This document shows, piece after piece, positions 1-39,899 of a stretch of DNA of 39,899 bases. Both the position numbers and the translations under genes were made by a program. Each line of letters begins with the position of its first letter. The stretch's first letter is position 1. The notes under the pieces are model-generated. The model saw only the letters and a program-made list of their open reading frames with translations. It was not told where the DNA came from and did no database searches. The DNA comes from an uncultured Gemmatimonadales bacterium (lineage in GTDB: Bacteria > Gemmatimonadota > Gemmatimonadetes > Gemmatimonadales > GWC2-71-9): NCBI GenBank assembly GCA_963821525.1, contig CAWGED010000009.1, positions 1 to 39,899 of the forward strand. Reading direction: 5' to 3'.

Positions 1-22
1 GGTGGTAGTGATAAGAGCGGAG

Positions 23-69
23 GGGATTGAGGGATTGAGGGATTGAGGGATTGGGGGTTGAGGGATTGG
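23..69 (+). repeat. Tandem 8-mer array (GGGATTGA)n, left arm of an inverted pair enclosing the four-helix-bundle gene
   Basis: Three perfect GGGATTGA units at 23-46, then degenerate units to ~69. It is the reverse complement of the array at 580-625. Confidence 0.95.
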
Positions 70-72
70 GAG

Positions 73-492
73 TTAGGGATGGTTACGAGGGTGGGTCATT
101 CGCGGGGTGGCGCTGCGCTGGCGGGCATGGTGCCTTGTGACGACGAATATTGAGATCAGCTCATTTGCTTCCTTCTGGAGTGCGGTTCGTATGTCCGGCG
201 GACCCAATTCAGTCGACTCTAGCAACTCGAGCCAGAACATACACTCGTCGGCCTCCTCGATCACGATTCCAATCTTTGCGATGAACTCCCTGTGACTCCT
301 CGCGCGACAGGTTGCACGGGAACTCGCAACCACCCAGTCTGCAGCGGCCAGCAGCTGGTTACCAACTACCCTTGCCGCCATGTCGGTCGGTAACGCTCGG
401 ACCAATCGGATGCCCAGGACCGCAAACTCGCAGGTCCTTTGTTTCAACAACTCGGGAGTAACCGAAGAAAAACCGGCCGGCCGGTTTGCCAT
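73..492 (-). CDS. Four helix bundle protein (TIGR02436 / 23S rRNA IVS-protein / bAvd-like family)
   Basis: Motifs LKQRT..FA, QLL, CRARS..EFIAKIGIVIEEADEC.FWLELL and EANELISIF are typical of the family. The usual R(S/A)GTSVGANY segment is diverged (AAADWVVASS). Start is uncertain. Confidence 0.85.
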   Translation of the reverse strand: MANRPAGFSSVTPELLKQRTCEFAVLGIRLVRALPTDMAARVVGNQLLAAADWVVASSRATCRARSHREFIAKIGIVIEEADECMFWLELLESTELGPPDIRTALQKEANELISIFVVTRHHARQRSATPRMTHPRNHP

Positions 493-579
493 GCTGAATC
501 ATGGCTATCCAGCCCTGCCGCCTCATCACCATTCAAACGCGCCACCGGCCAAACCGACGCACCGCCCTCATCTTGATCC

Positions 580-625
580 TCAATCCCTCGATCCCTCAAT
601 CCCTCAATCCCTCAATCCCTCAATC
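580..625 (+). repeat. Tandem 8-mer array (TCAATCCC)n, right arm of the inverted pair
   Basis: TCAATCCC, TCGATCCC, 3x TCAATCCC, TCAATC. Confidence 0.95.
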
Positions 626-1025
626 TTTCTGCGTGACGACCGCACTATCCACCCAGAACTCCGTGTCTCCAAGCAGCTGGTCGGGACGCCGAGGTGCTGG
701 TCGTAGTGCAGGCTCACCTTGGAGCCCAGCATGCCGGTGATCTTGCTGGCCACCGAGTCATCCTTCACGGTGAACTGCCAGATCACCGGTGCCACACCTG
801 TGACCACCGCCTGCTGGACCTCGCCTTCCCACGTCTTACAGATGAAGCCCTTCCGGGAGAACTTCATCAGGGTTCCCGCCCGGTAGCCCGAGGAGTAGGT
901 CCAGGTAATAGCGACGATGGTGTAGAGCGTCAGGAGAAGGAGTGGCACCAGCACCACCAGAACCATGGTTTTCTTGGCCTTGCTCTTCCAGCCTCCCGCG
1001 GGAGGTGCGGCGTCGGGGTAGTCAT
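620..1025 (-). CDS. Conserved hypothetical membrane-anchored protein (YSxGxRAGxxxKFSxKG..KTWEGE type), with two single-base frameshifts
   Basis: The ORF track covers 604-966. Adding one base in the G-run at 1015-1018 and one at 671-672 gives MTTPDAAPPAGGWKSKAKKTMVLVV...HLGVPTSCFGDTEFWVDSAVVTQKD*, with the stop at 620-622. It has an N-terminal TM helix. Confidence 0.75.
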
Positions 1026-1092
1026 GGGCGCGAATTTACCTCCTCGCTGCGGATTTCGTGAGATGGCCCTTCGGGCAGGGGGTCGGGGTCAA

Positions 1093-1269
1093 TGAAGATT
1101 TGATTTCAGATTTCAGATTGGCGGGGATTCAGATTCTCATGAAGGGACGCCAAAGCAATCTCACATTTGCGTCTCACATCACAGACTCTTGTTCTCGTCC
1201 GGACCCTCGCTCCGCTCGGGGTGCCTCGCAATGACACCCAATCTCAATCTGAAATCTTCAATCTGAAAT
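1093..1269. repeat. Inverted pair of 7-mer arrays (GATTTCA / TGAAATC-CAATCT) enclosing a REP-like half element
   Basis: tgaagatttgatttcagatttcagattg at 1093-1120 and caatctcaatctgaaatcttcaatctgaaat at 1239-1269. The internal ccctcgctccgctcgggg...gcaatgaca lies at 1204-1236. Confidence 0.8.
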
Positions 1270-1271
1270 GA

Positions 1272-3003
1272 CTACGATCCCCCGACGCCTCTGGGCGAGG
1301 TCGAGAACACCAGACCCGACGCGAACACAAACACCCACCCCGCCTTGAGCCGGTCGTTGTCGAAGCGATAAGCCAGGTCGAGACGCGTCGTGTTGGCGTC
1401 GGCCGCGCGCGAAGGCGCCAGGCGGAGGCCGAGTCCGACGTCGGTGCCGGTGCGGGTGGGGCTGCCTTCGTACCAGGCCCCGCCGTGGTCCACGAAGGTT
1501 GCGGCGCCGAGGGCCAGGACCTTGAAGAGATCGTCAACGAAGGTCAACCGGTACTCGGCGGTCGTGAAGTAGGTCCGGTCGCCGGTGAACGCGTGAATCG
1601 GAAGGCCCGCGGTCCGACCGCGAAGCCCAGATCGAACTCGGAGCCGGGGATGGGATCCTTCAGCCAGCCGGCATCGGCGTGAAGAATCAGCATCTGCTTC
1701 GCCATCGGCCGGATCACCGACGTGACTCCGAGGACCACCGAGCCTGAGTCGAGGCCGCCGCTGCCCAGCAGGCCATTCACCCGGGTGTCGAACCAGGCGA
1801 AGCCGAAGGGCAGCTGGGTACCCAGACGGATCTGCGTTAGCCCGCCGACGCCGCTCTGGTCGCCGTAGCCGAACAGCTTCGGTGCGGCATAGACCCCGAA
1901 CCGGATAAAGTTGCTGAGGTCGATGTCTTCGTCCTGGCCGAAGCTGCGGAACCCGCGGGTGATCGCGAAATTCGCCTTTCGAGCCTCGACGAAGGCGCCG
2001 ATCGTTCCGGTAAGTCCGCCATAGGCCGGGTCCCCGGGCCATGTGGTGTAGTCGTCCTGGCGGATCTGCCCATTCAGGCCGATTCGGAGATAACCGGAAG
2101 TACTCTTCTTGATCGCCTTGGCGGCCTCGACGCCGGCGAGGAGGTAGCGGCGACGGAGCGAATCACCCGCGGTCGTGATGCCGTCGAAATACTGCAGCAC
2201 CCTCTCGTCCCGGTAGTCGAACAGAAACGAGACGCCGCGCTTGTCTTCCAGAGAGTAGAAGGGCCGGTCCACCGCGGCGATGAAGCGGTCTCCGTCGGAG
2301 CGATGCTGGTAGTTGAGCCCCAGCGAAACCTGCTTGGCCACGAGGCGCGGCTGGAGAAAATTGAAGTTGACCAGCGACCGGTCGGGCGTGTGACGGTAGC
2401 GGACCGTGAAGCGCGACGCCGAGCCGATCAGGTTCCGCTCCGCCAGCATGATCTGCCAGTCGGTCTGGCCGCCGGTGCTGCGGAAGCGGGCGTCGGCCTG
2501 GGTGTCCAGCCGTCCTTGGTCTGCACCAGCATGACGAGGCCGGAGTCGGTGGTGACCGAGTCCACCGACACTTTGCGGAATACTCCGAGCCTCCTGAGGT
2601 TGCGCGCGGTCTCCGCGGCGCGGGCCGAGTCCCACGGCTCGCCTTCCTTGAGCAGCAGCTCGCGGTTTACCACGCCCGGCATGGTCACGATATGCAGGTC
2701 GTTGACCAGCTTGGTGGCCCAGTTCTTCGCCTCGGACGAATCGAAGACGTCGGACCGGCGGACCTCGACGTAGCGGATGATGTTGCTCGAATCCGGAAGC
2801 ACGGAATCGGGCATCGTTCCGACCGGAGTCAGAACGGAATCAATCCTCTGGGGTGAGGAGAGTTGAGTGGTGTCCGTAGAAGCACTGTCCTGCGCGCGCA
2901 GCGCGTGAGGCAGAACGAGTGCGACCAGCACGAGAATCCAGCGACGCAGAGTAGCTCCAAGGGGTCGGGTTTTGGCGAGGGGAATCGATAAACCGGTGAC
3001 CAC
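1272..3003 (-). CDS. Omp85/BamA-TamA-like outer membrane protein (POTRA + beta-barrel), split by two single-base frameshifts
   Basis: Three overlapping ORFs (2428-3003, 1544-2635, 1272-2042) join by adding one C near 2504 (W-T-T-Q-A-D) and one near 1600 (R-A-F-P-I-H-A-F-T-G). Features: signal peptide, POTRA-like VVNRELLLKEGE...ETARNLRRLGVF, ERNLIG, and a barrel C-terminus GLGLRL...RLDLAY. The true start may lie downstream of 3003. Confidence 0.75.
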
Positions 3004-3152
3004 CAGCCGTCAGCCATCAGATCGTGAGACTAAGCCGTCAGCCGTCAGCCGTCAGCGAATATGCCTAAGCATTATGCCGCAATGGCTTACACCAGTTGGG
3101 GCTTCGGAGCCTCCAAGGGTCGCTACCGGCTGATGGCTGACGGCTGACGGCT
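3004..3152. repeat. Inverted pair of 7-mer arrays (CAGCCGT)n / (GGCTGAC)n
   Basis: CAGCCGT-type units at 3004-3020 and 3032-3056. GGCTGAT-GGCTGAC-GGCTGAC-GGCT at 3128-3152 overlaps the 3' end of the methyltransferase gene. Confidence 0.9.
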
Positions 3153-3842
3153 CAAGTGCAGGCATGTCAGCTGATGTGTATCGGAAGCTGACACTCGGCG
3201 CGGCGGAATGACTTGTTTGCCGACAGTCCAATGCTCTCCCTCCCAGCATTGCCAGAACTCCTGCTCCTGGATCATTCCATTACTCTCGGCCAGCCAGCGA
3301 TCGACATTCTCACGGGAGTAGGACTGCGTGATGTAAGGCCGCCCTTTTCCGTAGCTCGATCCCGGCAGCTCGTAGACGTTCCGCACGTAGGATCGCTCGG
3401 TGTAGGGAAAGCTCATGAGCAGGTGGCCGCCGGGATTGAGCAGCTTGAACATGTGGCTCACCGCCGCGTCCGAATCCTCGATGTGCTCCAGTACACTGAT
3501 ACAGACCACCATGTCGTACCGCTCGGTGATTCGACTCTTCGTGATGTCGTCGTCGACTACATGGTAGTGCTTGTTGAACATGCCGCGCGGCCAGTAGTCC
3601 CGGACGTTGTCTACCGCAGTCACCACGAAGCCGCACTTCCGGATCAGCGTCGGCAGCGCGCTGGTCCCGGTGCCGACGTCGATCACCGTCTTGGGATAGA
3701 GCTCGGTCAGCTTCCGGAACAGGAAGGCGAACTCGATCGGCCGCTCGTTGAAGCGTTTGAACTTCTGCTTCCCGTACTCCCGGCGCAGCAGCCACTTGGG
3801 GTAGAGGTTCATCAGCGCCTTGAGCGGTGACCCCATTGCCAT
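3123..3842 (-). CDS. Class I SAM-dependent methyltransferase
   Basis: Motifs VIDVGTG, YDMVVCISVLEHI and LLNPGGHL. GAGGAG RBS precedes the ATG at 3842. Confidence 0.85.
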   Translation of the reverse strand: MAMGSPLKALMNLYPKWLLRREYGKQKFKRFNERPIEFAFLFRKLTELYPKTVIDVGTGTSALPTLIRKCGFVVTAVDNVRDYWPRGMFNKHYHVVDDDITKSRITERYDMVVCISVLEHIEDSDAAVSHMFKLLNPGGHLLMSFPYTERSYVRNVYELPGSSYGKGRPYITQSYSRENVDRWLAESNGMIQEQEFWQCWEGEHWTVGKQVIPPRRVSASDTHQLTCLHLSRQPSAISR

Positions 3843-3877
3843 CGACGATCTCCTCAATAAGTACGACGGAGCCCGGG

Positions 3878-4651
3878 CTACAGATCTACCCGCAGCATGA
3901 GCCAGCGATAGTCCGACTTGCGCGGGTGCAGCAGCGAGTTGAGCGCATCTACGCCCTTGTAGGCCAGTCGCCGCTCCTGGTTCTCGAACGCCTCATTGCC
4001 GCACTCGGGGCAGCGTGCGAACCGCCAGTATTTCCAGAGGCCGAGCGTCTCGGTGCGAAAGTGCAGCAGCGCAGGAGACATCGGGCGAACCGGCCAGATC
4101 CCCTGCACAGCGTAGTGGGCCGCACCCGGGAAGAGTGCCTTGAGCCGCTCCGGCGAAAAGACGTTGCGGTGCCCGTAGAGATGAAAGACGGTTCCGCAGC
4201 GGGAGCACCTGGTCGACCAGGCCAGGAGATCCTCCTGGTACGGCACCGTGACCACCAGACTCTTCCGGGCGATTCGCCGCAGCTCCGCGGTTGCCCGGAC
4301 CAGATCCGCCGGATCGAGATGCTCCAGGGTTTCGGCGCAGAGCACCACGTCGAAGCTCCGGTCCGGGAACGGGAGCGACAGCATCGAGGAGACCATGGCC
4401 GGCCGCCGCACGAACCGAATCCCCCGCCTGGCGAGATCGGTGCCCACCGAGAAGGGCACGTCGATCGCGTGCAGCAGATCGCCCCGGCCACAGCCGACGT
4501 CGAGCAGGGTCCGAGTCTCCGGAGGGACGAGGGCGACCGTGGCCTTGATGCGCGCCCGTTCCGATTCGGTGCGGTGCGCGCCCGACTCCTCGTGCACCGA
4601 GGTCTCATTGAAGAGCTGAGCACTGCTCCGCGGCCCAGCCGGCGGATTCAC
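3878..4651 (-). CDS. Class I SAM-dependent methyltransferase (Methyltransf_11-like) with two CxxC motifs
   Basis: Motifs LLDVGCGRG, LPFPDRSFDVVLCAETLEHL, CSRC and CPEC. The GTG start overlaps the upstream stop. Confidence 0.85.
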   Translation of the reverse strand: MNPPAGPRSSAQLFNETSVHEESGAHRTESERARIKATVALVPPETRTLLDVGCGRGDLLHAIDVPFSVGTDLARRGIRFVRRPAMVSSMLSLPFPDRSFDVVLCAETLEHLDPADLVRATAELRRIARKSLVVTVPYQEDLLAWSTRCSRCGTVFHLYGHRNVFSPERLKALFPGAAHYAVQGIWPVRPMSPALLHFRTETLGLWKYWRFARCPECGNEAFENQERRLAYKGVDALNSLLHPRKSDYRWLMLRVDL

Positions 4652-5901
4652 GAGGTTGCCTCTTCCAGAATTGCCACCAGCTTCTCCGTCGCGGGACCGG
4701 CCTCGAACTGCCGGACCGCGACCTCGTTCCGCCGGAATTCCTCACCCGAGCGCTTGCGGGAGTAACAGAGCCCAAGCGCCGCGGCGATCTCCGCCGCATC
4801 GAGGGCGACCCGCTCACCCGCCTGCGTCTCGCTCAGGATCTGTCCCATTTCTTCGTTCGGCGTCACCGACAGGATCGGTCTCCCGCAGGCGAGATAGTCA
4901 AAAAATTTGCCCGAGAGCTGGAGCCGGTGCTCCGGGCCCATCAGGTCGAGCAGGAGGTCGGCCTTGCCGAGTACGGCGCGACTCTCGAGAAGCGGCACCG
5001 ACGGGCGAATCCTGGTGTATTCATCGAGTCCCAGCCGGACGATCGCCAAGTCGTCTTCGGCGGTTCGGGTGCCCAGCGTCGTGAGATATGCATCTCCCGG
5101 AGCAAGTTTCCACTCGTCGATGAAGCGACGGTAGCCCGAGAGAAACAGTTGGGCATTCTTGGCCGGACGCAGGTGCCCGAAGTAGAGGATGTCGAAGGTA
5201 CCGGTCTTTCCCGGCGGCTTCGGAGCCGGCCCGTACAACGCTGGTTCGAACGAGCTCCGCAGCACGGTGAACCGCTCAGCCGGAATGATTCCCCCGTAGT
5301 GCGACCGGTACGCCTCGAGCGCGCTCTCGGTATTGAGAATGATCCGCGTCGCGCGCTGGAAGAACTCCCGTTCAAGCTGGTCTACCTTCCGGTTGGCCTC
5401 CGAAGAGCGCGCGTCCCGGTAGTACGGCTCGATGGACCAGGGGTCTCTCAAGTCCAGCACCAGCGGGAGTCCGGTAGACTCGGCGAGCCGGGCGCCGAGC
5501 ATCTGGGCCGAGTGCGGCCCGGCGTTGACGTAGATCACTTCGCACTTCTCGCGGCGCAGGAATCGCCTCGCGCCAAAAAATACCCAAGGGAGATACCGGC
5601 TGTAGCGGTCCAGGGCGCCTTCGGTTCCCGGCGCGGTCTTCGCCTTGTAGGGATGCGCCACGGGCCCCTTACCGATCAGGTCCTCCATCCAGGCGATCGG
5701 CCCCGAGCGGTAGCCGCGCCAGATGGGAACCTGGGGGACGAAGCGCTCGAGCGAGGGATCGCGCCCCATCGTCTCCGGCAGCGCCACTACCGCGGGCATC
5801 CAGCCCAGCTCGGGCAGGTGGCGCGCGAAGTTCATCGGGCGCTTGGCCCCGATCACTCCCGAGGGCGGGAAGAACGGAGAAATCATCAGCAAACGCCTCA
5901 C
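4648..5901 (-). CDS. Glycosyltransferase family 4 (GT-B)
   Basis: Motifs SPFFPP...GAKR, LVLDLRDPWS and GKFFDYLACGRPIL. Translationally coupled to both neighbours. Confidence 0.88.
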   Translation of the reverse strand: MRRLLMISPFFPPSGVIGAKRPMNFARHLPELGWMPAVVALPETMGRDPSLERFVPQVPIWRGYRSGPIAWMEDLIGKGPVAHPYKAKTAPGTEGALDRYSRYLPWVFFGARRFLRREKCEVIYVNAGPHSAQMLGARLAESTGLPLVLDLRDPWSIEPYYRDARSSEANRKVDQLEREFFQRATRIILNTESALEAYRSHYGGIIPAERFTVLRSSFEPALYGPAPKPPGKTGTFDILYFGHLRPAKNAQLFLSGYRRFIDEWKLAPGDAYLTTLGTRTAEDDLAIVRLGLDEYTRIRPSVPLLESRAVLGKADLLLDLMGPEHRLQLSGKFFDYLACGRPILSVTPNEEMGQILSETQAGERVALDAAEIAAALGLCYSRKRSGEEFRRNEVAVRQFEAGPATEKLVAILEEATS

Positions 5902-7412
5902 CGCGCGTCGCTCCGCGCGGCGCGGCGATCCCAGAGGCCGCGCAGGGTGGCGAGCCCGACCAGATAGTGCAGGTCTCCCTTGGCGATCACATGGGTGCGG
6001 CGTCCCAGGATCAGATAGATCGGTGTCAGGACCGCGAGCCCAACCAGAAGCTGGAGCAGGTCTCCCTTCACGATCCTGAGCACGGCAATGATCGGCAGTG
6101 CGGCGAACCCCGCCACCAGCGTGGTACGAAGCAGATGTTTGAAAGGCAGCACGCGGGACCAGTCGAGGTTCAGATGGATCCTGATCCGGCCCAGCAGCAG
6201 CACGATGTTGACGAAGAGCGCCAGGTCTGATGCGAGTGCCGGACCCGCGATGCCCATCAGGTGATAGAGCGGAAAGATGAGCACTGCGTTGATGGCCAGG
6301 GCCACGAGCGACGAGGTGAGAATCGGCTTGGTCTCTCCCAGGGCCCGCAGCACCGACCCGTAGCTGCAGAGCCTGAGCGGGAGCAGGAACAAGTAGACCC
6401 GGAACGGCACCGCCGCGGCCGCGAATTCCGCCGAAAAAAGGAGCCGCATCGCGGGCTCGGCGAGAATCAGGAAATAGAAGAAGACCGGCATCATGATGGT
6501 GGCGATCTTCTCCACCGAGCCATGCCAGTAGCGGAGGAAACCGTCCCGGTCTCCTTTAACGTGGGTCAGCGTGAGTGTCGGGACCAACGTGTTGGTGACC
6601 GAATACGCCAGCGACGAAACCAGCGGCAGCTCCACCGCGCCAACCGTGTAGACCGCGAGCACCTCCTTGCTCGCCGCGAGGGCCACTCCGTACTTGTCCG
6701 CCTGCACGTTGAGCTTCCCCACCAGCGTGGAGAGTGAGAGCGGGAAGCCGTAGGCCAGCAGCTCGCGCGCGCTCACGTGCTTGCGCGAGAGACTCCCCTT
6801 CGCCGCGAACAGGAAATACCAGAGGAACATGAGGAGACGGAGTCCCGCGACGAGCAGGAACCACCCCATGATCGAGGTGAGTGACGCGCCGAGGGCGGCC
6901 GGAATTGCCAGCGACGCGAAGCGGCTGATGGCGAACGCCAGCGTGACGATGAAGAACGCCCGGTACGAGCGGCGGGCGAGCAGATAGGCCGGAAGCGCCT
7001 GCCCCGGAAAATCTCCCAGGATGTAGAGGCCGAGGAGCCGCAGAATCACCCACGACTGGGGATCCGACGAGATGAGCGGCGCGGCGACCACGAGAATCAG
7101 CGCCGCCGGAATCGCGAGCAGAAAGAGCAGGCCGCCGGTCCAGAAGCCGAGCGCCCGGGCGCCCGGATCGCCGCGGCGGGGGACGAAATAGGCCAGCGCC
7201 GCGGGAAGTCCCAGCGGCAGCAGCGCGCTGGTCGTGTCCTGGATCAGGTAGACGAGGGAGAACAGGCCGAAGTCGGCCTTGGAAAGCGCGCGGGTAAGGA
7301 CCGTCAGGAGGAGAAGATTGAAGATCCCGCTGACCAGAAGGCCGAACGAGGCGAGGCCGGCGCCGGCCGCGACCTCTTTTCGTTCCGCCTGCGCCGCGTC
7401 GGGAGCGGTCAT
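5898..7412 (-). CDS. Oligosaccharide flippase (Wzx/MOP polysaccharide biosynthesis family)
   Basis: About 12-14 hydrophobic segments starting at MTAPDAAQ (ATG 7412 overlaps the upstream TGA). Motifs LTRALSKADFG, YGFPL and ADKY. The ORF-track extension to 8399 overlaps another gene and is not used. Confidence 0.88.
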   Translation of the reverse strand: MTAPDAAQAERKEVAAGAGLASFGLLVSGIFNLLLLTVLTRALSKADFGLFSLVYLIQDTTSALLPLGLPAALAYFVPRRGDPGARALGFWTGGLLFLLAIPAALILVVAAPLISSDPQSWVILRLLGLYILGDFPGQALPAYLLARRSYRAFFIVTLAFAISRFASLAIPAALGASLTSIMGWFLLVAGLRLLMFLWYFLFAAKGSLSRKHVSARELLAYGFPLSLSTLVGKLNVQADKYGVALAASKEVLAVYTVGAVELPLVSSLAYSVTNTLVPTLTLTHVKGDRDGFLRYWHGSVEKIATIMMPVFFYFLILAEPAMRLLFSAEFAAAAVPFRVYLFLLPLRLCSYGSVLRALGETKPILTSSLVALAINAVLIFPLYHLMGIAGPALASDLALFVNIVLLLGRIRIHLNLDWSRVLPFKHLLRTTLVAGFAALPIIAVLRIVKGDLLQLLVGLAVLTPIYLILGRRTHVIAKGDLHYLVGLATLRGLWDRRAARSDAR

Positions 7413-8665
7413 CGCGCGATTGCCGCCTCGAGCACCGCGGCGAAGCGACGTGCCTGCTCCTCCGCGTCGAAGGCAGTCACCGACTCGGCGGGGATCTCTC
7501 CCCGATCGGGCGCCTGGCAGCGCGCGCGAAGTCGCGCCAGCCCCGCCGCGATCGCCTCGGGGTTCGCCGGAGGAACCACGACGCCCGCTCCGGTCTGGTC
7601 CACGATCCGGCCCGGCTCGGGCTGATCGGTGATCGCCAGAATAGGACGACGGGCCGCGAGGTAATCGTAGAGTTTGGCCGGCACCGTGAGAGCCATGTCT
7701 CCCACAGTCACCAGCGCCAGCACGTCCGCACTGCGCATCACGCTGAGCGCCTCGCGGTAGGGGATTGGCGGACGGCTCTCCACGTAGTCGGCGATACCAA
7801 GCGACGAAGCGTGGCGCAGATCTTCCTCTCGCGGAGTCCCCGCCAGCACCAGCGCAGCCTTGTCCGCACCGAGTCCTTCGCGCTGTACGAACTTGGCGAA
7901 GCCCTTGAGCAGCGGCTCGGATGGAACCAGCCGGCGGAAATGCCCGAAGTGAAGTACCGTGAACCGATCGGTTCGCTGAACCGGAGTCTCCTTGAAGACT
8001 CCGAGATCGAAGGCGTTCCTGATGCAGGTGAAGCGCTCCGAGGGGACGCGGCCCCGGTACGCGGCGGTGTACGCGTCGTGGCACTCCTCGGTGTTGAGCA
8101 CGATGCGCCGCGCAGTCCGGAACACTCGATACTCGGTCTGCCGGATGATCCAGCGGGTGGGCGGCGGACGCAGCGCCATTTTGGCTCGCTGGAGCGACCA
8201 CGGATCCCGGAAGTCCACCACGAGCGGCAGTCCAGGCGAATGCGCCAGCTTCATGCCCACCAGGAGCGGCGACCACGGATCGGCACAGACCACCACCGCA
8301 CTCGGCTGGTGCTTCTCGATGAGGTGCGCCGCTTCGCGCAGGGCGGCACCATTGTGCCACAGATAGCGATCGAAGGGTGTGATGTAACCGGCGTCCCACC
8401 CGAGGAACCGGCGTTCTTTCTCGCGCGGGCGCAGGGCGGACTCACTCGAGGCCTGCTTCCCTTCGCCGTAGGCGTAACTCACGGGCAGATCGGCGGGGAT
8501 CAGGTCGGCGAGCCCGAGATCAACGTTCTCCCCCGCGGGGTCGCCGGCGAGTACCACCGGCTGCCAACCGAAACGGGGAAGGTGGCGGACCAGATTCAAC
8601 GGCCGCTTCGCCCCGACCACGCTCATCGGAGGGAAATACGGCGTGATCAGGAGGACCGTGGGCAT
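7409..8665 (-). CDS. Glycosyltransferase family 4 (GT-B), paralog of 4648-5901
   Basis: Motifs MPTVLLITPYFPP...GAKR, LVVDFRDPWS and PAKLYDYLAARRPIL. GGAGG RBS precedes the ATG at 8665. Confidence 0.88.
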   Translation of the reverse strand: MPTVLLITPYFPPMSVVGAKRPLNLVRHLPRFGWQPVVLAGDPAGENVDLGLADLIPADLPVSYAYGEGKQASSESALRPREKERRFLGWDAGYITPFDRYLWHNGAALREAAHLIEKHQPSAVVVCADPWSPLLVGMKLAHSPGLPLVVDFRDPWSLQRAKMALRPPPTRWIIRQTEYRVFRTARRIVLNTEECHDAYTAAYRGRVPSERFTCIRNAFDLGVFKETPVQRTDRFTVLHFGHFRRLVPSEPLLKGFAKFVQREGLGADKAALVLAGTPREEDLRHASSLGIADYVESRPPIPYREALSVMRSADVLALVTVGDMALTVPAKLYDYLAARRPILAITDQPEPGRIVDQTGAGVVVPPANPEAIAAGLARLRARCQAPDRGEIPAESVTAFDAEEQARRFAAVLEAAIAR

Positions 8666-8721
8666 TCGGCCTCCAAGGTAGTGGCGGCGTGGAGGGCGGA
8701 CCAAGTACCTTGGCCAGCCCA

Positions 8722-9864
8722 ATGCGCATCGCCTACGCGTACGACGAGCCGTTGCCCCATACCGGTGCGGACGCCGAGCAGGTGGTCAACACCGTGGCCG
8801 CCCTCGGCCGAAATGGCGTTTCGGTCCAGCTGCTGATTCCCAGCGTCTCGAACGACGCGCCCCAACCCGCGGCACTGCGGGAGTATTTCCAGGTAGAGGG
8901 TCCCTTCGAGGTCGGACTGATCCCCAAGTCTCCCCTTGGCGGCCGCTTCTTCGAGAAATGGACCCACGCGTTCCGCGTAGCGGGCGACGACCGCACTCGA
9001 GCAGCCGACCTCGCGTACACGCGGAACCTGCCCAGCGTCGTAACGCTGCTGCGCCACGGGCATCGAGTGGTGTACGAGCACTTTCGCCCCTGGGGAGATC
9101 AATATTCCACACTCCGCCCCGTGCTGCGCTGGATCGTCCACCATCCAAAGCTGGTGGGCGCAGTCTTTCACTCCGATCATACTCGACAGAGCTACATCAA
9201 CCTGGGCGCGCCGCCCGAACGATTGATGGTGGCGCACAATGGGTGGGATCCGGGACGGATGGAGCCGCGACTCTCTCGTCAGGCGGCACGAGTGCAGCTC
9301 GGGCTTCCAACGGAAAAACCGGTCGCAGTGTACACTGGCCGGGTCAACCGCAAGAAGGGGCTCGAAATCCTGCTCGGCGCGGCCCGCAGGATGGAAGACA
9401 TGACTCTGGTGCTGGTCGGGTCCGAGGGAGAAGGGAGCATCGAGTCCGAGGCCAGGGAGCTCTCCAACGTGCGAGTGGTTCCCTGGCAGAAATTCAGCGA
9501 GCTGGCCCCGTATCTCTACGCGGCCGACGTGCTGATCATTCCGCCGAGTCTCGAACCGCTCCAGCGTCACGGCAATACCGTCCTCCCGATCAAGCTGTTT
9601 CTCTATCTCGCGGCGGGCCGAGTGGTGCTGGCGCCCGAGGCACCGGACACGGCCGAGCTTCTTAAGGACGGGGTCAACGCCGCCCTGGTCCCGCCCGGAG
9701 ATCTCGAGGCTTTGCTCACGACCTTGCGCCGGATAACCAGTGACCCGGCCCTGGCCGACCGGCTCAGCGCCGGCGCCATGGAGACCGCCCGGGAGCTGAC
9801 CTGGGACAGCCGCGCCCTCCGAATTCGCGACTTTATTACTGCCCGCCTCGCCGTTACGCCCTAA
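8722..9864 (+). CDS. Glycosyltransferase family 4
   Basis: Starts MRIAYAYDE. Motifs YTGRVNRKKG, YLYAADVLIIP, PIKLFLYLAAG and LTWDSRA. Divergent from the upstream operon with a 56-bp gap. Confidence 0.88.
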   Translation: MRIAYAYDEPLPHTGADAEQVVNTVAALGRNGVSVQLLIPSVSNDAPQPAALREYFQVEGPFEVGLIPKSPLGGRFFEKWTHAFRVAGDDRTRAADLAYTRNLPSVVTLLRHGHRVVYEHFRPWGDQYSTLRPVLRWIVHHPKLVGAVFHSDHTRQSYINLGAPPERLMVAHNGWDPGRMEPRLSRQAARVQLGLPTEKPVAVYTGRVNRKKGLEILLGAARRMEDMTLVLVGSEGEGSIESEARELSNVRVVPWQKFSELAPYLYAADVLIIPPSLEPLQRHGNTVLPIKLFLYLAAGRVVLAPEAPDTAELLKDGVNAALVPPGDLEALLTTLRRITSDPALADRLSAGAMETARELTWDSRALRIRDFITARLAVTP

Positions 9865-10035
9865 GCCCCTCTAGGGGCCTGCTTCCTGCCACATAAGCCA
9901 TTCCCGACTAGGAAGTTGGGTTTATCTGACACGGTGGAGACGCAGCAGGTGCGTCTCTAAGCTATTGCTGGTAAACGAGATAGGCGATCAGTGGTGAGGT
10001 TGGTGCCGCTGATCGTCATCCCAATTGAGATCGTG

Positions 10036-11211
10036 ATGAAATCACACATCGCCATCCGCCACGGCGCCAAGGTGTCAGTCGAATCAGGGCAGCTCAAACT
10101 GTTCTGCCCTGGTCCCGTTCTCACCAGCCCGCGGGTTCGGCATGCGATGTCTCGCGCCGACATCGCGCATCGCGACGATCTCTTCGTGGAGCTGCTCGAT
10201 CGGGTACGCGCCCGGCTGAAGGGCGTCGCGTCCGCACCGGAGCATGAAGCCCTGGTGCTGGGCGGCGGTGGCACCGCCGCGACCGAGGCGGCCTTCGCGA
10301 CCTTCATCGCGCCGGAAGAGCGGCTGCTCGTGGTTTCCAACGGCGCCTTCGGCGAGCGGATGGCGGAGATCGCGGTGGCACTGGGAATTCCGGTGAGCCA
10401 CCTGCGCTATGAGTGGGGCGACCGGGTTGTGCTCGAGCAGATCACCGGCATGCTCGAGGGCGACTCGCGGATTCGCGCGGTCGCCATGGTGCATCACGAG
10501 ACTTCAGTCGGGCGGCTCAATCCGGTGGTCGAGGTGGGCCGCCTTCTTGCGCCGCGCCGCATTCGCTTCATGGTGGACGTGGTCTCGAGCCTCGGCGCCG
10601 AAGAGTTCGACACGGTGCGGTCCCGCGCCAGCGTCGTGATCGGCAGCGCCAACAAGTGTCTGCACAGTGTGGCGGGACTCGGGTTCGTGCTGGTGAAGCA
10701 CGATCTCTGGGAAGACACCGAGCACGTGCGGCCCCGCTCGATGTACCTCGACCTGCGGCGCTATCGCGCGGCGGCGAAGGAGAGCGGGCAGACGCCGTTC
10801 ACTCCTCCGGTCTCCGCGATCGCGGCGCTCGATGAAGCGCTCAGCGAGCTGGAAGATCAGGGTGGAACATCGGCCCGCCGGGCGAGCTACCAGGCGCTGC
10901 ACCAGCAGATCCGCGAAGGGCTCAAGGCGCTCGGCTTCAAGCTCCGGTTCGAAACGCCGGGCAACGCCTGCTCGCTGACGGTGGCGTCGTTGCCGCCGGG
11001 TATGACGTTCGACGTGTTCTACGCCGGCATGCGGGACCGCGGCTTCCTGGTCTACCGTGGCAAGGGTCCGATCAGCCACGACACATTCCTCGTCGCCAAC
11101 ATGGGTCACCTGGATTCGGCCATGGTTGACGACTTCCTCGAAGCGGCGGCCGAGGTGTCGGGCCTCGCTCCGCGCGAGACCCCGCTCCGGGCCAGACAGC
11201 TTCCAGCTTGA
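10036..11211 (+). CDS. PLP-dependent class V aminotransferase, 2-aminoethylphosphonate transaminase (PhnW/AEPT)-like
   Basis: Motifs LFCPGPV, NGAFGERM, VHHETSVGRLNP, DVVSSLG, SANKCLH (PLP lysine), SMYLDL and QTPFTPP. Start could be 10036 or slightly downstream. Confidence 0.82.
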   Translation: MKSHIAIRHGAKVSVESGQLKLFCPGPVLTSPRVRHAMSRADIAHRDDLFVELLDRVRARLKGVASAPEHEALVLGGGGTAATEAAFATFIAPEERLLVVSNGAFGERMAEIAVALGIPVSHLRYEWGDRVVLEQITGMLEGDSRIRAVAMVHHETSVGRLNPVVEVGRLLAPRRIRFMVDVVSSLGAEEFDTVRSRASVVIGSANKCLHSVAGLGFVLVKHDLWEDTEHVRPRSMYLDLRRYRAAAKESGQTPFTPPVSAIAALDEALSELEDQGGTSARRASYQALHQQIREGLKALGFKLRFETPGNACSLTVASLPPGMTFDVFYAGMRDRGFLVYRGKGPISHDTFLVANMGHLDSAMVDDFLEAAAEVSGLAPRETPLRARQLPA

Positions 11212-11943
11212 ATGCGGCGGCAGGCCGTTGTCCTCGTGGCGGGGAGCGGCCTGCGCCTTCGTCCCCTCACCGACAGTTCTCCCAAGTGCCTGCTCGAAGT
11301 GGGCGGCCGGACAATTCTTGAGCGGCTGCTGGAGCGCCTTGCCGAGGCCGGCATCACCCGCGGCGTCCTGGTGACCGGCTATCTCGCCCACCGCATCGAA
11401 GAGCATCTCGCGCAGCACGCACCACCATTCGAAGTCTCCCTCGCACCCAATCCGGATTACGCGACCACGAACAACGTGGTAAGTCTGCTTGCCGCGCGGT
11501 CTCACCTGGGACCCGGGTCGCTCGTCATCTGCGATGGGGACGTGGTGCTTTCGGGCGACGCGATCGGTCGTCTCATGGACGAATCGGAGGCCTGTGCCCT
11601 GCTGGTGGATCAGGAGGCGCAACTCGCCGACGAGGAGATGAAGGTCATACTCGATTCTCGCGGACGGGTGACACGGCTCTCGAAGACAATCGATCCCAAG
11701 GTCGCGGCCGGAGAATCCATCGGCATTCAGAAAATCGGCGGCGCCGCTCTCGGGCGGCTCTGGCCCACGCTGGATGATCTGGTACGCTCGGGCCGGACCG
11801 ACGTGTTCTATGAAGAGGGCTTTCAGCGGATGATCGACGGCGGTACCTCATTCAGCGCCGTTCCGGTGAGCAGCGCCGAATGGACCGAGATCGACAGCCA
11901 CGAAGACTTCGAAGACGCCTGCGCCCGCTTCGCCGGCCGCTGA
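11212..11943 (+). CDS. Phosphocholine/phosphonate cytidylyltransferase family (LicC/PntC-like NTP transferase)
   Basis: Motifs LVAGSGLRLRPLT..PKCLL, NPDYATTNN..SL, DGDV, EEMKV, GESIGI, FYEE and WTEID. Confidence 0.85.
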   Translation: MRRQAVVLVAGSGLRLRPLTDSSPKCLLEVGGRTILERLLERLAEAGITRGVLVTGYLAHRIEEHLAQHAPPFEVSLAPNPDYATTNNVVSLLAARSHLGPGSLVICDGDVVLSGDAIGRLMDESEACALLVDQEAQLADEEMKVILDSRGRVTRLSKTIDPKVAAGESIGIQKIGGAALGRLWPTLDDLVRSGRTDVFYEEGFQRMIDGGTSFSAVPVSSAEWTEIDSHEDFEDACARFAGR

Positions 11944-11963
11944 CCGGGAAAGAGAAGGGCGAA

Positions 11964-12797
11964 GTGAGCAAACCGGTCGAAGTCGAGGAGCTGGTCGACC
12001 TGCGTATCCATCGTCCGCTCGCGGCACGACTTATCCCGCTGCTGGTCCGCACCCCGATCACTCCCAATCAGGTCACCCTTCTCAGCGGCTTCACCGGCAT
12101 TCTGGCCGGCGTCTGCCTGGCCCTTGGTGCGACGCGGCCTGTCATGTGCCTGGTCAGCGGAGCGCTGCTCTTTCTCTCCGTGGTTCTCGATTGCTGTGAC
12201 GGGCAACTGGCGCGGGCGAAGGGTATCTCCTCGACCACCGGGGCCATCCTCGACGGCATCGCGGATTATCTGGTGGGAATCGCGCTCGCGATCGGCGCGT
12301 CCTACTTCATGGTGATGTACTACCACAGCCTTTGGTTTGCCCTGCTGGGACTGGCGGGCGCGGCGAGCTCCGCGCTGCAATCGGCATTGTTCGACCATGC
12401 CAAGACCCGTTACATCGCGCTGGTCGGCGGCGGGTACCTGGAGCGTGAGGAGGATGTGGCCGAAGTGGTCCGAAACCGGGAAGCGGCGCGCGCCGCCGGT
12501 CGCTGGGGCGACGTGTTCCTCTTCTCGGTCTACGAACGGTATTCCAGGGTTCAGCATGCGGCACTGCGCATCGACCCGGTGAACGACCCCGTTGCCTACC
12601 GCAGCCAGAACGCCGGCCGCATGCGGGCCTGGACCTGGCTCGGCATCGGAACCCATTTCGCCCTCGCCTATCTGTTTCTGGCACTCACGGCGGTCTGGCC
12701 GGATGCCACCGCCGTCTACATGGCGTTCTGCGCGACGGCGCTCAACGTGTACCTCGCCGCCCTGGTTGTCATCGAGCCGCGCAGGGTCGGCGAGTGA
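11964..12797 (+). CDS. CDP-alcohol phosphatidyltransferase family protein
   Basis: ITPNQVT plus the signature DCCDGQLARAKGISSTTGAILDGIAD, with multiple TM helices. GTG start at 11964. Confidence 0.88.
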   Translation: MSKPVEVEELVDLRIHRPLAARLIPLLVRTPITPNQVTLLSGFTGILAGVCLALGATRPVMCLVSGALLFLSVVLDCCDGQLARAKGISSTTGAILDGIADYLVGIALAIGASYFMVMYYHSLWFALLGLAGAASSALQSALFDHAKTRYIALVGGGYLEREEDVAEVVRNREAARAAGRWGDVFLFSVYERYSRVQHAALRIDPVNDPVAYRSQNAGRMRAWTWLGIGTHFALAYLFLALTAVWPDATAVYMAFCATALNVYLAALVVIEPRRVGE

Positions 12798-13930
12798 TTC
12801 GTCATGCCAGGCTGATCGGTCCGCCTGCGGGCGACCCCGAAGCCGTGGTCGCCGGACTTCCGGTGCTGTTGCGACAGCTGCTCTCGCTGCAGGACGCCGG
12901 CATTACGGAGGTGGAAGTGGCTGGTGAAGTGCGGGCTGGGCATGCCACGGATTCGAGACTCACGTTGAGTGTCACGTCCGCCGGTCCGCCGGTCCGCCCC
13001 CTCGCGTCGCTCGGGGCAAGCTCGTCCGCCGGTCCGCCGGAGCTGACCGCGCATGTCGGCCTCGTCTGGCATCCCGCGATCCCCAAGCGACTCGCCCAAG
13101 GAAGCCAAAGCACCAATATCGAAGCGGCGCCGCTCGAACCGGGTGAGTTCATCGTGACGACCGAGACGGCCGCCACTCGAGACCAGGCCGAGCGCTTGTT
13201 GCTCAAGACGCTGTTCAAGCCGACTGACGGAATCGTCTCCCGCAAACTCAACCGGCACATCTCCCTGCAGGTGACCCGGGCGCTCCTCAAGTGGCCGGTT
13301 ACCCCCAACCAGATGACGGTCGTCGCGGCGCTGTTCGGTCTCGCCGCGATCGTAGTTGTGGTGATACGAGGCACGTCCGGACTGATCCCGGGCGCACTGC
13401 TGCTCCTGGTCCAGTCGATACTCGACGGCTGCGATGGGGAAATCAGTCGCCTCAAGTATCTGCGATCCCGGCTGGGCGAATGGCTGGACCAGCTGTTCGA
13501 TGATGTCGTCAACGTGGGCTACTTCGCCGCAGTGGGGTACACGCTCTACCGAGCGGGGTCGGTTCCCGCGGGCTGGATCACGCTGGTCGGAGTGATCTCA
13601 CACCTGATTTATCAAGCCGCGCTGTATGCAGCTCTGCTCACCCGAGGCGGAGGAAGCGGCAGCGTCACCTCGATTCGCTGGTGGGGACAGAAGGCAGCCC
13701 CGACCAGTCAGCCTGCTGCCGGCAAGCGGGGCGTGAAGCGATTACTTGATGATCTGATCGAGATGGGTGCCCGGCGCGACTTCTTCACCTTCCTCTACCT
13801 GCCCTGCGCGCTACTGCACCTGGACCTGATCGCGGTGATCTGGTCGGCGGTGATTTTCCTGGTATCGGGAGCGATGACGGGAGCGCAGTGGGTGGTTGCG
13901 GGGGGACCGGAGAAGGCGGGAGGGCGGTAG
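12794..13930 (+). CDS. CDP-alcohol phosphotransferase, DIPP-synthase-like, with a vestigial N-terminal NTP-transferase segment
   Basis: Motifs KPTDGIVSRKLNRHIS, VTPNQMT and DGCDGEISRLKYLRSRLGEWLDQLFD. The N-terminal VAGLPVLLRQLLSLQDAGITEV lacks the GxGxR motif. Confidence 0.85.
   Translation: MIRHARLIGPPAGDPEAVVAGLPVLLRQLLSLQDAGITEVEVAGEVRAGHATDSRLTLSVTSAGPPVRPLASLGASSSAGPPELTAHVGLVWHPAIPKRLAQGSQSTNIEAAPLEPGEFIVTTETAATRDQAERLLLKTLFKPTDGIVSRKLNRHISLQVTRALLKWPVTPNQMTVVAALFGLAAIVVVVIRGTSGLIPGALLLLVQSILDGCDGEISRLKYLRSRLGEWLDQLFDDVVNVGYFAAVGYTLYRAGSVPAGWITLVGVISHLIYQAALYAALLTRGGGSGSVTSIRWWGQKAAPTSQPAAGKRGVKRLLDDLIEMGARRDFFTFLYLPCALLHLDLIAVIWSAVIFLVSGAMTGAQWVVAGGPEKAGGR
12975..13040 (+). repeat. 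In-frame 18-bp direct repeats (GTCCGCCG units) flanking a REP-like hairpin inside a CDS
   Basis: cgtccgccggtccgccgg occurs at 12975-12992 and 13023-13040 (offset 48 nt), around ccctcgcgtcgctcggggcaagct. Confidence 0.75.
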
Positions 13931-13940
13931 AAGCGGGAGC

Positions 13941-13972
13941 GGGAGATGGGAGATGGGAGATGGGAGATGGGA
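13941..13972 (+). repeat. Tandem 7-mer array (GGGAGAT)4
   Basis: Four perfect units plus GGGA, just after the stop at 13930. Partly complementary CTTCTCA/TTCCCGCC units lie at 14094-14141. Confidence 0.9.
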
Positions 13973-13983
13973 ACCAGGAGCGT

Positions 13984-14078
13984 TGTCATTCCGAGGGAGC
14001 GAAGCGACCGAGGAATCCCGGTGCCGACATTTCGTCAATCGATTGGCATTGGGATTCCTCGCTTCGCTCGGAATGACA
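13984..14078. repeat. REP-like palindromic element (TGTCATTCCGAG...GAGGAATCCC / GGGATTCCTCGCTTCGCTCGGAATGACA) between convergent genes
   Basis: Long imperfect inverted repeat with perfect 12-bp termini TGTCATTCCGAG / CTCGGAATGACA. It could also act as a bidirectional terminator. Confidence 0.85.
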
Positions 14079-14142
14079 GGCTTCGTGCTTGTCCTTCTTA
14101 CTTCTCACTTCTCACGCTTTTTCTTTTCCCGCCTTCCCGCCA

Positions 14143-14895
14143 TCAGGTCGCCGCAATCTTCTGCCGCCGACCGGCTGACGCGAGCAGCACCTCGGCCTTG
14201 GAGTAATCCTCGGGCGTATCAACATCGGTCCAGCGAACACCAGTCAGTGACACGGCCGCCAGCTGGTTAGCCGCGATCAACTTCCGCATGCCGAGGGTGA
14301 CTGAGGGCGGCTCCACCTGGGCGACTTCCTTCAGGGCGCCGAAGACTCGGGGATCGAGCAGGAAGTACCCGGTGTCGACCGCATCGTACTCCCAGACATC
14401 CTTCCCGATCGCAGTGATCCGCCCGTGCTGCACTTTCACCTTGGTGGCGTCGTCTTCGTCGATGCCTACGGGCCTGAAGTCCACCAGCAACCGCTGATAA
14501 CCCGCCGGAGCGGATAGACGGTCAGCCAGAATCGGAAGCACCGGTTCGGCGAAAAGATGATCGGCCATCTGCAGGAAGAACGGCCCGTCAATCAACGGCT
14601 CCGCCGTCATGAGAGAAACACCGTTCGGTTCCTGATAGCGTTCGTTGTGCACCAGTTTGATCGGCAGCGCAGTCCTGACGCTCGCGAGGTGTTCGCGAAT
14701 CATCTCGGCGGCATTGCCGGTAACTACGATGGCCTCATCACAACCGGCAGCGGCAGCCTGCCCCAGGGCGTGATCAAGCAGAGTCTTCCCCGCGACTCGA
14801 ACCAGCGGCTTCGGCAAATCTCCCCGGGTGGCGCTCAACCGTGAGCCGAACCCCGCGGCGAGAATGACCGTCTGACGAACAGACAATTGCGGCAT
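14143..14895 (-). CDS. NTP transferase, inositol-1-phosphate cytidylyltransferase (IPCT)-like
   Basis: Motifs ILAAGFGSRL, PKPLVRVAG, NGVSL, MADH, DDATKV, IGK..YDAVDTGYF and WTDVDTPED. Start chosen at MPQLSV. Confidence 0.82.
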   Translation of the reverse strand: MPQLSVRQTVILAAGFGSRLSATRGDLPKPLVRVAGKTLLDHALGQAAAAGCDEAIVVTGNAAEMIREHLASVRTALPIKLVHNERYQEPNGVSLMTAEPLIDGPFFLQMADHLFAEPVLPILADRLSAPAGYQRLLVDFRPVGIDEDDATKVKVQHGRITAIGKDVWEYDAVDTGYFLLDPRVFGALKEVAQVEPPSVTLGMRKLIAANQLAAVSLTGVRWTDVDTPEDYSKAEVLLASAGRRQKIAAT

Positions 14896-15134
14896 AGTAG
14901 GAATCTGAGGGGCAACGATCAGGCCGCGGCAGGTACTGGGAGTCACAGTCGCAAGCTCCAGCAGGGTAAGCAGTTAGTAACACCCCCTGAGCCAGCCCAG
15001 CGGCTCCGGGTCAGACTTACCCGTGTCCGACGCACACGAGACTTCTGTAATCTGTTCCTGGCGATTGTCCCCTCTGCCCGACCCCACCACATTCCGGCCC
15101 AGTTTGACTCTGACGCTCGAGGTATTGGAGCCTG

Positions 15135-16052
15135 ATGCTGCTCGCTCTCTCGCTGTTGGTCGCGCTGGACAGTGCCGTGGTGCGTACCGTGACGACCGCT
15201 CCCGCGGAGTCGCTCCGCGTCACCATTACAGGCACGGGAACGCCGGTGGTGATTATCCCGGGCCTCTCCGGTCGCGCCTTTGCCTTCCGCAAGGTGATAC
15301 CGCCGCTGGCCGAGAACGGACTGCAGCTCATAGTGATTGAGCCACTCGGGACCGGCAATTCCTCGCGCCCGGGCAAGGCGAATTACTCGCTCACCTCACA
15401 GGCAGACCGCATCGCGGCGGTGATGGACAGCCTCCATCTTCCGCCCTCGCTGATCGTCGCACACTCGGTCTCGGCCTCGATGGCGTTGCGAATGGCGGTG
15501 CGCCGGCCGGATCGGGTGGCTCAGATCCTCATGATAGATGGCGGGCCGGACGAGAAACTGGCTACGGCCGGGGTGAAAAAGGCGGTGAAGTTTGGTTTCC
15601 TGCTCAAGATCTTCGCGGGACGGGGCAAGATTCGGAGTGAGGTACGGAAGGGCCTGGTCTCGTCCTCGACGGACACCACGTGGATCACCACTGAGGTGAT
15701 CGATGGCTACACCGAGGGAGCCGCGGGAGACATCGGCGCAGTGTTGAAGGTGCTCAAGGGGATGGTCAACGCAGTCGAGCCCGACTCGATCACCAATCAT
15801 CTGGGCGAGATCAGGGTGCCGGTAACGCTCCTGCTCCCAACCGGCCCTCATGATTCCGGGATAAACTCGCACAAGGTCCAGTTGATGCAGGAGCGGATCC
15901 CCCACTTCGCCATCGATAGCGTGCCCAACTGCGGGCTGCATGTCCACGAAGAGCGACCGGATGTAGTCGTGGCCGAGGTCCTGAAGCTGGTGGGAGACGG
16001 GAAACGGGAGACGGGAGATGCCAACAGCAAAAACGTAAGAGGTGAGATGTGA
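15135..16052 (+). CDS. Exported alpha/beta fold hydrolase
   Basis: Signal-like N-terminus, VVIIPGL, AHSVS nucleophile elbow and a C-terminal GLHVHEERP. Confidence 0.8.
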   Translation: MLLALSLLVALDSAVVRTVTTAPAESLRVTITGTGTPVVIIPGLSGRAFAFRKVIPPLAENGLQLIVIEPLGTGNSSRPGKANYSLTSQADRIAAVMDSLHLPPSLIVAHSVSASMALRMAVRRPDRVAQILMIDGGPDEKLATAGVKKAVKFGFLLKIFAGRGKIRSEVRKGLVSSSTDTTWITTEVIDGYTEGAAGDIGAVLKVLKGMVNAVEPDSITNHLGEIRVPVTLLLPTGPHDSGINSHKVQLMQERIPHFAIDSVPNCGLHVHEERPDVVVAEVLKLVGDGKRETGDANSKNVRGEM

Positions 16053-16056
16053 GAAG
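15992..16056 (+). repeat. 7-mer arrays (GGGAGAC)n and (GTGAGA)-type units forming the 3' end of the hydrolase gene
   Basis: gggagac-gggaaac-gggagac-gggagat at 15992-16019 and ggtgagatgtgagaag at 16041-16056. Confidence 0.7.
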
Positions 16057-16060
16057 TGCT

Positions 16061-16188
16061 GATTGCAGATTGATGATTGCAGATTGAAGATTGAACAGCA
16101 GAGCCCCAAGGTTTCTGTGCTGAAAATCTTCAACCCCAAATCAATCTGCAATCTGCAATCTTCAATCTTCAATCTTCAATCTTCAATC
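16061..16188. repeat. Inverted pair of 7-mer arrays (GATTGCA/GATTGAA)5 and (TGCAATC/TTCAATC)7 between convergent genes
   Basis: Left arm 16061-16095, right arm 16141-16188, with a 45-bp spacer. Confidence 0.95.
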
Positions 16189-16975
16189 TCTGCAGCACCT
16201 CCCCCACGCTCCCCAGCACCCTGTCCGGCACCACCCCGCTCTCGCTCAACTGCTCGTCTCGGAATTTTCCGGTGCGCACCAGCCAGCCTTGGTATCCTGC
16301 CTCCTGGGCTCCGCGCACGTCGGACCACACGTCGTCTCCGACCATCGCGATATCGCCCGGCGATGTATCCGGCGGTAGACCCAGACTCTTCGCCGCCGCA
16401 TCATAGAACTGCTTTGTGGGTTTCCCGGTGACTCTCGCGGTGCGGCTTGAGGCGTACTCCAGTGCAGCGACAAAGGGACCCGCATCGAGGACCAGCCGGT
16501 TGCCCTTGAGCCAGTAGCGGTCGCGGGACAAGGCGACCAGCTCCGCCCCGTCGAGCAGAAACCCGAATGCTTCCTGCATCAGCTGGTAGGTCCACAGGTC
16601 GCCGAGATCGCCGATGATGACGGCGCCTGGTCGAGCCTGTGTCCCCGCCCGTCCGCTTGTGCCGGCCACCAGATCGAGTCCGTGAAGGTCCTCCAGCGTC
16701 GCCTCCGGCACATACGGCGCGACGGGATGGTAGCCCTGCTCCTGACACAGCACGACCGCCGCTCGCACCGGAGTGAGGATGTCGTCGGCGGTCACCTCGA
16801 GCCCGTACCCTCTCAGCCTCTCGACCAGCTTGCTCCGTGGTCGCCCGGTGGTGTTGGTGACGAAGCGAAAGGGGATTCCGCGCGACCGCAGAGCGCCGAT
16901 CGCCTCGAGCGCACCGGGTACCGCTCCGGCATCGGTGTACATCGTGCCGTCGAGGTCGAACAAGAAGCCGCGCAT
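16169..16975 (-). CDS. HAD-superfamily subfamily IIA hydrolase (TIGR01458 / LHPP-HDHD2-like)
   Basis: Motifs LFDLDGT, FVTNTT, GKP, MVGDDVWSDVRGA and LVRTGKFR. Confidence 0.9.
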   Translation of the reverse strand: MRGFLFDLDGTMYTDAGAVPGALEAIGALRSRGIPFRFVTNTTGRPRSKLVERLRGYGLEVTADDILTPVRAAVVLCQEQGYHPVAPYVPEATLEDLHGLDLVAGTSGRAGTQARPGAVIIGDLGDLWTYQLMQEAFGFLLDGAELVALSRDRYWLKGNRLVLDAGPFVAALEYASSRTARVTGKPTKQFYDAAAKSLGLPPDTSPGDIAMVGDDVWSDVRGAQEAGYQGWLVRTGKFRDEQLSESGVVPDRVLGSVGEVLQRLKIED

Positions 16976-17002
16976 GGATGTGCGGAAGGTACTACGGAAA
17001 GA

Positions 17003-17377
17003 CTAGCGAAGGGCGCCGCGGCGTTCGGAGGGTGTGTCGGAGAGAATGAGGTCCAGCAGTGACCTTGCGCCAAGTCCTTCGAAGGTTCGCGGCGCCGCGT
17101 CAGCGCTGTACAACACCGCGCTGCGTCCGTCGGCCGACAGCTCCACGAAGCGGGCCGAGGGTGCCACGGCAAGAACAGTCCTGGCGCTGATCGTATCGGA
17201 ATCGGGTCGGCCGACCGCGACCACGTCGGGGGCGGTGCGTTCGGCGGTCGCCGCGAGGTTGGCGCCGCTTCCTGCTTCAACAATCTCGACGTCAGCGCGC
17301 TGCCGCATCACATACAGCAGTATCTCGCGCAGCATCCGGGGCATCCTGCCCAATAAGACTGTAAACCTGGCCACCAT
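17003..17377 (-). CDS. Hypothetical protein, degenerate receiver-like domain
   Basis: CheY-like beta/alpha pattern (RMLREIL...DVEIV...PDVVAVG) without the phospho-acceptor Asp. Lies downstream of the NarL-type regulator. Confidence 0.6.
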   Translation of the reverse strand: MVARFTVLLGRMPRMLREILLYVMRQRADVEIVEAGSGANLAATAERTAPDVVAVGRPDSDTISARTVLAVAPSARFVELSADGRSAVLYSADAAPRTFEGLGARSLLDLILSDTPSERRGALR

Positions 17378-17467
17378 AGCCGTGCGCCCGGAAGCGGGAA
17401 GGCCTAATCTGCCGAGGAGGAACCCCGACGAGAATGGACGATTTGGTTCAGAAGAGATTCAGAGAGT

Positions 17468-17479
17468 GGACCTAGATCC
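17468..17479. promoter_or_regulatory. Near-palindrome GGACCTAGATCC, candidate operator
   Basis: One mismatch from the palindrome GGATCTAGATCC. A second copy lies at 18287-18298. Confidence 0.4.
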
Positions 17480-17499
17480 GTTGGTCCTGTATCGATCCA

Positions 17500-18180
17500 T
17501 CAGTAATCGGTCGAGGAGAACAACTCCTGCGGGGTCGGCCGGCGGGGATCCTTGCCCCGCAGGCGGGCCGCCGCCTCGAAGCGCCGATGCACCCGGAGTT
17601 TTTCCAGCAGATTGTGCACATGATTCTTGACAGTCGCGACCTCGATGCCGAGGCGCACCGCGATCTCCTTATTCGACAGTCCTTCGTCGATCAGCTGTAC
17701 GATTTCGGATTCCCGGGCGGTGAGCGGACTGCGCGGCGCGTGTCCCGCGGCGGGAAGCTCTCGCGACGACAGCGCCTGCACCAGTTTCGCGGCCAGGGTC
17801 GCAGTGCAGCGAAGCTCTCCCCGCACCGCGCTCTCGATCGTCTCGACCAGATCCTCGAGCGAGGCGTCGCGCGGGACGAATCCTACCGCGCCGACTTCGG
17901 CCCAGTGCAGCATGGCCTCTTCCTGGTCGGGTACTCCGAGCACAACCACCCGGCAGCTGGGAGAGATACGCCGGATGCCCCGCAGGGTCTCGAGGCTCCC
18001 GGGAAGGGCCTGATCCAGAAGGACTACATCAGGATCCCAACGCCTCACTTCGGCCAGAACGGCAGCCGCATGGACCGCAGTTCCGACCACCTCGAAGCCC
18101 GCCTGGGTTCCGAGGAACTGGCGCAGGCCCTCGCTATACAGCCTGACGTCGGAGCCGATGAGTAGGCGCGTCGTGACCAT
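17500..18180 (-). CDS. NarL/LuxR family response regulator (REC + HTH)
   Basis: PDVVLLD receiver and a C-terminal LTARESEIVQLIDEGLSNKEIAVRLGIEVATVKNHVHNLLEKL. Confidence 0.93.
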   Translation of the reverse strand: MVTTRLLIGSDVRLYSEGLRQFLGTQAGFEVVGTAVHAAAVLAEVRRWDPDVVLLDQALPGSLETLRGIRRISPSCRVVVLGVPDQEEAMLHWAEVGAVGFVPRDASLEDLVETIESAVRGELRCTATLAAKLVQALSSRELPAAGHAPRSPLTARESEIVQLIDEGLSNKEIAVRLGIEVATVKNHVHNLLEKLRVHRRFEAAARLRGKDPRRPTPQELFSSTDY

Positions 18181-18286
18181 GCCAGGATGCTGGAAAGCGG
18201 GAAATGGGACAGAAGTACTCTGCTAATACACGCCCAGTCTTGAAAGGTGTCAAGAGTTGACGTCGAAGAATGCACTATTGTCCTTC

Positions 18287-18310
18287 GGATCTAGATCTTC
18301 GGTCTAGTTC
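18287..18310. promoter_or_regulatory. Near-palindrome GGATCTAGATCT plus a partial repeat GGTCTAGTTC, candidate operator in a divergent promoter region
   Basis: Sits in an AT-richer intergenic region between the LuxR regulator and the patatin remnant. Matches 17468-17479. Confidence 0.4.
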
Positions 18311-18410
18311 ATTTTGCCGACAAATCAGCACTTGCGTGTCATCTGCCGGGTCAAATATTGGCCTGACATGAGGAGCCACTGATTTTCGACGGCTCCGGGT
18401 CAGGGGTCTC

Positions 18411-18921
18411 GTGGGTCAATCCGGGTTGTTAGACTGTGATCTGGTCATGAAGGGCGGGATCACGAGCGGGATCGTTTACCCTGCCGCGATCCTCCGCCTC
18501 GAAGGATAAGTACCGTTTCCGCAACATCGGCGGGACTTCGGCCGGCGCCATGGCCGCGGCCTTGACCGCCGCGGCGGAATACGGGCGCCAATCTTTCAAG
18601 CAGAGCGGCCCCTGGCTGGAAGGCGGAAACGAAAGCCAGGGATTCGCCGGGCTCAAGAAGACTCGCGACGAGTTGTGCCAGCCGGGCCTGCTGCTCGGCC
18701 TCTTCCAACCGTCGCGCCCCACCCGCAGCCTCTTCCGCTTCCTCCTCTATCTGAAGACCGGACCGGTTCCACCCCGCTCGGTGCCACTGGGGTGGTTGTA
18801 TCCCTGCACCGGGCGCGCTCTGGAATGCGGAGCCCTGGTCTACGCCGTCGGGGTGATCTCGAGTATCGCCGCGGTCTCGGTGGTCCTGCACCGCTATCTC
18901 AAGCGGCGTGGGATGTCATGA
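18411..18921 (+). pseudogene. Frameshifted, truncated patatin-like phospholipase
   Basis: CDLVMKGGITSGIVYPAAI (Gly-rich loop) is in one frame and stops at 18507-18509. KYRFRNIGGTSAGAMAAA..AAAEYGR (GxSxG) is in the +1 frame, implying an extra base near 18501. There is no catalytic DGG half, and it ends overlapping the GMC gene. Confidence 0.75.
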
Positions 18922-20971
18922 CCCGCTCGCCGAGTGGAAGGCGCAGCGCCGCGTAACGAGCCAACGCCATCGTGGTGTACTGGATGTTCAGTGTGATGGC
19001 TGCCGGAAAGACGCTGGAATCCAGAATCCAGAGGTTATCGACGCCATGGACCTTGAGATTGCTGTCCACCACTCCGCGAGTCGGGTCCCGGTGGATCACG
19101 TTGCCGCCCTGCAGATGGGCGCTTTGGACCTTGACGTAGGTGGCCGGACTGAAACCCCGATAGTAGGCCGCGATCCGTTCCCGGTCGCTCCGGACATCGC
19201 CGCTCAAGGCGACCGAGTGTCCGTCGTACCGGCTGTCGAACAACTCCACCGCTCCGGCCTGCCGCATCGCCTCGGCACATTGCACCAGCCCCCACTCCAG
19301 CCGTGCCCAGTCCGAGGGACCCAGATCGAAGCGGATCTGGGGACTGCTCCAGGGAGTGAGCGGCGCATAGTCGATCGATCCGTACCCATCGCTCGAGAGG
19401 GTGGGGAACGACACGCCGTAATGGTTGTACTGGAGCGCCTTCTCCCGGAACCCGCTGCCCCACTGCGACAACATCATGCCCAGTACCGTGGGCGGGGCGA
19501 ATGCGGTCTCGATGATCATCCGCTGGGGCGGGATCTCGATGATGTAACCGATCTGGATTCCACGTCCCGCGTTCATCGGCTCGGTGAAGCGCCCGATGAC
19601 CGGGCTGGCGTAGTTGCAGCTGAAGCGCTGGCCCACCAGACGCCGGCGGCCATCGGCCGAGGTGAAGCCGCTCTTGAGGAGCAGCGCGCTGGACGCGAAC
19701 GCGCCGGCGGTGAGCAGGACCTTGTCAGGGCGCAGAGTGCGCTTGTGCCCGTCGCTTCCTTGCACCTCGACTCCGGCGATCCGGCGTGCGCCACCTTGTC
19801 CCTCCCAGAGCAAGCGGGTTGCGGTGGCCTTGGGGATCAGCATCACCCGATCGCTCTGCCGAAGTGCTTCCGGGAGCAGCGTGATGAACGGCGCGCGATG
19901 CGCGTCGTAGGGGCATCCCTGATTGCACTGCCCGCAGGAGATGCAGTCCTCCAGGTTGGCCTGCAGGAGTCCCGCGTAGGTGCTGCCGGGAACTTCACCG
20001 AATCCGCTGAACGCTCGCTTCGTTCCGGTGGTCAGAATTCGCTGATCAATAACACTGATGTGCAGCGGATCCCTCAGGTCATCGAACGCGCGGTCCAACC
20101 CGCTCCAATCGAGGTCGGCACCTTCCGAGCCCCAGCGCCAGTGCATGATGTCGGCCCAGGGCCCCTTGGGTTGCGGGCTCCCCGCGTTGTTCACCGTAGT
20201 GCCGCCGCCCACGCAGTGGCCCTGAATGAAGCCGATGCGCTGCGACTTCCCCGGCGTCGATCCCGAATTGACGTAGAGCTGGCTGAACCCATCGAGCGTG
20301 GTACGAGGGAAAGCCTCGTTGGTGTGAAGCGCCCCGGACTCGAGCAGGATGATTCGCGCCGCCCGACCTTCCGGCCGCGACACGAGAGCGTGGGCCGCCG
20401 CGATACCGGCGCCACCGGCCCCGATGATGAGAATTGTCTCCTCGCCGGGGAACCGCTCCGGCAGGCTGGCCAGGGACCCGGCACGCTCTTTCACCAGCTT
20501 CCCCGGCCCGGAGGGTTCGGTCGGTTCGACTTCCGGTCCCGACGGGGGCACCAGCGTTACGCCGTCAAAGACCGGAAAGGCACCCGGCCGGGCGCGATAG
20601 CCGATGCGCTCCCAGAACTCGGGCAGCTCGCAGAAGCTGCCGCTCACCATCGATTTGACCGTTGCCAGGACTCCCTGCGCATCCACCATCCAGCCCGGCG
20701 CCCTCCCGATGTTTTCCAGGAAGAGCCGGTCGAGATAGGTGCGTCGCCAGGCAAGCGGCCGTCCCGCGAACCTCAGCTTGGTCAAGAGTCCGCCCGGCAT
20801 TACCAGCAGCGCCAGGTGGAAGGTGAATCGCAGGCCGAAGGAAGAGTGATCGAGGAACTTGTCGAGCCGGTCAACGGCCTTGGCCGCCTGACCCAGCTCG
20901 TGATGCTCGAGGCCGAGTACCGCTTCGGCGAATGCGGTGAGGAAACGGCGTTCGATGGAAAGCATCGCCAT
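18899..20971 (-). CDS. GMC family oxidoreductase (FAD), long-chain alcohol oxidase/dehydrogenase-like
   Basis: Motifs IIGAGGAG, GHCVGGGTTVN, CISCGQCNQGCP, SAHLQGG and GVVDSNLKVHGVDNLWILDSSVFP. GGAGG RBS precedes the ATG at 20971. Confidence 0.88.
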   Translation of the reverse strand: MAMLSIERRFLTAFAEAVLGLEHHELGQAAKAVDRLDKFLDHSSFGLRFTFHLALLVMPGGLLTKLRFAGRPLAWRRTYLDRLFLENIGRAPGWMVDAQGVLATVKSMVSGSFCELPEFWERIGYRARPGAFPVFDGVTLVPPSGPEVEPTEPSGPGKLVKERAGSLASLPERFPGEETILIIGAGGAGIAAAHALVSRPEGRAARIILLESGALHTNEAFPRTTLDGFSQLYVNSGSTPGKSQRIGFIQGHCVGGGTTVNNAGSPQPKGPWADIMHWRWGSEGADLDWSGLDRAFDDLRDPLHISVIDQRILTTGTKRAFSGFGEVPGSTYAGLLQANLEDCISCGQCNQGCPYDAHRAPFITLLPEALRQSDRVMLIPKATATRLLWEGQGGARRIAGVEVQGSDGHKRTLRPDKVLLTAGAFASSALLLKSGFTSADGRRRLVGQRFSCNYASPVIGRFTEPMNAGRGIQIGYIIEIPPQRMIIETAFAPPTVLGMMLSQWGSGFREKALQYNHYGVSFPTLSSDGYGSIDYAPLTPWSSPQIRFDLGPSDWARLEWGLVQCAEAMRQAGAVELFDSRYDGHSVALSGDVRSDRERIAAYYRGFSPATYVKVQSAHLQGGNVIHRDPTRGVVDSNLKVHGVDNLWILDSSVFPAAITLNIQYTTMALARYAALRLPLGERVMTSHAA

Positions 20972-21051
20972 GGGGACCTCCGGGCACAGGATGGCGCACT
21001 CCATAGTGCGAATCCGTCCCCGGTCCCGCCAGTTGCATCATGGGGCACATC

Positions 21052-23925
21052 ATGACAGCCAGTCCCGCTTCCCGAGCCGTGACCCGTCTCGAAACGGTGC
21101 TCCGGATACTGGCCGGGGTCTTCGTTCTGGGCGCGCTGCTCTACCAGCTCGGACCCATCTGGTCTCGCACTGCCGGGTTCTTCCAGACCCTTCCCTTCGT
21201 TTCCAATTCAATAGTGAAAGTGAGCCTGCTGCTGGGCATTTGCCTCTATGCAGCGGGCGACCTGATCCGGCGGAAGGGGCTGGTGCTGATTCTGATCATC
21301 GCGCACGCGGTCTCCGTCGTGGCGATGCTGATCATCCTGTTCGTGGGAGACACGAGCCGGATCGTGGACCCGGGAATCGGGGGGCCGCAGCCGGTGAGCC
21401 GGGTGCTCTGGGGCGCCATCGCCCTCGATGGCGTGATCATGATCGTCCTCCTGCTGCTTTATCTCCCCGCCAATCGTGCCTTGTCGAGCGTTGCCTGGCC
21501 AACCGAGCCCTCCAGCTGGCTCACTCCGGCCGAGCAGTGGCTCCGCCGCCTCCTCATTCTCCTCACGGTGGTCTTCATCATCGGGGCGATCGGCTATGAG
21601 GCAGCACCGCTCCTCGGATTGGCACCCGACCTGGTTCGCGAGCTGCCGTTCGTCACCAACTCGGTCGTAAAAGTCTCCACGCTGGCGATGCTGTGCGGTT
21701 ACGTGGCGCAGGCCATGAGGCCGCGCATGGCGCTGGTAGGGCCGATTATCGCGGTGCACTTCGTCTCCGTCGTGGCACAGGCGATCTACCTGCTGCTGAT
21801 CCCCTCCTCGGACCTGGCCGTGGTCTACACCGTCGCCGGCCGCGCGATGCCGATGCAGCAGATCCTGATCGGTGCCATGGTGCTCGACGGCGTCATCGGG
21901 GTCCTGCTCTTCGCTCTCTACTACGCCGCCTGGACATCGCGGCTCCAGAGCGAATTCTTCCGCCCGCTCGAATTCCGCACCCTCACGGCACTCACCGAGG
22001 TGATGATCGCAGGGCACAACGAGGCGATCCCGCCTGAAGTAGCCGCCCGCAATGCGGACCAGGCGCTGGCCCGGGTTCGCACCGAACGAAAGGGCAGCTT
22101 CCGCATCGCGCTGGCAGTAATTCACTACTGGCCCCTCTTCTCGCTCCACCCGCCCCTGCCGGAGCTGCGGCCCGCGCTCCGGTCCCGTTTCATCCGCGAG
22201 CGCTTCACCCGCGACGCCGGGCGGCGCCAGAAATGGCGGCTGGTCCGCACCATGGTCCAGATCTTCCTCCGGGTCGGGCACCAGCTCTCGGTGCTCGGCT
22301 TCTACAACGACCCGAAGGTCCAATCGGCGATTCAATTCAAGCCGTTCACGGTGCGGGCGCGGGAAGCAGGACTTCCATTGCCGCCTCCCCAGCACCGGCC
22401 GCTCGCGGTCGAACGACCCTGGGACCGCAACGAGGAGATCCGCGAAACGGAGGTCTGCGTCATCGGCTCGGGGGCCGGCGGAGCCATCGCGGCCTATACC
22501 ATGGCGGAACGGGGTCACGAGGTGCTGCTCGTGGAGCGGGGCGAGCATGTGCACCCGTCGCTCTTTGTCGAGGACGAGCTGCGGCAGATCGGCCAGCTCT
22601 ACCAGCGGGGAATGCTGCAGATCTCGGAGGATTTCCGCTTCAACGTGCTGCAGGGGAATTGCGTCGGCGGTTCGACCACGATCAACAACGCGATCTGTTT
22701 CGCTCCTCCCGCCGACAAGATCGAGCGCTGGAACCGCAATGGCGCGGGACTCGACCAGGCCCAGCTCGAGCAGGCCACCGAATGGGTTCGCCGGTTCATG
22801 GAGGTGCGCTCGCTGGGCGACATCCGCCCCGGCGGGCATCATCCGGCCGCGAAAGTGATCGAGTCGGCGCTCGCTCGGATCGGGAACCAGGTCCGGCTCG
22901 CGATGCCGGAGCCCTTCGACGCGAACATCAGAGTCGGGCCCGACGGGTGCTACGGTTGCGGCAATTGCAACATCGGTTGCGCGTGGGACAAGAAGCTTTC
23001 CATGCTCGACCACACACTCCCGCTGGCCCAGGCGCATTTCCCCGGCCGCGTCACCATCCTCGCCGAGTGCGACGCGGAACGCTTCCGCAGCATGAGCGGG
23101 AAGCGGATGCACGCCTGGGAATTGCTGGCCCGCGGAACCGACGGCCGCCAGATCCGGATTCACGCGGACCGGTTCATCATCTCCGCCGGCACCATCGCCT
23201 CGAGCGCGCTTTTGCTCCGGAGCGGCATCTCGCTCGGCCGCCCGGTCGGCAAGGATCTCTCCTTCAACATGCTCACCCCGGTCTTCGCCGAGTTTCCGGA
23301 GCCTCCGCAGAACTCCTATGCCGGAATCCAGATGGGGCACTACGTCAGGCACGCCGACGACGCCTTCATCATCGAGACCTGGTTCAGTCCGCCGGTAGGG
23401 CTCGCGACCGCGATGGCGGGTTGGTTCGACGAGCACTACCGCAACATGCAGCGCTCCGGCTTGCTCGTGGCCTATGGCCTCGTGGTCGGCACCAGTGCCA
23501 AGGGACGCGCGTTCCTGTCTCCTCTGAACGGCGATGCGGCGTTTCGCTTCACGCCGCCTCCATCGGACATGGACCGGCTGGGTCGCGGGCTGGAGGCGCT
23601 TGCCACCGTCCTGTTCGAGGCGGGTGCGCGACGGGTCCTGCTCAACACCTGGGACCACGGCAACATCGCGAGTCCGGCGGACATCGCGCGGATTCGCACT
23701 CTGACCAAAGACCCGGAGTTCATCACCCTCGCGAGCTCGCATCCCCAGGGGGGCAACGCGATCAATCGCGATCCGCATCACGGAGTCGTGGATGAATCAT
23801 TCAGGGTTCACGGCTATGACAACCTGTACGTCTGCGACGCCAGCGTCTTCCCCGGCAGCGTGCAGGTCAACCCGCAGATGACGGTGATGTCTCTCGCCCG
23901 CTACGCGGCGGCCCGGATCGAATAA
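21052..23925 (+). CDS. GMC family oxidoreductase fused to an N-terminal ~8-TM membrane domain
   Basis: About 290 hydrophobic N-terminal residues, then VIGSGAGG, GNCVGGSTTIN, CYGCGNCNIGC, SHPQGG and VVDESFRVHGYDNLYVCDASVFP..VQVNPQ. Start is 21040 or 21052. Confidence 0.88.
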   Translation: MTASPASRAVTRLETVLRILAGVFVLGALLYQLGPIWSRTAGFFQTLPFVSNSIVKVSLLLGICLYAAGDLIRRKGLVLILIIAHAVSVVAMLIILFVGDTSRIVDPGIGGPQPVSRVLWGAIALDGVIMIVLLLLYLPANRALSSVAWPTEPSSWLTPAEQWLRRLLILLTVVFIIGAIGYEAAPLLGLAPDLVRELPFVTNSVVKVSTLAMLCGYVAQAMRPRMALVGPIIAVHFVSVVAQAIYLLLIPSSDLAVVYTVAGRAMPMQQILIGAMVLDGVIGVLLFALYYAAWTSRLQSEFFRPLEFRTLTALTEVMIAGHNEAIPPEVAARNADQALARVRTERKGSFRIALAVIHYWPLFSLHPPLPELRPALRSRFIRERFTRDAGRRQKWRLVRTMVQIFLRVGHQLSVLGFYNDPKVQSAIQFKPFTVRAREAGLPLPPPQHRPLAVERPWDRNEEIRETEVCVIGSGAGGAIAAYTMAERGHEVLLVERGEHVHPSLFVEDELRQIGQLYQRGMLQISEDFRFNVLQGNCVGGSTTINNAICFAPPADKIERWNRNGAGLDQAQLEQATEWVRRFMEVRSLGDIRPGGHHPAAKVIESALARIGNQVRLAMPEPFDANIRVGPDGCYGCGNCNIGCAWDKKLSMLDHTLPLAQAHFPGRVTILAECDAERFRSMSGKRMHAWELLARGTDGRQIRIHADRFIISAGTIASSALLLRSGISLGRPVGKDLSFNMLTPVFAEFPEPPQNSYAGIQMGHYVRHADDAFIIETWFSPPVGLATAMAGWFDEHYRNMQRSGLLVAYGLVVGTSAKGRAFLSPLNGDAAFRFTPPPSDMDRLGRGLEALATVLFEAGARRVLLNTWDHGNIASPADIARIRTLTKDPEFITLASSHPQGGNAINRDPHHGVVDESFRVHGYDNLYVCDASVFPGSVQVNPQMTVMSLARYAAARIE

Positions 23926-23969
23926 CCCGCTGCCGCGTTGGCAGCGTTTTCCATCGGAGGAAGCGACCC

Positions 23970-25343
23970 ATGCTGGTCGTCATCAGCGATATCCATCTCA
24001 CGGACCTTTCCACCGCCCACAACGTCCACGCCACGGCGTTCGACCTGATGTGCAAGGAGATCGCGACGGCGGCGCAGGCCAAGGACGCGGTCGAGCTTCA
24101 TGTGGTGCTGCTGGGAGACATCTTCGATCTCGTTCGCACCGATTTCTGGCATCGGACCACGACACCGGACCAGCGTCCCTGGGGTGGCGATCTCGATCCC
24201 GAGACCGGCATGAACCGCAACACCGCGCTCATTCAGGCCCAATTCGCCACGGTGCTGGCCGGCGTGCTCGCCACTCCCGAGGCGAAGGCGCTGATCGCGG
24301 TGCTGAACGGACTCTCGGCCGTCACCAAGCTGCCGGCCAAACTCACCTACGTCGTCGGAAACCACGACCGGGTTTTCAACAACTTCCCCGCCCTGCAACA
24401 ACAGGTGCGCGCCGTTCTGCCGGGTATCGAGTTCGCCAACCTGTTCAAGGCGGATGAGTACGGCGTACTCGCCCGGCACGGCCACGAGTGGGACGAGAAC
24501 TGCCATGGTTTCACCTTCTACAACAAGGTGCTCCGACCGGACGGCGCGCCCCAACTCGGCCGCTTCGACGCCCGTAGCTACCAGATCATGGCGATCGGAG
24601 AGGTGGTGACCGCGGAGCTGATGTCGGGCCTGGTGCACTTCGCCCGCGCGGCGCAGCCGGGCAACGTCCCCGATTTCCCCCAGTTCATCGAGGCGTTCAA
24701 GGACATCAACAACATCCGGCCCACTCTCGACGTGTTCCCCTGGCTCGAGTGGTTCGCCCGCGATCAGCTCCCCGGCTACAAGCAGGCACTGCACCAGGCG
24801 ATGAAGCACTCGCTCGATGGGGTGCTGCAGTCCTCGCTCGCCAAAAAGTGGGACCGTCTGGTGACCGACCTTCTTCTCCAGGGCGATCTCACCGACCGGC
24901 TGGCCCTGCTCAAGAATCACGTGCTGGGTAATTCCTTCGATGAATTTCGCGGGCGAGTCAACTCGCTGAGCAAGCTGCAGGGATTGGTGGATAAGGTCAC
25001 CCCGGACAAGGATGACTGCGCCGAGGGCGCAGAGGAGGAGGAAATCTGGAGATTCTGGACGGCGAACCCGCCCGGCCCGACTCAGTACGTGCTGTACGGT
25101 CACACCCACAAAGCCCGCCATATCGCTTTCGGCGCCGCACTCGATGGAAGGGTGCGGATGTACATCAACACCGGCACCCTCCTGCGGCTCATCCAGCGTA
25201 CTGCCTCGCGCGATGGTTTCTCGACAGCCTCCCAGATGACGATGGCCTTCTTCTACAAGACCGAGGAGGACAAGACCGCGCGGGCCGATCGTGGCCCCAC
25301 CCTGGACCTCTGGAACGGGATCCGGCGCAAGACCTACGTCTGA
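23970..25343 (+). CDS. Calcineurin-like metallophosphoesterase family protein
   Basis: Motifs SDIH, GDIFD, GNHD, HGH, GHTH and YINTG. Confidence 0.85.
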   Translation: MLVVISDIHLTDLSTAHNVHATAFDLMCKEIATAAQAKDAVELHVVLLGDIFDLVRTDFWHRTTTPDQRPWGGDLDPETGMNRNTALIQAQFATVLAGVLATPEAKALIAVLNGLSAVTKLPAKLTYVVGNHDRVFNNFPALQQQVRAVLPGIEFANLFKADEYGVLARHGHEWDENCHGFTFYNKVLRPDGAPQLGRFDARSYQIMAIGEVVTAELMSGLVHFARAAQPGNVPDFPQFIEAFKDINNIRPTLDVFPWLEWFARDQLPGYKQALHQAMKHSLDGVLQSSLAKKWDRLVTDLLLQGDLTDRLALLKNHVLGNSFDEFRGRVNSLSKLQGLVDKVTPDKDDCAEGAEEEEIWRFWTANPPGPTQYVLYGHTHKARHIAFGAALDGRVRMYINTGTLLRLIQRTASRDGFSTASQMTMAFFYKTEEDKTARADRGPTLDLWNGIRRKTYV

Positions 25344-25367
25344 CCGCCCAAGCGAGAGGAAGCCGAC

Positions 25368-25871
25368 ATGACGCCTCCATTCACACCCGGTCGCATCGCC
25401 CTGATCCTGCTCTTCTACGCCGCGCTGTATGTCGTGATCAGCATCAGCGACCGAACGCTGACCAAGGACGAGCGCAAGACCTTCCTCCTGCTCTGCGGTG
25501 CGGGATTCAGCATCGCGTTCGTCACGAATTTCCTGCTGTTCAAGATCGGCGCGATGACCTTCCTGCCGTGGATCAACAACTTCCTCCACAGCTTCTTCTG
25601 GATTGGCCTGGGGTTCCCCTGGCTCTACTTCGCGACCCGGGGCCGTTCTCCTCTCGTGGTGTTCATCACGTTCACCACGCTGAGCCTGGTCGTGAAATAC
25701 ATCGAGCAACTCCTGTTCGGGACCTGGGACGGTCCCAATTTCCTCCACATCATCCCCGGAAACCTCGGCTACATCCTCGGCTGGTCGCTGGTGGACGGCT
25801 GTCTCCCCTTCGTCATGTCCATCGGACTGAAGCTGCTCAGCCGGTTTGTTCCCGGACTCGTGGTTGAATAG
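25368..25871 (+). CDS. Hypothetical integral membrane protein (~5 TM)
   Basis: GAGGA RBS, strongly hydrophobic 167 aa, codon usage like its neighbours. Confidence 0.75.
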   Translation: MTPPFTPGRIALILLFYAALYVVISISDRTLTKDERKTFLLLCGAGFSIAFVTNFLLFKIGAMTFLPWINNFLHSFFWIGLGFPWLYFATRGRSPLVVFITFTTLSLVVKYIEQLLFGTWDGPNFLHIIPGNLGYILGWSLVDGCLPFVMSIGLKLLSRFVPGLVVE

Positions 25872-25894
25872 CGGTTCAGCAGAGCGGAGGTCGC

Positions 25895-26032
25895 ATGTCG
25901 AGTCTGTTGCAAGTCCTGCTCTCGTTGGTGGGCACCGCGCTGGTGCTGGCACTCGCGGCGCAGAGCCAACGCGAGGGGAAGTCTTCTCGCGCAGCTGGGA
26001 CTCAGCCTCAAACTGTCGAAGAAACGCTATGA
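25895..26032 (+). CDS. Small 45-aa protein with a hydrophobic, signal-like N-terminus (not in the ORF track)
   Basis: GGAGG RBS 4 nt before the ATG. Translates as MSSLLQVLLSLVGTALVLALAAQSQREGKSSRAAGTQPQTVEETL* and fills the gap between co-oriented genes. Confidence 0.5.
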   Translation: MSSLLQVLLSLVGTALVLALAAQSQREGKSSRAAGTQPQTVEETL

Positions 26033-26077
26033 GTTCGAACCAACTGTCCCTGACCCGGTTCTGCTGAGGTAAGCAGA

Positions 26078-29000
26078 ATGGACAATCGCGCCCTAGGTCT
26101 CGGCTTCGTGGCGGCCGCCGCGGTCGCGGTGGCTTCGATCGCCCGCCCCAGCGCGCCGCGTCCCGGACCGGCGGATTCCGCCAGCGTCGCTCAGGCCACG
26201 AAAGAGACCGGACCGGCCGACGCGCCCTTCGAGCGAGGTGAGGATCTGCTCGCCGGCTTCTTCGGTGCGGCTCCCACCGTCAGCGACAGCTTCTCACTCG
26301 ACGTTCTGATCGCCTGCGTCCCCGATCCCTACGACTCCCATCTCGACTGGTCGTTCGACGGGGCGCTGGAAACCATCCGCCGCGCCTTCGAGACCGCCGG
26401 CTACGTGACCGACCGCTTCTGGCTCCCGGGCCAGCGCGACAGCGTGCGGCGAGCCGGTCACGGGCGAGTCCCTCTTCGCGAGGTGCGGCCCGGGGTCGTG
26501 CTGTTCCGGAGCAGCAACTCGGGTGACCGCCGGCTGCACTTGCTCTATCTGATTCACGAGCTGCCCACCCGCGGCATCTACAAGGAGGCGCTGAGTACCG
26601 CGCTGGAGGAGCGCCGCCTGCTGCTAGGCCCTGGAAAGCTGCCGCTCCGGGCGGAACGCGCCGGGCCGATCCGCATCATCGGCCCGAATTTCTCCGGCTC
26701 CGCGCTGTCCCTGCAGTTGGCGCTTAAGAGCTGGCTCGCCCGGCACCCCGAAGACTCGGTTGAGATGCTGAGCGGGACGGCGACCAGCAGGGACAACCTC
26801 GCGACGCTGGACCTCCCGACACTGCGCATGCACTTCAGGGCCACGATCAACGCCGACGACCAGTTGAGTGGGTCGATGAAGGTCACGATGAATCGGCTGG
26901 GACTCAGCGATTCCCAGGTCGCGCTGCTGCGGGAATCCTCGACCCAATACGGGCAGGGACTCATCGCCGATTCCAGCGACTTTCTCATCGTCCCTTTTCC
27001 GATGAGCATCTCGAGCCTGCGCAGCGAGTACCAGCGGGTTCCATCGGCGGAGGAGGCGGCGCAGGCCCTGCCCGGTGGTGAGACGCCCCGGCTCCCGCTC
27101 GACCTGCTCGATCCAGCCCGCCCCAAAGAGGACTTTCCGGTCACCTCGCGACTCTCGCCCCTGGCCCTGGATCTGATGCTTGACGACCTGGCGCGAACGC
27201 TCAATCGCCACCGGATCCGGATGGTAGGCCTGCTGGCGACCGACGTGCGGGACAAGCTGTTCCTGGGGGAGGAGCTGCGGAAACGGATGCCCGACGTGCA
27301 GTTCTTTACCTATGAGAGCAACGTGCTGTATTTGCGCTCGGACAAGAATCTCGCCCTTCGTGGCATGCTGGTGTTCGCGACCTATCCACTCATTCTCGAC
27401 AACCAGTGGTTCACGGCTGACGCGGATCAAAAGCAGCGCTTCGCCTTCAGCAGCGACGGAGTGCAAGGGACCTACAACGCCACCCTCATGCAGCTCGGCT
27501 ACGAGAAGGCGGTCCTCGACTACCGGCCAACCAGGAAATACCGGGAGGACAGAGATCCGCAGCCGGGAGACACCCTGCCTCGAGATTCCTTGTTGCAAAC
27601 GCGGTTGAGGCCGCCAGTGTGGCTTTCCACGGTTGGCAACAAGACCTTCCTTCCCATTCGCATCGACACGGTTTCGGATACCAGCTACCTTGCCGCCCCC
27701 TGCAAGGTTCGAACTCAGTGTCCCGCGGTGCCGAAGAAGTACCCGTCCCTCAATCTCCCGTTCTTGCCATTGGCGGCGATAATGCTCGCCGGTTTCGCTC
27801 TGTTCATTCTTGCCGTCGGCAACATCAGGCTCGATCTCCAGCGCCGATCGCATGCCCGAACGGGTACCAGCTGGGAGTATGACCTTCGGCCAATCGCGGA
27901 CCAGCTGGCCGAAAGTTCTCTGCGTCTGCATGACCGGTTTTACGGGCTTCTCAGGGTCGTCGCGTTCTTCTGCATACTGCTCGCCACCTGTGCGCCGGTG
28001 CTCCGGCTCGTGTTCCGAACCAACAGCGATGTCTCCCTCAAGGTCTTGGGAGCGCTGATCACGATTGCCGGTGTGGCTGGTTTGACCGCGCTCCTGAGCG
28101 GGATCATCTCGGTACTGGCACTCGCGGTACAGCTGGGCCGGCAGGGACTCAAGTTTTTCTGGAGCGGCCCCTGGCGTATTCCGAGTGAACCATGGGCCTG
28201 GCGAGTCGACGTGCTGGCACGAATCGCCACGGCGGTGTTCGGGGTGGTCTATCTGAGTCTCTCGATCGGCTTCGTCACCGACGTCATGAATCTGGCGACG
28301 CCCGACCCGGGGCGATGGTGGCTCTTCTTTCGCCGCGCGGTCGAGATCGACAGCATGGTTTCGCCGGTGCTCCCGCTCGTGCTGGGGGGGCTCGGCCTCG
28401 CAGTGTGGTGTACCTGGCACCTCCGCCGAATCGCACTGCTGCAGCAACGGACCATCTTCGAGAGCGTCTGTGAAACCGAGTTGAGCTCCCCACGAAAACC
28501 TCGCACGACGTTCCGCACCGCCCTCCGGGATGACCTGCGCCGCTCCGCCGTGGATATCCGAACCATCCGGCTTCGACTGTTTCGGGTGGCTCCCAGCAAC
28601 TGGGCCGTGGGCCTCATTGTCGCCTTCCTCTGCCTCGGTGTCTGGGTCGGCCCTCAGTTCGGGCGATCGTTGGAAGCGCTCATGAGCGACGCGCCGGACG
28701 GGGTACCCATGTTCGACAAGCTCTTCCGGCTCATGGTCTTCGCCATGCTGCTCGCCACGTCATGGGGCGCCTTCCGCCTGGCAGTTGTGTGGCTGGGTCT
28801 GAGGAAGTGCCTGGAAGGATTCGCCCGGATGCCGATCGTTACCGCGTTCGATCGCCTGCCTCCGCGCCTGGCTCGACTGACTCAGCTCTCGCTGCCGGGC
28901 CCCGCGTCGGGAACCGCGATAGGCGCCGTGGCCGATCTGCAATGGCTCCACTTGCAGGGAATCCATCAGGCCAAGAAAGAGGAGTTTGCCAAGGAGCTGG

Positions 29001-29704
29001 GGCCGGATCGTGCCGAGCTGACGGAAGTCGTCGCCGATTTGATGAAGGAGCCTGCGGCACAGGAGCTCGCACTGACCTCGAGGGGCCGGCGGGCGCTGGT
29101 CGAGCGCCTGGGCACGCTGCACGACGTCCTGCGTGAGCTCTGGCGTCTCGAGCCAATGAAGGCCGACGTCAACGCGTTGATCGAGGGGCTGAACAAGGAA
29201 TTCGAGAAACCGGTGCCTCGCGGCGGTGAAGAGGCCTCCACCGCATTGTTGATTCGGCGAGGATTCGCCGGTCCGGTCCGGCTATGGGTGCGCGCCGCGG
29301 AGGAGTACGCTGGAACCCGGATGGTGGAGTATGTCGAGTGGGTTACCCGTCACCTCCGCGAGCTTGCGCTGTTCATGCTGCTCTCGCTTCTGCTGGCCAC
29401 ACTGCTGCTCGCCAGCTACCCCTACCCTCCGCAGAGCCTGCTGCGGCTGATCCTCCTCGTGGTTCTCGGTGGGACCGTCGGGAGCCTCATCTTCGTCCTG
29501 ATCCAGATGAACCGCGACGAAGTATTGAGCCGGATCGACCGGACCGAGCCGGGGAAGGTGACCTGGAATCTGAGATTCGTGATGAACCTGCTGACCTTCG
29601 GGGCCCTGCCGCTGCTTACCCTGCTGAGCTCCGAGTTCCCCGAGCTGCGGAAATTCCTGTTTGCGTGGGCTGAGCCGATTTTGAAGATGCTTGCTAAACA
29701 GTAA
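26078..29704 (+). CDS. Large hypothetical membrane protein: periplasmic-binding-protein type I-like ectodomain plus ~10 TM helices
   Basis: 1208-aa ORF with a signal/anchor, then ~540 soluble residues containing IIGPNFSGS and VALLRESSTQYGQG, then ~7 TM segments, a soluble region and 3 C-terminal TM segments. The fold call is inference. Confidence 0.8.
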   Translation: MDNRALGLGFVAAAAVAVASIARPSAPRPGPADSASVAQATKETGPADAPFERGEDLLAGFFGAAPTVSDSFSLDVLIACVPDPYDSHLDWSFDGALETIRRAFETAGYVTDRFWLPGQRDSVRRAGHGRVPLREVRPGVVLFRSSNSGDRRLHLLYLIHELPTRGIYKEALSTALEERRLLLGPGKLPLRAERAGPIRIIGPNFSGSALSLQLALKSWLARHPEDSVEMLSGTATSRDNLATLDLPTLRMHFRATINADDQLSGSMKVTMNRLGLSDSQVALLRESSTQYGQGLIADSSDFLIVPFPMSISSLRSEYQRVPSAEEAAQALPGGETPRLPLDLLDPARPKEDFPVTSRLSPLALDLMLDDLARTLNRHRIRMVGLLATDVRDKLFLGEELRKRMPDVQFFTYESNVLYLRSDKNLALRGMLVFATYPLILDNQWFTADADQKQRFAFSSDGVQGTYNATLMQLGYEKAVLDYRPTRKYREDRDPQPGDTLPRDSLLQTRLRPPVWLSTVGNKTFLPIRIDTVSDTSYLAAPCKVRTQCPAVPKKYPSLNLPFLPLAAIMLAGFALFILAVGNIRLDLQRRSHARTGTSWEYDLRPIADQLAESSLRLHDRFYGLLRVVAFFCILLATCAPVLRLVFRTNSDVSLKVLGALITIAGVAGLTALLSGIISVLALAVQLGRQGLKFFWSGPWRIPSEPWAWRVDVLARIATAVFGVVYLSLSIGFVTDVMNLATPDPGRWWLFFRRAVEIDSMVSPVLPLVLGGLGLAVWCTWHLRRIALLQQRTIFESVCETELSSPRKPRTTFRTALRDDLRRSAVDIRTIRLRLFRVAPSNWAVGLIVAFLCLGVWVGPQFGRSLEALMSDAPDGVPMFDKLFRLMVFAMLLATSWGAFRLAVVWLGLRKCLEGFARMPIVTAFDRLPPRLARLTQLSLPGPASGTAIGAVADLQWLHLQGIHQAKKEEFAKELGPDRAELTEVVADLMKEPAAQELALTSRGRRALVERLGTLHDVLRELWRLEPMKADVNALIEGLNKEFEKPVPRGGEEASTALLIRRGFAGPVRLWVRAAEEYAGTRMVEYVEWVTRHLRELALFMLLSLLLATLLLASYPYPPQSLLRLILLVVLGGTVGSLIFVLIQMNRDEVLSRIDRTEPGKVTWNLRFVMNLLTFGALPLLTLLSSEFPELRKFLFAWAEPILKMLAKQ

Positions 29705-29707
29705 GAC

Positions 29708-29764
29708 AAAGTACCGAGTACCGAGTTAGGTCCTAGGTACTCGGTACTAGGTACTCGGTACTTT
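29708..29764. repeat. Inverted 7-mer arrays (AGTACCG)n / (GGTACTC)n between convergent genes, possible bidirectional terminator
   Basis: aaagtaccgagtacc (29708-29722) is the exact reverse complement of ggtactcggtacttt (29750-29764). Confidence 0.85.
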
Positions 29765-29765
29765 A

Positions 29766-31139
29766 TTAGTACCGTCCCAAATAATTCTCCACCTCCCACC
29801 TCGTCACCTGCGTGTTGTACCGCAGAACCTCCTCCCGCTTCGCTTCGAGGAACCGCTCGGTCAGGTGCTCCCCCAGGGCCGCCTTGATCACGTCGTCCTT
29901 CTCGAAGCGATCCAGCGCCTCGTGCAGGTCCCGGGGCAGGTCGTCGATCTGGTACTTCCGGCGGTCGCGATAGCTCATCCGGAAGATGTTGCGATTAACC
30001 GGCTCCCGGCATTCGAGCTTCTGCACCACGCCGTCGAGCCCGGCCGCGAACTGCACCGCGAGAGACAAATAGGGATTGGCGGAAGGGTCCGGCATCCGAA
30101 GCTCACAGCGGGTGCCCACTCCGCGCCGCTCAGGGATCCGGACCAGCGGGGAACGGTTCCGCATGGACCAGGCGACGTTGACCGGCGCCTCGTAGCCCGG
30201 CACCAGGCGCTTGTAGCTGTTGATGAGCGGATTGGTGATGGCGCAGAACCCCCTGGCGTGCTGCAGCAGTCCCTCCACGTAGTTCAGCGCTACCGCCGAA
30301 AGCTGGTGGTCGGTCTTCGGGTCGAAGAAGGCGTTGTCCTTGCCGCGGAAGAGAGACTGGTGGGTGTGCATGCCGCTCCCGTTCTGGCCCATGATCGGCT
30401 TGGGCATGAAGGAAGCGACGAAGCCGTGCCGGTTCGCCACGTTCCGCACCACGAACCGGAAGGTGGCGATGTTGTCCGCCGTGGTGAGCGCGTCCGCATA
30501 CTTGAAGTCCACCTCGTGCTGGCCCGGCGCCACCTCGTGGTGCGCGGCCTCGACCTCGAAGCCCATCAATTCGAGATCGTTCACGATCATCCGCCGGATT
30601 TCCTCACCCCGGTCTACCGGCGTCAGATCGAAGTACGAGGCGTCGTCGTGGGTCGTCGTGGTCGGATTGTCAGAGGCATCCTTCTCGAAGAGAAAGAACT
30701 CCACCTCGCAGCCCGCCATCAGCGTGTAGCCCAGATCCTCCGCCTTGCCGATCGTGCGCTTGAGCGTCAGCCGGGGACATCCCGCAAAGGCCTCGTGGTC
30801 CGGGGTGTAGATGTCGCAGATGAGGCGCCCTACCCGCCCGCCCTCGTCGTCCGACGGAAGCAGCCGGAAAGTCGGCAGGTCAGGGACGAGGAGCATATCG
30901 CTCTCCTCGATCCGCACGAACCCCTCGATGGACGAGCCATCGAACATGATCTCCCCGTCCAGTGCCTTCTCGAACTGGCTCTTCGGCACCTCGACATTCT
31001 TGTTGATCCCCAGGATGTCGGTGAACTGGAGCCGGAGAAAGTCCACCTGGAACTCGGTGGCCAGCTTCAGCACCTCGGCCTTGGAGACCCGGTCGAAGTG
31101 GCGGGGGAAGTCGGACGCTGGCGGACGCGATGGGGGCAT
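29766..31139 (-). CDS. glnA: Glutamine synthetase type I (GSI-alpha-like)
   Basis: Motifs FTDILG, FDGSSIEGFVRIEESDM, EVEFF, HHEVAPGQHE, FMPKP..GQNGSGMH, NSYKRLVPGYEAP, NRSPLVRIP and ELRMPDPSANPYL. Confidence 0.96.
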   Translation of the reverse strand: MPPSRPPASDFPRHFDRVSKAEVLKLATEFQVDFLRLQFTDILGINKNVEVPKSQFEKALDGEIMFDGSSIEGFVRIEESDMLLVPDLPTFRLLPSDDEGGRVGRLICDIYTPDHEAFAGCPRLTLKRTIGKAEDLGYTLMAGCEVEFFLFEKDASDNPTTTTHDDASYFDLTPVDRGEEIRRMIVNDLELMGFEVEAAHHEVAPGQHEVDFKYADALTTADNIATFRFVVRNVANRHGFVASFMPKPIMGQNGSGMHTHQSLFRGKDNAFFDPKTDHQLSAVALNYVEGLLQHARGFCAITNPLINSYKRLVPGYEAPVNVAWSMRNRSPLVRIPERRGVGTRCELRMPDPSANPYLSLAVQFAAGLDGVVQKLECREPVNRNIFRMSYRDRRKYQIDDLPRDLHEALDRFEKDDVIKAALGEHLTERFLEAKREEVLRYNTQVTRWEVENYLGRY

Positions 31140-31162
31140 AGGGAGAGAAAAGTAAGGAGGAC

Positions 31163-31234
31163 GGTACCGAGTACCGAGCTGAGAGCTAAGGGCTGATGGC
31201 TGACAGCTCCACTCAGTCCTCAGTCCTCAGTCCT
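31163..31234 (+). repeat. Composite 7-mer arrays: (GTACCGA)2, (GCTGANN)n, (CTCAGTC)3
   Basis: ggtaccgagtaccgag, gctgagagctaagggctgatggctgacagct and ctcagtcctcagtcctcagtcct, in the gap upstream of glnA. Confidence 0.8.
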
Positions 31235-31247
31235 TTCTACTCGTCAC

Positions 31248-31523
31248 TCAACTGAGGCTGTCGAGAATCTTCCACAGCTCGATCGGGCTGAACTCGTTGA
31301 ACCGGCCGACGATGTCGCGCTCGGTCCATTCCCGGAAAATCCAGCCCGTACTGCGATGGCGGGAGCCTTCGACGAAGTGCAGCCGGCCTTCGGCCAGCCT
31401 GCCCTCGTTCCGAGTCTCCAGATACACGCTCCAGCGGACCTGGCTGCGGGCCAAGTCACCCAGATGCCGTGCGGCGGGGGCCTCGGGGAGAACTGCCGGT
31501 TGGGGGTGCTGAGGAATACCCAT
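31248..31523 (-). CDS. Hypothetical protein, 91 aa
   Basis: GAGGGAG RBS before the ATG at 31523. Protein-like, aromatic-rich sequence (WSVYLET, GRLHF, TGWIFRE). Co-oriented upstream of glnA. Confidence 0.7.
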   Translation of the reverse strand: MGIPQHPQPAVLPEAPAARHLGDLARSQVRWSVYLETRNEGRLAEGRLHFVEGSRHRSTGWIFREWTERDIVGRFNEFSPIELWKILDSLS

Positions 31524-31583
31524 CGTCACTCCCTCGGTGGTTGTGTTCACGGTAATGCGGCTGGGTCAGGGCCGCCACCCCGC

Positions 31584-31725
31584 GGCGGTCGGGCGAACAA
31601 GGCGAACGGGGCGGACAGGGCGGGCGAAACGCTGACCTCATTGCGACCCGATCGCCCTGTCCGACTTGTCCGCCTTGACCGCCCTGTTCGCCTCCCGCCC
31701 TACCGCCTTCCCGCCTGTCCGCCCT
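31584..31725. repeat. Inverted pair of 8/9-mer arrays (GGCGAACAA/GGCGGACAG)n and (CGCCCTGTC/CGCCTTGAC)n
   Basis: Left arm 31584-31622, right arm 31653-31725. cggacagggcg is the reverse complement of cgccctgtccg. Confidence 0.8.
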
Positions 31726-31741
31726 ACATTCCCGACCACTC

Positions 31742-32485
31742 ATGACCTGCCCCGCCTGCGGTGCCAATGTCACCGGAAACTTCTGCGCCGAATGCGGGAC
31801 CGCCATGGCCGCCCGCCAATGCGTGAAATGCCAGGCCACGCTCTCGCCGGGGGCGAGGTTCTGTCACCGGTGCGGTCACGCGGTCCACGGGGCCAAGTCA
31901 AGCTCAGACACGCCCTGGTACGTGGCATTGACCATCATCGCGGTATCGGTGGGAGCGATCCTCTACGTGGTTCTGGTCAAGCATCCCGAGGCGGAGCGGC
32001 CGGATATGGCCAACACCGGCGCCCCGGCGAACGGCCCGGCTGGCGCCAGACCGCCCGACATCAGCCAGATGAGTCCCGATGAGCGGTTCATCCGGCTCAA
32101 CGACCGGGTGATGAACGCGATCGAGCAGGGCGACTCCGCCACTGCCACTCGGTTCCTCCCGATGGCGCTCGCCGCCTACGGGCAACTGGATCGCAGCGAC
32201 ATCGATCTCCGCTATCACGCCGCGATCCTGCACGTGGCCGCCGGCGATCTCCCCGAGGCCGCGGCGCTCGCCGATTCGATTACGGCCGAGGTGAAGGATC
32301 ACCTCTTTGGATCGATGATCCGCGCCGCCGTCGCCGAGGCCAGGGGAGATAAGGCAGGCATTGCGAAGGCTCACAAGGCGTTTCTCAGTCACTACGATGC
32401 GGAAATCGCCCAGAATCGCCCCGAATACCAGGAGCACAAGGCGGCGCTCGAAGAGTTCCGCCGCCAGGCATCCCAGACCCCATGA
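31742..32485 (+). CDS. Double zinc-ribbon domain membrane protein with a helical (TPR-like) C-terminus
   Basis: CPACG, CAECG, CVKC and CHRCG, then one TM helix and an Ala-rich helical C-terminal domain. Confidence 0.8.
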   Translation: MTCPACGANVTGNFCAECGTAMAARQCVKCQATLSPGARFCHRCGHAVHGAKSSSDTPWYVALTIIAVSVGAILYVVLVKHPEAERPDMANTGAPANGPAGARPPDISQMSPDERFIRLNDRVMNAIEQGDSATATRFLPMALAAYGQLDRSDIDLRYHAAILHVAAGDLPEAAALADSITAEVKDHLFGSMIRAAVAEARGDKAGIAKAHKAFLSHYDAEIAQNRPEYQEHKAALEEFRRQASQTP

Positions 32486-33321
32486 CCACAACGATCCACG
32501 TCGCCCACAGTCCTGATTCCGACGACGCGTTCATGTTCTACGCCCTCGCCGAGGGTAAAATCGACACCGGCGACCTGCGTTACGTGCACGAGCTGTCGGA
32601 CATCGAGTCGCTGAATCACCGCGCCCTCAAGGGAGAGCTGGAGGTGACGGCAGTCTCCATCCACGCCTATGCCTATCTCCATCGGACCTACGCCCTGCTG
32701 AACAGCGGCTCCTCGATGGGGGACCGCTATGGCCCGCGGCTGGTTTCGAAGACGGCGCGGCCGACGGATCCCAGATCGGCCCTCCGCGGGCTCCGGATAG
32801 GGGTTCCGGGCAAGCTCACCACGGCGTATCTCACCCTTAAGCTCTACCAGCCCGAATTCATCGAGGTCGTGCTGCCCTTCGACACGATCGAGGACGCGGT
32901 GCTGCAGGGAGAGGTGGATGTGGGCCTGCTGATCCATGAGGGTCAGTTGACCTTCGCCGACCGGGGTCTCCACCTTTGGACTGACTTGGGAGAATGGTGG
33001 TACGACGACACCGGGCTCCCCCTCCCCCTTGGCGGCAATGTGGTGCGACGGGATCTCGGCCCGGCAGTTATTCAGCAGGTGGCCCGGGACCTCAAGGCGA
33101 GCATCGTGTATGCTCTCGAGCACCGCGCCCCGGCCTTAGCGCACGCCAGCCGGTTCAACCGGGGAATAGGCGAAGAGCGAACCGACCGGTTCGTCGGGAT
33201 GTACGTCAACCATTGGACCGTGGACTATGGAGACGAGGGTCGGGAGGCGGTGCGTGCCCTCCTCGACCGGGCCTGGTCTGCCGGGCTCGTCCCGGAAAAA
33301 ATCGCTGTGGATTTTGTGTAG
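32482..33321 (+). CDS. mqnD: 1,4-dihydroxy-6-naphthoate synthase (futalosine menaquinone pathway, MqnA/MqnD family)
   Basis: Motifs HSPDSDDAFMFYAL, DIESLN, VPGKLTTAYL, GLLIHEGQLT, DLGEWW..TGLPLPLG and MYVN. Confidence 0.88.
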   Translation: MTTTIHVAHSPDSDDAFMFYALAEGKIDTGDLRYVHELSDIESLNHRALKGELEVTAVSIHAYAYLHRTYALLNSGSSMGDRYGPRLVSKTARPTDPRSALRGLRIGVPGKLTTAYLTLKLYQPEFIEVVLPFDTIEDAVLQGEVDVGLLIHEGQLTFADRGLHLWTDLGEWWYDDTGLPLPLGGNVVRRDLGPAVIQQVARDLKASIVYALEHRAPALAHASRFNRGIGEERTDRFVGMYVNHWTVDYGDEGREAVRALLDRAWSAGLVPEKIAVDFV

Positions 33322-33403
33322 CCTTTCAGCTTGGTGACGCGGGATATATTGTTAGAAGACTGAGGTTTAGGCGGACCAGCGGGTCCTGACCGATGGAGGC
33401 AGA

Positions 33404-34468
33404 GTGCCCTTGTCCGACGCGCCGATAAGCATACTCGTGGTGGATGACGAGGAGCCGATCCGTAACGCACTGAAGAAATTCCTCACACAGCAAGGGTACG
33501 ACGTCAGCACCGCAGCCTCCGGAGACGAGGCACTGAAGGCCTTACAACGGCAGAAGATTGCCTGCGTGCTGCTGGACGTGCGGATGCCGGGCCGGAGCGG
33601 GATCGACCTGGTGCCCCAGGTGATCGAGATCGAGCCTGCGATCGCCATCCTCATGCTCACCGCGGTCAACGATGCCACGACCGCCGCACTGTGCATGCAG
33701 CGTGGCGCCATGGATTACCTCACCAAGCCGATCGATCTGAGCGACCTGGCCCGCGCCATCCTTCGGGCCATCCGGCGTCGCGACAGCATGATCGAGCAGC
33801 AGAACCTCAACCAGTGGCTCAAGGAAGAGGTCGCCGTTCGTACCGCCGAGCTGCGGCGGGAGCGGGGCAAGCTGGAGCGGATCTCGGTCGCGACGCTGGA
33901 GGCCCTGGTCAATGCGCTCGAGGCAAAGGACGCCTACCAGCGGGGACATTCGGCCCGGGTCGCCGACATGGGCGCCATGATCGCCTCCGAGCTCGGCATG
34001 AACGACGAGGACGTCGAGAGGGTTCGGATGGCCGGCCGGCTGCACGACATCGGCAAGATCGGTGTTCGGGAAGAGGTCCTGAACAAGGAGGGCCCGCTCA
34101 CCAGCGACGAGTACGAGTCGGTGAAGCAGCACGTGGTGGTCGGGTCACAGATCCTCGCTCCGCTGGCGCATCTGGGAGAAATCATCTCCTTCGTGAGGAG
34201 CCATCACGAGCGCTGGGACGGGCAGGGGTATCCCGACAAGATCCGGGGTGACGCGATTCCCATGGGGGCCCGGATTCTAGGCGCGGCCGAGATCTACGAC
34301 GCCCTCACGACATCGCGTCCCTATCAGGAGAAGATGCCGCCCGACGTGGCGGTCGAGCGGATGCGGGACCTGGCGGGGACGGTGATCGACCCCGATGTGT
34401 ACAAGGCACTCGAGTCCGCGGTGAAGCGGAGACAGGCGCTGGTTTTCCTGGACGACGCAAGGGCGTGA
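33404..34468 (+). CDS. Response regulator with HD-GYP cyclic dinucleotide phosphodiesterase domain (RpfG-like)
   Basis: Receiver motifs ILVVDDE, LLDVRMPG and YLTKP; HD-GYP motifs EAKDAYQRGHSARV, LHDIGK, HHERWDGQGYP and SRPY. Confidence 0.93.
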   Translation: MPLSDAPISILVVDDEEPIRNALKKFLTQQGYDVSTAASGDEALKALQRQKIACVLLDVRMPGRSGIDLVPQVIEIEPAIAILMLTAVNDATTAALCMQRGAMDYLTKPIDLSDLARAILRAIRRRDSMIEQQNLNQWLKEEVAVRTAELRRERGKLERISVATLEALVNALEAKDAYQRGHSARVADMGAMIASELGMNDEDVERVRMAGRLHDIGKIGVREEVLNKEGPLTSDEYESVKQHVVVGSQILAPLAHLGEIISFVRSHHERWDGQGYPDKIRGDAIPMGARILGAAEIYDALTTSRPYQEKMPPDVAVERMRDLAGTVIDPDVYKALESAVKRRQALVFLDDARA

Positions 34469-34502
34469 TCCTGCTCCGGGGGATTCCCCGCACGAGGTCG
34501 GG

Positions 34503-34531
34503 GGCCGCCCGGTTGGCGGCCTTTGCCTTTT
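34503..34531 (+). terminator. Possible intrinsic terminator downstream of the HD-GYP gene
   Basis: GGCCGCC-cggtt-GGCGGCC stem followed by TTTGCCTTTT. Confidence 0.45.
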
Positions 34532-34590
34532 AAGACGGTGCGGCTTCCGGGAGACCGGTCCCGTTGCACCGTTCGCCGTGAGCGTGCCTG

Positions 34591-34962
34591 ATGAGCAAGC
34601 TGGTGCTGGTCATCGAAGACGATCCCGATCAGCGGCGCTTCCTGGAACGGATGCTGGGCGCGAGCGGCTATCGCGTGGTTACCGTGGCGGACGGCGAAGC
34701 CGGATTGGCCGCCGCCGCGGCTCAGACTCCAGACGTGGTGGTGCTTGACGTGATGATGCCCCGCCTCAACGGGTACCAGACCTGCCGCAAACTCAAGAAG
34801 GACCCGCTCACCGCCCGGTGCCCGGTGATCATGCTCACCGCGAAAGATCAGGCCGCCGACGAGTACTGGGCTACCGAAGTCGGGGCCGACGCCTTTCTCA
34901 GTAAGCCCATTGACCTGCCCATCCTCCTGGAGACGCTAGGACGGCTCACGGAGTCTTCGTGA
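34591..34962 (+). CDS. Single-domain response regulator (CheY-like receiver)
   Basis: Motifs VIEDD, VVLDVMMP, MLTAK and FLSKP. Confidence 0.93.
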   Translation: MSKLVLVIEDDPDQRRFLERMLGASGYRVVTVADGEAGLAAAAAQTPDVVVLDVMMPRLNGYQTCRKLKKDPLTARCPVIMLTAKDQAADEYWATEVGADAFLSKPIDLPILLETLGRLTESS

Positions 34963-37900
34963 ACTGGCTGACCATCATCCTGGGTTTTACCGCCACGGTC
35001 ACCGTGGTCGGTTTCCTGGCCATTCTCACCTGGTTGCTGTATACCGGCCACCTGGCGAGGGCAGAGCGTCGTCTGGCCGAGCGGAAGGGGATTTACCGCG
35101 AAGTGGTGACCGGGCTGGCCACACGGGAACGAGCCCTGCTCGAACCCGAGATCCACCAGCTTCGCACTCTCCGCGATTTCGAGGCGTTGGAGGCGGTGCT
35201 CGAGGAACAGGCCCGCAGCTCGACCGAACGTCCCGCCTGGTTGCTCGACGCGTACGATCGTCTCGGCCTGGTCGAGAACTACGCCACCCGGCTCAGAAAA
35301 GCCGAGAAATGGCGGGAGCGCGCCTTCGCCGCTGAGCTGCTGGGACGGGTCGGCAACGCCAAAGCAGTCCCTGCCCTGCTCGAGACCATTCAGGCCACTC
35401 GCACCGAGGATGCCGACGTCCGGGAAATCGCGCTGCGCGCGCTCGCCCGGATCAAGGACCCGCGCGCGGTCGTACCCTTGGTCGAGGCCCTGAGAAAGGC
35501 TGAGGTCTGGCTGGCCCCTCGGATCGCCGACATCCTGGGCCGCCACGGCGAGGTGGTCGTGGACCCGATGATCGCTTTTCTCACCGAGACCACTCGCCAT
35601 CCCGCCCGGGCCTGGGCCGCCAACATCCTCGGGGAACTCCGCGCCCCTCGGGCATTCACGGTACTCGTGCAGGCGCTGGGAGATCTGGATGACGAGGTTC
35701 GGGCCAAGGCGGCCGGGGCGCTGGGGCGTTTGGGAGACCGCCGCGCCATTACCTACCTGCTCGACACCCTGCTCACCGACCCCGCGCCATTCGTCCGCGC
35801 CCGGATCGCCGGCGCCCTGGGTCAATTCAACGAACCTGAAGTCATCGAGCGGCTGGTACGCGCCCTCGGCGATCCGGCCTGGTGGGTCAGGATGCGCAGT
35901 GTCGAAGCGCTGGAGCAGATCGGGCCGGTTGCCGAATCGCCCCTCCTCCTGGCGCTGGACGATCCGGATCCGGAAATCCGTATTCGTGCTGCGGTCGCAC
36001 TCGAGCGCCTCGGGCTCCCGGCCCGGCTCATCAGTCGGATTGAAAGCGGAGACATGGGACAGGACGCACTCGGCACTCTCACCAAGTTTGCGGTGGCCGG
36101 TGCCAGGGAGATGCTCGCCGAGCACCTCCACCACCCTTCGGCCAAGGTCCGAGGTGCAGTCATCGACGCCGTTCGGGTAGCACAGCGCCGCGATCTTGGC
36201 GCCGAGCTTATCGAATGTGCTCAGCAGGATCCGGAGCCGGCAGTCCGAGCCTCCGCACTCGAAGCCCTGCACGCTCTCGGAATCCGTGAGTCGGTGCCCG
36301 CGGCCCTCGATTGCCTGGGCGATGCCGATCCGAAGGTTCGCGCCCAAGCCATGTCTCTTCTGGGAGACCTTGGCGGTCAGGACCTCGCCGACGTCATTGG
36401 GCCTCGCTCGTCTGATCCTCAGCCGCTGGTTCGCGCGGCCGCAGCCCGGGCGCTTGGACTGGTTCGGGCGCGAGACGCGACCGAAGAGTTCACTCGCCTG
36501 CTGCGAGACCCCGAGCCGCAGGTGCGCGCCGCTGCCGCCGACGGCGTCGCCGCTGCCAACGCCCGAGTGGCTGCGCCCGTTCTCACCGATTTGCTGGGAG
36601 ACAACGACCCCGAGGTCCGTCTAGCGGTTGCCCGGGCACTGGGTGCTCTGGGAGACGCCGGCGCAGTGAAGCCTCTGCTCCGTACTTTCCGCGACGCCGA
36701 TCCCGCACTGCGCCTGACCCTGATTCAGAGCATTGCGCGACTCGACCCGGCGGCGCTGGAAGAGCTGATCGATCTCCTCCTGGAAGCGAAGGACGCGATA
36801 AGCCGAGTCGGAGTGGTCGAGACGATCGGGCACTTAAAGTCCGAACACTCATTCGATCTCCTGGAGCGGCTCTGGCGCGACGAGGCGCCTGCCGTTCGCG
36901 TCGCCGTCGCCAATGTGCTCTCCAGGTTTGACGTGGAACGCGCGGCGCCGCTCCTGGCAAAGGGGCTCAGCGATCCCGAATCCCTGGTGCGAGCCCGCGC
37001 GGTGGACGGTCTGGTCCGGCTCGGACGCAACAACCTGGCAGGGGAGATCGTGAAACTCCTCGCCAATGATCCCTCTCCCCTGGTCCGCGAACGGGCCGCT
37101 CTCGCCGCCGGGATCTTTCGTCACTCCGGAGCGGAGATGGCACTGCTCAATGCCTGCCGCTCCGATCAGCCGCTGAACGTTCGCGCCGCTGCCGCGCTGG
37201 CCATTGGCGCCTACGACCAGGAGAGCATGGTGACCCGGGTGCTGGAAATGGCAGACGAGGCCGAGCTGCGCGACATGATTCGCGAGCGCCTGAAGGATGA
37301 CTCGGAGTATCGCCTGCTCGGTCTAAGGCTACGCGAAGCGCGACACGTGGAGTTGCGCGCGCTTGCGTCGACTTCCCGCGAGCAGATGGAAGCCACCCTG
37401 GCCGAAGGAATGCGCGGCGTGCTGAGCGCCGAGCAGCGAATACGCCTCGTCGCGGGACTCAAGGCCTTCCAGGGCGAGCGTAGCCGCAGCGCGCTGCTTC
37501 AGGTGATTCGGGGAGACCCAAGCCCAGAGGTCCGCGCCGCCGCCCTCGCCGCCGTGGGAGAAATGCTGGAGGAGGAAGAGCTGTTCCTCACGGCGAGTCG
37601 CGCCCTGGCGGATCCTCACCGCGATGTGCGCCACGCGGCGATCGCCTTGTTCAAGCGGATCGGCCCCGAGAAGGCGCTGCCGGCATTGGTCCGCCAGCTC
37701 AAAGGTGATGATGACCCGGTCACCCTGCAGGCCGTGGCCGACCGTGCCGAAGCCGATTTCGATGCCTTCGTGGATCTGGCACTCGGCGTAGCGCTCGATG
37801 GACAGGAAGCCATCATGGTGGCGCGGGTCGCGCGCTTCATGCACCACCCCGGCCTGGCCCGTGTGCTCGGCGTGATTGCCCGGAGCGAGACTCCGGATGT

Positions 37901-38468
37901 CCGCGACGCCGTCGCCCGGGCCTGGGCCGGGCGTCCCGACATGATTGACCAGGCGGCCCTCGAGAGCATGACGGCCGACCCCACGGTCTCGGTACGCCGC
38001 GCCGCCGTCCAGGCCTGGCGCGGAGCCCGGCAGTGGGATCGGCTGGCGCTGATGCTTAACGATCCCGATCCCGGAATCCGTCAGGATGTGGCGCTGGCCT
38101 TCCTCGACGCTCCCGATGTGGCGCCACTCGCGGCACTGGAGCAGGATCCCGACGAAATGGTGCGCGCCATGCTCTTCGCGGTGCGTCTGCTCCACGGCGA
38201 TACCGGCGAGATCTCCGGACCCTCGGTCTCCCGGCCGGCCGCGGCAACCGCGATCCGTCGTGCGCGCCCCACCGACTGGCTCCGGGAAACGGCGCGGGGC
38301 GCTCTCGAAGGGAAGGAACGGGCGCCCGCGGCACTCGCCCTCGCGGTTCTGGATGATGAAGTGGCCTATCACGTCATGCGCGCCGATCCGCTGCGGACCA
38401 TCCGCGACCAGGTGACCCGGATGCTCGCCCGCTGGCGGGAGTCGCCCGACGCCCGGCGCCAGGCATGA
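34959..38468 (+). CDS. Membrane-anchored HEAT-repeat protein (1169 aa)
   Basis: N-terminal TM helix followed by many D(P)xxxVRxxAAxALG repeats. GTGA overlap with the receiver gene. Confidence 0.9.
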   Translation: MNWLTIILGFTATVTVVGFLAILTWLLYTGHLARAERRLAERKGIYREVVTGLATRERALLEPEIHQLRTLRDFEALEAVLEEQARSSTERPAWLLDAYDRLGLVENYATRLRKAEKWRERAFAAELLGRVGNAKAVPALLETIQATRTEDADVREIALRALARIKDPRAVVPLVEALRKAEVWLAPRIADILGRHGEVVVDPMIAFLTETTRHPARAWAANILGELRAPRAFTVLVQALGDLDDEVRAKAAGALGRLGDRRAITYLLDTLLTDPAPFVRARIAGALGQFNEPEVIERLVRALGDPAWWVRMRSVEALEQIGPVAESPLLLALDDPDPEIRIRAAVALERLGLPARLISRIESGDMGQDALGTLTKFAVAGAREMLAEHLHHPSAKVRGAVIDAVRVAQRRDLGAELIECAQQDPEPAVRASALEALHALGIRESVPAALDCLGDADPKVRAQAMSLLGDLGGQDLADVIGPRSSDPQPLVRAAAARALGLVRARDATEEFTRLLRDPEPQVRAAAADGVAAANARVAAPVLTDLLGDNDPEVRLAVARALGALGDAGAVKPLLRTFRDADPALRLTLIQSIARLDPAALEELIDLLLEAKDAISRVGVVETIGHLKSEHSFDLLERLWRDEAPAVRVAVANVLSRFDVERAAPLLAKGLSDPESLVRARAVDGLVRLGRNNLAGEIVKLLANDPSPLVRERAALAAGIFRHSGAEMALLNACRSDQPLNVRAAAALAIGAYDQESMVTRVLEMADEAELRDMIRERLKDDSEYRLLGLRLREARHVELRALASTSREQMEATLAEGMRGVLSAEQRIRLVAGLKAFQGERSRSALLQVIRGDPSPEVRAAALAAVGEMLEEEELFLTASRALADPHRDVRHAAIALFKRIGPEKALPALVRQLKGDDDPVTLQAVADRAEADFDAFVDLALGVALDGQEAIMVARVARFMHHPGLARVLGVIARSETPDVRDAVARAWAGRPDMIDQAALESMTADPTVSVRRAAVQAWRGARQWDRLALMLNDPDPGIRQDVALAFLDAPDVAPLAALEQDPDEMVRAMLFAVRLLHGDTGEISGPSVSRPAAATAIRRARPTDWLRETARGALEGKERAPAALALAVLDDEVAYHVMRADPLRTIRDQVTRMLARWRESPDARRQA

Positions 38469-39899
38469 GCCGAGACCTCGTCGCGCAGATCGCTGGAATA
38501 ATCGGGGTCATTCTCCAGCCATTCTTTCTCGCCTATTTCCTGCTCTACAACGGCTACATGCTCACCCTGGTGGCGCTCTCCGCCCGCCAGGTGCGCCGCC
38601 GGGTGGCCGGGCATTTCGTCGAAGATCTCGACCTGATCGACGAGAGCGACTACACCAAGCCGCTCACGATGGTGATCCCTGCCTTCAACGAGGAAGTGAC
38701 GATCGTTGACAGCATTAACAACCTCATTCACTGCGATTATCCCCGATTCGAGGTCGTCGTGGTCAACGATGGTTCCCAGGACCAGACGATGGAGGTGCTG
38801 AAACGCGCCTTCCGGCTCCGCCGTACCGACTTGCCATACCGGGACGCCATCGGAACGGCCAGGGTCCGTGCCACCTACCAGGCCACGGTCCTGCTGCCCA
38901 AGAACGTTTCGCAGCTGGTGGTGATCGACAAGGAAAACGCCGGCAAGGCGGACGCGTTGAACGCCGGGATCAATGCCTCGACCGCGCCGTACTTCGTCAG
39001 CCTCGATGCCGATTCCATCCTCGACCAGCGGGCGCTCAAGGAGCTGATGCGTATGGTCCAGGAAGACCCGCGCATCGTCGCCGTAGGCGGCCAGGTTGCC
39101 ATCGCGAATGGCTGCACCATTCGGCACAGCAAAGTGGTGAACGTGGGCCTGCCCTCCCATCCCTGGGCCCGGTTCCAGATGGTAGAGTACCTGCGTTCCT
39201 TCACCACCGGTCGAACCGGCTTGGACCGGCTCGACTCGATCCTGATTCTCTCCGGCGTCTTCGCCGTCTTCGAGAAGGAGACCGTGATTCGTGCCGGCGG
39301 GTATCTCACGCCGCTGGTGCGGCACCGGCTGGTTGAGGAATACGTCGGGGAAGGCGCCGGCACGGTCTGCGAGGACATGGAGATCGTGGTCCGGCTGCAT
39401 CGCTTCGTGCGAGACAAGCTACGGGATCGCCGGGTCGCCTTTATGCCCCACCCGGTGGCCTGGACCGAGGTGCCGGAGCGGCTCGATTCGCTTCGGAAAC
39501 AGCGGGGACGCTGGTATCGCGGCCTTCGCGAGTCGCTCTTCTACCATCGGGAAATGCTGTTCAACCGGAAGTTCGGCCGGATCGGATGGTTTGCGCTTCC
39601 CGCTTTCTGGCTCTTCGAGTACTACGGCCCGATGATCGAGCTGATCGGCTACCTCTTCCTGCTCACGTTCGTCTTCCTCGAGTTCGTCCTGAAAATTCAC
39701 GTCCTGAATGAGCGCTATGCCGTTGCCTTCCTGCTCGCCTCGCTCGGCTGGGGCACGCTGGTGAATATCTTTGCCGTGCTCGTCGGGGCCTGGCGTTTCC
39801 GCTTCGGGCTGGCGGACAGTCTCCAGCGCGGCCTGCTTCCGTTCAACCGGCGGCGAGATGTGCTGATTCTTCTCGGGTACGCGCTGCTGGAAACCGTGT
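38465..39899 (+). CDS. Processive glycosyltransferase family 2 (PgaC/IcaA-like), 3'-truncated by the window end; not in the ORF track
   Basis: ATG overlaps the HEAT gene stop. Motifs IPAFNEE, VVNDGSQD, NAGKADALNAG, DADS, CEDME, WTEVPE and QRGRW (QxxRW), with TM helices at both ends. Confidence 0.92.
   Translation, partial: MSRDLVAQIAGIIGVILQPFFLAYFLLYNGYMLTLVALSARQVRRRVAGHFVEDLDLIDESDYTKPLTMVIPAFNEEVTIVDSINNLIHCDYPRFEVVVVNDGSQDQTMEVLKRAFRLRRTDLPYRDAIGTARVRATYQATVLLPKNVSQLVVIDKENAGKADALNAGINASTAPYFVSLDADSILDQRALKELMRMVQEDPRIVAVGGQVAIANGCTIRHSKVVNVGLPSHPWARFQMVEYLRSFTTGRTGLDRLDSILILSGVFAVFEKETVIRAGGYLTPLVRHRLVEEYVGEGAGTVCEDMEIVVRLHRFVRDKLRDRRVAFMPHPVAWTEVPERLDSLRKQRGRWYRGLRESLFYHREMLFNRKFGRIGWFALPAFWLFEYYGPMIELIGYLFLLTFVFLEFVLKIHVLNERYAVAFLLASLGWGTLVNIFAVLVGAWRFRFGLADSLQRGLLPFNRRRDVLILLGYALLETV

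Follow-up and report, generated by a model that had tools for sequence, protein, structure and literature searches.

A predicted type I Venus flytrap on a predicted ten-helix membrane module in an uncharacterised bacterial protein family

In eukaryotic class C GPCRs, a type I Venus flytrap is joined to a multi-helix membrane domain. What might a bacterial gene of this design do? The question is raised by positions 26078–29704 on the forward strand of the window, the whole 39,899-nucleotide stretch of DNA analysed here, which comes from an uncultured Gemmatimonadales bacterium. An open reading frame there translates into 1208 amino acids with a single, terminal stop and would encode a flytrap ectodomain joined to a membrane module of ten helices. 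Its dN/dS of 0.13–0.15 indicates purifying selection, and the reading frame is a real gene.

A rare, scattered and unannotated gene family

The gene belongs to an unannotated family of 4007 clusters at 50% identity, whose members are called 'hypothetical protein' wherever any source gives a name. The initial annotation had described the protein as uncharacterised, and our searches agreed: Pfam, NCBIfam, PADLOC and PHROGs returned no match to the protein or its family, and the PDB, searched by sequence with the protein and with four profiles, gave nothing significant except designed helical bundles. The ESM Atlas gave only unnamed 'hypothetical' clusters (at 0.84–0.85) and no named match for the ectodomain. 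Plasmid and phage collections did not match the family, and a viral fold library yielded just two matches at E 0.001 or better, both binding-protein-like. We found no paper on the family, although a mention in a supplementary table or a subscription journal is possible. The motifs quoted in the initial annotation all lie in the translation: IIGPNFSGS at residue 200, SGTATS at 232, VALLRESSTQYG at 281, CKVRTQC at 542, SYPYPPQ at 1113, MNRDEVLSRI at 1144 and, read from the sequence, TEPGK at 1156–1160. Because these motifs are conserved across phyla, they reflect more than chance. Cultured strains also carry the family (Lysobacter soli, WP_147298531.1; Dyella sp.; Tahibacter harae), which opens it to experiment.

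The gene is rare and patchy: 5 of the 301 genomes from its own phylum carry it, and it is scattered, as a single gene, over several phyla. It has no conserved neighbour: no tested family appeared in more than 8 of 78 loci, and neither a linked ABC ATPase nor a catabolic gene was conserved among them. GMC, phosphoesterase and 167-aa genes lie upstream, but we rejected an obligatory operon, as in a second copy a 3.5-kb insertion separates them from the gene; the 167-aa gene itself occurs in only 4/78 loci, all close kin. An anti-phage role, an idea suggested by the patchy spread, was set aside after we found no PADLOC match and no defence-island context. A search for a sigma-70-like promoter of the gene found none. 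In the four RNA runs used, of seven listed, contigs from relatives span the gene and its neighbours equally evenly, a pattern that DNA carry-over could produce and that is no evidence of transcription.

The ectodomain and its putative ligand pocket

The protein begins with a hydrophobic stretch (residues 4–22; 26087–26143, forward strand, as for all features below) that could be a signal peptide or an uncleaved anchor and is present in 118/150 aligned homologs. Neither a lipobox (2/237) nor a Tat motif (0/237) is family-wide. The predicted extracytoplasmic domain that follows (residues ~71–536; 26288–27685) had been proposed to adopt a type I periplasmic-binding fold, with structure prediction and Foldseek named as the check. 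We ran both. A model of residues 50–545 reached a pLDDT of 90.9 and a pTM of 0.92, and it superposed on the LIV-type (HAAT family) binding protein LivK (3td9) with a Z of 24.7 and an rmsd of 3.5 Å over 300 aligned residues (model range 25–484). LivJ (4gnr, Z 23.4) and AmiC (1pea, Z 22.7) were similarly close, and superposition on LIV-type proteins covered both lobes of the bilobed alpha/beta fold. Profile-profile comparison (hhalign) with 30 members of PF13458, the LIV-type family, scored 40.7 (P 2e-4), against 12.6–19.6 for 16 reversed or block-shuffled controls, and the two share the motif register GP-x-x-S, S-x-x-T, F/Y-x-x-x-x-x-x-D and YG. The ectodomain is thus predicted, with high confidence, to be a Venus flytrap of the type I periplasmic-binding (LIVBP) fold, and no characterised transporter or enzyme family was matched. 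In a covariation analysis of the ectodomain (our own mean-field script), the top pairs resemble strand pairings.

The domain nonetheless differs from LIV-type proteins in being ~100 residues longer and only 8–15% identical, in being missed by Pfam, and in being fused to a ten-helix module where LIV-type proteins serve a separate ABC permease. Eukaryotic receptors have the same fold. In Foldseek, mGlu receptors ranked first (mGlu8, E 1.4e-8), whereas VIA-align placed bacterial binding proteins (Z 20–25) above mGlu and taste receptors (Z 16–18; mGlu 18.3). Class C GPCRs as a group (mGlu, GABA-B, CaSR, T1R) scored Z 14–18, and the amino-terminal domains of the plant receptor AtGLR3.4 and of GluK5 reached 18.6 and 18.2.

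To consider the ligand, we mapped motifs onto mGlu1. By this mapping, which is not a superposition, we take S206, T236, D260, Y291 and E413 (span 26693–27316) to correspond to mGlu1 S165, T188, D208, Y236 and D318. S206, T236, D260 and Y291 are found in 141, 135, 118 and 133 of 150 aligned homologs. E413, whose register is the least sure of the five (hhalign is off by about two residues there), is found in 100/150 and replaced by G in 30. Counting S, T/S, D/E, Y/F and D/E as kept at the respective positions, all five are kept in 88/150 homologs and four or more in 120/150. The same span holds the invariant E286 and D389-x-R391-D392, with E286 and D392 present in 150/150. The motif alignment suggests an intact pocket for an alpha-amino acid, the five mGlu1 recognition residues being those listed in the accessible text of PMC2680970, and the extra invariant acidic residues would fit a cationic ligand. 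However, this fold does not determine what is bound: its best structural neighbours include binders of aromatic acids, amides, urea and fatty acids.

The membrane half

We predicted topology from hydropathy and K/R bias. Beyond the N-terminal stretch, a Kyte-Doolittle scan found seven hydrophobic segments in residues 557–905 and three in 1092–1185. Among 150 aligned homologs, the middle block has seven helices in 90 and six in 47 more, the C-terminal block has three in 138, and the soluble insert between them has a median length of 175. Hydropathy across the family thus supports the proposed order of about seven helices, a soluble insert and three more. The seven predicted helices (residues ~560–904; 27755–28789) carry a conserved R753-A-x-x-x-x-S-G-x-S-P-x-x-P on the outer side and conserved W780/R784 and R900/W905 on the inner side. 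The insert (residues ~905–1092; 28790–29353), predicted to be cytoplasmic and helical, is conserved at both ends and variable in the middle. The C-terminal three-helix module (29354–29704) is the most constrained part of the gene, with a dN/dS of 0.02–0.05 over residues 1066–1208. It bears the motifs SYPxxP, predicted outside, and MNRDxxLSRIxxTxPG, predicted inside, and is retained in the most distant homologs.

This architecture is fixed: 221 of 224 proteins of at least 1000 aa have both the ectodomain and the C-terminal module, with at most 10 residues after the latter. None of these 224 full-length homologs has an appended output domain or matches H-box, GGDEF or Walker A patterns, and Pfam output domains (HisKA/HATPase, GGDEF, cyclase, MCP) were absent from the query and, at E 0.001, from 30 long or distant homologs, as the initial annotation had anticipated for this protein. 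The linker cysteines C542/C548 (27701–27721) fared differently. The pair noted earlier is present in the sequence, but at least two linker cysteines occur in only 30/150 aligned rows, so the pair is lineage-specific rather than a family feature, and the count does not support it as an equivalent of the class C cysteine-rich linker. According to the accessible text of PMC2670285, that linker is also absent from GABA-B.

Several known designs resemble parts of the protein. Class C GPCRs likewise have an external type I flytrap ahead of seven helices, and their five amino-acid residues, as given in the accessible text of PMC2680970, appear to be kept here. The flytrap family, however, lacks a conserved cysteine-rich domain and a PF00003 match, and its chain runs on past helix 7 into the insert and three helices (138/150 rows) rather than a tail; the earlier warning that the resemblance to GPCRs is one of architecture only still holds. 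7TMR-DISM proteins (PF07695) also join a bacterial extracellular domain to seven helices, with another ectodomain fold and with a downstream signalling domain that the flytrap family lacks. Comparison with 30 PF07695 members by hhalign scored 13–15 against controls of 11–18, a test that distant membrane homology can escape. The topology of bestrophin (two helices, a cytoplasmic helical insert and two helices) fits helices 6–9, but an hhalign comparison with only 5 members gave 18.0, within the control range of 13–19. BvgS/EvgS couple an extracytoplasmic flytrap to a single membrane helix and a kinase. VKR kinases and natriuretic-peptide receptor cyclases (GC-A, Z 14.2; NPR-C, Z 16.4) do so with a single membrane helix and a kinase or cyclase, as the accessible text of PMC2680970 describes for VKR and the ANF receptor; the flytrap family differs from all of these in having ten helices and no catalytic domain.

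We also examined covariation in the membrane region. Eight pairs equalled or exceeded the shuffled maximum (z 7.9), and above z 6 there were 22 pairs against 24 after shuffling. The signal is too weak for deducing how the helices pack, and one of the top pairs, 907–1116, contradicts the hydropathy topology.

What might follow ligand binding

The flytrap protein is likely a stand-alone sensor or a ligand-gated pore. We tentatively favour, with some reserve, a model in which the flytrap shuts on binding a ligand resembling an amino acid and thereby gates a self-contained pore made of the ten predicted helices. Closure on the predicted outer side would pull on helix 1 and the conserved outer loops (RAxxxxSGxSP and SYPxxP); the pull would shift the constrained C-terminal module and the cytoplasmic insert, and this shift would open a route through which ions or small solutes pass, the protein probably being oligomeric. 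We arrive at the steps after closure by elimination, and we infer the output step because the membrane half matched no tested family. A model for such gating is offered by iGluRs, plant GLRs and GluR0, in which a binding-protein domain is fused to a membrane module. In iGluRs and GluR0, gating falls to a type II ligand domain that wraps around a K-channel-like pore, and neither that domain nor the pore motif was found in the flytrap family.

In favour of a self-contained pore we counted the predicted fold, the pocket, the fixed architecture, the lack of an output domain and of a conserved neighbour, the scatter of the single gene over several phyla despite its rarity in its own, and the constraint on the C-terminal module. 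Against it we counted the absence of pore motifs from the 224 homologs (SYTAxL 0/224, TxG[YF]G 3/224; patterns for the iGluR/GluR0 gate SYTANLAAF and a K-channel-like pore loop), conserved polar residues that lie mostly at helix ends with few in helix cores, weakly amphipathic helices, an MNRDxxLSRI helix whose charge is excessive for a classical pore helix (mean hydrophobicity -0.29), the range of ligands bound by the structural neighbours, and a flytrap-less 487-aa version in one genome. A further point against it is that the neighbourhood analysis would miss a partner whose gene lies elsewhere in the genome.

The scarcity of polar residues within the helices and the missing pore motif would suit a receptor that works through such a partner, which we regard as possible but rather unlikely. 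Closure would then rearrange the bundle and the insert, which would bind a kinase, cyclase, GTPase or protease whose gene lies at another locus, and the protein would work in the manner of class C GPCRs while not belonging to them. A conserved cytoplasmic surface (R831, P839, R900, W905, P919, W1022, E1075, R1146, S1151 and G1159) is consistent with this reading, as is the statement in the accessible text of PMC2680970 that eukaryotic type I flytraps mostly serve receptors. However, no partner gene travels with the flytrap gene, and the lone gene persists in distant phyla, which would be harder if a specific partner were required.

It is unlikely that the protein is an importer with a fused binding protein, its flytrap passing an amino acid or similar solute to a ten-helix secondary carrier of an unrecognised family. 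Known fused transporters include ABC SBP-permease fusions and TAXI-TRAP proteins. The closest folds are indeed the solute-binding proteins of importers, ten helices fit a carrier, the pocket looks intact, and a short similarity between helices 1 and 5 (score 24.9 over 32 columns; controls 11.7–14.3) hints at internal repetition. But no Pfam transporter family was consistent over 66 membrane-region sequences (best families 6/66 at E 0.003 or weaker), no 5+5 repeat of the ten helices was detected, neighbouring ATPase or catabolic genes are not conserved, and genomes with the gene retain ordinary LIV-type binding proteins, with four matches in the genome studied here.

A ligand-regulated membrane enzyme or scaffold, acting for example on lipids or on the envelope with the flytrap as regulator or tether, is improbable. 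Lipid- and envelope-related neighbours do recur loosely across the 78 loci (5 have patatin, 8 GMC oxidoreductase, 6 metallophosphoesterase and 3 FAD oxidase), and in one Acidobacteriota locus the gene and those for a metallopeptidase, patatin, FAD oxidase, GMC, an LCAT-like protein and a metallophosphoesterase line up on one strand. These counts nevertheless include close kin, from two or three lineages each, and the membrane half has no strongly conserved catalytic His/Asp/Cys/Ser cluster.

We give the slimmest chance to a prokaryotic relative of class C GPCRs, with the class C 7TM fold in helices 1–7 and, as a built-in transducer instead of a G protein, the insert and three helices: the order of flytrap, short linker and seven helices with the N-terminus outside, the Foldseek ranking, a proposal of such an ancestor in the accessible text of PMC2670285 and PMC8687355, and GPCRs among weak profile matches (best E 0.057) speak for it, but VIA-align ranks bacterial binding proteins higher, PF00003 matches nothing in the genome at E 10, an FxPKxY-type TM7 motif occurs in 0/224 homologs, cysteines are not conserved, and the weak matches are non-significant, class A, typical of hydrophobic profiles and outscored by designed helical bundles.

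If the self-contained pore is right, the family may form an unrecognised ligand-gated class in bacteria, a suggestion we make with more hesitation, in which an amino-acid-binding type I flytrap gates a ten-helix module of no known relative without any other gene. Class C receptors have been proposed to originate from a bacterial binding protein fused with a seven-helix protein (PMC2670285, PMC8687355, PMC13466386), and the accessible text of these papers names no living bacterial example of such a fusion. The flytrap family is a natural bacterial fusion of the outward design of class C GPCRs. Should helices 1–7 have the class C fold, which we think very improbable, the family would represent the proposed prokaryotic flytrap-plus-seven-helix form of the class C ancestor. 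Whether channel or receptor, the membrane half may prove to have a new fold; it may instead belong, unnoticed, to a known family of carriers or be related to GPCRs. The ectodomain also gives biosensor design a new supply of ligand-binding modules.

Layout and ectodomain fold

The gene at 26078-29704 (+) is a single open frame encoding 1208 aa. All the motifs quoted in the initial annotation were located in the translation, and hydropathy gave the described layout: an N-terminal stretch, then seven helices and, beyond a soluble insert, three more. Among 150 aligned homologs, 90 have seven middle helices and 47 have six, and 138 have three C-terminal helices. Lys/Arg counts at loop ends were 6.2, 4.0, 6.9, 3.1 and 3.0 for loops 1, 3, 5, 7 and 9 against 0.8, 1.3 and 0.3 for loops 2, 6 and 8, which are short and even-numbered, an excess that fits an ectodomain outside the cell and an insert inside; loop 4 had 2.2. 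The annotated cysteine pair was the one exception to an otherwise confirmed description: it is incidental and not maintained, with two linker cysteines in 30/150 rows. By our own counting script, dN/dS against four close relatives was 0.13–0.15 for the whole gene and 0.02–0.05 for the C-terminal three-helix module (C-module), low values indicating that the gene is maintained.

The ectodomain had been proposed to adopt a Venus-flytrap, type I periplasmic-binding fold, and it is a member of that fold. AlphaFold2 modeled residues 50–545 from 109 sequences (pLDDT 90.9, pTM 0.92), and comparison of the model with 48,161 representative chains gave LIV-type binding proteins as top matches (3td9, Z 24.7, rmsd 3.5 Å over 300 residues; 4evq and 4n0q, both Z 23.8; AmiC, Z 22.7). 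Receptors scored lower (AtGLR3.4, 18.6; T1R, 18.4; mGlu, 18.3; GABA-B, 16.8), and a repeat comparison returned the same order; the top Foldseek match was mGlu8 (E 1.4e-8). Independently of the model, the family profile was aligned by hhalign to 30 PF13458 proteins of relatives and scored 40.7 (P 2e-4; controls 12.6–19.6), with the annotated motifs in register.

Residues S206, T236, D260, Y291 and E413 are, as matched by motif, presumably the counterparts of five mGlu1 pocket residues. These are Ser165, Thr188, Asp208, Tyr236 and Asp318, named as the main ones for amino-acid recognition in PMC2680970. The register of the pocket motifs to LIV-type proteins comes from our alignments. All five positions are kept in 88 of the 150 rows, which were chosen without the ATDVRD pattern, and at least four in 120; a second alignment gave 67/109 and 99/109. 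E286 and D392 are invariant in the 150 rows, and D389 and E161 (149 each), D94 (145) and R391 (142) nearly so. With these positions kept and acidic residues near-invariant, the predicted pocket looks functional and rather acidic, and the prediction that the flytrap binds a ligand is well supported. No ligand can be named from the fold alone, as the ligands of its structural neighbors also include hydroxybenzoate, amides, urea and fatty acids.

Extent of the family and shortened forms

A phmmer search with residues 1–1200 matched 4007 clusters at 50% identity (E ≤0.001), many of which will be fragments, and 1370 clusters at E ≤1e-30. Any member bearing a name is called 'hypothetical protein'. 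The protein matched nothing in Pfam, NCBIfam, PADLOC or PDB sequences, none of 51 word-search matches carried a Pfam domain, and Pfam returned nothing at E 0.001 for a set of thirty members that were long or distant (two weak matches at 0.005–0.007). The whole architecture is retained in distant members. Among 224 homologs of at least 1000 aa, the ectodomain is present in all and the C-module in 221, and at most 10 residues follow the C-module in every one.

A genome pattern scan yielded 78 loci from the best 80 of 101 matches, a set chosen through, and hence biased towards, the ATDVRD motif. The nearest are titled Gemmatimonadales (95–76% identity); the others come from Planctomycetota, Acidobacteriota, Myxococcales, a single Spirochaetota and many Gammaproteobacteria, among the last cultured Lysobacter, Dyella, Tahibacter and Pseudomarimonas. 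Two Longimicrobiaceae loci (L010 2223-10173 and L023 7045-15095) hold full-length paralogs in tandem pairs, and three gammaproteobacterial members (L066, L057 and L065; 1350–1545 aa) have large ectodomain insertions that matched no Pfam family.

The gene was found in 4/4 other genomes of its own genus and 0/56 other sampled relatives, and in 5/301 genomes of the phylum (four candidates scored per genome), a count raised to 7 by a C-module profile. It occurs in 6/19 genomes of the genus of Lysobacter soli and 6/251 of its order, two of them marginal. Plasmid and phage collections gave no match. In a quick tree of 74 ectodomains, grouping by phylum was far above shuffles (8 changes versus a shuffled mean of 36.9); exceptions include four Planctomycetota amid Gemmatimonadota.

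Shortened and broken forms also occur. One Gemmatimonadales genome encodes a 487-aa membrane-only homolog, P0332 (L159 2956-4419, -), without the flytrap and the first helix, on a long contig with unrelated genes upstream. This version counts against any claim that the two halves are always fused; it forms a singleton cluster and may be a relic or a natural form. A 426-aa form is a full-length gene with an internal deletion, and at six loci (L007, L017, L040, L042, L046 and L069) the gene is split into pieces at separate places.

Genomic surroundings

All-against-all clustering revealed varied genes and no conserved neighbor, as did Pfam scans of 95/128 upstream and 85/129 downstream gene calls, and the nearest neighbor's orientation is mixed. 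GMC oxidoreductase (8), metallophosphoesterase (6), patatin (5), FAD oxidase (3) and papain-like (3) genes recur loosely among the 78 loci, each type confined to two or three lineages. At one Acidobacteriota locus (L027 3832-18927), the homolog lies within a same-strand run of metallopeptidase, membrane patatin, homolog, FAD oxidase, GMC oxidoreductase, LCAT-like and metallophosphoesterase genes.

Most of the contig (39-34608) matches another contig of the same assembly (G000:C4:370184-415727) at 93–94% identity, and the studied gene has a copy there with 95% identity; the cause is probably the binning of two close strains into one assembly, not a duplication. The C4 copy has ~3.5 kb extra (L001 12852-16414) between the 167-aa gene and the studied gene, with one gene for a LysM/M15 peptidase and two without annotation; this DNA is also in L002 and L004 and absent from the window, L003 and L005. 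Upstream lie a divergent GMC oxidoreductase pair, 18899-21004 (-) and 21040-23925 (+), the latter with a fused, hydrophobic region of ~300 residues at its N-terminus that Pfam does not recognize, and two genes conserved only in close kin, one weakly metallophosphoesterase-like (23970-25343, +) and one encoding the unannotated 167-aa membrane protein (25368-25871, +). Downstream are a glutamine-synthetase-family gene (29766-31139, -), which is missing in some relatives since contigs X2 and X4 from RNA runs join 29760 to 31212, and a HEAT-repeat protein of 1169 aa with 14 HEAT_2 stretches (34959-38468, +).

Membrane half and proposed output

Profiles of the membrane half matched just designed bundles in the PDB, besides non-significant hits; Pfam on the membrane region of 66 members gave no family above 6 rows, all weak, and hhalign against bestrophin (5 sequences) and 7TMR-DISM (30 sequences) gave control-level scores. 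Channel, enzyme and class C helix 7 motifs occurred in 0/224 homologs, and the pattern TxG[YF]G in 3/224. Residues are conserved at outer helix ends (R753, S762, P763, P766, Y1114, P1115, P1118) and inner ones (W780, R784, P839, R900, W905, R1146, S1151, G1159, W1163). No 5+5 repeat was seen in the ten-helix region; helices 1 and 5 scored 24.9 over 32 columns (controls 11.7–14.3), a likeness that, judged from sequence, may reflect a four-helix repeat or merely a generic helix with basic residues after it. Covariation in this half was too weak to use.

We consider that the protein acts in the manner of a flytrap receptor or ligand-gated channel, and tentatively favor a gated pore as its output, in which the flytrap would bind ligand and the ten-helix module would open a path across the membrane. 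This preference rests on the lack of a catalytic domain or linked partner, the survival of a lone, patchily spread gene, and the tightest constraint falling on the small terminal membrane module. A receptor coupled to a partner protein is possible but less likely. An importer with a fused binding protein, in whose favor the LIV-type matches of the ectodomain count, seems unlikely, and a ligand-regulated enzyme or scaffold very unlikely. Least probable is true class C GPCR kinship through the seven helices; PF00003 gave nothing in the genome even at E 10. The family is not filed with class C GPCRs, from which it differs by three extra helices and the lack of a cysteine-rich linker, nor with iGluRs, whose pore motif it lacks, nor with sensor kinases, whose output domain it lacks.

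A class C receptor ancestor built from a binding protein and a seven-helix protein is discussed in PMC2670285, PMC8687355 and the review PMC13466386; the passages on it give no bacterial example. None of the papers listed by our literature searches concerns the present family. We conclude that the protein belongs to a large and undescribed family in which the design, a flytrap and ten helices, is fixed; this family might, though we would not yet lean that way, represent a new class.
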